Source of the DNA: Geopsychrobacteraceae bacterium
GTDB taxonomy: Bacteria; Desulfobacterota; Desulfuromonadia; Desulfuromonadales; Geopsychrobacteraceae
Direction: 5' to 3'
NCBI GenBank assembly: GCA_963662315.1
Contig: OY759353.1
Coordinates: 32,001 to 96,000, forward strand
DNA length: 64,000 bases
The notes under the pieces were generated by a model, which was given only the letters and a program-made list of their open reading frames with translations, was not told where the DNA came from and did not search any database. The position numbers and the translations under genes are program-made. Positions 1 through 64,000 of the stretch are shown here, piece by piece (positions within the stretch are counted from its first letter, which is position 1; each line of letters opens with the position of its first letter).

Positions 1-1155
1 CGAGTTGGCTGAAAAGAAGCAGGCGTAGTCACTATTTTTGTAATAACTCAGCGGAATAAAGCCAAGACTGGCCATCTCCAGTTCACGGGTTTCAGAGATC
101 AGCATCTCGGTCGGCATTTTCATCTGCATCCCTTTGCCGTCGTCGTGCAGATGAATTGGCAGGTTTTCTACTTTGCCGCCGGCCTCGGGACCACGGATGT
201 TGACCGCCCAGCCGTTTTCGGCAAAGCTTTTGGCAATGTTGCCGGCAAAGGCGAACACCGGGTTGCCGAACAGGTATTTGTCTTGGTCGGAAGTGGAGAT
301 ATCCTCCTCGTAATTAAATGTGCGCACCGGCGAACTGTCTTGACCATAAGGCAGACGCAGCAGCACGCGTGGGGTCAGCAGGCCGATGTAGCGTGCATCC
401 TCGGTAGCGCGGAAGCTTTTCCAGCGGGTATATTCGGCCTTCTCCATGTAGTTGGTGAGGTCGTTGATCTGAGCGATTTCATCGACGTTCTTCTTGCCGA
501 AGAAGCGCGCTCCCACCGAGGCCAGAAACGGACAATGGGCACTGGCGGAGACCTTGGACACATCGCGCAGCAGGGCAATATCCTGAGCGGAATTATCAAA
601 TTCATAGTTACCGACAATGGTGGCAAAAGGTTCGCCACCGGGGGTATCGTATTCGTTGACATAGACATGCTGGTAGAGCCCGGTCTGGATTACCTCGGGC
701 GCTTCTTCAAAGTCATCGCGCAGGTCCTCTTTGGTACAGTCGAGAATCTCAACCTTGGTATTGCGGCGGAAATCGCAGCGCTCAATCATCATCTGCAGGC
801 CGCGCCAGGAACTCTCCACACTCTGGAACGACGGATGGTGAAGAACCGCGTCAAGCTGTTCGCTGATGGTCTGATCGATCTGCGCGATATACTGATCGAG
901 CAAAACTTTGTCGATCTTTTCAATTTGTGAATTGTTTCGCGTGGTCAGGTCGAGAAATACCTGAATACCAGCGGTCAGGCGTTCCTGAAGGCTGATATCG
1001 GCCATCCTTGAAGCGTCGGCAAAGCTTTTCAGGGTTATTGATTCCTGCATCGGCTGAATGTCCACCAGTTCACACAAGCGGGCATAGGAATTGTTCTCTT
1101 CATAAACTGTCTGTTTGCTGGCTGCTTGGCCAGCGGTGGCAGGTGAACTGCTCAT
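1..1155 (-). CDS. tssC: T6SS contractile sheath large subunit TssC/VipB (3' end runs off the window)
   Basis: Absent from the ORF track because it is truncated. My translation from ATG 1155 (RBS AGGAGA upstream) gives ...IDQTISEQLDAVLHHPSFQSVESSWRGL...TGLYQHVYVNEYDTPGGEPF, typical TssC motifs. Lies directly after tssB. Confidence 0.95.
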   Translation of the reverse strand, partial: MSSSPATAGQAASKQTVYEENNSYARLCELVDIQPMQESITLKSFADASRMADISLQERLTAGIQVFLDLTTRNNSQIEKIDKVLLDQYIAQIDQTISEQLDAVLHHPSFQSVESSWRGLQMMIERCDFRRNTKVEILDCTKEDLRDDFEEAPEVIQTGLYQHVYVNEYDTPGGEPFATIVGNYEFDNSAQDIALLRDVSKVSASAHCPFLASVGARFFGKKNVDEIAQINDLTNYMEKAEYTRWKSFRATEDARYIGLLTPRVLLRLPYGQDSSPVRTFNYEEDISTSDQDKYLFGNPVFAFAGNIAKSFAENGWAVNIRGPEAGGKVENLPIHLHDDGKGMQMKMPTEMLISETRELEMASLGFIPLSYYKNSDYACFFSANS

Positions 1156-1180
1156 AGCTTGTTATCTCCTTGATGCCCGC

Positions 1181-1708
1181 TTAGAAACTGCGGATGTCCA
1201 TGCTTGATGTTTCATCGGAATCGACCAACAGGGATTCGAGCTGCTGTTTGAGCCCCTCCAGCTGTGGCTGGTTGGCCACGATGCGCTCCAGTTCTTTACG
1301 GAATTTGGCATTGTCCAGCAGATTCGATTTCAGGTCTTTCAACAGGTTGCGCATCGCCATCAAACTGTGCAATTCCGGAATCTGTTGGGCGACGTGATCT
1401 GGGCGGAAATCTTTCATCGATTCAAAGGACAAGTTAACGCTGATATCACTGCCGTCTTTGGCCAGTTTGTTTGGAACCTCAAAGCGGGTGCCGGGAGTAA
1501 GGTCTTTCATGACCGCTTCAAAATTATTCTTGTTAATGTTGATCCGTTCACGATCAACGATTTTTCCTTTCGTCTTGCCATTGCTGAAATCGCCCATGAC
1601 CAGCATTTTTAGGGGCAGTTCAAGCTTTTTGCGGTTGCCGCCGGTCTCGACATTCAGGGACAGGTTGATGCGCGCTTTGGGAATTTCTTTCTGAAAACTG
1701 TCACTCAT
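1181..1708 (-). CDS. tssB: T6SS contractile sheath small subunit TssB/VipA
   Basis: SFQKEIPKARINL...KKLELPLKMLVMGDFS...FESMKDFRPDHVAQQIPEL motifs. The N-terminus resembles subtype i2 TssB (from memory). Confidence 0.95.
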   Translation of the reverse strand: MSDSFQKEIPKARINLSLNVETGGNRKKLELPLKMLVMGDFSNGKTKGKIVDRERININKNNFEAVMKDLTPGTRFEVPNKLAKDGSDISVNLSFESMKDFRPDHVAQQIPELHSLMAMRNLLKDLKSNLLDNAKFRKELERIVANQPQLEGLKQQLESLLVDSDETSSMDIRSF

Positions 1709-1750
1709 GATTTTCTCCTTGGGTTATCTGGTGTCATTGCTGAAAGATTT

Positions 1751-3283
1751 TCATTTAAAAAACTGACTGGCGGTGACCAGGTCGATCCGGCAAGCAACGC
1801 GTTGCAGGTCGTCCAAAGTGGTCATCAGGAGCTCTTTGGCTTCATTTTGGGCGCTTTTAAGCAAGGTCATAATAATCTTGCTACGCAGTTCGATAACGGC
1901 CATCAGCAGGCGCGGTTGCCAGGTTTCAAGCGTGTGCCGGCTGACATACTGGTAGAGCTCGTCAAGAACGACTTCGGCCAACTGGTTCTTGCCGGCAGTA
2001 TGGCAGGCCTGGGCTTCGGCCAATTGCAGGTGAACCCGGTCAAAAGCAGACTGACGTGGACACTCGCGCAGGATGGTCAGGGCCTCTGATAATTTCTTTT
2101 CCCGTGCCGCCTGCAGGGCTAAGCCGATCATCTGGCTGATCTCAGCGCTGTCCGTGGTCGCCGGCTCCGGAGCCAATTCTCCTGACTGGGGTTGGGTACG
2201 GTTCAGATCTTCAAGCCACAAGGCCGTTTCAGCATTACAGAACGGTGAGCCATCGGCGTAGCACAGTTCTGGCAGGTCTGGAAAACGGGCCAGATAATTG
2301 CGCGTCGTTGTTTCAACCAAGGTGGCCATGTCTTGCCGCCCATGCTTTTGGGCGTGTTGCCAGACAAATTGCTGTAGCGCCAGGTTGTAACGAAACCCTG
2401 GCTCGAAAAATACTTTTTCACTGAGCTGCAAGGCGAGTTGGAAATCCTTATCCGCAGCCAGGTTGCTCAGCTCTGCCCAGGCACTCTGGCGTGGGGGTGG
2501 AACACGGGTTTGGTGGTTCGTATGGGGTGGAAACGTGCTGCCTCCCCAGAGCATGGCACGAGACAAGGACATCGCCTGATAAAGTTCCTTGTTGTCACAC
2601 AGATAGGTGTGCAGTTTGCGGGTTTCGTTATCGAGGTCGCGGCTTGAGCCAATGCTGGCAAGCGGCTGCAGAGTCGCTACTGATGCGGAAACCGCTGTAG
2701 CGGATTCTGGTTGGGCAACGGGTGCAGCGGTCGCAGCTTGTGGCTCACTGGGCAGAAATTTTTCCTGTTTGCTGAGCCAACTGGCCAATCCGCTCAGGCG
2801 TGGTGCTTCATCCCCCAGAGTGTCCAGCAGGAAGGTATTGATCTGTTCTGTTTCACTTTGGAGGCTTGCCAGCATGGTGCAGTTCAACTCACTGTTGTGC
2901 TGTTCGGCAAAAGCGATCAAACGCGGTGTGTTGAGCAGTGCCAGGGCTGCGAGCCGGGCATTGTCACGCACGGGATGACAGTCCGTCCAGAAGTTGCAGA
3001 GGAGCAATCGATAGCCCTTCAGGCCCTGGTGCAGCCCTTCGGCTCCATGCAGATAAACACTGGATAGTAAGTGATAGGCGGCAATGCGCAGGTCTTTGCA
3101 GCTTTCTGTCAGTAACTGGGCACTGAGTCGATAGACCTGTTCATAATCGGTGTCCGACAGTTTATCCAGCTCTTCCTTGAGAAACAGGAACTCATCGAGG
3201 TAGCGCGGGTCGTCGCCACACGGACTCATCCCGTTAATGGGAATTCCGAATGCTGCCGTATCAATCACAGCGCAGCTGCTCAT
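1751..3283 (-). CDS. tssA: T6SS protein TssA (ImpA_N plus VasJ-like C-terminal region)
   Basis: PCGDDPRY..EF..LKEELDKL, CKDLRIAAY and FWTDCHP (ImpA_N); LCYADGSPFCNAET..WL (VasJ-type). T6SS operon context. Confidence 0.9.
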   Translation of the reverse strand: MSSCAVIDTAAFGIPINGMSPCGDDPRYLDEFLFLKEELDKLSDTDYEQVYRLSAQLLTESCKDLRIAAYHLLSSVYLHGAEGLHQGLKGYRLLLCNFWTDCHPVRDNARLAALALLNTPRLIAFAEQHNSELNCTMLASLQSETEQINTFLLDTLGDEAPRLSGLASWLSKQEKFLPSEPQAATAAPVAQPESATAVSASVATLQPLASIGSSRDLDNETRKLHTYLCDNKELYQAMSLSRAMLWGGSTFPPHTNHQTRVPPPRQSAWAELSNLAADKDFQLALQLSEKVFFEPGFRYNLALQQFVWQHAQKHGRQDMATLVETTTRNYLARFPDLPELCYADGSPFCNAETALWLEDLNRTQPQSGELAPEPATTDSAEISQMIGLALQAAREKKLSEALTILRECPRQSAFDRVHLQLAEAQACHTAGKNQLAEVVLDELYQYVSRHTLETWQPRLLMAVIELRSKIIMTLLKSAQNEAKELLMTTLDDLQRVACRIDLVTASQFFK

Positions 3284-4299
3284 AGCAGAATCTCCCGGCG
3301 ACCGATACGGTAGAGAACATCCACCATGGGAGTCGCGTCTTTCTCCAGTAGCCGACGTAGATCGATATTGCTGGTAAAATTTGGCAGGTTGCTGCTTTCT
3401 TTAAGGACATCGAAGATGACGTTATCCGTACTGTTTACATCCAGCAATGAGAGCAGATGCGATGGTGGTAGTGGCCGAAAAAACAGGGTCAGATAGTTTG
3501 CCTGGCTGGACACTGCATCAGTCCAGAAATAGTGAGAACGCCAGAAACGATTTTCCAGAATGGCTTCTATCATCTGGACCCAGAACACCACGAAGGGGAG
3601 CGCTTCTGCCGTACCGGGCAAGGGAAGTCTGACCCCCCAGTGGGTCTTGCTGGCACCCCGTTTGCTCACGGTGCGTAAAAAATCGAACAAGGCAAAAAAC
3701 AGACGTTCGCGGTCATCGGACAAAGGGACTTCCGACAGTCCGTTCCAGTACTCCTGCATGGTGTGTTCACTCAGGGTTTTGATGCGTTGTTCCAACAGGT
3801 CCCGTTCTGCGGGTACCTGGAAATGTCCCGACAGTTTTTCCAGGCGTTCGCCCATGACTTTTGCGGAAGCGACGCTGTCGAGTGATGCGACAAGCTGTTT
3901 GGCTCCTTTGAAATAGTGACCGCAGGTCAGGGGTAATGAGGCCCGGTGATTGTGAAAAATCGCGCCATTGACCAGTGCTAGCGTTGCAAAGGGATAAGTC
4001 CGACCACTTTTGTCACGACTACCAACGAGGGTTCCAATCAGGTTATGCTCCTGCTCTGACCCTGTCATGACGAAGTTATGACAGGGGAACCCACGGTACA
4101 GATCGGGCCACCCCTTGGGATATTTGCGGGTGATACAGCTGACCCCTTCCTGCAACCATTTCTCAAAGGCTGTCGTTTCACGACTGGCCAGGTTGTAACG
4201 CACAAAGTCGCCATGGTTAGGAAACTTGCCGAATCCACTGACTTTAAGTCGTGCATCGTGCGTTGAGGGGGACAATACTTTTTCAAAAAATCGCAACAT
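3280..4299 (-). CDS. tagF: T6SS-associated protein TagF
   Basis: FGKFPNHGDFV and SRDKSGRTYPF motifs; directly downstream of tssM. Confidence 0.88.
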   Translation of the reverse strand: MLRFFEKVLSPSTHDARLKVSGFGKFPNHGDFVRYNLASRETTAFEKWLQEGVSCITRKYPKGWPDLYRGFPCHNFVMTGSEQEHNLIGTLVGSRDKSGRTYPFATLALVNGAIFHNHRASLPLTCGHYFKGAKQLVASLDSVASAKVMGERLEKLSGHFQVPAERDLLEQRIKTLSEHTMQEYWNGLSEVPLSDDRERLFFALFDFLRTVSKRGASKTHWGVRLPLPGTAEALPFVVFWVQMIEAILENRFWRSHYFWTDAVSSQANYLTLFFRPLPPSHLLSLLDVNSTDNVIFDVLKESSNLPNFTSNIDLRRLLEKDATPMVDVLYRIGRREILL

Positions 4300-4310
4300 G
4301 GACTGGTCCG

Positions 4311-7300
4311 TTAATAAATTTTTTCCGGCAGTTGAAAGTTATTGAACAGATCACGACTGAAAGCATTGTTCTGACGATCTGGGCGTAACTTGAAGCGAAT
4401 AACTGCTTGCTGGTTAAATTCTGTTTCCAGGGTCCACGACACCAGATATTGGTTGTCTTCGGGGGTGATTTCCGCTTTGTCGAGCAGGTGAAACAGGCTC
4501 CATTCACCAGCAAAATCAAGCCCCATCTGTGATTGGTTCCCACTGGTCATACAGCTGATCGTTGCAGCCGGATTCTGGCTGGTCCCTGGCCAGCTGAAAT
4601 GTTTCCATTCCTGAGGTTCATTCTGATAGATCATTTTTTGACCATTGGCCTCAAAACGAACGACACGCAGGCCGCTGCTGGGAATTGGATAAATGGAAAA
4701 GTTGACGTTTGGTTGTCCTTGTCTTAACAGGCCTGCACTGATTTCAGCCGCTTTAGGCAGGGCCGCGAGAAACTGATCCGAAATCCTTGGCCCCTGCCCG
4801 AGCCAGGTCTGGTTCTTCCAGCTGTTTCCCTGTTTGCGGATAAACGGCTTGAGCTGGTTATTGGTGAAGTTCCAGATGATGCCGTCCTCACCACGGAAAA
4901 AATCAGTAATGTCAGTCAGAGAGGCATCGGATCCCTGGCGGTCAAAGGGGAATTTTCCGGCGATCTTCTTCTGGTAGCTACTGTAGACGGCGGTATTCCA
5001 CTGGTTCTGCAGGTAATTGCGGGTCTGCTTGATGATGGCCTGCCAGGCGTAGCCCAGCGGTGTGGTCAGCAGCCGGGATGCCGCCTTGCGGGTGCGTGCA
5101 TTGAGCCCATTGGTGAGGCTTTTGGTCGTCAGCCAGCATTTGTAAAGTTCGGAATCTGAGGCCCCGTTACCGCCGAGGATGGCACTGCTGTAATCATAGG
5201 CCTGCTGCTGCTGATCGACTGCTGCCGCCAGCTGTTCCAGATCGGCCTGGGCCGAGGTCAGGGCCAGCAGGTACTGGTTGATAAGCAGGCTGGTGGTCAT
5301 GTTTTCGGCCGGAGTGGCGAGCTTGCGCAAATCACGCAACGGCGCTTCCAGTTCAGCAATGCGGTTGTTCCCCTGGGGGAGCTCACCGGGAAGCGGGGTT
5401 ATCTCACCGATATTGATATTGGCTGAAATAGCCTGGAACAGCCCGGCAATTGGACCGTCAGTACGAGCTAGCAGGAGCAGTTTTTCAGATGAGTTTTCAA
5501 CCGATCCGAAATTGGCCAGGCTGACATTTTCGAGTAACTGCAACCAGGTTTCCGCATAGTCCTTGAAATACAGCTTGCGGATATCATGTTCAATTTCCTG
5601 AACCAGTTTTTCATCCACGGTTTCGGCATTGGCAGTATTGCTGCTGTTGTCAAAACCGGTGACCCAGTCCCCCAGGCAGGCGGTGTGAATCAGTTCTTTC
5701 ATCCCTGGTTTCATGTACTGGTACCAACCGTCAGCGGTATAGATGTAGGGGATGGTTGCCGTGTTTGTCAGAGTTCCGCCAGCTGTGGCGCCGAGCAGAT
5801 CGGTCAGCTTTTTCGGCTCATGGTCTTTGGCAGCAGTGTTGCGTAATTGCACATAGAGGCGTTTCGAGTCGGGTAGTGATTTAAGATTTTTCTGGGCGAC
5901 TTTCAATAACGCGTTGTCGGCTTCCTGGACGGCAATGAAGTCACCATCCTGGGGATCAAGGCGCATCTGGTCGAGATACATGTTGGCCAGGGCCTGGACC
6001 ATCTGTTGGCGCTCTGCGCTGTACCCCTGGTTGGGGTTCTGACCGTTAAAACGCTGGGAGATAAAGGTGTTGAGTCCTGCCATGACATAGCTGTTGTCCA
6101 GATGCTCCGGGTGGATCAGCATCTGGTAGGTTTTGAGCACCTGATAATACTCCTCGCGCATGGCATCCTGCTTTTTGACCGGAGCAGCGGCCCAGGCACT
6201 ATTGAACTTTCTCAGTTGATTTTCCAGGTCGCTGAAGGCCGGGGCAAAGAGGATCTGTTCAAAGGCGTTGATGAGCAGCTTGTGGAAACCCGGCAACTGC
6301 TTATCCCCTTCGTAAACGCCGAGGGTCATTACCAGCGGGCGCTTCTTTTCATTGGCCAGCAGGGTCTGGTAGTGCTTGAGGGCGCTGTCGAAAGCGTCGA
6401 GCTGTACCGCAATATTGGTCTGCTGGCTACTACTGACCAGGGAAGCCAGTCCTTCGGCTGCGGAGCTGCCATTGTTCAGCAGTAGGCTGTTCATGGTCAG
6501 GCTGGTGCTTAGCATCAGGAATGCGCCGACCATGATGGCCAGGCTGCACAGGATACTGGCTGTTTTCAGGGTGCGGTTGATGATCCCCCAACGGCGGGTG
6601 CGGTTGACATCCTTGGAGTTGGGGAAGATGACCTCTTTGAAAACGTCTTTGACAAAGAAGCTGACCGGTTCTGGCAGGGCTGCCGCCGGGTCTTCATCCA
6701 CATACCCAAAGGCCTGGCGGATCTGGCCGAGGATCTTCTGGATCGGGGTGCCTTCCTGGGTGGCGCTGGTCAGGTAAATCCCGCAGAAATTCGGGGTGTC
6801 CTGATAGGGATTCTCCTTGGTCAGGCGCTCGATAAAGTCGCACAGCAGGTGCTTGCCCGCTTCAAACTGGCCGGGGAAATTGAACAGCTCGCTTTTGGTT
6901 TCCGCCTTGCGGACCATGGACAGCTTGTGCAAACGGATCTCGCACAGGCGCTGGTAGAGCTTGTCGATGCCACTGCTAAACGCGCTGCTGATGGTTTCCG
7001 CACTGTTGTGCCCCAGCCACATGCCCCACACCTGTTCCCGTTCTTGTTCATCAAGATCAGCGAAAAAAGCTGAGAAGCCGTACAGCAGGTCACATTTGGT
7101 AAAGACGATGTAAATAGGAAATACGCACCCGAGGCGGTTGATCAGTTCGTCAATACGGTCGCGGATGATTTTGACATGGCGGTCCACCCCTTTGCTGTCG
7201 GCTGTCAGCAGATCGGCAATACTGATGGCGACGATAGCACCGTTGAGAGGCTGTTGGCGGCGGTGTTTGCGCAGCAGGGCAAGGAATTCCAGCCATTCAT

Positions 7301-7874
7301 GGTGATCATCCTGTTCGGTGGTGTAGCGTCCGGCAGTGTCCAGCAGGACGGCGTCGTTGGAGAACCACCAATCACAGTTACGAGTGCCGCCGAAACCGCG
7401 AATATCGATGTCGCTATCATGGGCATAAGGGAAATTCAGCCCCGAATTGCGTAACAGGGTGGTTTTACCCGCTGCCGACGGACCAATGATCATGAACCAG
7501 GGTAGGGCGTAGAGGGCTGCGTTGCCGCGATGTTGGGCGCCCAGTTCCGAGGATTTCAGGGAGGCGATGGCCTCATTCATTTTGTTGCGTAACTCTTCAA
7601 TTTCCAGTTGTCGCGACTGATCCTGGTCGGAAACCTGGTCCAGGTCTTTGCGGAACAGGTTCGAGCGCTTCTTTACGATCAGGTAGCGTACCAGCCAGAA
7701 CAGGGCAAAGACGAACAGAACTCCGCAGATACTGTAGATACGTACCTGGGCATCGGTCAGCCCGACATAGGGGCCGGCCCACCAGATCAGCGATAGGATC
7801 AACATCAGGCCGATAATGCGTGACCCGACTCGACCAAGGAGATATGCCTGTAAAAATATGAGTATATTCTGCAT
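4311..7874 (-). CDS. tssM: T6SS membrane complex subunit TssM/IcmF
   Basis: N-terminal TM helices, LYALPWFMIIGPSAAGKTT Walker A, GTRNCDWWF, LDTAGRY, GEWSLFHLLD; 1187 aa. Confidence 0.95.
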   Translation of the reverse strand: MQNILIFLQAYLLGRVGSRIIGLMLILSLIWWAGPYVGLTDAQVRIYSICGVLFVFALFWLVRYLIVKKRSNLFRKDLDQVSDQDQSRQLEIEELRNKMNEAIASLKSSELGAQHRGNAALYALPWFMIIGPSAAGKTTLLRNSGLNFPYAHDSDIDIRGFGGTRNCDWWFSNDAVLLDTAGRYTTEQDDHHEWLEFLALLRKHRRQQPLNGAIVAISIADLLTADSKGVDRHVKIIRDRIDELINRLGCVFPIYIVFTKCDLLYGFSAFFADLDEQEREQVWGMWLGHNSAETISSAFSSGIDKLYQRLCEIRLHKLSMVRKAETKSELFNFPGQFEAGKHLLCDFIERLTKENPYQDTPNFCGIYLTSATQEGTPIQKILGQIRQAFGYVDEDPAAALPEPVSFFVKDVFKEVIFPNSKDVNRTRRWGIINRTLKTASILCSLAIMVGAFLMLSTSLTMNSLLLNNGSSAAEGLASLVSSSQQTNIAVQLDAFDSALKHYQTLLANEKKRPLVMTLGVYEGDKQLPGFHKLLINAFEQILFAPAFSDLENQLRKFNSAWAAAPVKKQDAMREEYYQVLKTYQMLIHPEHLDNSYVMAGLNTFISQRFNGQNPNQGYSAERQQMVQALANMYLDQMRLDPQDGDFIAVQEADNALLKVAQKNLKSLPDSKRLYVQLRNTAAKDHEPKKLTDLLGATAGGTLTNTATIPYIYTADGWYQYMKPGMKELIHTACLGDWVTGFDNSSNTANAETVDEKLVQEIEHDIRKLYFKDYAETWLQLLENVSLANFGSVENSSEKLLLLARTDGPIAGLFQAISANINIGEITPLPGELPQGNNRIAELEAPLRDLRKLATPAENMTTSLLINQYLLALTSAQADLEQLAAAVDQQQQAYDYSSAILGGNGASDSELYKCWLTTKSLTNGLNARTRKAASRLLTTPLGYAWQAIIKQTRNYLQNQWNTAVYSSYQKKIAGKFPFDRQGSDASLTDITDFFRGEDGIIWNFTNNQLKPFIRKQGNSWKNQTWLGQGPRISDQFLAALPKAAEISAGLLRQGQPNVNFSIYPIPSSGLRVVRFEANGQKMIYQNEPQEWKHFSWPGTSQNPAATISCMTSGNQSQMGLDFAGEWSLFHLLDKAEITPEDNQYLVSWTLETEFNQQAVIRFKLRPDRQNNAFSRDLFNNFQLPEKIY

Positions 7875-7913
7875 GGTTTATGGCTTTCGTTCGTCTCTGT
7901 ATTGGTTAATTGC

Positions 7914-8636
7914 TCAGGGCTGCAGCGCGGTACTTTTCAGAATGACTTCCCGGGCTGTATCAACCTTGCTGATACTTGCTTCGGCCAGCTTACTGGAAAA
8001 AACCGCATAGCCGATGTAGGTGAAAAATACGACGGCAATGGTGACCACCGCGATCACCCAGTAAGGAACCTGGCGCCGCACCTGGTTGATCAGAGCATGG
8101 GTCGGGCGACCACTGTTGGCCAGGGCGTGATCCATCGGGCCACGGTAACCGTCAATCTGGGCGCGCAGGTCGACCTGCAGAGCCATCAAGTGTTCAATCC
8201 CCTTGATGCGATATACCCCTTCAAAGCCAAGCTGCAGACAGTAGTAAAAGACTTCCAGCAGATTGACGTTCTCTTCCCCCCCCTGACGCAGGGTGGCCAG
8301 GCGGGTGAAAAAGCCCTCCCCGGCGGTATGCTCGCCAAAGAATTCAAGCTGTAGCGGGCGCGCCATCCATTCTTCGCGCTGGGGCCACGATGAATTAAGG
8401 ACCAACTCATCGATAAAGGCAGTCAGGGCATATTTGGCATCTTTCAGCTCGACCATGCCAATCTGCAGGTCAAAGCCTCGCTTGTCGATGGCCGTCAATT
8501 CGTTGAGAATCTGTTCGCGAAAGTCGGCTGGCAGCTTGCTGGCTTTGCGGTCGTCGGACAACGGAGCCGCCAGGGCAAACAGCGGTTCACAACAGTGCAG
8601 GATAGAATTGAAATAGTTTGCAGCAGGTGTTGTCAT
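7914..8636 (-). CDS. tssL: T6SS TssL/DotU
   Basis: AKYALTAFIDE, W..RPLQLEFFGEHTAGEGFF, LEVFYYCLQLGFEG.Y and a C-terminal TM helix. Confidence 0.95.
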   Translation of the reverse strand: MTTPAANYFNSILHCCEPLFALAAPLSDDRKASKLPADFREQILNELTAIDKRGFDLQIGMVELKDAKYALTAFIDELVLNSSWPQREEWMARPLQLEFFGEHTAGEGFFTRLATLRQGGEENVNLLEVFYYCLQLGFEGVYRIKGIEHLMALQVDLRAQIDGYRGPMDHALANSGRPTHALINQVRRQVPYWVIAVVTIAVVFFTYIGYAVFSSKLAEASISKVDTAREVILKSTALQP

Positions 8637-8643
8637 TGTGTCC

Positions 8644-9972
8644 TTACTCCTCCACCGTGACGATTTTTATATCGGCGTTGTTAAATACAGAGGGGCGATA
8701 AATAGCTAAAGCCTCTTCCTTGGTAATCGATTCCCAAAAGTCCCCGCGCGCTTCCAGCCTAAAGTATTCACAACCACTGCGGGTCGACATTTTAGCTGGG
8801 GGACGCTGGGTATGAACCAGCTTAACGCCAGGCAGCGCGGCATTGACCACCATGGTCACGTTGGTATGGGCAGCAACCTTGACCTGGCGGGCAAAATCGA
8901 CGATCCAGTTCGGGTCGTCGTCGTCAAAGAGGACTTCCAGGAAGAAGGTTTCCCGGGTCAGGCGTTCTTTGCCAATGCCGCTGCAATAGAGCAGACTGGG
9001 GCTTTCCTGTATCAGTTCAAGACTGGTTGTGCGGGTCTTGGTCTTCAATTCGAGGAGCACGCTGAGCATACTGTTCAGGGCGGAAAACACCCGGGTCAGG
9101 TCGCTATGGTCATAACTGGGGATGTTGTCGATGGAGGTCTTGTCCTGAAAGGTACAGAAGGCTCCGGCAATCAGGCACAGTTCGCGGTACAGCTGTTCCG
9201 GGTGCAGGTCTGGCCAGCTCTGCAGGTGGCGCAGTTGTGGAATAAAAGTGTTCAGATTGCGTAGCAGGGCATGGTTGTTCGGATCCCGTTCAGCAAAAGC
9301 ACTGACTCCACCGTCACAGTCTTTACGTGCTGCTTCGATCTGTTTGCGTTTGGCATTCAGGGTGTCAATAATTCTTTCCAGTTCCTGAACCAGGGTTGGT
9401 GAGGCGGCGATCCGGCAGGTTGGTGGTACGAAACGAGTGGCCAATTGATAACGGTTATCTCCCTGATGGACGACTTCAGCGATTTTAATGTGTAAAAATG
9501 AGCTGAGAGCCTGCTGGTCGGTCATCAGCATCAGGTTCGGTCTGGCCAGCAATACCTCTTTGACCCGGTTGCCGTCATAAAGATCTTCGAGGGTGCTATA
9601 GTCTGCAATCCAACCACTCATTTGGCCGCGCTGAGGATAGCCACTTATTCCGGCAACATGCTGGTTCGCCGGCACTGCCAGATAGACCGCCAAGGGATCT
9701 CCCCCTGGCGATAACAATTCGCAAGCCAGTTCATGATCGTCGCTGCTGCGCTTCTCGACAAAGCGACCATCCTGAAACAGAGCACGGATCTGGAGCAAAC
9801 GGAAGCGCCCCATAGCCAGAGCTTCATGGTCAACACTCATGGAAATAATTCCCCATTCGAAGGGAGATCCGATGCATTGACGCTGCCGCTGATTGTGCTC
9901 CAGTTGCTGGTCCCAGGCCTGGAAATGTTGTTGGCCAAGGAAAATTCCTTCGGCCCAGACGATTTTTTTCAT
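8644..9972 (-). CDS. tssK: T6SS baseplate subunit TssK
   Basis: KIVWAEGIFLGQQHFQ, HPEQLYREL, YDHSDL and ALPGVKL motifs. Confidence 0.95.
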   Translation of the reverse strand: MKKIVWAEGIFLGQQHFQAWDQQLEHNQRQRQCIGSPFEWGIISMSVDHEALAMGRFRLLQIRALFQDGRFVEKRSSDDHELACELLSPGGDPLAVYLAVPANQHVAGISGYPQRGQMSGWIADYSTLEDLYDGNRVKEVLLARPNLMLMTDQQALSSFLHIKIAEVVHQGDNRYQLATRFVPPTCRIAASPTLVQELERIIDTLNAKRKQIEAARKDCDGGVSAFAERDPNNHALLRNLNTFIPQLRHLQSWPDLHPEQLYRELCLIAGAFCTFQDKTSIDNIPSYDHSDLTRVFSALNSMLSVLLELKTKTRTTSLELIQESPSLLYCSGIGKERLTRETFFLEVLFDDDDPNWIVDFARQVKVAAHTNVTMVVNAALPGVKLVHTQRPPAKMSTRSGCEYFRLEARGDFWESITKEEALAIYRPSVFNNADIKIVTVEE

Positions 9973-10026
9973 ATGTTTATCTTTTATGTGTTGTCGTTAC
10001 CACGCGGTTTACAAAATGGTTTTCTG

Positions 10027-10494
10027 TCATTCTTCGATGTCAATATGGTGCTCTTTTAATAGGGCTTTAATAGTTGTTGATAGGTCGATCCATAAAAAGG
10101 ATCGATCGACATCTCTGATAACTTTCCAGGATTCATCCGGTTGCTGGTGAAACGCCGCCATAATGCCGACATATTTGGCCTTTTCATTTTTTTCGATAAT
10201 GATTTTTTTCTCAGACGCCGGGTCCAGGGTCAGCGATTCTTTACGCAGTAACGTATCTCTTAAAACGGTCAGGTCGGATTTCCACAATTCCTCAAAACTG
10301 GCTTCTTCAAAGGTCTTTTTGTCGCTGAGTTGGTAGATATTGATTACTACCGGCAGAGGTTCTTTGGCTTGATTCAGATTAAGGGTTGCTGTCGATGCCA
10401 GATCAATTTTGACTTGTGGCGCTGAACATCCGGTCAGGGATAACAGGCAAAATGAAACAACCGCGATAGTGAAAAATGAACTGTTCATTCTCAT
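10027..10494 (-). CDS. tssJ: T6SS lipoprotein TssJ
   Basis: Lipobox LSLTGC after a signal peptide; LN....PLPVVINIYQL and YVGIMAAF motifs. I moved the start from 10632 to ATG 10494 so the signal peptide is N-terminal. Confidence 0.9.
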   Translation of the reverse strand: MRMNSSFFTIAVVSFCLLSLTGCSAPQVKIDLASTATLNLNQAKEPLPVVINIYQLSDKKTFEEASFEELWKSDLTVLRDTLLRKESLTLDPASEKKIIIEKNEKAKYVGIMAAFHQQPDESWKVIRDVDRSFLWIDLSTTIKALLKEHHIDIEE

Positions 10495-10534
10495 CGTAAA
10501 GATCCTTTTTAATGTGAATAGGGGGCTGGCGATT

Positions 10535-11071
10535 CTATTGTCTAGAAGAATGCTGCAAGCGTTTGCCGCGCTGTTGGTCGTAGGCTTTACTGAAGCCAGC
10601 GACAACGAGTTGTTGATGGCGCAGATAGTCATTGGTCAGGAAAGCGCAAAGACGCTTCTTGAAGGTACGCCAGATAAATATTGGGCGGCCAAACAGTTTG
10701 GAGCAATGGGAACGGGTTGTCAGTGGACTGAGCTGTTCGAGGGTCTCGGCAGCTATACCATCAAGAGCTGCACACAGAGCCAGATTGTGCTCAATAATGT
10801 CACTGAGCAAGGCACTGAGGTGGGTTGCACCATGCTGATCATCACGCAGCCAGTTTTTAATGACTTGTCTGGTGTCGTTATTGCGAAGGACCTCCGCAGA
10901 GTGGCGAAAGACACGGTTAAAAGGCAAGCCAAACTCGTTGGCAAAGCTTTTTTGTCCGTCAACGAGTTTAATTAAACCGTTGACAATAACGCGTGACGAA
11001 GCCCTGCGTTTACCAGATATGGACTCTGTGGGTATTGTTTTGCAAACAGAATTGGATAATGAAGCGACCAT
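10535..11071 (-). CDS. Protein resembling the C-terminal domain of T6SS FHA protein TagH, with no FHA domain
   Basis: DIIEHNLALCAALDG...LEQLSP...W..F...GFSKAYDQQ pattern recalls the TagH C-terminus. First gene of the operon; ATG 11071 follows a G-rich RBS. Confidence 0.6.
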   Translation of the reverse strand: MVASLSNSVCKTIPTESISGKRRASSRVIVNGLIKLVDGQKSFANEFGLPFNRVFRHSAEVLRNNDTRQVIKNWLRDDQHGATHLSALLSDIIEHNLALCAALDGIAAETLEQLSPLTTRSHCSKLFGRPIFIWRTFKKRLCAFLTNDYLRHQQLVVAGFSKAYDQQRGKRLQHSSRQ

Positions 11072-11104
11072 GGTATCCCCCCCGAATACCAAAAACGACA
11101 ACAA

Positions 11105-11500
11105 ATGAGGCGACCATATACAGGTACGCCAGCTATGTAGTAATTTTCAATGGTGTAGTGTTGTTACTTTAATAAATATAAGTTATTGACTTTGCAGAAA
11201 GTATCTTGAAGATTAAGTAGCAGGAAACTTCCTTATTGCAGTTGGCCTATATGTATTGAATATTTTGTCGGCCAGTGTCAAGTTAAAAAAATGAAAAAAA
11301 TAATTGCTATCAGTGGTAAAACTGATGCATAAAATATGGTATCTGCAGAGTCGTAGACAACAGAAAAATAAATAAAAATATTTTATAAGGGAAAATTCAT
11401 AATGAGCCTTCCTTTATTGTTTTAGTCTAATTATTTTCTGCATTATTTTCACTTTTCAACGTTTGATTTATTTACCAGTTTTTCACAAGGAGGGGGACCC
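11105..11500. promoter_or_regulatory. AT-rich divergent intergenic control region between the T6SS structural operon and vgrG
   Basis: Non-coding, visibly AT-rich, flanked by divergent genes. RBS AAGGAGG lies just before the vgrG TTG. No specific promoter was pinned down. Confidence 0.6.
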
Positions 11501-13864
11501 TTGTCAATATCTGCTGCTCAGTCACGCCTGACCGTCCGGGTCGGTGGTGCTGATTATGCCGTCGTATCTGTGACCGGGCAGGAAGCCTTTAACCGCCCGT
11601 TTTCTTTTGCCCTTGAACTCGTCGTGCCCGGTTATCAGTCGCTCACCAACCAGTTGGGCAGCGGCGTTCGCCTGTCGATGTTGGCGACCAGCGGTCAGCA
11701 GCGCACCGTCTTCGGTCTGGTCACTCAGGTTGCTCATGTTATGGGCCTGCCCGATCAGCGGCAGCTGTGGCGTCTTGAAGTCAGTTCACATCTGTACCGT
11801 TTGCAGCAGGTGAGCGATACCCGTCTGCTGCTCGATCACAGCCTGCCTGAGATTATTCAACGGCTGTGCAACCGCCATGGGCTTGATGACAATGCCCTGT
11901 TCTGTGACTGGGGACAGAGTTACCCGGCCCGGCCGACCACCCTGCAGGCTGGCGAAAGCGACTTTGATTTTCTCGCCCGCTTATGCAGTCGGCACGGCAT
12001 CCTGTTCTGGTCAGCGGCCAGTGACGAACAGGAAGTGCTCCATTTTGCCGACACGGCCAGCCATTGCCGACCGCTGGCGCGTCCGGCGCTTGAGTATCGG
12101 GCCAATGCCGGGCTGGACCATGATGCCACTGACAACGATGTGCTGACCATGGAACTGGGGGCGCAGCTGGTCAGTGACTGCTATCTGGTCCACGACGTCG
12201 CTGAATCAGCACCGGGACAGGCCCTGCTCAGCGAGCGCCAGCTGCCAGGCGCTGGCAAATCCGCTTATGGGACCACCTTGGTCCGCACTGGGCGCGGTGT
12301 GACCAGTACCGATGAAGCCAGTGCGGCGACCGAGTTGTTGGCCCATATCGGGGCAGCGCAACAGCAGAAACTGACCATCACCAGCCATGCCGTCGATCTG
12401 CGTGTCGGGCGCATCGTGCGCATTGACGCGGACCGTTTTGGCAGCGGCATCAGTGGCGATTACCTGATCACCGGAATGACCCATAAACTCCATCAATATG
12501 CCGGCCTCGGCCTGGGTGGCGACAGTGATTGCCCCTACAGCAACGCGGTGGTTTTGGTGCCGCGCGAAACACCTTACCGGGTGCCTGAAAGCAAACGCCC
12601 CAAAGTGCCCCTGGCGGTAACCGCACGCATAGAAAGCAAAGACCCAACAGCCCAACTGGACAGCGCCGGACGGACCCGTTACCGTCAGCATAACGACAGC
12701 CTGACAAAACCCTTCGCCCAGAACAGCATCTTCACGCGGCGCCTGCAACCCTATGGCGGCACCGGAAACGGCCATCAGCCCGGCTTCCACACCCCGCTGC
12801 AGGATGGTGCTGAAATTCTGGTCAGTTGCCTGAACGGCGATCCCGACCGCCCGGTTATTATCGGCAGCCTGCCCAACCCGGAAACCCCGTCCCCGGTCAG
12901 CGCCAGCAATGCCGCCCAGAATCGTCTGCGCAGCGCCAATGATCAGGAACTCTTGCTCGATGATACCATCGACGCACCCATCATCACCTTGCGCACCTTC
13001 GCCGGTCACAATATGCTGCACCTCAACGCCAGCAAGGCCGAACACCTGATCCGCCTGGCTACAGAGCAGGGCCTGGCTGCGTTCTACGCCAAACAGACCC
13101 TGAACACCACCAGTGGTGATACCCTGACCGAAACCGTCGGCAATAACCGCATCCAGGTGGTGGAAGACCGTCACCAGACCATCACCAACAGTGCCGAAAT
13201 CCACCACCAGTCGGCTACCGACGTGCTGCTGCGCGGTGCCAACAATATCCAGCTTGAGGCGGGTGAAAATACCGAGTTTGAAGCCGGTAACGATATGCGT
13301 ATCGATATCCGCGAAGCCATGAACATCAAGGTAGATGGCAGCTCCGCGGCTATCAATATCAACAGCGGCAGCATGATCCTCGATACCAGCGGCGCCATCA
13401 AAATACAAGGTGACGGTGGAGGTGATATCTGCATCGGCCAGGCCGGTGGAGGCATCAAAATGGACCCATCCGGCAACATCACCCTGTTCGGCACCAACGT
13501 CAACTTTGCCGGAACCGTCAGCATGAGCGGCACGATCAACATGGACGTCACCAGCCCGCCGAGTGTCAGCTTGGCCAGTGGTGTGGCGGCGACGGCGGCC
13601 ATTGGGATAACGGAATTAATAGACCAGGCGACCACAAGGCAAGTTGATGAACCTTTCGATCTGACCATAAATATTACTGACAACTACATGAATCAACTAC
13701 CCGGCCACTTTGAAGAACTCAAAGGTCTTCGCTGGGAATTCACCAGTGACTGTGGTGATGAGCGTAGTGGCGTGATTGATAGTCACACCGTTGTGGTCAA
13801 AGGCGTCAGAATCCGCGAATATTATGAATTCGGCATTGAGAACATGCCGATTCATCTTGATTAG
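11501..13864 (+). CDS. vgrG: T6SS spike protein VgrG/TssI with a C-terminal extension
   Basis: GQEAFNRPFSF, QAGESDFDFLARL...GI and P...GAEILVSCLNGDPDRPVIIGSLPN motifs, followed by beta-rich repeats and a ~75-aa extra C-terminal domain. Confidence 0.92.
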   Translation: MSISAAQSRLTVRVGGADYAVVSVTGQEAFNRPFSFALELVVPGYQSLTNQLGSGVRLSMLATSGQQRTVFGLVTQVAHVMGLPDQRQLWRLEVSSHLYRLQQVSDTRLLLDHSLPEIIQRLCNRHGLDDNALFCDWGQSYPARPTTLQAGESDFDFLARLCSRHGILFWSAASDEQEVLHFADTASHCRPLARPALEYRANAGLDHDATDNDVLTMELGAQLVSDCYLVHDVAESAPGQALLSERQLPGAGKSAYGTTLVRTGRGVTSTDEASAATELLAHIGAAQQQKLTITSHAVDLRVGRIVRIDADRFGSGISGDYLITGMTHKLHQYAGLGLGGDSDCPYSNAVVLVPRETPYRVPESKRPKVPLAVTARIESKDPTAQLDSAGRTRYRQHNDSLTKPFAQNSIFTRRLQPYGGTGNGHQPGFHTPLQDGAEILVSCLNGDPDRPVIIGSLPNPETPSPVSASNAAQNRLRSANDQELLLDDTIDAPIITLRTFAGHNMLHLNASKAEHLIRLATEQGLAAFYAKQTLNTTSGDTLTETVGNNRIQVVEDRHQTITNSAEIHHQSATDVLLRGANNIQLEAGENTEFEAGNDMRIDIREAMNIKVDGSSAAININSGSMILDTSGAIKIQGDGGGDICIGQAGGGIKMDPSGNITLFGTNVNFAGTVSMSGTINMDVTSPPSVSLASGVAATAAIGITELIDQATTRQVDEPFDLTINITDNYMNQLPGHFEELKGLRWEFTSDCGDERSGVIDSHTVVVKGVRIREYYEFGIENMPIHLD

Positions 13865-13878
13865 AATAGAGCCGTATC

Positions 13879-16710
13879 ATGGAACCGAATCAATCTGAGA
13901 ATCCAGCTATTCAGAAAATCAAACAAAAATTTACTGCCGGGAAAATCACTGTAGGCTGCCAGCTAAAAATGATACCGGCAGTGATCCTGCATCCATCCTT
14001 GGGGGCACCGCTGGTCGTCGAGCCAGGCAAACCGGTCAGCCTGTTTATCGTGACCGATCAAACCTTCAAAAAGGAATTCATGAATGGCAATGGCCAGGAT
14101 GATCACAAACTGGCCAAAGGGGGCAGCAATATTGCCGACCTGATTATGCAGCATCTGAAAATTTTGCTCTGGGATCAGGCCAATACGCTAAAAAAGAACC
14201 TGGAACAAGCCGACGAGGTCTCGCTGAAGAAGATAGTCACTAAGGAACACATCAGCGTTACTTATCTGGGCGAATTGGACGAGCGTCTGGAAAATGCCGA
14301 AGGTCAGCATTTTGCCAATCTGCGCGATAGCCTAAAAAACGATTTCGTCGGTTACAATGAAGGTGGTGAGCGTCACGGCTTCTGGCACAGGTTTTTCTTC
14401 AACGATGGCATCAGGCATCTTTTTCAGATCGACCTTGATCAGGCCACGTTAACCGCAGGAAAGATGTACGATTGTTTCTGGCTGCTGACTAATCTGGAGC
14501 CAAAGGAAGGGGATTCCCAGGAAAAGTATCTCGATATTCAGGATCGTTTGACCCGTGACTATTTCCAATCCCGCTACTATGAGTACTGTGAAGAAAAAGC
14601 GCCACTACATGCGTTCAAGGTGACGGAGGAGGGCGTTGATTTTACCGCGTTTGATCCGGATACGCCAATCCAGACCCGGCATCCGGTATATGTGCTGCCC
14701 GCAGACAAGAGAAAACTGAACCTCGGACATCTGAGCGATATTCATGTCTCGGCAAAACAGCATCTGTACAAAGGGAAAAAAGCCACCGTCATCCCCGGTA
14801 CGGACAGCAATGTGTCTCCACTCATTGGAACATTGGTCAATAATAATATCGACAACCTGTTCAACCTGCTTGAGCAGTTTGGTCAAGGCGAAAATGAAGT
14901 CGATGCCGTCGTCATCACCGGTGATCTCTACGACCACATGCATAACTTTGATCCGGCTAAACTTGCAAACAACGCCACCACAGGACAGTTATGGGAAACC
15001 CTTTATGTTGACAGCATCAAAGAGGTCAAGGCCCAAAATGGCAGAATCCCCTGCGGTATTGACGGCCTCGCGGTTTACAGTATCATTTGTCACTTTTATA
15101 AGACCTACGGAAAACCAATTTTTATTGTTACTGGTAACCATGAGGCTTACGAATATCCTTATGGCATTTCGCCACGTGTGGGTTCTTTCCGGCCTAATGA
15201 CGGAATCCCCCTCGACCACAACCTGACCTTTTACGAAGCGATCCTCATGTATGGTCCCGCTTATAAGATTCTGGTTCCCGGCGTTGTGAACAGTGCAGCA
15301 TCGGAACTGACCAATACCTATATCGGCCAGGCCAACTTTAATGCCAAAAATTTCGACTGGTTCTACAACGTCTTTACGCCGCTAACCGACTATGCGATGC
15401 GCTTTGCTGACCAGTGTCTCATCGGCTTGGGCTGGGGGGATGGGGAAAAACTGGTCAACATCACGGTCCTGCCGGCTAGTAACGGTGGTACATTGCCGAG
15501 AGCGACGGAGAGTGTCAACGATGACCAAATTCGGATGAAAGAGTCTTTCATCAACAAGGACAGTCTGGACAGTAAGGAAGAAACCCGAATTCTGTTGAGC
15601 CACTTCACGCAGGCCAATTACGCCCTGGAATGCCCACTGGCCGAACAGGGCGAGATCAACGGCAACGATTTCTTCGAAACCTATTCATCCTACGATCATG
15701 GCTCGGTTCGCGATGGCCGGGCAACGCTGTACGGCGAATGGATCGGTGAAAATCATTTCGATTACACCCTGTCCGGCCATTCCCACCGGGTAGGTTTGTA
15801 CCGCTGCGACAGCTACGAATCGAATATAATAGGACGCAAGACCCTGAAAATTACAGCTGAATATCCTGACCAAAGAACCTCATTGACGAGTGGTAATTGG
15901 GCAGGCAAAACCAAGCTGCTGGTTTCGGCCAGTACTGGGCCGGTTCCCAAGCAGAACCATACCGGGGAAATGAGTTGCCAAGGGATGGAAACCCCGTCGG
16001 GCAGTCGAATCATCCTAAATGGCAATGAGACCATTGAGGTTATTACCAGTAAACGGGATTCAGCGAAGCCCCGCTTTTGTGTTGCCTGTGACTATATTGA
16101 CATTATGGGTGGCGGATTCTGGGAGTATTTCCGCGCTGTTGGCTCTGATGGAACCTTTGAGATGAAACCCTACTGGGAGAAAATTCATCCGGATTTAAGC
16201 GATGCTGCCAAAGAGGCACTGATTGAAAGCATCTCCCTGTATTCAGTCGGTGATTTTGGTGCAAAACCTCCAGATCAATCAAAAGCAACATTGCATGGAA
16301 AATCCCTGCGATTTAAATTTTCAAATACCCTGGCCGACAAAATGAAACCGAATAAAAGTTCATCTACTTCCATAACCTTTGTTTCCATTAAGTTTAATGG
16401 GGGAATAATCAGTTCATTGGCGGGATTCAAAAATTATGATTTTGACTCTTCCTGGAATATACAGGTAGAACTGTACAATAAAGTCTATGAAGATGGCATG
16501 AAAAAAATCGCGTTGAGAACAGGTTTAGATTATGAGTATTTGCATACAGACTCTGAAATTGAGAAGCTGATCAAGAGAAGAGACTCTAATAAGTTGGAAG
16601 ATTTTTCAATTAGGAGACATATGAAAGACGGTGAAATACCAAGCTTTGACTGGAGAGCCGAAACAAATTATTCAGAATATGGATATAAACTTAAGAAAAT
16701 GAAAAAATGA
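13879..16710 (+). CDS. Calcineurin-like metallophosphoesterase-domain protein, candidate T6SS effector
   Basis: Ordered motifs SDIH, TGDLYD, TGNHE, LLSH and SGHSH. No signal peptide. Starts 14 bp after the vgrG stop. The effector role is inferred from context. Confidence 0.8.
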   Translation: MEPNQSENPAIQKIKQKFTAGKITVGCQLKMIPAVILHPSLGAPLVVEPGKPVSLFIVTDQTFKKEFMNGNGQDDHKLAKGGSNIADLIMQHLKILLWDQANTLKKNLEQADEVSLKKIVTKEHISVTYLGELDERLENAEGQHFANLRDSLKNDFVGYNEGGERHGFWHRFFFNDGIRHLFQIDLDQATLTAGKMYDCFWLLTNLEPKEGDSQEKYLDIQDRLTRDYFQSRYYEYCEEKAPLHAFKVTEEGVDFTAFDPDTPIQTRHPVYVLPADKRKLNLGHLSDIHVSAKQHLYKGKKATVIPGTDSNVSPLIGTLVNNNIDNLFNLLEQFGQGENEVDAVVITGDLYDHMHNFDPAKLANNATTGQLWETLYVDSIKEVKAQNGRIPCGIDGLAVYSIICHFYKTYGKPIFIVTGNHEAYEYPYGISPRVGSFRPNDGIPLDHNLTFYEAILMYGPAYKILVPGVVNSAASELTNTYIGQANFNAKNFDWFYNVFTPLTDYAMRFADQCLIGLGWGDGEKLVNITVLPASNGGTLPRATESVNDDQIRMKESFINKDSLDSKEETRILLSHFTQANYALECPLAEQGEINGNDFFETYSSYDHGSVRDGRATLYGEWIGENHFDYTLSGHSHRVGLYRCDSYESNIIGRKTLKITAEYPDQRTSLTSGNWAGKTKLLVSASTGPVPKQNHTGEMSCQGMETPSGSRIILNGNETIEVITSKRDSAKPRFCVACDYIDIMGGGFWEYFRAVGSDGTFEMKPYWEKIHPDLSDAAKEALIESISLYSVGDFGAKPPDQSKATLHGKSLRFKFSNTLADKMKPNKSSSTSITFVSIKFNGGIISSLAGFKNYDFDSSWNIQVELYNKVYEDGMKKIALRTGLDYEYLHTDSEIEKLIKRRDSNKLEDFSIRRHMKDGEIPSFDWRAETNYSEYGYKLKKMKK

Positions 16711-17858
16711 ATTTATATAAACAATATTTCTTTATATCAACCATATTAATATTCATTTTAACTTTTAATGTCTCAGGATATGCGATGACAATATTCAAGA
16801 ATGACTTTGAAAAAAAATGGGAAGAGCTGTCAAATAATATTGAAAAACTCAACGAGTACGCAAAGAATACTTCCGTTGAGTTGCGTAATTTAAAGGTTGA
16901 AGACAAAATACTTGATGGTGCAATTTTTACAGACGCCACATTCGATGGGGTTGAATGGCAAAATACAAGCCTCGAAGAAACCTATTTCACAAAAACAATC
17001 TTTAAAAACTGCAAATTTATCAACACAAAAAACTGGAACAGTACTTTGACAGATGTTTTGTTTGAAAACTGCACATTTTATGGTGTGGAGTTCGGTGGTA
17101 GTGCGATGGTTAACGTACGTTTCAAGAGGTGTAAATTTGCAGATACTCGATTAAAAGAATTGACAGGAAACGAACTTGTTGTGGAGGAGAGTATGCTTGA
17201 AGAAAAAACTTCGTTAGCCTGGTCAAGCATTCCAATGTTGTTTCGGAAATGTACACTTGATGGCGTTGGTTTGTCTGGAATGAAGCAACCTAATAGCATG
17301 ACTATTGAAGATAGTGTTTTAGATGAAGTTGATTTCAGCAGAGGCCTTTTTTCTTCTATAACCTTCCGTCGCGTCAAGCAGGGTGAAGGACCCATCAGGT
17401 TTAATTCGATAACTGCTGATACGCTTGAATTTGATGATGTTGATCTGACCAGAGGGGTCGGAATCGCCTACAGCAAAGTCAAATTGGTGAAGATCGTTAA
17501 CGGTCGTTTTGGAGCAGCATTTGAAGGGTCGACCATCGCAAAGGTTGTTGCCCGGGACGTGTACCTGGTCAATATCGACTTCAGTGAAGCCGTTATGCCT
17601 TCTGTCAGTATGAACCACTGTGAACTGCTCGATCTGGCACTGTGGGATTCAACGATTATCGAATTTTCCATTATGGATTCGTCGATCAACATCGCCAACG
17701 GCAAAAACTTCAAAGGCGACACAGTTGTCTGGGACAGCGTCACCCTGGATGGCAAAATCGATTTTTCCAACGCCAAAATTGAAGACTTCCGTCCTACCCG
17801 GTTGAAACGTGGACCAAAACTGAATTTGATCACGACTGGGTCGAACCTGAAGTTCTGA
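16707..17858 (+). CDS. Exported pentapeptide-repeat protein, candidate immunity protein (paralog A)
   Basis: Signal-peptide-like N-terminus (..VSGYA) and 5-residue repeats (AIFTD ATFDG; TIFKN CKFIN; VLFEN CTFYG). ATGA overlap with the effector stop. Confidence 0.8.
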   Translation: MNLYKQYFFISTILIFILTFNVSGYAMTIFKNDFEKKWEELSNNIEKLNEYAKNTSVELRNLKVEDKILDGAIFTDATFDGVEWQNTSLEETYFTKTIFKNCKFINTKNWNSTLTDVLFENCTFYGVEFGGSAMVNVRFKRCKFADTRLKELTGNELVVEESMLEEKTSLAWSSIPMLFRKCTLDGVGLSGMKQPNSMTIEDSVLDEVDFSRGLFSSITFRRVKQGEGPIRFNSITADTLEFDDVDLTRGVGIAYSKVKLVKIVNGRFGAAFEGSTIAKVVARDVYLVNIDFSEAVMPSVSMNHCELLDLALWDSTIIEFSIMDSSINIANGKNFKGDTVVWDSVTLDGKIDFSNAKIEDFRPTRLKRGPKLNLITTGSNLKF

Positions 17859-18168
17859 TGAGAGCTCGATGCATTTGCATAGTTTTCGTTGTTTTGCTAA
17901 TGCCCGTGGAGTGTTTTGCAATGTCTTCGGATGTCGGTGATTTTCAGACTGGCTGGTCTGAATTAATAAAAGATGTAGATAAAATCAATGAATACACTGC
18001 AATGCATCCAAATGTAAAATTGGAAAGTATTAAAATAGAAAATTTAGATATTGATGGTGTTATTTTTAATGGGGCATTTTTTGAAGGGGTAATATTTAAT
18101 AATGTTTCTTCAAATAAATCAGACTATAGAGATGTAGAATTTAGAAATTGTAAATTTATTAATTTCAA

Positions 18169-19866
18169 CCTGAATCCGTGAGGTAGCCAGTCGGCACTTT
18201 CACGCTTTGCCTGCGAACCCATTTTCGCAGTCAATTTTGATTCAAAGCTGACCTGATCTACTCCGATGAGCACAGGTAGCTACGTTCTTTGACAATTCAG
18301 CTGATTATTTTTTCGTTCGTCTTGCTCCTTTGTAAATTGAGGACGTGCGTGACTGTGCACGTCCTTGGCCGCGGTATTTTTCAGCACTGTACTGATGCGT
18401 TTCGACATTAGTCATAGGCAAAATGCTCATAGGTCTTGATGAAAGCCTGTGCCTGCCTGATCGCATGGCAACTGAATCGCAGCATCAAGCCATGGGCGTG
18501 ACGAAGAAATCGGGCAGCGAAGTACATCAAATCCTGCAGTACGGTTTTGAGGCGCCGACGCTGTTTGGCTCGACGGGCCTGTTTTTTGTCCATCAGACCG
18601 ACCTGGCCGATGGCCCGCAACAGATTGTACGCCAGCCCGGCACAGCTCATCACCAGAGCGTTGGTCGCAAGCTTGCCCGATGGCAGCCGCTCCAGATCCA
18701 GGTCGGTCTTGAGTTCGGAATGATACTGCTCGCACAGGGCATGCCCCTTGTAGAGTTCGATGATCGTCTCCTTGTTGCTGGAGAGACTGGTCCACCAGCC
18801 TTCAATCTCGATATCGGGAACCAGAAGTGGACCGTTTCGATCAAACCAGCGCTCAGAGGCACGCAGAACACGACGTACCTTGATGGTTTTGTCTTTGCCC
18901 TCGCCATCGTTGTAGGTTCGTTCAACCGTTTCCGTCATGATGGCGATCCGTTCGTCCTTGGTGTCTTTCACCAGCTTGCCGTGGGCAAAGATTTCCGTGG
19001 CTTTGATCGGAACATCGGTGTTGCGCGGATTCCATTTGATGATGAAGTCGGCCTTCTGCTCTTTCAGGGCGATCAATGTCGCCAGGGCATCATGGGCGCT
19101 GTCCAGTCGCACCAGCAGTGGGGCGTCGGTTAGCTGATGGGCTTTGTGCAAGGCCCGTAACAGCAGAGGGATAAATCCTTCCTGAGCATGCTGGGAACCG
19201 GGACGCTGTTCGATCTCCAAACACCAGCCTTCCAGTCCCAGCCAGACACCAAGAGGGGCGTAACCGTTAAAGCCTCGATACGTGTAGGAGACACCCTCTT
19301 TCTTGGTGTCCGAGTTGTCGAGAGTGAAAACATCCAGATCAAGAGGCATATGCCCAGTGGACAATGGCGAGAGTTGTGCCTTGGCTTTCTTGAGAAACTC
19401 CACCGAACAGAAGTCGACGATGATCCGCAAGACCTCGGCGAACTGATCGAGACGCTGCCGCAATGTTTCCTGTGAGGGCGTTTTGGTTAGCCCCAACGAG
19501 GTCCGAAAAAACTCATCGTCCTCAAAAAAAGGATGGATAGCGGCAAAATCGCTTTTACCCTGACAGAGCAGACCCAGATAGCTGCGCAGGACATCGGACG
19601 TGGCGATTCCCCGTTTGGGAGCCGCTTTATCGACCCGCGAAGCCAGCGAGGTATAGCGATTCAATGCCACACCGACCAGAGCCAGGCCAGACTGAGAGGT
19701 GTAAAATTCCTGCTTTGACTGCTCAAGCTTGAACCGGGGAAATGTCACAACCAAAACTCCTTGGGTGAAATTCGATGCGATTCAAGAATAGCAGAAAAGC
19801 ACTGTAAAATCAGCTGATTGTCAAAGATCGAAAACAGTTTTAAGTTTGTTACCTCACGGATTCAGG
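18169..19866 (-). mobile_element. IS1380-family insertion sequence, copy 1 (1698 bp)
   Basis: Perfect 17-bp terminal inverted repeats CCTGAATCCGTGAGGTA/TACCTCACGGATTCAGG and a 4-bp target duplication TCAA (18165-18168 and 19867-19870). Confidence 0.93.
18408..19754 (-). CDS. IS1380-family DDE transposase (copy 1)
   Basis: TSQSGL, LDLD, GYAPL, RLDSA and EQYHSELKTDLDLERLPSG...N motifs; 448 aa. Confidence 0.92.
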   Translation of the reverse strand: MVVTFPRFKLEQSKQEFYTSQSGLALVGVALNRYTSLASRVDKAAPKRGIATSDVLRSYLGLLCQGKSDFAAIHPFFEDDEFFRTSLGLTKTPSQETLRQRLDQFAEVLRIIVDFCSVEFLKKAKAQLSPLSTGHMPLDLDVFTLDNSDTKKEGVSYTYRGFNGYAPLGVWLGLEGWCLEIEQRPGSQHAQEGFIPLLLRALHKAHQLTDAPLLVRLDSAHDALATLIALKEQKADFIIKWNPRNTDVPIKATEIFAHGKLVKDTKDERIAIMTETVERTYNDGEGKDKTIKVRRVLRASERWFDRNGPLLVPDIEIEGWWTSLSSNKETIIELYKGHALCEQYHSELKTDLDLERLPSGKLATNALVMSCAGLAYNLLRAIGQVGLMDKKQARRAKQRRRLKTVLQDLMYFAARFLRHAHGLMLRFSCHAIRQAQAFIKTYEHFAYD

Positions 19867-19875
19867 TCAATGAAA

Positions 19876-21574
19876 CCTGAATCCGTGAGGTAGCCAAACA
19901 GCACCTCTTCTGTTCGGCTGCGAACTCACTTTCGCAGCCGATTTGCTATCAAGGCCGGACGGGTTGACTTAGATTTGCCTGGGCGGCCATGCTCTTTGAC
20001 AATTCAGCTGATTGAATTTTTCGTTTTTCTCACTCCTTGGCAGATTGCGGGTATGCATGATCGGTCACGTCCCTGGGCGCGAGATTTTTCAACACTGTCT
20101 TGATGCAATCAGGTATCAGTCATAGGCAAAATGCTCATAGGTCTTGATGAACGCCTGTGCCTGTCTGTGGACATGGCAGCTGAACCGCAGCGCCAAACCA
20201 TGGGCGTGACGAAGAAACCGGGCGGCAAAGTACATCAAGTCTTGCAAGACGGTTTTGAGACGCCGGCGCTGTTTGGCTCGACGGGCCTGTTTTTTGTCCA
20301 TCAGGCCGACCTGGCCGACAGCCCGTAGTAAATTGTAGGCCAGTCCGGCGCAGCTCATCACCAAGGCGTTGGTGGCAAACTTGCCGGATGGCAGCCGCTC
20401 CAGATCCAGGTCGGTCTTGAGTTCGGAGTGATACTGTTCGCACAGGGCATGCCCCTTGTAGAGTTCGATGATCGTCTCCTTGTTGCTGGAGAGACTGGTC
20501 CACCAGCCCTCGATCTCGATATTGGGAACCAGAAGCGGCCCATTCCGGTCAAACCAGCGCTCTGAGGCACGCAGTACGCGACGCACTTTGATGGTTCTGT
20601 CGTTGCCATCGTCATCTTTGTAGGTCCGTTCGACGGTTTCCGTCATGATGGCGATACGCTCGTCTTTGGCGTCTTTAACCATTTTCCCATGAGCAAAGAT
20701 TTCCGTGGCCTTGATTGGAACATCAGTCTTGCGCGGATTCCATTTGATGATGAAGTCGGCCTTCTGCTCTTTCAGGGCGATCAAAGTTGCCAGGGCATCA
20801 TGGGCGCTGTCCAGTCGCACCAGCAGTGGGGCGTCGGTTAGCTGACGGGCTTTGTGCAAGGCCCGTAACAGCAGAGGGATGAATCCTTCCTGAGCATGCT
20901 GGGAACCGGGACGCTGTTCGATCTCCAAACACCAGCCTTCCTGTCCCAGCCAGACACCAAGAGGGGCGTAACCGTTAAAGCCTCGATACGTGTAGGAGAC
21001 ACCCTCTTTCTTGGTGTCCGAGTTGTCGAGAGTGAAAACATCCAGATCAAGAGGCATATGCCCAGTGGACAATGGCGAGAGTTGTGCCTTGGCTTTCTTG
21101 AGAAACTCCACCGAACAGAAGTCGACGATGATCCGCAAGACCTCGGCGAACTGATCGAGACGCTGCCGCAATGTTTCCTGTGAGGGCGTTTTGGTTAGCC
21201 CCAACGAGGTCCGAAAAAACTCATCGTCCTCAAAAAACGGATGGATAGCGGCAAAATCGCTTTTACCCTGACAGAGCAGGCCCAGATAGCTGCGCAGGAC
21301 ATCGGACGTGGCGATTCCCCGTTTGGGAGCCGCTTTATCGACCCGCGAAGCCAGCGAGGTATAGCGATTCAATGCCACACCGACCAGAGCCAGGCCAGAC
21401 TGAGAGGTGTAAAATTCCTGCTTCGACTGCTCAAGTTTGAACCGGGGAAATGTCACAACCAAAACTCCTTGGGTGAAATTCGATGCGATTCAAGAATAGC
21501 AGAAAAGCACTGTAAAATCAGCTGATTGTCAAAGATCGAAAACAGTTTTAAGTTTGTTTACTCACGGATTCAGG
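19876..21574 (-). mobile_element. IS1380-family insertion sequence, copy 2 (1699 bp)
   Basis: Terminal IRs CCTGAATCCGTGAG/CTCACGGATTCAGG. No flanking target duplication (GAAA left, TAAC right). Confidence 0.92.
20116..21462 (-). CDS. IS1380-family DDE transposase (copy 2)
   Basis: 448 aa; 16 substitutions relative to copy 1 by my manual comparison. Confidence 0.92.
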   Translation of the reverse strand: MVVTFPRFKLEQSKQEFYTSQSGLALVGVALNRYTSLASRVDKAAPKRGIATSDVLRSYLGLLCQGKSDFAAIHPFFEDDEFFRTSLGLTKTPSQETLRQRLDQFAEVLRIIVDFCSVEFLKKAKAQLSPLSTGHMPLDLDVFTLDNSDTKKEGVSYTYRGFNGYAPLGVWLGQEGWCLEIEQRPGSQHAQEGFIPLLLRALHKARQLTDAPLLVRLDSAHDALATLIALKEQKADFIIKWNPRKTDVPIKATEIFAHGKMVKDAKDERIAIMTETVERTYKDDDGNDRTIKVRRVLRASERWFDRNGPLLVPNIEIEGWWTSLSSNKETIIELYKGHALCEQYHSELKTDLDLERLPSGKFATNALVMSCAGLAYNLLRAVGQVGLMDKKQARRAKQRRRLKTVLQDLMYFAARFLRHAHGLALRFSCHVHRQAQAFIKTYEHFAYD

Positions 21575-22309
21575 TAACAGGCAATGAGCTTGTTATTGAA
21601 AACAGTACTCTTGAAGAAAGAACATCGTTGGCATGGTCGAGCATCCCTATGGTATTTCGTAAGTGTACATTGGATGGGGTTGGATTGTCTGGAATGAAAC
21701 AGCCTAATAGCATGATAGTTGAGGATAGTTATCTCGATGAAGTAGATTTTGGGCGAGGTCTTTTCTCCACCGTCACTCTGCGTCGTGTGAAACAGGGGGA
21801 AGGACCGGTACGCTTCAATGGTGCAACCATGGAGAGCATTAGGATAGAGGATGTTGATATGTGGCGCGGGTTATCGCTGGCGGAAATTAAGGCAGGGCTT
21901 GTCAGTATTGAAGGGGGAACGTTAAAAACTGCGTTTTCTGATTCTATCATTCCGAAAGTTTATGCAAGGGGGGTAGAATTTTATCTCTTCTCGCTGAGTG
22001 AGGCCAATTTGCCATATGTTTCACTGATCGATTGCATGATCCATGATTTCCCTCTGTGGGACGGTTTTGTCGAGGAACTGCTTGTGCAAAATTCTATCAT
22101 TGGTGAGATTGATGGAGAAAACTTCAAAGCCGACACTGTCGTCTGGGACAATGTTACCCTCGACGGAAAAGTTGATTTGACCAACGCCCATATCAACGAT
22201 TTCCGCCCAACCCGCATTAAGCGCGGCCCCAAGCTGAATCTGATGACTACCGGTTCAAATATTAAATTCTGATGCCCAGGAAAAGCAAGCCTGCGTCATC
22301 CCCTCTGAT

Positions 22310-22363
22310 CCGCAGAGCCTGAAGGGAGCCCCCTCGATTTCTCAAGACCTTCAGGCTCTGCGG
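22310..22363. repeat. Perfect 16-bp inverted repeat with a 22-nt loop
   Basis: CCGCAGAGCCTGAAGG (22310-22325) and CCTTCAGGCTCTGCGG (22348-22363); no U-tract. Confidence 0.85.
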
Positions 22364-22458
22364 TGAAGAACGAAATATACTGTGTTTCGATTTGTTTGGA
22401 GAAATTCACGGCTAAATCTTGACGACTCAACAGTTTAAGAAATCGCTTTGGAATTATT

Positions 22459-22743
22459 GTGGCTCATTTAATCTTTATCTTATCTGTTCTTTTGACTTTT
22501 TTAGTTGGGATGATTACTTACGCTGGAGTCATATTTGCTTGTTTGCCAGGCGCCACTCTTGATATGAGTTGGCCTAATAGAGTGATTCGCAGCCTCTTCT
22601 GGTTTCATCCTGTATTAGTTTTTTTTCTTCTGATTATGATGAAATGGAAGTTGGAAGATTGTTATATGTCTATTTTATGTGTTCCTCTGCCGTTATTATC
22701 CATTGGTTTGATATGGATATGCTTCTTAATTATAAAGCGGTGA
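22459..22743 (+). CDS. Small hydrophobic membrane protein (~3 TM segments), function unknown
   Basis: 94 aa, very hydrophobic and AT-rich. Its TGA is the first triplet of the adjacent IS3 end. Confidence 0.55.
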   Translation: MAHLIFILSVLLTFLVGMITYAGVIFACLPGATLDMSWPNRVIRSLFWFHPVLVFFLLIMMKWKLEDCYMSILCVPLPLLSIGLIWICFLIIKR

Positions 22744-22958
22744 GCTAAGTTGAAAATATCGGACACCAAAGTTTACAATCATTCCCGAATGGAGGTGTCA
22801 CAATGTCAAAAAGATCTAATGGTCGTTATTCGAAAGAGTTTCGTAACGAATCCGTAAAAATGGTTACAGAGGTTGGCCAGACAGCCTATGAACAACAATA
22901 TTTCAAAAAACGGCTAGTCGCTTAATATTTTGGTGTCCGCTATTGACGACCGAGGTCA
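22741..22958 (+). mobile_element. Internally deleted IS3-family element (218 bp, MITE-like)
   Basis: Imperfect 27-bp IRs: TGAGCTAAGTTGAAAATATCGGACACC versus reverse complement TGACCTCGGTCGTCAATAGCGGACACC, with TG...CA ends. Internal 40-aa ORF 22803-22925 begins like OrfA (RYSKEFRNESVKMV). Confidence 0.8.
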
Positions 22959-23146
22959 GTTTCAAGCTCTAGTCACACAATCGCAAACCAATGGTGACAG
23001 GAGAATGGTGGCGGGGGCTTTTTAAATCTTAAGACAAGTGGTATGTCAATGGTATTGGAGGCCACAAGCTAAGGATTATGGCTGTGATCTTTTCAGAAAT
23101 CAGAAGTTTATATTGTGACCCATGCGGAATATGACAATCCCCGCTT

Positions 23147-25546
23147 CTAGGAAGCCGCATCCAGTACCTCTCTCACCTTGGCCGTCAATGCATCAAACGA
23201 GAATGGCTTTTGTAGAAAATGAACTCCCTTTTCGATCACACCCTGTCTGGCGATGATATCGGCCGTATAACCCGACATAAAGATCACCTTTATCTCGGGC
23301 CGGATGATCTGCAATATGTCTCGTAAATCTTTACCGTTCATCGCGGGCATGATCAAATCGGAAAGCAGTAGATGAATAGGGCCTTCTTTTTCTTTAGCCA
23401 AAGAAATGGCAAGTTCGGTGGACGCGGCAGAGAGGACCGTGTAGCCGCATTCTTCAAGCACGCTATTTATCAGTGTTAGCAGCATCGGGTCATCTTCAAC
23501 AAGCAAAACGGTTTCGTTCCCCGGGCGAGGAGGTTCTATGCTTGTCTTCGTGGTTGCGACTGCTGTTGTTTGTTTTCGCGGCAGGTATATATGGAATGTT
23601 GTTCCCAGTCCCGGTTCACTTGATACCTCTATAAAGCCGTCATTCTGTTTGACTGCTCCGAAAACAGTAGAGAGGCCAAGCCCCGTTCCCTGACCGAACT
23701 CTTTGGTGGTGAAAAATGGCTCAAAGATTTGGGACAGCGTTATTTTGTTCATCCCATGCCCATCATCGGAGACGGAAAGCTGCACATAGTCTCCGGGGAG
23801 AGCCTCGGGATAATTTTTCAGGTCGCTCTCGTTAAATGTGCAGTTTTGCGTTTCAATCACTATATTCCCAATGCCACCAATCGCATCACGGGAATTGACA
23901 CACAGATTAGCCAGGATCTGGTCTAACTGTGAAGGGTCTATTTTGACCGGCCAGAGGCTGCTTGCTGGGTTCCAGGAAAGGTGGATATTCTCGCCGATCA
24001 GCCGCTGCAGCATTTTGAGCATCCCCGCCACAGTTTCATTCAGGTCAAGTATTTTGGGAGAGATAATCTGTTTGCGAGCAAAAGTCAGCAGTTGACGAGT
24101 CAAGTCGGCGGAATGTTTGGCTGCGGTGCGGATTTCCTCTAAGTTCGGGATAAAGGGGTTTGATGGCTTCGCTTTCATCAACGCCAATTCAGTATGACCG
24201 AGGATTACCCCCAGCATGTTGTTGAAATCGTGGGCAACTCCTCCGGCTAATAGCCCAATCGATTCGATTTTCTGGGCATGGGAGAGTTGTTCCCGAAGTG
24301 TTTTCTGCTCGGTGATGTCGGCAATGATTCCGACCAATGCATTTAGGGAACCATCATGGTTTTCCATGCGTTTTGCTGACAGAAATCCCCAGAAATTACT
24401 TCCGTCGGCCCGGATGTAAAGGCGTTCAACCGAGACCTCCTGCATTTCACCCTGGATCAACTTGGACATGAGGTTTTCGCCGGGTCTCCTCTCATCAGGG
24501 TGAAGGTAGTCAGTATAGGGGCTACCAATCAACTTATTAAGGGAAACACCAAACATCTCGGCCATGCTATTATTAGCAAGCAAGATCGTCCCCTGAGGCC
24601 CCACCATAATGATCCCGGCCCGCGATGTTTCGAATATGGTTCGAAGCTGCGCTTCGCGATGCATCAACGCTTCTTCCGCCTTTTTCTTTTCCGTGATGTC
24701 CCGGGCAGTTGCATAGATAATCCTATCCTCCTTGCCAACATTGATCCGCCACGAAAGCCACTTTATTGAACCGTCCTTGCACCGGCAACGGATTTTAATA
24801 CTGTCTGTACTCCCTCTTCGCTGTTGTCTTTTAATTTCGTCAAGAGCGACCTGCCGGTCGTCGGGATGGACAAATTCTAGGATGGGTTTTGAAATAAGAT
24901 CTTCTTCGGAATAACCAAGAGTCTTTTTGAAAGCAGGATTTGTCTTCAGGAAGGAGCCATTAGGACCGGCTATGCACATCAAATCTCCAGAAATTTTGAA
25001 GAAGCTAAAGTATTGTTCCCGTTCCTTCTCCGCTTTTTTCAAGGCGCGAATTGGCAGTATGCGAAGAGGGATAAACAACGCGCCCCCCAGGAACAATCCA
25101 ATCAGGGCAGCAACTCCGGTTTTCAGCAGCAGGGGCTGTAGGGAACGAGCAATCTCTAACCTGGCTACAGCCTGTCCAGCGTCCATTACTTCATAGGTCT
25201 TTTTGAACAACGGTGACGGCAGGGGGCTCTCACTGGCCGCGATCAATCGTCCCCGAAGATCCACCAAGCGACGAGATTCTCTTTCGCCTGAATCAGGGCG
25301 TCTTGCCAATAGTTCTTCCAGACGCAACTGCTCATATTGCCAAAGGAGCGGATTGGCATTGATGAAATTGGTGATTATGCGACTGTTGATCTCCGCTTCG
25401 GTGGTTACACTGCCCTGAAGGTACTGGTAAGAAAAAATCCCGTAGCTTAAGGGGGGAAGACACATCACCAGCAGTGCCACCACTCCCGCCAGCCAGGTGC
25501 TTATCTTGGTGATTGTTAGTTTATTTCGCATGTTTGGACTGACCAT
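23147..25546 (-). CDS. Membrane hybrid sensor histidine kinase (2 TM, 2 PAS, HisKA, HATPase, receiver)
   Basis: AGGVAHDFNN H-box, NLCVNSRDA, FEPFFTTK..G.GTGLGL; receiver LLVEDD..SDLIMP..MSGY..KPF. The start may be 25531. Confidence 0.92.
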   Translation of the reverse strand: MVSPNMRNKLTITKISTWLAGVVALLVMCLPPLSYGIFSYQYLQGSVTTEAEINSRIITNFINANPLLWQYEQLRLEELLARRPDSGERESRRLVDLRGRLIAASESPLPSPLFKKTYEVMDAGQAVARLEIARSLQPLLLKTGVAALIGLFLGGALFIPLRILPIRALKKAEKEREQYFSFFKISGDLMCIAGPNGSFLKTNPAFKKTLGYSEEDLISKPILEFVHPDDRQVALDEIKRQQRRGSTDSIKIRCRCKDGSIKWLSWRINVGKEDRIIYATARDITEKKKAEEALMHREAQLRTIFETSRAGIIMVGPQGTILLANNSMAEMFGVSLNKLIGSPYTDYLHPDERRPGENLMSKLIQGEMQEVSVERLYIRADGSNFWGFLSAKRMENHDGSLNALVGIIADITEQKTLREQLSHAQKIESIGLLAGGVAHDFNNMLGVILGHTELALMKAKPSNPFIPNLEEIRTAAKHSADLTRQLLTFARKQIISPKILDLNETVAGMLKMLQRLIGENIHLSWNPASSLWPVKIDPSQLDQILANLCVNSRDAIGGIGNIVIETQNCTFNESDLKNYPEALPGDYVQLSVSDDGHGMNKITLSQIFEPFFTTKEFGQGTGLGLSTVFGAVKQNDGFIEVSSEPGLGTTFHIYLPRKQTTAVATTKTSIEPPRPGNETVLLVEDDPMLLTLINSVLEECGYTVLSAASTELAISLAKEKEGPIHLLLSDLIMPAMNGKDLRDILQIIRPEIKVIFMSGYTADIIARQGVIEKGVHFLQKPFSFDALTAKVREVLDAAS

Positions 25547-26372
25547 TCTCAGTCAATCGCAGATTACCATACTTGGATAGTATTTTTTCAACCTGGTCCG
25601 AAGTGATGTAGTCCAGGAATTGCCGAGCCGCCGGGGAGGTTGTCTGCCCTGTCACCAAATAGAGTGTTTTACTCAAAGGATATGAGCCTTCGCGTAGTTT
25701 TCCAACCGATGGAATCAATCCGTTCAAGGCCAGGATATTTAGCTGTCGTTGTTCACTTAATATTTGGTTAAGAGTAGCGGTTCCCAGTGCCCCGGGAATT
25801 TTCTCCAGGGCATCGAGATTATTCTGGTCCGTAATCTCCAGAATCATCCCTTGACGGATCCTGGCGTCATCAACTGCTATCTTCATGGTCGGTGACAGCC
25901 CCATGACGATATGTGTATCCGTCTCCTTTTTCGGACGAATCACCAAACGGAGTCTTGAACCATCTGACCATGACAGGATTTTCCCCCCATAAATCCTTTC
26001 CAGTTTTTCGATGGAAAGGGATGTCTCTTTCACCTGGGAGTTGACTACAAAGACAAAGGGCGTCTTGCAGAACGCTAATTCCTGCAAGGACAGGCGCTTC
26101 TCTTTTTCGTGCAGGGGACGGCTGCTGAGTGCAATATCCAGCTCGCCCGCCATGAGAGCCTTGATTCCGCCGCTGCTTCCCAGACTAGGGAAAACAACGA
26201 CTGCCACTTCGGGGTGACTTTGTTGATAGCTTCCGGCCAGGATGCGCATTATTTCGAGAGCGAAGCCTGTCCCGCCGATTTTCACAGTACCAGCAGCTAC
26301 CGTTGATGATCCTAGCCCCGAACAGAACAACACCAAGAGCACCAGTAGCGACCACTTGTTGATTTGCTTCAT
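25521..26372 (-). CDS. PstS-like periplasmic substrate-binding protein
   Basis: Signal peptide; IGGTG, SLGSSGGIKAL..G.LDIALSSRPL and G.YPL...LY motifs. Overlaps the kinase start. Confidence 0.82.
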   Translation of the reverse strand: MKQINKWSLLVLLVLFCSGLGSSTVAAGTVKIGGTGFALEIMRILAGSYQQSHPEVAVVVFPSLGSSGGIKALMAGELDIALSSRPLHEKEKRLSLQELAFCKTPFVFVVNSQVKETSLSIEKLERIYGGKILSWSDGSRLRLVIRPKKETDTHIVMGLSPTMKIAVDDARIRQGMILEITDQNNLDALEKIPGALGTATLNQILSEQRQLNILALNGLIPSVGKLREGSYPLSKTLYLVTGQTTSPAARQFLDYITSDQVEKILSKYGNLRLTENGQSKHAK

Positions 26373-26560
26373 TTGGCCTCCATTTTCAGAGAGTCACAAC
26401 CAAACAACTGCGCTTTGGTAACTTTTGTTAAAATGCCACAGTGATCGACCTGTTTACTGAACTTTAAGGTTGGCCCCGTGCCACTAAATAATAACTCAAA
26501 TACTGCCGGGGAAAGTTAAAATTCAGAATTTTTTTGACTTTTATTTAACGTAGCCAAGTT

Positions 26561-28023
26561 GTAAACGTTCCGCCAAGCCTCACTTGTTGAACATATCGTA
26601 GATGTCGTAGGCTTCGCCCTATGACATCTACAAATGACCTGACAATTCTCAAGACCGATACCCTCGGTCGTCGTGAGCCTCCCAGCCCGGAACAACGTGA
26701 TGCGTGGCTGGATGAATTTGAACGCACCAGCATGAGCGGAGCCGCTTTTGCACGGCTCCATGGTATTCGTTATACAACCTTTGCCCATTGGCGGAAGGTA
26801 AGCAGACAGCAACGATAAGAGGTTGAAACAAAGCCCACTGAATTTTTCGAAGAGGTTAAAGATCGTCGCCCCCATCCTGAAGCAAGCGGGTTAAACATCT
26901 CTCTGCCAGGCGGTGCCAACGTCACGGTGACCCGGCCGGAGCAGTTTTCCCACTGGTCGCAGCCCTGCTGACAGACGGCATTGACCTTAAGGGGGCTAGA
27001 ATGCGGCCCTGGTACGAGCGTGAATAGCCGTCCAAAAGGTGCTGAAAATCTTTCTTTTTTCTTCCAGAACTTCCTGAAATTCTGCATCTTTAAGTCATAA
27101 AAAAGTCTGATACTATCATTCGTCAAAAACAAGAAATTCAGTCGCTACGCGAAGAAAACCACCTGCTGCGTTTGAATGTTGATGCTCTGGTCCGCCGTAT
27201 GTTTGGTGGCGGTCAAAGTGAAAAACTTCCCAGCAACCAACTGGAGATGTTCGACGACGACGCACCGGGGAAGACCCAGGCTTGCGCTGAAAAAACGACA
27301 GAAGCGCAAGCCGTGAAAAAGGCCCGAAAGAGCCAACCCCGTTGGCCCCTTTATCCCGAAAACCTTCCTGTTGTCGAGGAGATCCTTGATCCTGAAGCCG
27401 TTAAGGCGAATCCATTGCATTACCGTCAGATTGGCCAAGAAGTCAGTGAGCAGCTCGACTATGAGCCGGGGCGTTTTTTCCTGCGTGAACAGATACGCCG
27501 CACTTGGGTGAAACGCAACGCTCCCGATACCATCCCTGTCACCGCTCCTCTGCCACCCATACTTTTTGAGCGTGGCCTCCAGGCTCTCGGACTTTTAGCC
27601 TATATCGTCATCGGCAAATATGCCGATCATCTAAAGCCGACTGCGCAAGCAACACGTCAGCCCTGCATTACGTGCTGTCGTGCGCGCCTGGTAAAGTCCC
27701 CGATCCTTGATCGCCTTTTGGTCGTCTTTGATCACATGCTCAGAAGCGGCACCTATAAACCGAAGACCATCACCGGCACAGCCATCGCCTATGCCCTGCG
27801 TCAACGCGAGGGACTTCAAGTCTACGTTGATCAGGGGCCGGTAGAGATCGACAACAGCCTTGTCGAAAATGCCATCCGTCCGGCTGATATTGGTCGCAAG
27901 AACTGACTGTTTATCGGTGATGAAGATGCCGGATGGCGCAGTGCTGTCATCTATAGCATCTTGCAAAGCTGTAAAATTCAAGGTATCGATCCCTACACCT
28001 ACCTCAAGGACGTTCTCGAACGA
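26561..28023 (+). mobile_element. Decayed IS66-family element (tnpA with internal stop, tnpB 3' scrap, deleted and interrupted tnpC)
   Basis: GTAA-starting end at 26561. tnpA: FERTSMSGAAFARLHGI.YTTFAHW, continuing past TAA to GLNISLPGG. tnpB tail: DGIDLKGARMRPWY. tnpC: RMFG...SEK, IGQEVSEQLDYEP, IDNSLVENAIRP..IGRKN*LFIG, GIDPYTYLKDVL. Confidence 0.85.
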
Positions 28024-28058
28024 CAATCAAGGTCAGCAGCGCCGATGACGCCCTTGAA

Positions 28059-28169
28059 GCCGCTCAGAATCGCCTGCGCAGCGTCAATGATCAGGAACTC
28101 TTGCTCGATGATACCATCGATGCCCCCGTCATCACCTTGCGCATCTTCGCCAGTCACAACATGCTCCAC
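28059..28169 (+). pseudogene. Relic fragment of a second vgrG
   Basis: 111-bp ungapped match to vgrG 12911-13021 with 10 mismatches (counted by hand). Confidence 0.9.
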
Positions 28170-28208
28170 TTGAGCCTCTCAGCATCTCCACCTCATCAAG
28201 CAATAACC

Positions 28209-29414
28209 TCATTCACGCACCTGCCGGTTCGCCAGCTCCTCATCCGTCAATTCCGGTGCTCCTTCACTTAAGGAGATACCGCTGAGCAGAACATTTTCTC
28301 CCATTTTTTCCAGCAGTTTCAAAAAATTCATGACCAGGTAAGGGTTGAGCTGGGTGCCGGCGCTATCCAGCAGCAGGCCGCAGATTTTTGGCAAGTCCCA
28401 AGGTTCTTTGTAGGACCGCCGGGTCCGCAGGGCGTCAAAGATGTCTGAGATCATGGTTATCTGACTGCAGACATTGGTCTTCCAGCCCTTCGGCATTTGG
28501 GGATAACCGGTCAGGTCATAGCGCATGTGGTGTTCAAAAGCGGCGAGAATGGCCAGTTTGGGGATTCTATCCTGGTTCATCAGGTATTGTGCACCACGGG
28601 ACGGGTGCTGGCTTATTTGTTCGAATTCTTCTTCGGTGAGCTGACCGGATTTGCCAATGATTTCCTTATCAATGAAAGTTTTTCCGGCATCGTGCAGCAT
28701 CCCGGCAATGCCGACATCGCGCAGCAGGTCTTCGTCCAGGCCGAGGGTCATCCCCTGGGCGATGTTGAGAATGGCGACGTTCAGGGAATGGGTAAAGGAA
28801 TATTCGTCTTCCATGCGCAAGGGCACCAGAGCCAGAAGGGGATTGGCCTGCTGCTGGAATGCAGCGACGAAACCGGCTACGATCTGTGTGGTTTCCTTGA
28901 TATTGCACTCATCCTTGTTGCTGAGACTGGCATAAAAGTCTTCCAGGCTCTGCAGTTCTTCCGGAGACAGGTCTTCAAACCGCGCAATCGGGCGTGGCGC
29001 ATCGATGTTGGTCTGAATATCGATGAGTCCACAGCGAATATGCGGTGCATTCAGGTCAAGGGCCTTTACCTCAGCAACGCCGAGAGCGACCTGGAAAAAC
29101 AAGATGATTTCAGCAGGGGTTATCCCTTGGAGAAAACTGATGAATTCTATGTTTCGAGACTGCAGCCTGCTGGCAATGCGTTTGGTATGCGGGGTACTTG
29201 GCAACGGCTTGCCGTCGTAAAGCAGGTCTTTTTTGATGCTGAGAAAGGTTAATTCCTGCTGGCTGTTCAGGAGTGAAGACAGGGTATCCTGAAATCGCGG
29301 CAGCAGCAGTGTGGCCCGATTATGCTCGATGGAATAAAGGGCCGCGGTCGCCAGGATGGACGACATCTGTTGCAGGGCATTTTCGAGGGAATAGCGATCC
29401 AGTGGTTGACTCAT
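28209..29414 (-). CDS. HD-GYP domain phosphohydrolase (likely cyclic-dinucleotide phosphodiesterase)
   Basis: HSLNVA, LHDAGK, HP.RG, EHHMRYDLTGYP and DIFDALRT.RSYK motifs. Confidence 0.9.
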   Translation of the reverse strand: MSQPLDRYSLENALQQMSSILATAALYSIEHNRATLLLPRFQDTLSSLLNSQQELTFLSIKKDLLYDGKPLPSTPHTKRIASRLQSRNIEFISFLQGITPAEIILFFQVALGVAEVKALDLNAPHIRCGLIDIQTNIDAPRPIARFEDLSPEELQSLEDFYASLSNKDECNIKETTQIVAGFVAAFQQQANPLLALVPLRMEDEYSFTHSLNVAILNIAQGMTLGLDEDLLRDVGIAGMLHDAGKTFIDKEIIGKSGQLTEEEFEQISQHPSRGAQYLMNQDRIPKLAILAAFEHHMRYDLTGYPQMPKGWKTNVCSQITMISDIFDALRTRRSYKEPWDLPKICGLLLDSAGTQLNPYLVMNFLKLLEKMGENVLLSGISLSEGAPELTDEELANRQVRE

Positions 29415-31585
29415 GCTTCACTCCGTCCCGACAGTTTGTGCATGACTTGTTTCGCCTGCAATTTTGCGTCTCCTGTTCCTTCCTCAATCTGTTGCTTCAG
29501 CAGTGGCATTGCCTGCTCGGCGGAATAGTTTTGCAAGGCTTTGACAATTTCCAGTTTCAGTTGATTGTAGGTCCGCGCATGCAAAAGTTTTTTATTTTTA
29601 AGTATTTTAGCAAAAATTGCCAGAGCGCGTTCTTCCCGGTGTTTGCCGAGGCTGTGGACCACGGCTTTTTTGACTTCAAAATCAAATTTAAAGAGTTGTT
29701 CCTTTTTTAGTAATATCAGCAGCTTATTAATCAGTTCCGGTATGTGAACCAGTCCAAGAAGAGAAATCGCATACATGACATCCTCGTGATTTGCAGAAGA
29801 CAGGTTTTTCTCAAGCTGCTTCAAGGACGATACGTCTTTGAGTAACAGACATGTTTTTAACGCTTCCTGGCGGACGCGGTGATGTTTGTGCTCACGAAAT
29901 GGCCTGATCTGCGGCAGGTCTTTCTTGTTGCCCAGACTTCCCAGCAGAAACAGCATGTTGCGAAGGACATACCAGCGCCGGTCAGCAAGGTAAGGGCTGA
30001 TTAATTCCGATATGTTGTCCACCGATGTCCCGATTTTTCGCAGGTTGTTCAGGAACAACAACCGCGCAGCCCGGTCTGCTTCAATGTTGACTGCTTCCAG
30101 CAGATGGGGGACGAACACCGGTCCGAATAGGCCGATCAGTTCATTGAGCAGCGGGTGGCAATTTTTTCCTAACCGCGCTGCGTCTTTAAGAGCTTGAGAG
30201 TAGAAGGTGCTCGGAAGCAGGTTGGCCAGCGTGGCGATTTCGTCTGCGCTTTTGCCCGCTAAGAAACGGTGGCACAGGTTAACCAGACTGCAATAATCGG
30301 CTGACGCAAGGAAAAAACTGATGGCTTCTGCGAGCTGTTTGTGTAGTACGCTAAGGTGCGTCTGGTCCGCGCTGTGTTCCAGAATGTATAAAGCGATATT
30401 GGCAATCTGCTCCTCAATCCGGACATCTTCCAGGTCGGTTTTCAGCTTTTGCAAATGCGAACTGAGCGCTTGAGGAATCTGTTCACTGGAGAGAATCTGC
30501 CGGAGCGTCTTCTGGTAACGTGATGGGACGTATTTATCGAATTGGTCGCCAAGAAGAAGTTCTTTGGTCTGCTTGATCCGTTCTTCACGGGTTGCCTGAA
30601 CGACGGCAAGTTCCTCTGCTGCTGCCAGGTTCCTGGAGCCGGCGAGTTTTGAGATAAGCGACATGACGATCGGTGAAGCATGGCTGTTATGCCGAGAAAC
30701 CTGCTGGAAGGCGTCCAGAATTGCATCGTCTGAGAAGCCGTTGAAGAACAATTCGGCATTGTTTTTCAGCAGTTGCAGATTGCAGACCCCGGCCAGGAGA
30801 CTCTTTCTGGTCTTTTGATCAAGATGGCCGATAAAGCTGGCCAGTTTCAGGTAGGTCGCTGCTTTTTCGCTCTGAACCTTTTGTGACTGGGCGGCGCTGA
30901 CCGATTGGTTCACAAGCTGTGATAGGCGTTTTTGTCTGGCGTTGCGATGGTCCTCCTCTCCGAGCTTGAGCAGGGCGGATATCTTTTCCGCCAGCTCGGC
31001 TGGAGAGATGGTGTCGCTGTCAATCTCTTCCTCGCTGTCCTCTGCCAACACGGACAGCAGCGCCCGGGCAAACTGCTGCCAGAATTCGTTTGCTGATTGG
31101 ATATGTTCAAACAGTCGGCTGTCTTTATGCCCTTCCAGAAGATTGAAATCCTCGCGGGACATTTCCGTGACCTGCACCCCGGTGATTTCGAGCTGCTCCA
31201 GGCAGGCGCGAATACCGCCTTGATCCCAGGTTTCGGAGGGTTTTTCCATGAGCAGATGCAAGAACGCGTAGAGTTCTTTGATCGTCAGGTCCGGAGTCAG
31301 GCTGAAGGTGGCGATGCCGTGCTGAAACATGCAAAAAGCAAAGTCGATAAAGAGCTTGTTCTGCGGGCTCAGCGGTTCCCCTTTGAATAAGAAACTGTAC
31401 TTTGCTACGCTGACCTGAATGATGATGTCCTGATGGAAGCATTCTGTCAGTAGCTTCACCAGTTTGTCTGTCGCCTCTTGGACGATGGCATTTTTCTCGT
31501 CGTGGAGACTCAGGTGTTTGCTCAATACGAAGAGGTTGTGCAGAACCTCAGTGACTCGTGTACGGGATGAGTGATTGTTATTCAT
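29411..31585 (-). CDS. HEAT-repeat protein translationally coupled to the HD-GYP gene
   Basis: C-terminal helical repeats (LADRRWYVLRNMLFLLG, H..HRVRQEALK); 4-bp overlap with the HD-GYP start. Confidence 0.75.
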   Translation of the reverse strand: MNNNHSSRTRVTEVLHNLFVLSKHLSLHDEKNAIVQEATDKLVKLLTECFHQDIIIQVSVAKYSFLFKGEPLSPQNKLFIDFAFCMFQHGIATFSLTPDLTIKELYAFLHLLMEKPSETWDQGGIRACLEQLEITGVQVTEMSREDFNLLEGHKDSRLFEHIQSANEFWQQFARALLSVLAEDSEEEIDSDTISPAELAEKISALLKLGEEDHRNARQKRLSQLVNQSVSAAQSQKVQSEKAATYLKLASFIGHLDQKTRKSLLAGVCNLQLLKNNAELFFNGFSDDAILDAFQQVSRHNSHASPIVMSLISKLAGSRNLAAAEELAVVQATREERIKQTKELLLGDQFDKYVPSRYQKTLRQILSSEQIPQALSSHLQKLKTDLEDVRIEEQIANIALYILEHSADQTHLSVLHKQLAEAISFFLASADYCSLVNLCHRFLAGKSADEIATLANLLPSTFYSQALKDAARLGKNCHPLLNELIGLFGPVFVPHLLEAVNIEADRAARLLFLNNLRKIGTSVDNISELISPYLADRRWYVLRNMLFLLGSLGNKKDLPQIRPFREHKHHRVRQEALKTCLLLKDVSSLKQLEKNLSSANHEDVMYAISLLGLVHIPELINKLLILLKKEQLFKFDFEVKKAVVHSLGKHREERALAIFAKILKNKKLLHARTYNQLKLEIVKALQNYSAEQAMPLLKQQIEEGTGDAKLQAKQVMHKLSGRSEA

Positions 31586-31752
31586 TTGCCCTTATTCTGT
31601 CGGCGACCCGGGAAGGGACACCTCAGTTAGTTTCCATCCAACGTTTCCGGATGATAACCAGTTCGGTATTGTATTCCAAGATAGCACAATCATTGGGGGA
31701 TATCTATATTTGGATGGACAGGGGGATTTGGAAATCGACCCGAAAAACAAAA

Positions 31753-31798
31753 GGTACGAAGGCCGGAATCGAACCAGCACACCCAAAAGTCCTTCGGC
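31753..31798 (-). pseudogene. Collapsed tRNA-like relic (acceptor stem plus T-arm, tRNA-Leu-like)
   Basis: Minus strand reads GCCGAAG-GACTTTTGGGTGT-GCTGG-TTCGATT-CCGGC-CTTCGT-ACC: a canonical T-arm and near-complementary acceptor strands, with no D or anticodon arm. Confidence 0.5.
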
Positions 31799-32558
31799 AG
31801 TCCTTGATGGGGCATGGCTATTTTTAATGGCTCAATTCGAAAATTGAAAATCTTATGTCGATAAATTTACATTGATGGCTTTGTGGAAACGGTCGGTTTG
31901 TAACTCTATGAAAATTATATATATTGTTTTTTGCTTGGATTTTGCTTCGTTGCTAGCCATGAAATTTTTGTGAGCTGCGTTTGTTTTAAACTTTTATCGA
32001 AGGAGATTTTGCATTGTGTCATGTGTCATTCCTTTCGTTCTGTAGATAATAGTGAAATGACACAGATTTTTGAGCACGACTGTTAAAAAAACGATTGGAA
32101 AATCATAAATCTGTAAGATTCTGTGTGTATGTTGTCGTAATGTGAGAAGCTGAGTAAGCCAGCAACGACCTCATTCGAAACTAGCTGTGGGGCAAAACTG
32201 ACAGACAATTGTCATGAAGAGCTATCTGCTGCCGCAGAGCAAAGTGAAAAACTCTATGATCTGGCCCTCTCTATCGGTTTAGCTGAAGGTGCTGAAAAAG
32301 CAGCTTTGATAGAGGATCTTAATGCCACCACGATAGTACTGCAGCAATTACAGCCTGAAGTCGTTAATCTTATTACGCAGCTGAATATGTACTTTGATAA
32401 ACAGGGCGTTTTATGAAAAGACGTGCTCTGTCGGAAGATGATAGGTGAAGTGCTTTGGATAATCGATATTTCAGTGGTCTGTTTGACCGGGTTGCCTAAG
32501 CGTTTACTGGATGTTTCTAAAAATGTGAAGAATTTAATCGCAATAAGGAGGGGCTTTT

Positions 32559-34118
32559 TTGTCTGGGACTCTATTACGCTATTGTCTCGCTGTATTTTGT
32601 CTATTTATGTTTATGTTATCTGTCTTGGAGGGGAACGCCGTGGCTCGATTGCCGAACTATTCCAGTGATTTATCACAGATACAACAAATGGTTTATGTGC
32701 TACGCCATACTTTGGAAGCCTATCGTGATGAAAGCTCACTGTCTGGCTCTGTACTGCCCAAGGCTGAGCCAGAAGGCGCATATTTTCTGCAGCCTGAAGT
32801 ACGTTACCGGCTGAAATCATATTGGTTTTCTGTCTGCGATACCTATGTTGCCCTGGACCGCCTTGATCAATCATTAGCGCAATTGGCAGATCTTGGTGAT
32901 GGGTCTGAACACAAACGGATCTTTTTTCTGCGCCGCAGCATTTTTCTGACGCAATATCGCATGGCGCTTGAACTGATTCCGGCTCTGGAGCGTTACCGGG
33001 CTGTTCCTGTTATTTTGAATGAAGCTGACGAGCAGCTTGGCCTGCAAGCGCAGTTGTATGACGAATTCAAATATCAGTATCTCAATCTGATTAAGGCCGG
33101 ACGTTTTACGGCTCAGGAAGCTGTGGCTCGTTACTATGGCGAGAGCTCTGATGAACAACTGGTTGCCTGGGCTGATGAAGATTGCGGCCTTATTCTGAAA
33201 TCGGGGCAAGGGGAAGGGCCCAGATTAACGCTGAAAAACGGTCTGGAAATCCTCAAGCAGACTGGCAGTAAAGCCTGGTTCCCTGTGCAGAAAAGGGTCG
33301 CTAACTGGATGGGGAACACCAAGGTCTGGCGCCTTGATCGGCCATTGATCAAGGCTGAGCAGATCGCCGACATGAGAACCCTTCTTGAACCTGGTGATAT
33401 TCTGCTGGAGCGTCGTGAATGGTATATGACGAACTTGGGTATTCCAGGATTCTGGACTCATGCCGCTATTTATATTGGTACGCCTGAGCAGCGTGCGGCA
33501 TTCTCAGGTGTGCCTGATGTTGCAGGCTGGCTGGCTGATCAGGGCGTAAGTTCTATCGACGAACTGATCGGCAAACGTTACCCCGATGTTGCACCTCGTT
33601 TATCCCAACCCTATGTTGATGGAAAGTCGCCTGAGGTGATCGAATCCATTGCAGCTGGTGTGTCTCTGACGTCACTTGAACACTCTGCAGGCTGTGATTC
33701 CATCGCAATTCTGCGTCCGCGGCTAAGTGCGGCTGATCGGGCGGCTGCCGTGGTCAGTGCCATGCGATATCAGGGGCGTCCTTATGATTACGCTTTTGAC
33801 TTCAATAGTGATGCAAGCCTTGTTTGTACGGAACTGGTGGTCAAGGCTTATCTGGACAGCCCGGAAAAGCGGGGGTTGAAGCTGCCGCTGCAAAATCATC
33901 TTGGGCATCTTATTACTCCGGCCAACGTGTTTGCCAAACAGTTTGATGAACAGTTTGGTAAGGCTGAACAGCAGTTTGATCTCGTGCAGTTTATTGATGG
34001 GAATGAGTTGCAGGGGAACAGTGAAACTGCAACCATAGAGGTCTTTCGTGACAGCTGGAAGCGACCTAAATGGCACGTTCTGCTGGTCCGGAAAAATCTT
34101 GCTTCAGGAGGTAACTGA
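32559..34118 (+). CDS. Permuted papain-like NlpC/P60 (YiiX/YebB-like) enzyme, probably exported
   Basis: LEPGDILL, PGFWTHAAIYIG (His) preceding GRPYDYAFDF...LVCTELV (Cys); hydrophobic N-terminus. Confidence 0.82.
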   Translation: MSGTLLRYCLAVFCLFMFMLSVLEGNAVARLPNYSSDLSQIQQMVYVLRHTLEAYRDESSLSGSVLPKAEPEGAYFLQPEVRYRLKSYWFSVCDTYVALDRLDQSLAQLADLGDGSEHKRIFFLRRSIFLTQYRMALELIPALERYRAVPVILNEADEQLGLQAQLYDEFKYQYLNLIKAGRFTAQEAVARYYGESSDEQLVAWADEDCGLILKSGQGEGPRLTLKNGLEILKQTGSKAWFPVQKRVANWMGNTKVWRLDRPLIKAEQIADMRTLLEPGDILLERREWYMTNLGIPGFWTHAAIYIGTPEQRAAFSGVPDVAGWLADQGVSSIDELIGKRYPDVAPRLSQPYVDGKSPEVIESIAAGVSLTSLEHSAGCDSIAILRPRLSAADRAAAVVSAMRYQGRPYDYAFDFNSDASLVCTELVVKAYLDSPEKRGLKLPLQNHLGHLITPANVFAKQFDEQFGKAEQQFDLVQFIDGNELQGNSETATIEVFRDSWKRPKWHVLLVRKNLASGGN

Positions 34119-35167
34119 TGGCACGCATTATTTATGGAGTGTCAGGCGAAGGCTCCGGACACTCATCGAGGGCACGGGTGGTTCTTGAGCATCTGGAACA
34201 GCAGGGGCATGAAGTTAAGGTGATCACATATGATCGCGGGTATCAAAACTTAAGTGCTGATTTTGATGTATTTGCCAGTGTCGGACTGCATATTGTCAGC
34301 CGTAACAACAAGGTTGCGCCCCTGCCAACCCTGCTGAATAATCTGCAGAAAATTCCGCAAGGGATCAGTGTGTTGCAAGAATTACGGAAAACCATTTTCA
34401 AGCAGTTCGATCCTCAGTTGGTTTTAACTGATTTTGAACCTCTCACTGCTTACCTTGCCCAGCATTACGATCTGCCATTGATCAGTCTCGATAATCAGCA
34501 TCGCTTACGCTACATGGAATATGAGTGTCCGGCGGAGCTGAAATTCAACCGCGATGTGACCGTCAGTGTAATTCGCGCCATGGTGCCCAAGCCTGACGTG
34601 TCTCTGGTGACCACGTTTTGTCTTGGCGCGGTCAAAAACGCTCACACCTTTTTGTTTCCGCCTCTGTTACGCAAAGAGGTGACAGCGCTTAATCCAACCT
34701 GTGGCGATGCTGTTCTGGTATACCTAACCAGTGGTTATGAAGGTTTTATTGAGCTGCTTGATCGGTTTCCCCGCGAGCGGTTTATCATTTACGGCCAAGG
34801 TGATTGCGGGGAACGGGGAAATCTGCATTTCAAAGTCCCAAGTAAGGACGGTTTTCTGACCGATCTTGCGAACTGCAAGGCGGTTATGGCCACTGCTGGA
34901 TTCACCCTGATGACGGAAGCGCTGGCCCTGGGCAAACCTTATCTGGCGTTACCGATGGCAGGACAGTTCGAGCAGGAAATTAATGCGGTTTTCCTTGAGC
35001 AAATGGGTTGTGGTATGCGTGCCCCCACCCCAACACCGGATCAGATTGGTGCATTCTTGTACCGATTGCCGGATTTTAGTGACCAGCTTTCCAAACAGCC
35101 GAGTAACGATAATCAGGCGTTGCTGACCAAACTTGATAGTTTGATAGAGCAGTTTACTCAGGCGTAA
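34118..35167 (+). CDS. GT-B glycosyltransferase, MJ1255/VC2487-like
   Basis: IIYGVSGEGSGHSSR, TDFEP, SLDNQH and TAGFTLMTEAL.LGKP...P..GQFEQ motifs. Confidence 0.85.
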   Translation: MARIIYGVSGEGSGHSSRARVVLEHLEQQGHEVKVITYDRGYQNLSADFDVFASVGLHIVSRNNKVAPLPTLLNNLQKIPQGISVLQELRKTIFKQFDPQLVLTDFEPLTAYLAQHYDLPLISLDNQHRLRYMEYECPAELKFNRDVTVSVIRAMVPKPDVSLVTTFCLGAVKNAHTFLFPPLLRKEVTALNPTCGDAVLVYLTSGYEGFIELLDRFPRERFIIYGQGDCGERGNLHFKVPSKDGFLTDLANCKAVMATAGFTLMTEALALGKPYLALPMAGQFEQEINAVFLEQMGCGMRAPTPTPDQIGAFLYRLPDFSDQLSKQPSNDNQALLTKLDSLIEQFTQA

Positions 35168-35216
35168 CTCTGAATTACTGCATTGAACTGAGTCTTCTTG
35201 GAAGGATTTTTGAAAA

Positions 35217-36464
35217 ATGAAAAGTATCTACCGTCAGAGTCTGATGTTTTTGCTGTTGTCATCTCCTCTGTTGGTACTGTGCTCCTGTGGAGACTCCGGT
35301 TCTCATTCCGCAACAGGGGCTTCCGCTACTGCTGATAGTGAGCTGGTCCAGATTGAAGATTTTTCCTATCTGGGGGCTTTCCGACTGCCGGGCGGGACCT
35401 ATGGTGTTTCAAGTGTCGACTATGCCATTGGTCCATTGGCCTATAATCCGGATCACCACTCCATTTTTTTTGCCGGACACGATCATCATCATGCTATTGC
35501 TGAATTTGCAATTCCAGAACTGAGTCTTAGTGATGATCTGCTTGAGCTCAATGTCGCAGATGCTCCACTGCAGGATTTTATTTCGTTGTTGGAACTTCCC
35601 GCCGAGGGAAACCCCGAGGCCTTGAATCGCGTAACCGGCATGCTCTACCTTGACGGGCAACTGATTGTCAACGCCGAAAACTGGTATGATGCGCCGGGAG
35701 ACAATAAAGATACGACTCTGGTTGCGACAGAGGGTAACGATCTGTCCAATTCGGCAATCGAAGGTTATTTCGAGCTGGAAGGCGCAGCCCGGGCCGGTGG
35801 TTACATGGCCCCGATTCCTGCCGAATGGCAGGTCAGTTTTGGGGCGAACTATCTGACCGGCTGGTCATCAGTCTATTCTATTATCAGTCGTTACAGTGTT
35901 GGCCCAACTCTGTTTACCTTCGATCCCCAGGCCATGCTCACGGCTTCTGCCGGCAGTAACGGCACGGTTGCGACCACACCGTTTTTAAATTATGCCTATG
36001 GCTCTGGTCATTATCTTTCGGAAGATGCCCTGGTGAACGAAGAAGGTGGCGCTTCAGATCTGTGGAACTACCTGTCTAATGGGGTGTATGGTTTTATTGT
36101 CCCCGGGACCAGTACCTTTGCTGTATTTGGTTCTTCCGGTGGGATTAACAGTGGGATCGGCTATAAGATCACCCAGGATAACGGCAATCTGTGTGGCGGC
36201 CATTGTGCTTATGCCGCAGATGACTATTACAATTACTACTGGTTTTTTGATGTGCGCGAAATTCTGGTTGCTGAACATCCCTATGATGTCACACCGTATG
36301 CCTATGGTTCCTGGTCGGTTCCCTTTGATGATAACGGTAGGCATGCCATCATTGGTGGCACCTTTGATGAAGAGCATGGGGTTCTTTACCTGACTCTGTC
36401 CAAGGCTGGTCAGGTCGGAACCTATGACCGTCCGCCGGTTATCGTTGCCTTTCAGATCCCCTGA
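35217..36464 (+). CDS. Uncharacterised acidic, beta-rich lipoprotein
   Basis: Signal peptide with lipobox-like LCSC; rich in Y, G and D; coherent 415-aa ORF. Confidence 0.7.
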   Translation: MKSIYRQSLMFLLLSSPLLVLCSCGDSGSHSATGASATADSELVQIEDFSYLGAFRLPGGTYGVSSVDYAIGPLAYNPDHHSIFFAGHDHHHAIAEFAIPELSLSDDLLELNVADAPLQDFISLLELPAEGNPEALNRVTGMLYLDGQLIVNAENWYDAPGDNKDTTLVATEGNDLSNSAIEGYFELEGAARAGGYMAPIPAEWQVSFGANYLTGWSSVYSIISRYSVGPTLFTFDPQAMLTASAGSNGTVATTPFLNYAYGSGHYLSEDALVNEEGGASDLWNYLSNGVYGFIVPGTSTFAVFGSSGGINSGIGYKITQDNGNLCGGHCAYAADDYYNYYWFFDVREILVAEHPYDVTPYAYGSWSVPFDDNGRHAIIGGTFDEEHGVLYLTLSKAGQVGTYDRPPVIVAFQIP

Positions 36465-36631
36465 GACAATAGGACTTGTTGGTGTGTCAGGTGAAGCCTT
36501 CCTCTCATTATAGCGATGGTGAGGTGACTGGACTCCAGGATGATTAGCGCATATTCATTTCGTTAGGCATTTCTGGCACCTTCCTGTATGCTAAGTTCAT
36601 TGAAACTTTCTGAATAAAAACGAGGATATCG

Positions 36632-37102
36632 ATGGAAAAGTCAAAAACGGTTGCGCTTGTCGCTCATGATAACAGAAAGCTGGATCTTATTGAGTGGGTA
36701 AAACATAACGCTCATGTGCTGAAAACGCACACCCTGTATTCAACCGGGACGACCGGACGTTTGGTTGAAGCGGCTTTGCAGGAGATTCTTCCTGCCGAAG
36801 AGTTTGCAGGGATTTCTATTACGAAATTAAAGTCAGGCCCTTTGGGGGGGGATCAGCAACTGGGGGCTCTGATTTGTGATGGTCAAATAGATATGCTGAT
36901 CTTTCTCTGGGATCCGATGGAACCTCAGCCCCATGAGGTCGATATCAAGGCCTTGCTGAGAATTTCGGTTCTTTACAATGTGCCGACCGCATGTAACCGT
37001 TCAACTGCGGATTTCATGATCTCTTCGCCACTGATGAATGAAGAGTATGCTCCGCAGCTGAAAGATTACAGTACCTATTTGAATCGGAGCCTGGGCTCCT
37101 GA
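36632..37102 (+). CDS. mgsA: Methylglyoxal synthase
   Basis: ALVAHDNRK, TGTTG, SGPLGGDQQ and PHEVDIKALLR motifs. Confidence 0.95.
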   Translation: MEKSKTVALVAHDNRKLDLIEWVKHNAHVLKTHTLYSTGTTGRLVEAALQEILPAEEFAGISITKLKSGPLGGDQQLGALICDGQIDMLIFLWDPMEPQPHEVDIKALLRISVLYNVPTACNRSTADFMISSPLMNEEYAPQLKDYSTYLNRSLGS

Positions 37103-37107
37103 ATAGC

Positions 37108-38220
37108 TTATTTGCCCGCCAGGTAATTGCCGAGGAATTCTTTTTTGAACTCCTTATAGTTGTTATTTTCAATTGCTGTGCGGGCCTCTGCAACCATATT
37201 GAGGTAAAAGCGGACATTGTGGATTGCAGCCAGAGTCGCTGAGAGTATTTCGTTGGCATTGTACAAGTGGTGCATGTACGCGCGGGTGAAATTGCGGCAG
37301 CAATAACAGTCGCAGGACGCATCGACCGGGAAAAAGTCGCGGCGGAAGTTGCGGTTGGTCAACCGGATTTTACCCCTTTTGGTGAATAGTGTCGCACTTC
37401 GGGCATAGCGGGTTGGTATAACACAGTCGAACATATCCATACCACGCTCGATGGACTCAAGAATATCCTCTGGCAGTCCGACGCCCATCAGGTAGCGAGG
37501 TTTGTTCTTGGGCATGAAGGGTTCGGTATATTCAACCACTTTTTTCAGGAGATCGAGACCTTCACCAACACTGACGCCGCCGATAGCATAACCGGGGAAG
37601 TCCATGGCTGTCAGCTCTTCGGCGCAAATGCGGCGCAGGTCCTCGTAAACACTCCCCTGGACGATGCCGAACAGTGCCTGGTCCTGGCTGCGGGAATGAT
37701 GTTTCAGGCAGCTCTCTGCCCAACGCAGGGTTTTCTTGATCGATTTGGCGGCGTAATCATGGGTTGCCGGGTAGGGAATACACTCATCAAAGGCCATGAT
37801 AATATCCGCGCCCAGATCGTTTTCAATCTGCATGGCTTCTTTGGGACCGAGGAATATTTCTTCACCGGTTACTTCATGTCGGAAATGAACGCCGTCTTCG
37901 CCGATTCTTTTCTTGGGCAAAGAAAAAACCTGAAAACCTCCGCTGTCCGTTAAAATCGGTTTGTTCCAGTTCATGAATTTGTGCAAGCCACCAGCTTTTT
38001 TGACCAGGGCTTCACCCGGTTTCAGATGCAGGTGATAGGTATTGGAAAGGATGATCTGCGCTTCAGTTTCTTCAACCTGCGCCGGGGTCATGGCTTTCAG
38101 GGCACCATGGGTGCCAACCGGCATAAAAATGGGGGTCTCAATAACGCCATGGGGCGTTTCGAGTCGTCCTCTGCGGGCCCTCGTGTTACTATCTTCATTC
38201 AACAGGGTAAATTGAAACAT
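37108..38220 (-). CDS. tgt: tRNA-guanine(34) transglycosylase
   Basis: TPIFMPVGT, NTYHL, TDSGGFQVFSL, DMFDCV and zinc site C.C.CC...H. Confidence 0.96.
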   Translation of the reverse strand: MFQFTLLNEDSNTRARRGRLETPHGVIETPIFMPVGTHGALKAMTPAQVEETEAQIILSNTYHLHLKPGEALVKKAGGLHKFMNWNKPILTDSGGFQVFSLPKKRIGEDGVHFRHEVTGEEIFLGPKEAMQIENDLGADIIMAFDECIPYPATHDYAAKSIKKTLRWAESCLKHHSRSQDQALFGIVQGSVYEDLRRICAEELTAMDFPGYAIGGVSVGEGLDLLKKVVEYTEPFMPKNKPRYLMGVGLPEDILESIERGMDMFDCVIPTRYARSATLFTKRGKIRLTNRNFRRDFFPVDASCDCYCCRNFTRAYMHHLYNANEILSATLAAIHNVRFYLNMVAEARTAIENNNYKEFKKEFLGNYLAGK

Positions 38221-38310
38221 CCTTATCCTTTCTTGTGTTCAGGCAATTTCGATCAATCGCTAGACTTGTAGCAGAAAATCAAGGTTTGGCGCAATGAAAT
38301 CGGTGAACTG

Positions 38311-39264
38311 ATGTCATACTTTTCCGACATACTGCCACAATTACGCCAAGCTGCCTACCTGCGCTGTCACTTTCAGCTTGAATTCCTGAGGCCGGTGACG
38401 CTGCCGCAGGGGGCATTGCTGCAATTGCGCCGGGAGTTTTTTGCTGCCCTAAAAGGACTGAAAGAACAGGGGGAGGGAGCTTTACTGTCCCGGTTAGAAC
38501 AGCTGCTTTCCCCCCCGTTGCCGGCTGCGCAATTATTGCGAACCCAGGTCAAAAGTCCTCCCCCGGGAGTTGTTTTGTCTTTTGACTGTCTGCAGGCGCA
38601 AAGTTTTCGACCTGGGGATTCCATGACCCTTACGGCGTTGTTTATTGGTGATGCTATCGCTAACGCGGCTGATTTCTTAACTCTGCTGCGAATTCTTGGT
38701 ACGCGGGGGGTATATTGTGGGAGCGGCCACTATGCAGTCAACGTTATCCTGGTGGAAAATGCCAACGGTGAAGTTGAGAATCTTACTGTTAAAGAAAGTG
38801 ATGAGCTGTTGATGCATAGTCCTGTTTGTGATTTTCAATGGTGGCTGGACAATCTGGCTCCGCAGGGAGAACAGCTGATTGTTGAGGTATATAGTCCGTT
38901 AAGACTGCAGAAAGCGGGTAAGCCTGTATTTCGACCGGATGTTGCAACCTTTGTAGACGCTCTGGTCAGAAGGGTCTCATCCCTGCTGGCTTATCATTGC
39001 CATATTGACATCGACTATGATCAATGGGAACTTGATGCTCTGTTGAGTGTAGTTGGCCCTGGTCTCAATAAGCTCAGATGGCAGGATTGGCGACGATTAC
39101 AGGGGGCGTTCAAACAGCAAAAAATAGGAGGCGTTCTTGGTCGTCTGGAGTTATTAAGGTGTGGTTCAACAGACCTTTTTTATTTGCTCAACCTCGGACA
39201 ACTCTTTAACCTGGGCAAGAGCGCCGCTTTTGGCTCTGGCCAATACCGGTTGCTATCTTCATAA
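38311..39264 (+). CDS. Cas6-like RAMP-fold protein, orphan
   Basis: SPLRL, LVRRVSSL, L.WQDW.R...GGVLG and a terminal glycine loop GQLFNLGKSAAFGSGQY, as in the Cas6 C-terminal family (Pfam CRISPR_Cas6). Confidence 0.72.
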   Translation: MSYFSDILPQLRQAAYLRCHFQLEFLRPVTLPQGALLQLRREFFAALKGLKEQGEGALLSRLEQLLSPPLPAAQLLRTQVKSPPPGVVLSFDCLQAQSFRPGDSMTLTALFIGDAIANAADFLTLLRILGTRGVYCGSGHYAVNVILVENANGEVENLTVKESDELLMHSPVCDFQWWLDNLAPQGEQLIVEVYSPLRLQKAGKPVFRPDVATFVDALVRRVSSLLAYHCHIDIDYDQWELDALLSVVGPGLNKLRWQDWRRLQGAFKQQKIGGVLGRLELLRCGSTDLFYLLNLGQLFNLGKSAAFGSGQYRLLSS

Positions 39265-39345
39265 TAAATAAGGATACTTGGGGTATGGCCTGTTATACTT
39301 CATTCTCTTTTTGGTTCATTTAATTCTTTAATCAATGGAGGCTTT

Positions 39346-39729
39346 ATGTTTTGGTTTATTGTGTTTCTGCTTATGCTTGGAGCGGTTTTTTACATGTACC
39401 AGAATCTCAGGACCATCGAAAAAGAAATTCTTGAAGAGCAGCAGAAGGAAAAGGAAGAGTTCTGCCAGAGTAAAAATCCTGAACCCAAGCCAGTTACCCT
39501 TCATGCTGTTGACGCAGTAAAAAGTAGTATTAATAGTGATAATTCACCAGAAGCGGATAATGAAATCATCGCGCTTATTAAAGCGAACCCAGGGATAAAA
39601 CAGACAGAATTGTATGCCCGGATCACTGAAGGGAATACCAAACAGGTTCAGCAGCTGTTAAAGAAAATGTCTGATGATGGCGAAATAAAGAGAGAAAAAG
39701 ACGGTAGTTCATATCGTCTTTATGTATAG
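39346..39729 (+). CDS. Membrane-anchored small protein with a putative C-terminal winged helix
   Basis: N-terminal TM segment; IIALIKANPGIKQTELY...VQQLLKKM..DGEIKREKDGSSYRL wHTH-like pattern; GGAGG RBS. Confidence 0.65.
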   Translation: MFWFIVFLLMLGAVFYMYQNLRTIEKEILEEQQKEKEEFCQSKNPEPKPVTLHAVDAVKSSINSDNSPEADNEIIALIKANPGIKQTELYARITEGNTKQVQQLLKKMSDDGEIKREKDGSSYRLYV

Positions 39730-39744
39730 CTGATTGCTGAATAT

Positions 39745-39776
39745 AAAAAAGGTGGCTCATGTGAGCCACCTTTTTT
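39745..39776. terminator. Bidirectional intrinsic terminator
   Basis: A6-GGTGGCTCA..TGAGCCACC-T6 between convergent genes. Confidence 0.85.
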
Positions 39777-39794
39777 AGGTCTGATATCGACCGC

Positions 39795-41084
<1,290 letters not shown>

Positions 41085-41202
41085 TTACTCCCTTGTCTTA
41101 TTTGATACAAAAGGTTAGTGTCCCGCATATGGAGAGGGACTTCGTTGCAGAATTGCAGGGTTACTTATATCATATGATGAATTTTTTGAAAGTTATTTTT
41201 CC

Positions 41203-42288
41203 ATGAGCCCTCACTCTGGTGGGGCGCTATTACACCCCGAACTGAGCATAATCATTCCGGTTTTGGATGAAATTGATGAGTTGCCAGAATTTTTAGCAGG
41301 AATACTTCTGCAGCAAGAGGTGTGCTTTGAAATTATAATTGTCGATGGTGGTTCCCGTGATGGAACTCTGGAATGGTTGCATGATCAGCATTCTGATTGC
41401 ATAAGAATAATATCCAGTGACAAAGGGCGAGGTCGGCAGTTAAATACCGGAGTTGCTGCTGCTTATGGAGAATGGTTTCTATTATTGCATGTCGATAGTC
41501 GCTTTGACGATGTATTGGCCCTGCGCACCGCTCTGGATGTCGTGAAAAGAACGTCCCCTCCGGTCGCCGGACATTTCCCTTTAACGTTCCGGCGCACCAA
41601 CTCATTTCGTTCTTTTGCCTATTATTTTTATGAAGCAAAGTCGGCAACCAACCGTGCTGAGACGATTCATGGCGATCAGGGATTTTTACTGCATCGAGAC
41701 CTCTTTAGCCGGGTCGGCTCTTTTGATTTTCGTCTTCCGGTTATGGAAGATACGGAATATGCTGAACGTGTCCGTCACGTGTGCCGCTGGATGGTTTTGC
41801 CCGGCACAGTGGGCACCTCGGCGCGCCGTTTTGAAACGGAAGGCCTGTGGCAGCGGCAGTTGCTCGGGGCTTTGATCATGTGCTTTCGCAGTATTGGGTG
41901 GGATATGTTTTTTCAGCAGGCCCCCAATGTTTATCGGCTCCAGAACTCAGCTTGCAAACTCCAGGTTTTGCCCTTTTTTTTGCTGGTGAAGAAGCTTTTG
42001 AAGCAACTTCCGGAGACTGAACGAAGGCAGATCTGGTCCCAGGCCGGTGCTTATGTGCGTCGTCACGCCTGGCAATTGTTTTTTTGTGTCGATACCTTCA
42101 TCGCCTACCTGCGGCATCAATCTCCGCATCAGATCAGCGCCCCGGTGACCTGCTGTTGCGAACCTGTTTTTAATGTTTTGACAAACAACAGGGGCGGTCG
42201 GTTTTGCGCCACACTGCTGCTAAGGGGATGGTTTTATGTTGCTGTCTTTATCCTTTCGAAGCTTGAGAATCGCCGGCAACACAGTTAG
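41203..42288 (+). CDS. Family 2 glycosyltransferase (TIGR04283-like)
   Basis: SIIIPVLDE, VDGGS.D, GRGRQLN.G, LHVD, GDQG, MED and TSARRF motifs. Confidence 0.82.
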   Translation: MSPHSGGALLHPELSIIIPVLDEIDELPEFLAGILLQQEVCFEIIIVDGGSRDGTLEWLHDQHSDCIRIISSDKGRGRQLNTGVAAAYGEWFLLLHVDSRFDDVLALRTALDVVKRTSPPVAGHFPLTFRRTNSFRSFAYYFYEAKSATNRAETIHGDQGFLLHRDLFSRVGSFDFRLPVMEDTEYAERVRHVCRWMVLPGTVGTSARRFETEGLWQRQLLGALIMCFRSIGWDMFFQQAPNVYRLQNSACKLQVLPFFLLVKKLLKQLPETERRQIWSQAGAYVRRHAWQLFFCVDTFIAYLRHQSPHQISAPVTCCCEPVFNVLTNNRGGRFCATLLLRGWFYVAVFILSKLENRRQHS

Positions 42289-42449
42289 AATAGTCAGGTT
42301 GTGTACGGCTTCGTATTTAATGTATAAGACTTTATCGCCATTTATGGCCTAACTGGTTTTCTTCCGGAAACATGCTCGTTTCCAATCTGAAAACTTACGC
42401 ATTGTTATCCGGTTTTTCGGATGGCAACTAACCAAGGAGATCGTTCATC

Positions 42450-43889
42450 GTGTCAACGTTTAGTGATTTTAAAGTCAAGGATTTAAGCCTTGCCGAATGG
42501 GGTCGTAAAGAGATCCTTCTTGCTCAGGTAGAAATGCCGGGATTAATGGCCTTGCGGCAGGAATATGACGGGCAATTTCCTCTGCGGGGGGCCAAGATTT
42601 CCGGGTCTCTGCATATGACTATACAGACCGCCGTTCTGATTGAAACACTGGTTGCCCTTGGCGCTGAGGTTCGTTGGTGCTCATGTAATATTTTTTCCAC
42701 TCAGGATCATGCTGCCGCGGCTGTTGCGGTTGGCCCTGAAGGTACTGTCGATGCTCCTGCCGGAGTTCCTGTTTATGCCTGGAAGGGGGAGACCCTGGCC
42801 GAATACTGGTGGTGTACCGAGCAGGCTTTGAACTGGCCGGACGGCGAATTCCCCAATATGATTCTGGATGATGGCGGTGACGCAACCCTGTTCGTTCTGA
42901 AAGGAAACGAATGGCAGAAAGGGGGAGTCCCTGTGGTTAGTGCGGATGATCCCGAGGATTGGCGTGAATTGGTCAAGGCTCTGGGACAATCTATTGATGC
43001 TAATCCGGGTAAATGGATCCAGACTGCTGCCGCCATCAAAGGGGTTACCGAGGAAACCACCACCGGAGTTCACAGGCTTTACCAAATGGAAAAGGAAGGG
43101 AGCCTGCTGTTTCCGGCGATGAATGTTAACGACTCGGTTACCAAGTCGAAATTTGACAACGTTTATGGCTGTCGTCATTCGCTGGTTGACGGAATCATGC
43201 GTGCAACGGACGTGATGCTGTCTGGCAAGGTTGCCGTAGTGTGTGGCTATGGTGATGTCGGTAAGGGCTGTTGTCAGTCATTACGCGGCCAGGGGGCTCG
43301 GGTTATCGTGACGGAAATTGACCCGATCTGTGCGTTGCAGGCACTGATGGAAGGGTATGAAGTGAAGCGGGTTGAGGATGTTCTTGATTATGCCGATCTT
43401 TATGTCACGACGACTGGCAATAAAAACGTTATTACCTATGAGCATATGCGTTTGATGAAAAATAACGCGATTGTCGGTAATATTGGCCATTTTGACAATG
43501 AAATCGAAATGAGTGCTCTCGAACGTGACGCCTCGGTCGTTAAGGAGAATATCAAGCCTCAGGTTGACCGTTGGGTTTTCCCTGACGGGCATGGCATAAT
43601 TATTCTTGCTGAAGGGCGGCTGCTCAATCTTGGTTGTGCGACCGGTCATCCAAGCTTTGTTATGTCAAATTCTTTCACCAACCAGGTCATGGCGCAAATC
43701 GAGTTGTTCTGTCGTGGCGAGAACTATGAAAACAAGGTTTATGTTCTGCCGAAGGCTCTGGATGAAAAAGTGGCTCGGCTCCACCTTGATAAGCTTGGCG
43801 CTAAGCTGACTGTGCTGACCGATGATCAGTCCAAGTACCTGGGGGTGCCGGTTTCCGGTCCATTCAAGCCTGATACTTATCGCTATTAA
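42450..43889 (+). CDS. ahcY: Adenosylhomocysteinase
   Basis: [42 protein letters not shown] and GCATGHP motifs. Confidence 0.98.
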
Positions 43890-43913
43890 TTGGTCTTGAA
43901 ATCGCCGATTCGT

Positions 43914-43954
43914 AAAACAAAAAGCCCCCCTTTGCAAGGTGGGCTTTTTGTTTT
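43914..43954. terminator. Bidirectional intrinsic terminator between ahcY and lptG
   Basis: AAAACAAAAAGCCC...GGGCTTTTTGTTTT. Confidence 0.82.
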
Positions 43955-43971
43955 GCCGGTCTGTTGGATTT

Positions 43972-45054
43972 TCAGTCTTTGCTGTTTAAGAGTAGCCAGA
44001 TTCCCAACAGCAGAAACACCAGGTTTGCGGCCCAGGCAGAAACGATAGGGGGGAGGGCGCCAGAATAGCCAAAGGCTCTGAGCAGGGATTGCAGGATAAA
44101 ATAACCGACCCCGATTGCCAGACTGATGCCTATACCAAGAGCTATATTACTGTTGCGACCGCGTTGCAGCGCAAAAGGAATTCCTAAAAAACCCATAATC
44201 AGACAGGTGAAGGGACTGGCCAGGCGGGCATGCATATCGACACGCTGATGAGTTGACGGATAGCCTTCCCGTTCCAGTTTATGACTCATCTCCCACAGCT
44301 GCATAAAGGTCAGCTCATTGTTGACACTGTCGCGTGCAGCAAAATCTTCAGGTTGTTTGTTCAGCATCAATGGCACATCAGTGAGCTCTTTTTTTTCCAG
44401 CAAGTCTCCAGTCCTGTCATCAAATGTCCTGATGCTTGCGCTTGGTGCGCTCCAGTCTCCGTTGCTGAAAATTGCCACGCCAGCGTCAATGCGCTCAACA
44501 ATCATATGGTGTCCGTTGAGGCGGTAAATTCTGATTCCTTCCAGTTTCCGTTGCTTCGGAGTTGCGACTTTGATATTGATCAGCCGGTTGGTTGCCCGAT
44601 ACCAGATTTCATGGCTTATCAACTCGTTTTTGAACTTCCCCTTCAGTTTAACTTCAAGGAGATCATTCAGGTTCTGGGTGTTGACCGGGACGATCAGTTC
44701 GCTGAGTAGCAACAATAGGATTGACAGGCTGCAGATAAACAGTAACAGCGGGCGGGTTATGTGCCAGATGCTGACTCCGCAGGCGCGCATGGCGGTCAGC
44801 TCGTTACTACGCCCCAGTCCACCCAGGGTCAAGACCATCGATGCTAGTATCGCCAGGGGCAGAATCTGTACAAAAATAAATGGAATGCTGTTGACGAGAT
44901 AAGACAGATAGTCTGCTGCTACGGCATGATGATCAATGAAATCGTCAACTTTTTCGAAAAAATCGATGAGCAGGTAGATGCCGATGAACGCCATCGTACA
45001 CAAAGACAGGATGCGCACATAATGCGCAAGTAAAAAACGATTGAGGGTCTTCAT
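43972..45054 (-). CDS. lptG: LPS export ABC transporter permease LptG
   Basis: YjgP/Q family: NELTAMRACGVS motif, 6 TM layout, SAWAAN; follows lptF. Confidence 0.88.
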   Translation of the reverse strand: MKTLNRFLLAHYVRILSLCTMAFIGIYLLIDFFEKVDDFIDHHAVAADYLSYLVNSIPFIFVQILPLAILASMVLTLGGLGRSNELTAMRACGVSIWHITRPLLLFICSLSILLLLLSELIVPVNTQNLNDLLEVKLKGKFKNELISHEIWYRATNRLINIKVATPKQRKLEGIRIYRLNGHHMIVERIDAGVAIFSNGDWSAPSASIRTFDDRTGDLLEKKELTDVPLMLNKQPEDFAARDSVNNELTFMQLWEMSHKLEREGYPSTHQRVDMHARLASPFTCLIMGFLGIPFALQRGRNSNIALGIGISLAIGVGYFILQSLLRAFGYSGALPPIVSAWAANLVFLLLGIWLLLNSKD

Positions 45055-46239
45055 CTAACGCCCCTCTTTTGATCGGGGATGACGGTTGAGCCTGAACGGC
45101 ATTCGGGCCAGCTTGGAAAACAGTTTGAATGGTTGTTCTTTTGCGGTGCGTCGCAAAAAGATAACCCCTATGGCAAAAAAGCAGACGTTGGGCAGCCAGA
45201 GGATAATTCCGGCCGGAATGATCCCTTTTTCGGCAATGGTTCCAGCCAGGCTCAGAAGCACGTAATAAACAAGGAAGACAACCAGGGCCAAGGAAAAGCC
45301 TGCCCCTTTGCCGGAACGTTGTGACTGCAGCCCCAGCGGGGCTCCAACCAGAACCAGAACCAGGGGGGCGAAGGCGATGACGATGCGTTCATGCAGTTCA
45401 ATCTCAAGGCGCAATTTTGAACGTTCTGTACGTGCGGAAGTTAACGCGTTGTTGAGCGCGGTCCAGGTTAATTCGCTACGCGAAACGCTACGTTTTTTTT
45501 CGGTTAATTGGCCCCCGATATCAAGACCGACATCATAAGTGGCAAAACGAACAATCTGGTAAGTCTGATTCCCCTTGGTCTGTGATGAGCGGTGAATAGT
45601 CCCATCGCGTAGCCGCAGGGTTAGCGACAAGGCGCCAGGATTGCTGATAATCTGCCCTTCGCGTGCGGTAATTGTGGACGGCTGCTCGCCTTCTCTTTCA
45701 TCCGCAATAAAAATATCCTGCATCACGCCTCGTTGCTCATCGACACCCTGGGCGAGGAGAACCAGGCCGTCGAAACGATCATTGAAAACCCCTGGCGTTA
45801 CTTCAAAGCTTCCGGCACTGGAGGCAATCGCAAACAGCTTGGCGCGAAAAGCCGTTTTACAGGCCGGGCCGATAAAATTGGTCATAAGCCCGGTAAGCAG
45901 AGCAAAGACAAGGGCCAGGATAACAACGGGCTTCAATAGCGAATAGAGGCTGATGCCCGAGGCTTTCAGGGCGATGTACTCACTATCGGCAGATAAACGA
46001 CCAAATGCCAGCAGAATGGCAAGCAAAAATGAGAGCGGGACTGTGATCGTCAGAAAGGTTGGCAACATGAAGCCGAACAATTTGACGATTTCCAAGATCG
46101 GAACCCCTTTGTTGATGACCAGTTCAGTCAAGCGAGGAATCCGCCCCATCAGCAGGACAAACGTGAAGATCAGCAGGCTCAGCACTGCAGGCCCGGTAAT
46201 TTCACTCAATATATAGCGATTTATACGTTTGGTAGACAT
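45055..46239 (-). CDS. lptF: LPS export ABC transporter permease LptF
   Basis: GRLSADSEY.ALKASGIS, PGVFN and WLPN motifs. Confidence 0.88.
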   Translation of the reverse strand: MSTKRINRYILSEITGPAVLSLLIFTFVLLMGRIPRLTELVINKGVPILEIVKLFGFMLPTFLTITVPLSFLLAILLAFGRLSADSEYIALKASGISLYSLLKPVVILALVFALLTGLMTNFIGPACKTAFRAKLFAIASSAGSFEVTPGVFNDRFDGLVLLAQGVDEQRGVMQDIFIADEREGEQPSTITAREGQIISNPGALSLTLRLRDGTIHRSSQTKGNQTYQIVRFATYDVGLDIGGQLTEKKRSVSRSELTWTALNNALTSARTERSKLRLEIELHERIVIAFAPLVLVLVGAPLGLQSQRSGKGAGFSLALVVFLVYYVLLSLAGTIAEKGIIPAGIILWLPNVCFFAIGVIFLRRTAKEQPFKLFSKLARMPFRLNRHPRSKEGR

Positions 46240-46454
46240 AGGCGCGCATCGTAATACAAGCAGGCCGTATAAGTAAATAATTCTTGCTGGGCTAGGTCCG
46301 GGTTTCTGTCTTCCTGTCGGCGTAAGGGGATTGAACGTGGGAGGGAACTCGTGTTTTTAAGGCAAAAAGAGTATCTCTGGCGGCACTTTTGGGGGTAATT
46401 TTTTTCTGTTTTTCCCTTGATTATCAAGTCGGACAAATGTTATAGATCCGCAGT

Positions 46455-46545
46455 TAACCCATTTCACACACCTCGAAAGAGGCCAGAATGGTTCCTGCCC
46501 GTTGGCGGGTTCTGGCCCTGTCGACCGGGGTGGAGGAATTAAACC
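46455..46545 (+). promoter_or_regulatory. rpsB (S2) autoregulatory leader RNA
   Basis: CACACAC...GGGGTGGAGG framing the hairpin GGCCAGAA...TTCTGGCC in the rpsB 5' UTR, resembling the known S2 leader. Confidence 0.6.
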
Positions 46546-46564
46546 AAATTTCAGGAGAAGTAAA

Positions 46565-47335
46565 ATGGCACAAATCACCATGAAGCAAATGCTCGAAGCC
46601 GGGGTTCATTTCGGTCATCAGACCAAGCGTTGGAACCCAAAAATGAAGCCTTACATTTTCGGCGCTCGTAACGGCATTTATATTGTCGACCTGCAGAAAA
46701 CTGTGCGCCAGTTCAAATCTGCTTACCAGTTCATCCAGGACACCGTTGCTCGTGGCGAAAAGGTCCTTTTTGTTGGTACCAAAAAACAGGCTCAGGATGC
46801 CATCCGCGAGGAATCCGAGCGTGCCGGGCAGTACTATGTTAATAATCGTTGGCTCGGTGGAATGCTGACCAACTTCACTACCATTAAAGCCAGTATTGAC
46901 CGCCTTAAAAAGATCGAGGCCATGAACGCTGACGGCACGATTGATCAGTACACCAAAAAAGAAGCTCTGCAAATCGAGCGCGAGCGTGAAAAACTGGAGA
47001 AAAACCTTGGTGGTATCAAAAATATGACCAAGCTGCCAGGCGCAGTGTTTATCATCGACCCTAAAAAAGAAGCGATTGCCGTTCAGGAAGCCAATAAACT
47101 GGGTATTCCGGTTGTTGCGATCGTTGATACCAACTGCGACCCTGACAATATCGATTTTGTTATCCCGGGTAATGATGATGCTATTCGCGCCATCCGCCTG
47201 TTTGCCTCAAAAATGTCAGAGGCCTGTACTGAGGGTGCTCAGCTGCGCAAAGATGCCAAACAGACCGAGGCCGAAGGCAGTGATGAAGCAGAAGTGACTG
47301 AGGTTGCTGCTGAGGCGGCCGCAGAAGAAGAATAA
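46565..47335 (+). CDS. rpsB: 30S ribosomal protein S2
   Basis: [19 protein letters not shown]; start ATG 46565 after AGGAG. Confidence 0.98.
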
Positions 47336-47459
47336 TTCGATTTTATCGTCAAACTTCTTTTAGTTCTACGTAAGATGGCCTGCGGCCGGGCTCAGGTCCG
47401 GCCGTTGGTTTTAACAGACAAGCGCGCGGAACATATCCGCTTAATAAATGGAGGAAAAC

Positions 47460-48368
47460 GTGAGTATTACTGCAGCAATGGTCTCCGAGTTGCGTAAAAA
47501 AACCGGAGCAGGAATGATGGATTGTAAAAAGGCATTGAGCGAGACTGGTGGAAATATGGAGGACGCTGTCGACTTCCTGCGTAAAAAAGGTCTGGCTGCT
47601 GCCGCCAAGAAATCAGGTCGTGTTGCCGCTGAAGGTGCTGTTGCCGCTGTTTCTGAAGGCTGTGTCGGTGTTGCTCTCGAAGTCAATGCAGAGACTGACT
47701 TTGTTGCCAAAAACGACGCTTTCCAGTCCTTTGTTGAAACAACCAGTGCCGTTGCTCTTGCTAATGATGTTGCCGATGTTGAAGCTCTTAAAGAGCTTTC
47801 TTATCCCGGTACCGGACGTAATGTTGGCGAAGAGTTGACCCACCAAATTGCTACCATTGGTGAAAATATGAGCCTGCGTCGTCTGGTTCGCATCGATGCT
47901 GGTGAAGGCGTCGTTGCTTCTTACGTTCATGGTGCCGGCAAGATTGGCGTTCTGGTTGAGTTCAAGACTCCCTCTACGGATGGCAAGGTTGAAGAGCTTG
48001 GCAAGCAGATCGCTATGCACGTTGCCGCCGCTGCCCCACAGTATCTGAACCGTGAGGCTGTACCAGCTGAAGTTGTCGAAAAAGAAAAAGAGATTATGCG
48101 GGTTAAGGCTCTGGAGAGCGGCAAGCCTGAAAATATTGTCGACAAGATTATTACCGGTCAGGTCAATAAATTCTTCGGTGAAGTTTGTCTGCTTGAGCAG
48201 GCATTTGTTATTGATCCCGATCAAAAAGTTGGTAAAGTTGTCGAGGCTTTGGCAAAGGAATTGGGCACCACCATTACCCTGAACAGCTTTGTTCGTTTCC
48301 AGCTGGGTGAAGGGATTGAGAAAAAAGAAGATGACTTCGCAGCTGAAGTTGCTGCTTTGAGTAAGTAA
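47460..48368 (+). CDS. tsf: Elongation factor Ts
   Basis: LRKKTGAGMMDCKKAL and ETDFVA motifs; GTG start after GGAGG. Confidence 0.98.
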   Translation: MSITAAMVSELRKKTGAGMMDCKKALSETGGNMEDAVDFLRKKGLAAAAKKSGRVAAEGAVAAVSEGCVGVALEVNAETDFVAKNDAFQSFVETTSAVALANDVADVEALKELSYPGTGRNVGEELTHQIATIGENMSLRRLVRIDAGEGVVASYVHGAGKIGVLVEFKTPSTDGKVEELGKQIAMHVAAAAPQYLNREAVPAEVVEKEKEIMRVKALESGKPENIVDKIITGQVNKFFGEVCLLEQAFVIDPDQKVGKVVEALAKELGTTITLNSFVRFQLGEGIEKKEDDFAAEVAALSK

Positions 48369-48425
48369 TTTTCTTTCGTTCCAGTTCTTGGTAATTCAAT
48401 TTGCGGGCTTGTCAGTGTGGTGTGA

Positions 48426-49836
<1,411 letters not shown>

Positions 49837-49879
49837 TTCCATAAATCTGGGGTTTCAGCGCAGGAGAGGGAGTGTTCAG

Positions 49880-50044
49880 ATGGCATTAAGAATTAATGAA
49901 GAATGTATCGGGTGTGGAACGTGTGTTGATGGGTGCCCCCTTGGCGCAATTGTTGAGCAGGGTGAGATCTATCGCATCACTGATGAATGCAGTGAGTGCC
50001 GTGCGTGCGTAGACAGTTGCCCCGTTAACGCAATTGTTGATTAA
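49880..50044 (+). CDS. 2x[4Fe-4S] ferredoxin (54 aa)
   Basis: CIGCGTCVDGCP and CSECRACVDSCP; ATG 49880 after a purine-rich RBS. Confidence 0.92.
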   Translation: MALRINEECIGCGTCVDGCPLGAIVEQGEIYRITDECSECRACVDSCPVNAIVD

Positions 50045-50067
50045 TTTCGCAAATTAGTTATTCTATC

Positions 50068-50094
50068 AAAGGGCGTTTGATGCGCCCTTTTTTT
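50068..50094 (+). terminator. Intrinsic terminator after the ferredoxin gene
   Basis: AAAGGGCG...CGCCCTTTTTTT. Confidence 0.75.
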
Positions 50095-50160
50095 ATTAAC
50101 GAACACTACTTTGGCTACGGTTTATCAGTCTTTTTCGCTTTACTACGAGATGCTTCATCG

Positions 50161-50907
50161 ATGCAAGATAATCAATCCCTTCAAGTGATCCAACCCGTTC
50201 GTCATTTAGCGATTATTATGGATGGCAACGGTCGCTGGGCAACGCAACGTGGACTTCCCAGGATTGTTGGTCACCAACGCGGTGTCGAGACTGTCCTTGA
50301 TATCGTTGAGGAATGCCAGCGTATTGGCGTTGAGGCATTGACTCTTTATGCTTTCAGCTCCGAAAACTGGGGGCGGCCTCAGGAAGAGATCAATGCTCTC
50401 ATGTGTCTGCTGGTTGAGTTCCTGGCCTCGCAACGTAAGCACATGCTCGAGAAAGGGATGCGCTTCCGTGTTATTGGGGATGTCTCAAAAATGCCGGAAC
50501 CCGTCCAGAACTCGTTGGCTTCGGTTCAGGCCGAAACCGCTGCCGGCACCGGCATGACCCTGGTCCTGGCTTTATCTTATGGGGCGCGGGATGAGATAAT
50601 TAGAACGATCCGCTCCTTATCTGATTCTTTGTGCGATGGTTCCCTGACGAAAGAACAAATCACAGAAGACTATTTTTCAGCATGTCTTGACTCGAAAGGG
50701 CTTCCTGACCTGGATCTGCTAATCCGAACCAGTGGGGAAGTGCGTATCAGTAATTTTATGTTGTGGCAATTGGCTTATGCTGAACTTTACTTCACTGACG
50801 TCCTGTGGCCTGATTTTTCCAGAAAAGACCTGCACGCGGCCCTGTGCGATTTTCATCAACGCCGGCGCCGGTTTGGTCTGACGGATGATCAGTGTCATCA
50901 GGAATAA
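50161..50907 (+). CDS. uppS: Undecaprenyl diphosphate synthase
   Basis: HLAIIMDGNGRWA, YAFSSENWGRP and RTSGE.RISNF motifs. The start position is uncertain. Confidence 0.96.
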   Translation: MQDNQSLQVIQPVRHLAIIMDGNGRWATQRGLPRIVGHQRGVETVLDIVEECQRIGVEALTLYAFSSENWGRPQEEINALMCLLVEFLASQRKHMLEKGMRFRVIGDVSKMPEPVQNSLASVQAETAAGTGMTLVLALSYGARDEIIRTIRSLSDSLCDGSLTKEQITEDYFSACLDSKGLPDLDLLIRTSGEVRISNFMLWQLAYAELYFTDVLWPDFSRKDLHAALCDFHQRRRRFGLTDDQCHQE

Positions 50908-50931
50908 TTCTGATTCCAAGGGAGAATTGTT

Positions 50932-51732
50932 ATTAAACAGCGAATAATCACAGCTCTGTGTCTGTTACCCGTACTGATAATTATTCTGGGTTTTGCTAGT
51001 CCATTCTGGTTCGGAATCTTCGTGACCGCTGTTTTAGGTCTGAGTCTGCTCGAATATAACCGTATGGCCCTTGGTACTGAACGCCGGATTGAACAGTGGT
51101 TTGCCGCTCTGACCGGAACCGTTGTTGTTCCATTGTTGCTCGGGCAAAGAGCTGATCTTCTCTTGCCTCTGTTCACAGTTGCCTACCTTTGCCTGTCGGT
51201 TTCATTTCTGTTCCGCCTTAAATCTATCCCCGCTGTTGGCAAAGATTTGGGTTGGCTGTTAAGTGGTTGGATCTATCTGCCTTTTCTGCTCGGTCATGCC
51301 TATCTGCTGCGGACCTTGCCGCTCGGGAAACAATGGATTTTCCTGTTGCTGATTGCTGTGATGGCCTGTGATTCAATGGCTTATTTTGTCGGACGTAAAT
51401 TGGGACGTCGTAAACTGTATCCCCTTGTCAGCCCGAATAAAAGCGTTGAGGGCGCCGTTGGAGGGATTTTCGGGGCTGTCATCGGTGTTTATCTGGCAAT
51501 GCTGTTGTTTATGCCGGAAATCGGATTCTTTGATGGATTTCTGGTCGCTGTGGTTATCAGTGTGTTCGGGCAAATCGGTGATCTGTTCGAGTCTTTGCTC
51601 AAGAGATCGTGTGGTGTTAAAGATAGCGGAACGCTGATCCCCGGACATGGTGGTTTACTTGATCGGCTGGATAGTCTCTTATTTGTGTTTCCTCTGGTCT
51701 ATTATATCGCTGTCTATTGTTACGGAGGCTAG
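50932..51732 (+). CDS. cdsA: Phosphatidate cytidylyltransferase (probable ATT start)
   Basis: SPNKSVEG, GDLFES.LKR..GVKDSG..IPGHGG.LDR.D motifs. The frame extends upstream of GTG 51022 to IKQRIITAL. Confidence 0.93.
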   Translation: MKQRIITALCLLPVLIIILGFASPFWFGIFVTAVLGLSLLEYNRMALGTERRIEQWFAALTGTVVVPLLLGQRADLLLPLFTVAYLCLSVSFLFRLKSIPAVGKDLGWLLSGWIYLPFLLGHAYLLRTLPLGKQWIFLLLIAVMACDSMAYFVGRKLGRRKLYPLVSPNKSVEGAVGGIFGAVIGVYLAMLLFMPEIGFFDGFLVAVVISVFGQIGDLFESLLKRSCGVKDSGTLIPGHGGLLDRLDSLLFVFPLVYYIAVYCYGG

Positions 51733-51738
51733 CACCAC

Positions 51739-52893
51739 TTGAAAAAACTGGCTTTGCTTGGATCTACCGGCTCAATCGGCACCAGTACTCTTGACATCGT
51801 CCGGGCTTTTCCCGATCAGTATCAGATAACCTCACTTGCGGCAGGGCACAATATCGAACTGTTACTTCAGCAGATCGATGAATTTCACCCGCGCCATGTT
51901 GCCGTTATTCGCGACGCAGATGCCGAGATTCTTCGTTCCCGGCTTGCTCATCTCGATATTGAAGTTCACTCTGGGGTTACCGGAATGATTGCTTGTGTGA
52001 CCGTTGCTGTGGATATGGTCGTGGCGGCTATCGTCGGAGCTGCGGGGCTGATTCCGACCATGGCTGCGATTAAAGCTGGTAAAGATGTTGCCCTGGCGAA
52101 TAAAGAAACACTGGTCATGGCAGGTGCTCTGATCATGGCAGAAGTCGCGCGTCGTAACGTCACACTGATCCCGGTGGACAGCGAGCATTCCGCCATTTTT
52201 CAGTCCTTGCAGGGGCATCGTAACGAGGATGTACGGCGTCTGATTTTGACCGCTTCCGGGGGCCCTTTTCGCGATTGGGATCGGTCCCGTTTTGCAGACA
52301 TCTCTCCCGCTGAAGCCCTTGCTCACCCAAACTGGAATATGGGGCGTAAAATCAGTGTCGATTCAGCTACGATGATGAACAAGGGGCTTGAAATCATCGA
52401 AGCCCGCTGGTTGTTTGATGTGCCCGCTGAAAAGATTGCTGTTCATGTGCACCCTGAAAGTATTGTTCATTCCCTGGTTGAATATCATGATGGTGCCTTG
52501 ATTGCCCAGTTAGGTATTCCCGATATGAAAACTCCTATCGGCTATGCCTTGTCATGGCCGCAACGTTTACCCCTCAAACAGCCGCCGCTTGACCTGTGTC
52601 GGCAAGGGAGTTTAACCTTTTCTGAACCTGACCTGAATAAGTTTCCATGCCTCAGGTTAGCTTATGCTGCCATCACGGCCGGGGGGACCTTGCCGGCGGT
52701 AATGAATGCAGCAAATGAAATAGCGGTCGATGCATTTCTGAAAAAACAGATCGGTTTTCTTGGTATTGCAGAATTAATTGAAAAGGTAATGGCTCGCCAC
52801 AGTACTGAGCAGACGGGTAATTTGGACCGGATACTTCAGGCTGATCTATGGGGGCGCCACGAAGCCAAACAAATTCTTGGCGGAGGAAAATAA
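51739..52893 (+). CDS. dxr: 1-deoxy-D-xylulose-5-phosphate reductoisomerase
   Basis: LGSTGSIG, LANKE, PVDSEH and HPNWNMG.KIS motifs. Confidence 0.97.
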   Translation: MKKLALLGSTGSIGTSTLDIVRAFPDQYQITSLAAGHNIELLLQQIDEFHPRHVAVIRDADAEILRSRLAHLDIEVHSGVTGMIACVTVAVDMVVAAIVGAAGLIPTMAAIKAGKDVALANKETLVMAGALIMAEVARRNVTLIPVDSEHSAIFQSLQGHRNEDVRRLILTASGGPFRDWDRSRFADISPAEALAHPNWNMGRKISVDSATMMNKGLEIIEARWLFDVPAEKIAVHVHPESIVHSLVEYHDGALIAQLGIPDMKTPIGYALSWPQRLPLKQPPLDLCRQGSLTFSEPDLNKFPCLRLAYAAITAGGTLPAVMNAANEIAVDAFLKKQIGFLGIAELIEKVMARHSTEQTGNLDRILQADLWGRHEAKQILGGGK

Positions 52894-54212
52894 TGACGAC
52901 AGTTATTGCCGGCATCCTGATGTTGGGTGTGTTGGTTTTTGTTCATGAACTCGGCCATTTCATTGTTGCCAAAATGAGTGGTGTAAAAGTTCTCAAGTTC
53001 TCGCTTGGCTTTGGGCCTAAATTAATGTCCCGTAAGCGTGGTGAAACAGAATACCAGATCTGTATTATCCCTCTGGGTGGTTATGTTCAGATGCTGGGTG
53101 AAGGGAGTGGAGAAGACGGCGAAGAAGCGGAACTTACTCCAGATGAACAGCGGCGCTCATTTGCTCATAAACCAGTTGCCAGTCGACTTGCCATCGTTCT
53201 GGCCGGTCCGCTGATGAATCTGATTTTACCGCTGTTGATTCTGCCGATTTCCTATATGGTCGGAGTACAGTTGCCGACATATTTTGATGAGCCCGCCTGT
53301 ATCGGATATGTTGTACCAGGCAGTGCCGCAGAGCAGGCTGGTTTTCAGGCCGGAGATTGTATTACCAGCGTTAACGGCATGAATGTCAGTAGCTGGAATA
53401 CGACCAATAAAGTGTTTGTCGGACAGGCCGGTGCCGCACTGTCTTTTTCGATCCAACGCAATGAGGTGGCGCAGGCTCTGACTATAGCTGCTGAGAATGA
53501 CAGTCTGGAAGGAATGCAGGCCCTGGGTCTGTTGCCCCGCCAGGAAGCGCGTATCGGGGGTGTGGCTGCAGACATGCCCGCCGCTAAAGCCGGACTTAAG
53601 AAAAATGATCTTATTGTGTCTATCGCAGGGCAGCCGGTCCATTCCTGGTACGATCTGAAGGGTATGGTTCAGGGCTATGGCCATCAGACGGTTTCTGTTG
53701 TCGTTGAGCGGGATAATCAGCAAACCACTGTTGAACTGATACCAGAGCAGCGTGAAGAAAATGGTGATTTTCTGCTTGGAATTGCTCCGCTGCAAAGCTC
53801 TCAGTTAAAGCGCTTTACTTTCTTTAACGCAGTCAAAGAAGGTGCGCATAGAACCTGGGAGCTTATTGATCTGACCGTAGTTTTTGTACAGAAGTTGTTT
53901 ACCGGTAACGTATCAACCAAAAATATTGGTGGCCCGATTACCGTTGTTCAGATCGCCGGGCAGGCCGCACAGACTGATCTTGCTGCAATTATCTCGGTTC
54001 TGGCTTTTATCTCCATTCAGCTGGGAATACTGAATTTGTTACCGATTCCGATTCTGGATGGTGGTCATATCCTTTTCTATACAATTGAGCTATTGATCCG
54101 TCGACCTCTTTCCGTACGGGCGCGGGAATTGGCCCAGCAGGTTGGTATGGCCATGCTGTTGATGCTTATGGTGCTGGCTTTTTATAATGATATTATGCGC
54201 TTGTGGGGATAA
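52893..54212 (+). CDS. rseP: RIP metalloprotease RseP
   Basis: HELGH, two PDZ-like regions and NLLPIPILDGGH. Confidence 0.96.
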   Translation: MTTVIAGILMLGVLVFVHELGHFIVAKMSGVKVLKFSLGFGPKLMSRKRGETEYQICIIPLGGYVQMLGEGSGEDGEEAELTPDEQRRSFAHKPVASRLAIVLAGPLMNLILPLLILPISYMVGVQLPTYFDEPACIGYVVPGSAAEQAGFQAGDCITSVNGMNVSSWNTTNKVFVGQAGAALSFSIQRNEVAQALTIAAENDSLEGMQALGLLPRQEARIGGVAADMPAAKAGLKKNDLIVSIAGQPVHSWYDLKGMVQGYGHQTVSVVVERDNQQTTVELIPEQREENGDFLLGIAPLQSSQLKRFTFFNAVKEGAHRTWELIDLTVVFVQKLFTGNVSTKNIGGPITVVQIAGQAAQTDLAAIISVLAFISIQLGILNLLPIPILDGGHILFYTIELLIRRPLSVRARELAQQVGMAMLLMLMVLAFYNDIMRLWG

Positions 54213-54217
54213 CTGAA

Positions 54218-54928
54218 ATGCCTGAACAAACCAAGATCCTTGCTGTTGATACAGCTTCCTTAGCAGGGAGTGTTGCCCTGGCTGCTGGCGAGACCCTGGT
54301 TGCTGAAACGTTGCTGAATGTACGCAGCACACACAGCGAGAAGCTTTTGCAACAGGTGGATATGTTACTGGATCAGGCCGGTTGGGCCTTAGCTGATATC
54401 GATCTGTTTGCAGTTGTTGTCGGACCCGGTTCATTTACTGGCCTGCGCATCGGTTTGGCAACGATCAAAGGCCTGGCTCAGACGTTCAATAAGCCTGTTG
54501 CCAGCGTGTCCGCTTTGGAAGTGAGTGCTCTTGGCATGGTCTCTGATCAGTATCCCGTTTGTGCTTTCCTCGATGCACGAAAAAAGGAAGTTTACACCCA
54601 ACTGTTTTCCGTTGGTCCGCAGGGGCCAGTGGCGGCCAGCGAACCACGGGTTATTGCTCCAGGGCTCTTACTGAAGGAGTTTTCTGCCCCGGTTGGTTTT
54701 GTTGGTGATGGCGTGCCGGTTTACCAAGAACTGATTCGGGCCGAACTTGGTGCCAATGCGATCATTGCTCCTCCTCCAAATAACCAGAGGCGTGCCGGAC
54801 AGGTAGCGTGGCTGGCCTACCGGGGTTTTCTGGTGGGCGAGGTTTGCGATGCTTCTGGCATTGTGCCTCTTTACATTCGGCCATCTGATGCTGAGTTGAA
54901 TCTGCCAGCTAGAAGTGCGATCAGTTGA
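54218..54928 (+). CDS. tsaB: t6A biosynthesis protein TsaB
   Basis: ILAVDT, HSEKL, GPGSFTGLRIG and DARKKEVY motifs. Confidence 0.95.
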   Translation: MPEQTKILAVDTASLAGSVALAAGETLVAETLLNVRSTHSEKLLQQVDMLLDQAGWALADIDLFAVVVGPGSFTGLRIGLATIKGLAQTFNKPVASVSALEVSALGMVSDQYPVCAFLDARKKEVYTQLFSVGPQGPVAASEPRVIAPGLLLKEFSAPVGFVGDGVPVYQELIRAELGANAIIAPPPNNQRRAGQVAWLAYRGFLVGEVCDASGIVPLYIRPSDAELNLPARSAIS

Positions 54929-55170
54929 GGTGGCGTTAAGCAGTTGACAAGACGCTTCGGATTTGTTTAATTGAAAGCAGGTGATTCAGAAATTGATTCT
55001 GATTAATCATGGTAGCGTCCCTGGCCTGACAATGATCTTTTCTGCCAGGAATATACTTACCTGGCAGAGGCCCATATTCTGTACTGGATATAAGTTTTTC
55101 AAGAAAGGCAATTTTTCAGAGATGATTTGAGATCAGGGACATAACCCCTATGCACATCGCGGAGGTGCCA

Positions 55171-55389
55171 ATGGACATTGAACAAAATCTTTTAGAAACC
55201 CTTATCGAAAACAACTCCCGTTTCCGCATGCTTTATGAAGAACACAGTCTCTTTGAAAAACAACTCTCCGAATACGACAAAAAAGTCTTTCTTACCCCGC
55301 AGGAAGAACTCGAAAAAAATAAGGTCAAAAAAATGAAGCTCGTCGGGAAAGACGAGATGAAAAGGATTATGCAGTCTGTGACTGTCTAG
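55171..55389 (+). CDS. Small coiled-coil protein, DUF465/YdcH-like
   Basis: FRMLYEEH...LTPQEELE...KKMKLVGKDEM; GGAGG RBS. Confidence 0.75.
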   Translation: MDIEQNLLETLIENNSRFRMLYEEHSLFEKQLSEYDKKVFLTPQEELEKNKVKKMKLVGKDEMKRIMQSVTV

Positions 55390-55416
55390 GTTTGCATTTT
55401 TTTCATAGTTGTTCAG

Positions 55417-55452
55417 AAAAGGACTTTGGCGCGCGAGCTAAGGTCCTTTTTT
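55417..55452 (+). terminator. Intrinsic terminator
   Basis: AAAAGGACTTTGGC...GCTAAGGTCCTTTTTT. Confidence 0.75.
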
Positions 55453-55674
55453 ATATAGGTGTTTCAAATGTCGGTTGCTAAACCGCAAAACGATGTCGAC
55501 TGTAATCTAACGCTTGACAACTATGTGTGAGTTGTCGAGACTGTCATGCTTATTATATTTAGCAGAACAATGGTGCTCAGCCGCTGTTCTTAGAAACATA
55601 CACTAGTGATTTCAATGTTGATATCGTTTGTTTGCAGGACGATTCCTGGTGGAAATTGCTATGAGGAGGATCAC

Positions 55675-57372
55675 ATGGAATTGACCGGATCGCAAATATT
55701 GCTTGAATGTTTGAAACTTGAAGGGGTGGATACGGTATTTGGTTACCCTGGTGGTGCCGTCATTAACATTTATGATGATCTTTACGACTCTTCGATCAAA
55801 CATATCCTGACTCGTCACGAGCAGGCGGCTGTTCATGCGGCGGACGGGTATGCTCGCAGTACGGGCAAGGTCGGGGTTGCCATAGCAACCAGTGGGCCCG
55901 GTGCGACCAATACAATTACCGGAATTGCGACAGCTTATATGGATTCGATTCCCATGGTTGTTGTCACCGGCCAGGTTCCAACGCCCTTGATAGGTAATGA
56001 TGCTTTTCAGGAAGCGGATATCTGTGGCATGACCCGTACCTGCACCAAGCATAATTTTCTGATCAAGGATGTCCGCGACTTGGCCAGAACTGTCAAGGAA
56101 GCGTTTTATATCGCAAGAACCGGGCGGCCCGGTCCAGTTCTGATCGATTTGCCAAAAGATATCCAGATTGCCAAATATAAATTTTCCTATCCGGATCGCG
56201 TCAGTCTGAGGGGGTATAAGCCGACCTATAGCGGCAATTTCCGCCAGATTGAAAAGGCGGCCAAGATGATTCTGGCCGCGCGCAAGCCGTTGTTGTATAT
56301 CGGTGGTGGTATCAATCTCTCTGCTGCCAACGATGAGCTGCTCAAGCTTGCTGAACAGACCCAGATTCCGGTTACGACGACCCTGATGGCCATGTCCGGC
56401 TTTCCGCAGCGGCACCCGTTGGCACTTGGCATGCTTGGCATGCACGGAACCTTCTATGCTAATATGTCGGTCGCCGAGTGTGATCTGCTGATTGCCGTCG
56501 GCTCCCGTTTTGACGATCGTGTCACCGGGCGCATCGACTGTTTTGCCGAAAAAGCCAAGATTATTCATGTCGATATTGATCCGACTTCAATTCATAAAAA
56601 TGTTGCCGTTGATCTGCCTATCGTCGGAGATTTAAAAGACGTTCTCAGTAAACTAACCGGTCATCTTAATCAGAAGCCTGAACTGCTGGAGGACATGGTT
56701 GACGCCTGCCAGCCCTGGAGAGAGACGATCGCCGAGTGGAAAAATGCTCATCCCATGTGGTACCAGCAATCCAAGGAAGAAATTAAACCGCAATTTGTTA
56801 TTGAAAGGATTCGTGAACTGACAGCGGACGATGCGATTATCACGACTGAAGTTGGCCAGCATCAGATGTGGACTGCACAATTTTTCAGTTTTACCAGACC
56901 GCGGACCTTTTTGACCTCCGGCGGCCTGGGAACCATGGGGTTTGGCCTGCCTGCCGCCTTGGGGGCGCAGGTTGCCTGCCCTGACCGGCAGGTTATCGAC
57001 ATCTCCGGAGACGGTTCATTTCAGATGAATTCGCAGGAGCTGGCAACCCTGGTTCAGTATAAATTGCCAGTCAAGATCGCTATACTCAACAACAATTATC
57101 TGGGCATGGTCCGGCAGTGGCAGCAGATGTTTTTTGAGCAGCGTTATAGTCAGACCCCCATGGAGGTTCCCATTGATTTCATCAAGCTGGCAGAAGCATA
57201 TGGTGCAACTGGTCTGCAGGCTTCCCGGGTCGACGAGGTAGAAGATGTCATCAGAAAAGCCCTTGAAATTCCTGGTCCGGTTCTGATGAATTTTAAGGTG
57301 TGCCGTGAAGAAAACGTGTTGCCCATGGTGCCGGCAGGTAAGGCTATCCATGAAATGGTTCTCGCATCCTAA
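55675..57372 (+). CDS. ilvB: Acetolactate synthase large subunit
   Basis: FGYPGGA, RHEQ, TSGPGATN and ThDP motif GDGSFQMN..EL...NN..LGMVRQWQ. Confidence 0.96.
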   Translation: MELTGSQILLECLKLEGVDTVFGYPGGAVINIYDDLYDSSIKHILTRHEQAAVHAADGYARSTGKVGVAIATSGPGATNTITGIATAYMDSIPMVVVTGQVPTPLIGNDAFQEADICGMTRTCTKHNFLIKDVRDLARTVKEAFYIARTGRPGPVLIDLPKDIQIAKYKFSYPDRVSLRGYKPTYSGNFRQIEKAAKMILAARKPLLYIGGGINLSAANDELLKLAEQTQIPVTTTLMAMSGFPQRHPLALGMLGMHGTFYANMSVAECDLLIAVGSRFDDRVTGRIDCFAEKAKIIHVDIDPTSIHKNVAVDLPIVGDLKDVLSKLTGHLNQKPELLEDMVDACQPWRETIAEWKNAHPMWYQQSKEEIKPQFVIERIRELTADDAIITTEVGQHQMWTAQFFSFTRPRTFLTSGGLGTMGFGLPAALGAQVACPDRQVIDISGDGSFQMNSQELATLVQYKLPVKIAILNNNYLGMVRQWQQMFFEQRYSQTPMEVPIDFIKLAEAYGATGLQASRVDEVEDVIRKALEIPGPVLMNFKVCREENVLPMVPAGKAIHEMVLAS

Positions 57373-57419
57373 TAATTGTTTTGTGTATGTGACACAGTAA
57401 CCGAAGTGGAAGGTTTGAG

Positions 57420-57911
57420 ATGAAACACACAATTTCTGTATTGGTTGAAAATGAGTTTGGCGTACTGTCGCGTATATCGAGCCTTTTTTCGGGGCGTGGG
57501 TTCAATATCGAAAGTCTTTCCGTTGCTCCGACTCTCGATCCAGAGATATCCCGCATGACGATTGTTACTCATGGTGATGACCGCATTATTGAGCAGATCA
57601 CCAAACAGCTGAATAAGCTGATATCTACAATTAAGGTCGTTGATTTTACCGGAGGGGAGTTTATTGAAAGGGAGCTGGCACTGATAAAAGTTGCCACTGA
57701 AGCTGATACCAGGGCAGAAGCTTTGCGCATTGTTGATATCTTTCGCGCCAAAGTTATTGATGTTACTCCTAAATCGTATACGATTGAAATGACGGGAAGC
57801 CCGAAAAAGGTTGATGGTATTCTTGAGCTCTTGCGCCCCATGGGGATTAAGGAAGTGGTCCGCTCCGGGCCTGTCGTTATCGGTCGTGGCGCCAAGGGAG
57901 TTGCTGGCTGA
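57420..57911 (+). CDS. ilvN: Acetolactate synthase small subunit
   Basis: SVLVENEFGVLSRI..LFSGRGFNIESL motif. Confidence 0.96.
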   Translation: MKHTISVLVENEFGVLSRISSLFSGRGFNIESLSVAPTLDPEISRMTIVTHGDDRIIEQITKQLNKLISTIKVVDFTGGEFIERELALIKVATEADTRAEALRIVDIFRAKVIDVTPKSYTIEMTGSPKKVDGILELLRPMGIKEVVRSGPVVIGRGAKGVAG

Positions 57912-57938
57912 AAAGGCCAGATAAAATGGAGATAATAA

Positions 57939-58583
57939 ATGAAGAATGAAAACCAGCCAATTGCTAAAGAAGGATATCCTTTTATTGCCCTGTTCGGATT
58001 TGTGACCCTCGTCTTTGCTTTACTCGACTGGTCCTTTCTTACGATCATACTGTTACTGCTGACGCTCTTCAGTGTTTATTTCTTTCGTAATCCTGAACGG
58101 ACCGTGCCTGCCGGGGAGAAGCTGGTTGTTGCTCCGGCGGATGGTAAGGTCATTTTTGTCGGAGAGGTGGAAGAAGAGCGTTTTTTTAAGCAGCGGGTCA
58201 CTAAAGTCAGTATTTTTATGTCGGTATTCAATGTCCATGTCAACCGTGTCCCCTGCAACGGGAAAGTGGTTGATATGTACTACCAGAAGGGTGACTTTAT
58301 CAATGCTTCTTATGATAAGGCGAGCGATCGTAATGAGCAGTCCGGTATTCTGCTGGAAACAGAGGCTGGTACTCGCATCCTGTTTGTCCAGATTGCCGGC
58401 CTCATTGCTCGGCGCATTGTTACCTACCCGGTGATTGGCGATGTTTTGCGGTGCGGGGAGCGTTATGGCCTTATCCGCTTTGGTTCCCGGGTTGATATCT
58501 ATTTTCCCAAGCATAGTGATGTTACGATCACACTAGGTGAGCGGACTGTAGCTGGCGAAACTATTTTAGGAACATTACCGTGA
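57939..58583 (+). CDS. psd: Phosphatidylserine decarboxylase proenzyme (short type)
   Basis: FFRNPER, APADG, FNVHVNR and RFGSRVD cleavage motif. Confidence 0.93.
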   Translation: MKNENQPIAKEGYPFIALFGFVTLVFALLDWSFLTIILLLLTLFSVYFFRNPERTVPAGEKLVVAPADGKVIFVGEVEEERFFKQRVTKVSIFMSVFNVHVNRVPCNGKVVDMYYQKGDFINASYDKASDRNEQSGILLETEAGTRILFVQIAGLIARRIVTYPVIGDVLRCGERYGLIRFGSRVDIYFPKHSDVTITLGERTVAGETILGTLP

Positions 58584-59353
58584 TCGAAGACGAATCTTTA
58601 CGCAAAGAAAAACGTGAAAACGTCCGTAAGGGCGTGTATCTATTGCCAAACCTGATTACTGCTGCTGGAATTTTTGCTGGCTTTTATGTCATTATCGCTT
58701 CTACCAGTGGAGAGTACCAGAAGGCGGCGTGGTTTATTATGCTGGCTGCCGTTTTTGATGGCCTTGACGGGAAGGTCGCCAGGCTGACTGGTACCGCCAG
58801 CAAGTTCGGGGTTGAGCTTGATTCTCTGGCCGATGTTATTTCCTTTGGTGTCGCGCCGGGAGTGCTTCTCTATGAATGGGCGTTGCGCCCCTTTGGCAAG
58901 CTTGGCTGGTTGGCGGCATTTCTGTACGTGATTTGTGGCGCCCTTCGTCTGGCACGCTTTAATGTCCAGGTGGCAACGGTTGAATCGCGCCGTTTTATCG
59001 GGATGCCAATTCCGGCGGCAGCTTGTATCGTCGCGACCTGTGTTCTTCTGTTTTATGAACTGGGTGGCACTGGTACCATCAAAATGGTGTCGATGGTTTT
59101 TTTGGTGTTTTTGCTGGCGTTTCTGATGGTCTGCAACATTAAGTATCTGTCCTTAAAGGACCCTGAGTTATTTAAGCGGCAACCATTCATTATGCTGGTC
59201 CTGGCGATTATTTTATTGATTGTCATTGTCGCCAAGCCTGAAATTATGTTGTTCCTGATCGGTATGGCCTACCTTATTTCCGGGCCTGTCGGGTATTTCT
59301 TTAGTAGAAAGCGGCTGGGACTGCAAAAAGAAACGGAATCATCGTCGGAGTAA
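58580..59353 (+). CDS. pssA: CDP-diacylglycerol--serine O-phosphatidyltransferase
   Basis: DGLDGKVAR...S.FG.ELDSLAD and LRLARFN motifs. Confidence 0.95.
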   Translation: MIEDESLRKEKRENVRKGVYLLPNLITAAGIFAGFYVIIASTSGEYQKAAWFIMLAAVFDGLDGKVARLTGTASKFGVELDSLADVISFGVAPGVLLYEWALRPFGKLGWLAAFLYVICGALRLARFNVQVATVESRRFIGMPIPAAACIVATCVLLFYELGGTGTIKMVSMVFLVFLLAFLMVCNIKYLSLKDPELFKRQPFIMLVLAIILLIVIVAKPEIMLFLIGMAYLISGPVGYFFSRKRLGLQKETESSSE

Positions 59354-59444
59354 GACCTGTGCCGGATCAGGTGAACCGAACTGACAACAAAACGTTAAAA
59401 TAACTTGACTTGATTGAGCGTTTCGGTTTCAATCGATTCTCCAG

Positions 59445-59691
59445 ATAAAAGCGTTGAAGAGGAGTAGTAGGTTTTCTCATCCGTTTCAGAGAGCCGGTGG
59501 TTGCTGCAAACCGGTACGGAGGATGCTGAACTCGCCTCGGAGCTGTCAGGGTGAAGCCGCATGGTTAGCCTTGGTCGTGATCCTGCGTAAAGGGACAAAG
59601 AAGGCTTCGGGTTTTATTTCGAAGCGAACCAGGGTGGTACCGCGAAGTTTAAAGCTCTCGCCCCTGTTTTTACAGGGCGGGAGCTTTTTTT
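59445..59691 (+). promoter_or_regulatory. Leucine T-box riboswitch
   Basis: AGTA, AGAGA and GCTG stem I motifs; specifier GAA-CTC (Leu codon, 59531-59533); T-box AGGGTGGTACCGCG (59631-59644); terminator GCTCTCGCCC...GGGCGGGAGC-T7; upstream of leuA. Confidence 0.93.
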
Positions 59692-59830
59692 GTTTAAACA
59701 TCATGAAAGGGGGTGGTTCTGTCGTGGACTCTGACCTAAGTGACCTGCTGACGCAATACCAGTTGACCCAAACAATCGTTACGAACTGCCCCGGTCTTTG
59801 CTAGCTGGGGCTGAGCCAAAGGAGCCTTAT

Positions 59831-61369
59831 ATGAGCCAGGATAAAGTTATTGTTTTTGATACGACATTGCGTGACGGAGAACAGTCTCCGGGCGCAAGCA
59901 TGAATATTGAAGAAAAACTGCGCATTGCCAGTCAGTTGGAGCGCCTTAATGTTGATGTTATGGAAGCAGGCTTTCCCATCGCCTCCGAGGGTGATTTCGA
60001 AGCTGTAAGGCGTATCGCGCAAACGATAAAAGGATGTCAGATCGCAGGGTTGTCCCGCGCCAATAATATGGATATCGACCGGGCCTGGGAAGCTTTGAAA
60101 TATGCCGGTGAGCGGGCCAGAATCCATACCTTTATTGCGACCAGTGATATTCATATGAAGTATAAGCTCAAAATGAGTGAGCAACAGGTTCTGGATGCTG
60201 CCGTTGCTGCCGTGAAACGGGCTGCCGGTTATACGCCGAATGTTGAATTCTCGCCCGAAGATGCTACCCGTACGCGGTTACCGTTTTTGGCTCAGGTCGT
60301 CGAGGCGGTTATTGCTGCTGGCGCGACAACTGTCAATATTCCCGATACGGTTGGTTATACGATTCCGTCGGAGTACGCGACCATCATCTCCTACCTGAAA
60401 GAGAACGTCAGCAATATTGATAAAGCTATCATTTCGGTACACTGTCACAATGACCTGGGGTTGGCTGTGGCCAACTCGCTGGCGGCGGTTCAGGCTGGCG
60501 CGCGTCAGGTTGAGTGCACTATTAACGGTATTGGCGAACGGGCCGGGAACTGTTCGCTGGAAGAGATTGTCATGGCGTTGAAAACAAGACATGACATCCT
60601 GCCGTTTGTTACAGATGTCCAGACTGAGCACATTACCCCGGCCAGTAAGTTACTTTCCACTATTACTGGGTTGCTCATCCAGCCGAACAAGGCAATTGTC
60701 GGCGCCAATGCTTTTGCCCATGAAGCCGGGATCCATCAGCATGGTGTCCTGATGGATAAGTCAACCTATGAGATTATGACCCCAGAGTCCGTTGGCCTTA
60801 ATCAAAACAAGCTGGTCCTCGGCAAACATTCCGGGCGCCATGCTTTTATCGATCGCCTCTCCCAGCTCGGGTACGATCTGTCCCGGGAAGAGAGTGAGAA
60901 GGCCTTCGTGCGCTTCAAAGCTTTGGCGGATATGAAAAAAGCTATCTTCGATGAAGATCTCGATGCCATTGTTGCAGATGAAGTGCTGCGGGTCCCCGAG
61001 GTTTATAAGCTGTTGCAGATGAACGTCAGTTCCGGATCTTTTGCAGCGCCGACCGCGACTGTTGAAATGGAAGTCGACGGCAAGGTGAAGAAAACCGCTG
61101 TCATGGGGGATGGTCCTGTTGATGCGACATTCAAGGCGATTAAGAAGCTGACCAAAAGCAAGGCGCCACTGTTGACCTTTTCCGTTGGCGCAATTACCGG
61201 CGGGACCGATGCCCAGGGAGAGTGTACCGTACGTCTTCAGGCTGAAGAGGGCCGCGAAGTAATTGGCCAGGGTGCGCACCCTGATATTGTTGTGGCCAGT
61301 GCCAAAGCTTATATCAACGCATTGAATAAAATTGTCAACAAACCGGTTAAAACCAATCCTCAGATCTGA
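59831..61369 (+). CDS. leuA: 2-isopropylmalate synthase
   Basis: [28 protein letters not shown] and HEAGIHQ motifs. Confidence 0.96.
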
Positions 61370-61401
61370 GAATGGTACAGATAATATAGACAGGAGATTT
61401 C

Positions 61402-62685
61402 ATGGGCAGGACATTAGCTGAAAAAATTTTTGACAGTCATTTGCGTGACGAACCCTTTGCCGGCACAAAAGTTCTCGATCTCGATCGGGTTTTGTGTCAC
61501 GAAATTACCACCCCGGTCGCTATTGCCGATCTGGTCTGGCGTGACAAGGACAGGGTCTTTGACAAGGACAAGATCAAGGTTGTCATTGATCACGTTACTC
61601 CGGCGAAAGATTCCAAGACCGCAACCCAGGCCAAAATCCTGCGGGATTGGGCTCGGCGGCACGAAATTCCTGACTTTTTTGATGTCGGTCGTAATGGGGT
61701 GTGTCATGCTATTTTCCCGGAAAAGGGTTATATCCGCCCTGGGTTCACGGTCATTATGGGGGACAGCCACACCTGTACCCACGGGGCCTTCGGGGCTTTT
61801 GCGGCAGGTGTCGGAACCACTGATCTCGAAGTGGGTATTCTCAAAGGGGTTTGCGCTTTCCGTGAACCCGCTTCCATAAAGGTCAATCTGACCGGCCGTC
61901 TGGCCACAGGGGTTTATGCCAAAGATGTCATTCTTCATGTCATTGCCCAACTGGGCATGAATGGTGCCACTGATCATGTTATTGAGTTCAGAGGTCCGGT
62001 TGTTGATGCCATGAGTATGGAAGCCCGGATGACGCTCTGTAATATGGCCATTGAGGCAGGTGGAACTTCCGGTATCTGTATGCCGGACATGGTGACCGTT
62101 GACTATTTGTGGGATTTCATCAAGGACGATTACGCCGACAAAGCAGCTGCTTTGGCCGACTATCAGCAGTGGGTTTCTGACGACGACGCAGTCTATGCCA
62201 AAGTGCTCGATATTGATGTGACGAATCTCGAGCCTCAGGCCACTTTTGACTACAAGCCTGATTGCGTCAAAGCCGTTAAGGACCTGGCCGGGACCCGGGT
62301 GGATCAGATCTATATCGGAACCTGCACCAACGGACGGATTGAAGATCTGCGCCAGGCGGCTGAAATCCTCAAAGGGCGTAAAATTGCTGATTCCGTGCGT
62401 GCCATTGTTTCACCGGCGACACCGAAGATCTTTAATGATGCTCTGGCTGAAGGGCTGATTCAGATTTTTATGGATGCTGGCTTCTGTGTTACCAATCCCA
62501 CCTGTGGTGCCTGTCTGGGGATGAGTAACGGGGTTCTCGCAGAAGGTGAAGTTTGTGCTTCGACCAGTAACCGTAATTTTAACGGGCGGATGGGTAAGGG
62601 TGGCATGGTTCATCTGATGAGCCCGGCAACCGCTGCGGCAAGTGCCATCACCGGTGTTATCACCGATGCCAGAACCCTCGCTTAG
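61402..62685 (+). CDS. leuC: 3-isopropylmalate dehydratase large subunit
   Basis: GDSHTCTHGA, GTCTNGR, CGACLG and STSNRNF motifs. Confidence 0.94.
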   Translation: MGRTLAEKIFDSHLRDEPFAGTKVLDLDRVLCHEITTPVAIADLVWRDKDRVFDKDKIKVVIDHVTPAKDSKTATQAKILRDWARRHEIPDFFDVGRNGVCHAIFPEKGYIRPGFTVIMGDSHTCTHGAFGAFAAGVGTTDLEVGILKGVCAFREPASIKVNLTGRLATGVYAKDVILHVIAQLGMNGATDHVIEFRGPVVDAMSMEARMTLCNMAIEAGGTSGICMPDMVTVDYLWDFIKDDYADKAAALADYQQWVSDDDAVYAKVLDIDVTNLEPQATFDYKPDCVKAVKDLAGTRVDQIYIGTCTNGRIEDLRQAAEILKGRKIADSVRAIVSPATPKIFNDALAEGLIQIFMDAGFCVTNPTCGACLGMSNGVLAEGEVCASTSNRNFNGRMGKGGMVHLMSPATAAASAITGVITDARTLA

Positions 62686-62700
62686 TTCAGGAGTTTAATC

Positions 62701-63231
62701 ATGCAGAAAAAATTTGGTGGAACGGCCATTTTTCTTGACCGCTCCGATATCAATACCGATGAAATCATTCCGGCCAAGTATTTGACCGAGGTCACTAAAG
62801 AGGCGTTGCGTCCGTATATCCTTGAAGATCTGAAACTTGAAGGGTTTGACCCTAAAGGGAATAAGCTTCAAGAAGCTACCGTGGTTATTTCCCGTGAGAA
62901 CTTCGGTTGTGGTTCTTCGCGCGAACATGCCCCGTGGGTGTTTGAGGTGAACGACGTGCATACGATTATCGCCGAAAGTTACGCCCGTATTTTCCGTCAG
63001 AATATGTTCAACTGCGGAATGCTTGCCATTGAATTGCCAAAGGCCGATATTGATGCTCTGATCTCCCTGCAGGAGCAGGGGGCTGTGGTGATTTCTGTTG
63101 ATCTTGATCTGCAGAATGTCTCCGCAACTGCAGGCTCGGAGACAAAAACGTTCAGCTTTAATATTTCCGCTTTTGACAAGGCTCTGGTCGAGGCTGGCGG
63201 CTGGGTCGAGTTTGCAGATGCCAGATACTGA
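62701..63231 (+). CDS. leuD: 3-isopropylmalate dehydratase small subunit
   Basis: INTDEIIPA and NFGCGSSREHA motifs. Confidence 0.94.
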   Translation: MQKKFGGTAIFLDRSDINTDEIIPAKYLTEVTKEALRPYILEDLKLEGFDPKGNKLQEATVVISRENFGCGSSREHAPWVFEVNDVHTIIAESYARIFRQNMFNCGMLAIELPKADIDALISLQEQGAVVISVDLDLQNVSATAGSETKTFSFNISAFDKALVEAGGWVEFADARY

Positions 63232-63316
63232 AAATCACCGGTATAGGAACCGGTGATTTTCAGATCACTAAGTTACTGTTTTAAGATCACGCGAACCTGC
63301 TGTTAGGCAGGTTCGC
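63228..63316. terminator. Two hairpins between convergent leuD and dsbC
   Basis: CTGAAAATCACCGGT...ACCGGTGATTTTCAG and GCGAACCTGC...GCAGGTTCGC. Confidence 0.6.
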
Positions 63317-63317
63317 T

Positions 63318-64000
63318 CTATTTGCTTTTATTGATTTCCTCAAGCAATACATCCAGCGGTCGGTACCCGGGAACGATCTGGCCGTTTGGCATAATCATGG
63401 TTGGAGTACCACGAATCCCAAGTTGCTGGGCGAGTTGCACATTTTTTTCCGGCGCGTCTGTCTGACAGGTTGGCTCGGGCAGGGATTTCCCGGCAAAGGC
63501 AAGCTCCAGCTGTTCCATTGACTGGTTGCAGACAATGGTCCGGGAAATTTCTTTTGAGCTTTGCTTAAATGGTGAAATCTTTATCTTGAAGGTCAACGAC
63601 GGGTCTTTGTCAACGGCTTCATGCAGTACCTGGTGTAGTTTGCTGCAATAAGGACAATGCGGATCAGTAAAGACGATTATTGGCCGCTTGTTGTCCGCCG
63701 CACCGAGGGTGAGAGCATCGTCCAGAGGAATGGCCGATACATCGACAGGGTTGAGTGCTTTGTAAGCTTCTTCAGTCAGGTTGACCCGGTTTTTAATCAG
63801 GATGATGTTGCCGCTGAACAGATAGGTTCCGGTGGAATCGATGTAAAGCGGATAGATTTTCCCCTGCATCTTCATGTTGACCTGCAATATTCCGGGAATG
63901 TCTGTTGCGGCCACAGACTCGACGTCCCCCTGAATGCCACTGAGAATTTTAATAACGGCCTCCTTGTCCAGAAGTTGTGGATTCTCCGTGGCCGCCGAGA
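63318..64000 (-). CDS. dsbC: DsbC-family thiol:disulfide isomerase (5' end outside the window)
   Basis: VFTDPHCPYC and GIRGTP motifs. The frame stays open to the window edge. Confidence 0.85.
   Translation of the reverse strand, partial: SAATENPQLLDKEAVIKILSGIQGDVESVAATDIPGILQVNMKMQGKIYPLYIDSTGTYLFSGNIILIKNRVNLTEEAYKALNPVDVSAIPLDDALTLGAADNKRPIIVFTDPHCPYCSKLHQVLHEAVDKDPSLTFKIKISPFKQSSKEISRTIVCNQSMEQLELAFAGKSLPEPTCQTDAPEKNVQLAQQLGIRGTPTMIMPNGQIVPGYRPLDVLLEEINKSK

Follow-up and report, generated by a model that had tools for sequence, protein, structure and literature searches.

A cassette at positions 11501–22272 of a Geopsychrobacteraceae bacterium sequence probably encodes a VgrG-loaded antibacterial T6SS effector-immunity system of an uncharacterised family, as judged from sequence comparisons and predicted structures. 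The candidate effector is a metallophosphoesterase (MPE) that would act as a periplasmic phosphoesterase, and the candidate immunity protein is a pentapeptide-repeat protein (PRP), termed PRP-A. T6SS effector-immunity cassettes as a kind are already known; the novelty lies in the proposed toxin's enzyme class and in the fold of its proposed immunity partner. The window, i.e., the whole stretch of DNA that was analysed, is 64,000 nt in length (assembly GCA_963662315.1, contig OY759353.1, positions 32,001–96,000, forward strand). All coordinates below are positions within the window, and its features are as follows.

1–11104, minus strand: T6SS core genes, divergent from vgrG (Pfam matches)
11501–13864, plus strand: vgrG, 787 aa (Phage_GPD 3.8e-45; TIGR01646 133 bits, cut-off 121.8)
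13646–13861, plus strand: C-terminal ~75-aa domain of VgrG, residues ~716–787 (BLASTP, jackhmmer)
13879–16710, plus strand: MPE open reading frame, 943 aa (Pfam Metallophos 1.1e-10, residues 282–637)
13879–14700, plus strand: MPE N-terminal domain, residues 1–274, beta-rich and without a leader (model pLDDT mostly above 85)
14701–16113, plus strand: MPE catalytic core, residues 275–745, with five calcineurin-like motifs (Metallophos 1.1e-10; invariant ligands; VIA-align)
16114–16710, plus strand: MPE C-terminal domain, residues 746–943, and stop codon; variable (comparison with related locus L003)
16707–17858, plus strand: PRP-A, 383 aa (Pentapeptide_4 1.5e-20, 73.5 bits, cut-off 38)
17858–~18167, plus strand: PRP-B 5' fragment, leader and first repeats (Pentapeptide_4 5.3e-5; alignment; junction read)
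18168–19867, minus strand: IS1380-family element, copy 1 (transposase 18408–19754; NF033539 2.1e-88, 296.7 bits, cut-off 180)
19875–21575, minus strand: IS1380-family element, copy 2 (transposase 20116–21462; DDE_Tnp_1_4 3.8e-20; terminal repeats)
~21576–22272, plus strand: PRP-B 3' fragment (aligned with PRP-A, residue ~154 through the C-terminus)
22310–22363, no strand assigned: perfect 16-nt inverted repeat past the last cassette gene (repeat search)

The core genes at 1–11104 are tssC (partial), tssB, tssA, tagF, tssM, tssL, tssK, tssJ and an ORF with an FHA C-terminal domain. Pfam matches are to VipB (1.7e-123), VipA (5.8e-55), DotU (6.1e-58), VasE (1.3e-107), SciN (6.7e-27) and T6SS_FHA_C (3.8e-7), with further matches to VasJ/ImpA_N, TagF_N and IcmF domains. 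The MPE cassette adjoins tssJKLM and related genes. At its other end the inverted repeat is possibly the transcript end; the hairpin was not called by a consensus terminator scan.

The TAG stop of vgrG ends at position 13864 and the ATG of the MPE gene is at 13879, which leaves the 14 bp gap described in an earlier sequence-only reading. The 943-aa protein lacks an N-terminal leader, as that reading had also stated. A position beside vgrG and the lack of a Sec or Tat leader are characteristic of T6SS cargo effectors. The C-terminal ~75-aa domain of VgrG matches the C-termini of ~300-aa proteins that are encoded directly upstream of MPE genes (BLASTP 2e-9 and 6e-5). With jackhmmer, each of the 22 ORFs found to carry this domain immediately precedes an MPE gene and ends between -88 and +35 nt from the MPE start. 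Comparison of the window with locus L003 shows 92–95% identity in the VgrG tail and 40–72% in the remaining VgrG. In the MPE, residues 1–760 are 75–100% identical to L003, and from about residue 760 identity is only 25–52%. High identity is thus shared by the VgrG tail and MPE residues 1–760, but not by the rest of VgrG. The ~75-aa domain is proposed to be a docking site for the MPE, and the MPE N-terminal domain is proposed to be a loading domain. This N-terminal domain has no Pfam match and no usable match in a protein atlas; in the model, alignment to the structures of purple acid phosphatases and PhoD begins at residue 41–44. The MPE C-terminal domain also has no usable match in the atlas.

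T6SS markers are present upstream of the MPE gene in 30 of 52 related loci, counting those with more than 400 nt of upstream sequence. Of these 30 loci, 19 have VgrG, nine have a stand-alone protein with the VgrG C-terminal domain, and two have only DcrB or PAAR. In L040, L060 and L061 a DUF4123 adaptor separates VgrG from the MPE; PAAR together with DcrB is found in L023 and L058, and TssF, TssG and ClpV in L018. The remaining 22 loci have no T6SS marker within 6.8 kb. This speaks for another reading, in which the MPE does housekeeping work as a phosphoesterase of the envelope, the beta-helix protein is its regulatory partner, and the position beside vgrG is due to chance. Seven of ten genomes whose loci lack a nearby VgrG encode TssC, and there is no TssC match in the other three, which are incomplete MAGs or, in one case, have the locus beside another contractile-injection baseplate. 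A housekeeping role is extremely unlikely. Only the gene upstream of the MPE carries the VgrG C-terminal domain, the neighbours include DUF4123, PAAR and DcrB proteins, the gene structure is mosaic, and GC content is low (0.396 over positions 16001–18000). In addition, none of 46 MPE homologs has a true leader (four pass the threshold, due to an internal conserved strand), so there is no Sec route to the envelope. These linkages and the leaderless MPEs favor the T6SS effector assignment that had been made from the sequence alone.

The MPE displays the five motifs in the order that had been claimed: SDIH (286–289), GDLYD (348–352), GNHE (419–422), LSH (573–575) and GHSH (633–636). These correspond to the DxH, GDxxD, GNH(E/D), H and GHxH motifs of the calcineurin-like metallophosphoesterase superfamily (PF00149). 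Across an alignment of 61 homologs there is no variation in the metal ligands D287, H289, D349, N420, H421, H575, H634 and H636. The Metallophos match scores 42.7 bits against a Pfam cut-off of 21.5; it is the only Pfam family found at E <= 0.01, and no lipase or HKD/PLD domain is present. Sequence searches of the PDB gave no phmmer matches, and the best profile matches, phage Gp54 (E 0.072) and SbcD (E 0.2), are not significant. No match was found in NCBIfam or PADLOC, or by tblastn in phage and plasmid collections.

The predicted model of the MPE (pLDDT 85.8, pTM 0.90) has the beta-sandwich two-metal fold of PF00149. A VIA-align search gives 51 PDB representatives at Z >= 8. Among the 50 listed, all have a metallophosphoesterase fold, with Rv0805 first (Z 18.6 over 250 residues, rmsd 3.6), followed by GpdQ (Z 17.7), 2nxf (Z 16.4) and Lmo2642 (Z 16.0). 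The top Foldseek matches are purple acid phosphatases, SMPDL3A, Rv0805 and GpdQ. The class III phosphodiesterases Rv0805 and GpdQ provide the best matches to the core, over 240–250 residues, and the model has the same five-motif two-metal site. They differ from the MPE in that identity is 14–18%, and the MPE has large insertions as well as the extra N-terminal and C-terminal domains. Judged by its motifs and by a fold closest to these phosphodiesterases, the core would be a catalytically intact two-metal phosphoesterase. On the modeled structure, fold similarity does not discriminate between substrates.

The MPE and PRP-A genes overlap by ATGA at 16707–16710, and PRP-A and PRP-B overlap by TGATG at 17856–17860. 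Both PRPs had been described as having signal-peptide-like N-termini, and a hydrophobicity window and reading of the sequences agree: each has a charged n-region, and the hydrophobic stretch after it ends in A-M. In PRP-A the n-region is MNLYKQ and the hydrophobic stretch ends GYA-M. The PRP-A model (pLDDT 94.6) shows a beta-helix over residues 58–375, with four short strands per 20 residues over 58–235 and a wider C-terminal solenoid over 236–375. The tandem A(D/N)LXX repeats and predicted right-handed quadrilateral beta-helix are those of pentapeptide-repeat proteins, and solved members of this group align at Z 15–16.7 (6fls 16.7, NP275/276 16.3). PRP-A would be an exported beta-solenoid and is proposed to be the cognate immunity protein of the MPE.

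The earlier description of two translationally coupled paralogs holds for the overlaps, but PRP-B is not intact. A tandem pair of IS1380-family elements splits the gene, and about 44 codons are missing, which correspond to PRP-A residues ~110–153. From its sequence, PRP-B is a pseudogene. Both elements have the DDE transposase and flanking terminal inverted repeats of the IS1380 family. Copy 1 has perfect terminal inverted repeats of 18 nt and six further ~100% identical copies elsewhere in the genome; copy 2 is a diverged relative of copy 1 (91% identity). The last ~165 aa of the PRP-B 3' fragment are identical to an orphan PRP at G000:C1 ~1.94 Mb. PRP-B was probably a second immunity gene of another specificity type, which the two insertions and the ~44-codon deletion recently destroyed.

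A PRP gene adjoins the MPE gene in 45 of the 51 loci with enough flanking sequence (38 detected by phmmer and seven more by Pfam), and six have no PRP neighbour. T6SS immunity genes are typically immediate neighbours of their effector genes, and the pairing is conserved. Duplicated PRPs are found in L016, L031, L040 and L053. Rhs and CDI systems are known for orphan toxin-immunity arrays, in which 5'-truncated toxin modules each have their own immunity gene. A similar arrangement is present on the L007/L043 contig, where three orphan ORFs start at query residue 415–416, the most conserved block, and each is followed by a PRP gene. It differs from Rhs/CDI arrays in that truncation falls within the catalytic domain, at the GNHE motif, instead of at the boundary between delivery and toxin parts. 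Among the top 150 representatives, at least 13 resemble orphans and consist of the MPE C-terminus only. A second site in the same genome, behind a 2196-aa VgrG-Rhs gene, encodes 100 aa from the C-terminus of an MPE together with a complete PRP of 379 aa.

The type of MPE C-terminus tracks the type of PRP in three direct contrasts (window/L004, window/L003 and orphan/L003), and these comparisons of sequences give a hint of matched types. When the identities of MPE regions are correlated with those of PRP halves, the relationship is weak and ancestry confounds it (Spearman 0.44–0.75; 66 pairs from 12 cassettes). The conserved pairing, the orphan arrays and the orphan remnant in the genome are consistent with the immunity role that had been suggested for the PRPs.

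Pentapeptide repeats are also encoded in T6SS loci as accessory proteins, as described in PMC13584744 and PMC7714669. The PRPs could be accessory or co-secreted partners of the MPE, like these DUF2169/TagAB proteins, and not immunity proteins. This is quite unlikely. By Pfam and NCBIfam, PRP-A has neither DUF2169 nor another adaptor domain, and DUF2169 is also absent from the PRP-B fragments. PRP-A bears a signal for export, and its partner is an enzyme, whereas those accessory proteins pair with PAAR-like proteins. The export signals put the PRPs in a compartment other than that where the spike is loaded, and orphan arrays, duplications and mosaic recombination are a pattern of immunity genes.

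The compartment in which the MPE acts can be approached from the PRPs and from domains linked to the MPE. A crude leader test is passed by 35 of 48 PRPs, several with lipoboxes or RR motifs. Peptidoglycan-related domains, i.e., OmpA-like, PG_binding_1, LysM (binding) and Peptidase_M23, are fused or adjacent to MPE homologs, and small PG_binding_1 proteins are encoded beside the MPE in eight loci. Exported PRPs, leaderless MPEs and peptidoglycan-related domains together suggest that the MPE acts in the periplasm of the prey, in keeping with the envelope target suggested earlier.

Seven of the 48 PRPs have no leader (L021, L025, L029, L035, L038, L051 and L066), which is a poor fit to a purely periplasmic immunity. 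Qnr and MfpA inhibit gyrase as DNA mimics, and PRP-A resembles Qnr, MfpA and AlbG (Z 15–15.8), with which it shares a right-handed quadrilateral beta-helix. The PRPs are mildly acidic (median pI 5.45), and the MPE model aligns with Mre11/SbcD nucleases (Z 13–15) as well as with the ADP-ribase-like 2nxf. The MPE could on these grounds be a cytoplasmic enzyme of the Mre11/SbcD or ADP-ribase type that cleaves nucleic acids or nucleotides, with the PRP as an inhibitor that mimics DNA or substrate. This is unlikely. Leaders, lipoboxes or RR motifs are present in the majority of PRPs, both of those in the window among them, peptidoglycan-related domains of four kinds occur in fusion with homologs or next to them, and Rv0805 and GpdQ head the fold matches, ahead of any nuclease. 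Qnr, MfpA and AlbG are protein inhibitors of an enzyme, the role proposed here for PRP-A. They are cytoplasmic and about 180–220 aa in length, whereas PRP-A is exported, as judged by its leader, and has 383 aa and a wider C-terminal solenoid.

The MPE family comprises 376 clusters at 50% identity (E <= 1e-30), and most of it comes from environmental bacteria that are uncultured. Legionellales and Coxiellaceae MAGs contain homologs, and both Foldseek and VIA-align match the MPE to SMPDL3A/B and acid sphingomyelinase. An effector directed at eukaryotes, similar to a sphingomyelinase or phospholipase C and acting on membranes of hosts or grazers, with another role for the PRP, would account for these observations. 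It is nevertheless very unlikely, since tight pairing with an exported partner, orphan modules and peptidoglycan-binding fusions point to use between bacteria.

Among known systems, the Tle phospholipase/Tli pairs have a vgrG-linked leaderless cargo effector, an exported periplasmic immunity protein and duplicated immunity genes. The cassette is similar in all these properties, and a phosphoester of the membrane or envelope is the likely target in both. It differs in that the MPE has neither the GxSxG lipase nor the HxKxxxxD (PLD) domain characteristic of Tle1–5, and PRP-A is a predicted pentapeptide-repeat beta-solenoid, which is not the Tli fold. Toxins that degrade lipid II include TelC, of the T7SS, and a colicin M/pyocin-like T6SS effector from Yersinia pseudotuberculosis (PMC5555719, PMC6193138, PMC11237486). 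These toxins reportedly act outside the cytoplasm, where they cleave a lipid-linked wall precursor at its phosphate linkage, and have extracytoplasmic immunity, both of which are proposed for the MPE cassette; their folds and families are unrelated to the MPE. The sequence-only reading had taken the pairing of an MPE with pentapeptide-repeat immunity as not known to be characterised. The searchable literature yielded no description of an MPE toxin or of pentapeptide-repeat immunity in such a role, except for one in-silico mention, in which metallophosphatase-domain proteins after vgrG are called unverified predictions by the authors. None of the 67 related MPE loci is a Neisseria locus.

A mechanism can be proposed from these comparisons. 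The MPE N-terminal domain would attach to VgrG, the product of the gene just upstream, through that protein's C-terminal ~75-aa domain. Once injected, the MPE would hydrolyse an essential phosphodiester or pyrophosphate in the periplasm of the prey, on the peptidoglycan layer or close to it. A lipid-linked wall precursor (lipid II or undecaprenyl pyrophosphate) is the first guess for the substrate, and a membrane phospholipid head group the second. In the producer, PRP-A would be exported by Sec to the periplasm, where this ~320-residue right-handed beta-solenoid would bind and block the MPE. A broader proposal is tentative, and it is doubtful that all of it holds. It would make this the first metallophosphoesterase-fold family of antibacterial toxins, widespread, VgrG-docked, peptidoglycan-tethered and cleaving lipid II/undecaprenyl pyrophosphate, with the first pentapeptide-repeat immunity and with specificities that arise via orphan swaps at GNHE.

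The family is large and has no solved relative by sequence. If it is confirmed, the VgrG-tail domain, which is small and recognisable, could mark further cargo effectors. Confirmation would also give the pentapeptide-repeat fold a new role, that of an exported inhibitor of an enzyme, and would add a new chemistry for killing bacteria at their envelope, perhaps one that strikes lipid-linked wall precursors in a new way.

Four plus-strand genes are divergent from the T6SS core cluster in the window. The features are:

1 to ~11104, minus strand: T6SS core cluster by Pfam, with tssC (partial), tssB, tssA, tagF, tssM, tssL, tssK, tssJ and an ORF with an FHA C-terminal domain
11501–13864, plus strand: vgrG, 787 aa (Phage_GPD 3.8e-45; TIGR01646 above cut-off)
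13879–16710, plus strand: metallophosphoesterase (MPE), 943 aa, starting 14 bp past the vgrG stop
16707–17858, plus strand: pentapeptide-repeat protein (PRP) PRP-A, 383 aa, with an ATGA overlap with the MPE stop
17858 (start) to 22272 (end), plus strand: PRP-B, with a TGATG overlap with PRP-A
18168–19867: IS1380-family element 1
19875–21575: IS1380-family element 2, 91% identical to element 1; both are bounded by terminal inverted repeats of 15 to 18 nt

The sequence-only reading had described a 943-aa ORF 14 bp after vgrG with five calcineurin-like motifs in the order SDIH, GDLYD, GNHE, LSH and GHSH, and both observations hold. It had also described two coupled PRP paralogs. The two overlaps are present, but PRP-B is not intact. 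Its reading frame is interrupted past approximately codon 103 by the two tandem elements and resumes at ~21576, with no equivalent of PRP-A residues ~110–153. The disruption looks recent, because element 1 has six further copies of ~100% identity in the 4.71-Mb genome and element 2 is 91% identical to it. The genome total is seven near-identical copies and one 91% relative. Two pairs lie less than 4 kb apart (contig C1, ~1.715/1.719 Mb and ~2.918/2.921 Mb), so this element seems prone to insert in pairs or in tandem. In composition the PRP genes are foreign: GC content is 0.396 at positions 16001–18000 versus 0.45–0.57 elsewhere in the window. An IS66-family transposase fragment at 27172–27906 (DDE_Tnp_IS66 1.3e-12) also points to mobile DNA close to the cassette.

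The MPE matches Pfam Metallophos (1.1e-10, residues 282–637). A word-indexed search gives 136 relatives at E ≤ 0.001, with PF00149 present in 118 of the 120 matches listed, and a profile search of 1.84 billion representatives gives 681 proteins at E ≤ 0.001, of which 376 reach E ≤ 1e-30. Neither single-sequence nor profile search finds a sequence-level match to any PDB chain. Across 61 aligned homologs there is no variation at the metal ligands D287, H289, D349, N420, H421, H575, H634 and H636, so the family is predicted to be catalytically intact. The AlphaFold model is of high confidence, with a pLDDT of 85.8 and a pTM of 0.90.

Fold matches of the MPE core (residues ~275–745)
Rv0805: Z 18.6, 250 residues aligned, rmsd 3.6
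GpdQ: Z 17.7, 240 residues aligned, rmsd 3.4
2nxf: Z 16.4, 251 residues aligned, rmsd 3.4
Lmo2642: Z 16.0, 283 residues aligned, rmsd 4.1
Mre11 / SbcD: Z 13–15

Purple acid phosphatases and SMPDL3 are among the further matches. When the model is aligned with purple acid phosphatases and PhoD, the match starts at residue 41–44, which suggests that the N-terminal beta domain packs as it does in these two-domain enzymes. The PF00149 match, the invariant ligands and the modeled fold agree with the metal-dependent phosphoesterase proposed earlier. The predicted fold is phosphodiesterase-like and leaves the substrate undefined.

Three pentapeptide families of Pfam match PRP-A with scores above their cut-offs. 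In its model (pLDDT 94.6), a leader helix and two short helices precede a quadrilateral beta-helix (58–235) and a wider solenoid that extends to residue 375. Solved pentapeptide-repeat proteins match the N-terminal half (Z 15–16.7), and generic right-handed beta-helices match the whole length. The proposed beta-helix nature is thus supported by the model for PRP-A.

Loci with MPE homologs (L003, L004 and so on) were scanned in one genome per species, with genes taken as longest-ORF calls. The 67 loci represent 66 distinct ones, as L043 overlaps L007. The closest relatives of the window cassette are in Geopsychrobacteraceae MAGs. The neighborhoods bear out the expected linkage to T6SS and PRP genes. 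Of the 51 loci whose downstream flank exceeds 600 nt, phmmer finds a PRP within 300 nt of the MPE in 38; seven more come from Pfam, namely L020, L034 and L035 (upstream) plus L036, L060, L066 and L068, for 45/51. L039, L044, L052, L054, L059 and L062 (6/51) have no PRP neighbor by either method. Of the 52 loci whose upstream flank exceeds 400 nt, 30 have a VgrG, a tail-domain protein, DcrB or PAAR there. VgrG is present in 19, with a DUF4123 adaptor between VgrG and MPE in L040, L060 and L061, and with PAAR and DcrB in L023 and L058. Nine have a 260–305-aa protein ending in the VgrG tail domain, which in L018 is behind TssF, TssG and ClpV, and two have only DcrB or PAAR. No T6SS marker is found upstream in 22/52; TssC is encoded in 7 of the 10 genomes searched that lack VgrG near the MPE.

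Several loci depart from this arrangement. In L039 (Leptospirales MAG, 387–13990) a 1213-aa MPE homolog is located between gp25-like, Baseplate_J and tail-fibre (Peptidase_S74/G2) genes, with no PRP beside it and no TssC match in the genome; this homolog may belong to a prophage or another contractile injection system, as cargo or as a tail enzyme. One Acidiferrobacteraceae MAG has three paralogous MPE-PRP cassettes (L010, L011, L012), each directly preceded by a 1377–1807-aa FG-GAP repeat protein in place of VgrG. This MAG encodes TssC, although the best match contains TGA. In L053 a Tli4_C (Tle4 immunity) homolog (2631–3617) lies between a VgrG end and the MPE-PRP-PRP genes, and this island stacks several effector-immunity systems.

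In L013 and L018, the ~300-aa proteins encoded upstream end in a stretch that aligns with the final ~72 residues of the window VgrG (2e-9 and 6e-5). An iterated search seeded with VgrG residues 701–787 against all ORFs of all loci finds 22 ORFs, each ending -88 to +35 nt from an MPE start. In comparison with L003, the VgrG body is 40–72% identical whereas its last 80 residues are 92–95% identical and MPE residues 1–760 are 75–100% identical. This pattern fits a VgrG tail and effector inherited as one module, and we infer that the tail is a loading site for the MPE N-terminal domain. L022 (2113–7158) and L031 (2070–7121) encode 1681–1683-aa proteins with an internal OmpA-like domain before the putative docking-domain protein and MPE.

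Leader calls rest on a simple hydrophobicity window and on visual inspection. The crude test is passed by 35/48 PRP rows (two are duplicates), and inspection shows signal-peptidase-type leaders. Lipoboxes are found in L023, L037, L040, L057, L065 and others, and RR motifs in L040, L053 and L067. A leader is absent in 7/48 (L021, L025, L029, L035, L038, L051, L066). As the sequence-only reading had stated for the window MPE, a signal peptide is absent, and the 46 full-length MPEs compared all lack a leader. Four that passed the threshold were rejected, the pass being caused by a conserved internal strand at residues ~30–45. Six of 28 N-terminally extended homologs scanned have a peptidoglycan-related domain, and small PG_binding_1 proteins are directly upstream of the MPE or nearby in eight loci.

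Domains fused to MPE homologs
Peptidase_M23: P0098, P0101, P0109, P0158
LysM (with or without BACON): P0103, P0163, P0188
OmpA-like: P0161, P0192
PG_binding_1: P0161, P0175

An unexported enzyme, an exported partner and four independent peptidoglycan-related domains point to a periplasmic action next to the wall. It is unlikely that the MPE is a cytoplasmic nuclease or nucleotidase and the PRP a DNA mimic that blocks it.

No characterised T6SS metallophosphoesterase or calcineurin-like effector is found in the main texts of open-access articles, and the MPE-PRP pairing, as presumed earlier, has no characterised counterpart there. In a genomics study of Neisseria, 'metallophosphatase' proteins encoded downstream of VgrG are noted as unverified (PMC12046857). 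For pentapeptide repeats in connection with immunity, the same literature gives only DUF2169/TagAB accessory proteins (PMC13584744, PMC7714669), a TseG note (PMC10933656) and a TM-linked pentapeptide protein adjoining Min-Wnt domains (PMC12419801). The 300,000 characters examined of a polymorphic-toxin survey (PMC3482391) contain neither 'pentapeptide' nor 'calcineurin'. It is quite improbable that the PRP is an accessory protein and not immunity; the accessory proteins described there have DUF2169, whereas Pfam and NCBIfam find none in PRP-A.

The cassette is quite probably a T6SS toxin-immunity pair in which the MPE would be loaded on VgrG through the VgrG tail and would act in the periplasm as a phosphodiesterase toxin, and PRP-A would be the immunity protein. 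The wall-binding domains put lipid-linked wall precursors first among the candidate substrates. Functional precedents with other folds exist for attack on such precursors, namely TelC and toxins of the colicin M kind. Teichoic acid is degraded by PhoD and GlpQ, and phosphodiesterases can thus act on wall polymers. Phospholipid head groups are the second candidate, because of the modeled SMPDL3/GpdQ-like fold; an anti-eukaryotic lipase-like effector is a very improbable reading.

The toxin and immunity genes are variable. Relative to L003, MPE residues ~760–943 fall to 25–52% identity, and the L003 PRP is just 30–78% identical to PRP-A. In L004 a 659-aa MPE module spans residues 298–935 and is 80–100% identical to the window from ~residue 320; its PRP is 92–100% identical to PRP-A in the C-terminal half and 15–32% in the N-terminal half. 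The order in L004 (119–7844) is VgrG (1739 aa, 62–95% identical to the window VgrG over the first ~700 residues), three tandem DUF7738 genes, a short VgrG fragment and the MPE module. The L007/L043 contig has a full cassette and, behind it, three ORFs beginning at query residue 415–416, the GNHE block and the family's most conserved 30-residue stretch, with a PRP gene after each. The L007 array (5531–18658) consists of VgrG, full MPE, split PRP, three orphan modules with PRPs and further fragments. At least 13 of the top 150 representatives are orphan-like C-terminal-only MPE proteins.

The window genome has a second T6SS island at C1 ~1.94 Mb (L075, 1932000–1950000). Behind a VgrG-Rhs fusion come fragments of IS3-type transposases, then a PRP C-terminal fragment, an MPE fragment and a complete PRP:

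10947–17537, minus strand: VgrG-Rhs fusion, 2196 aa
9215–9517: MPE C-terminal fragment, 100 aa
8064–9203: intact PRP, 379 aa

The MPE fragment is closer to L003 (65% identity) than to the window (38%), and the last ~165 residues of this PRP and PRP-B are identical. The fragment and PRP are best described as a putative orphan immunity module. That MPE and PRP are a housekeeping enzyme pair is scarcely credible. The divergent C-termini, the half-conserved PRPs and the orphan modules are typical of polymorphic toxin-immunity systems.
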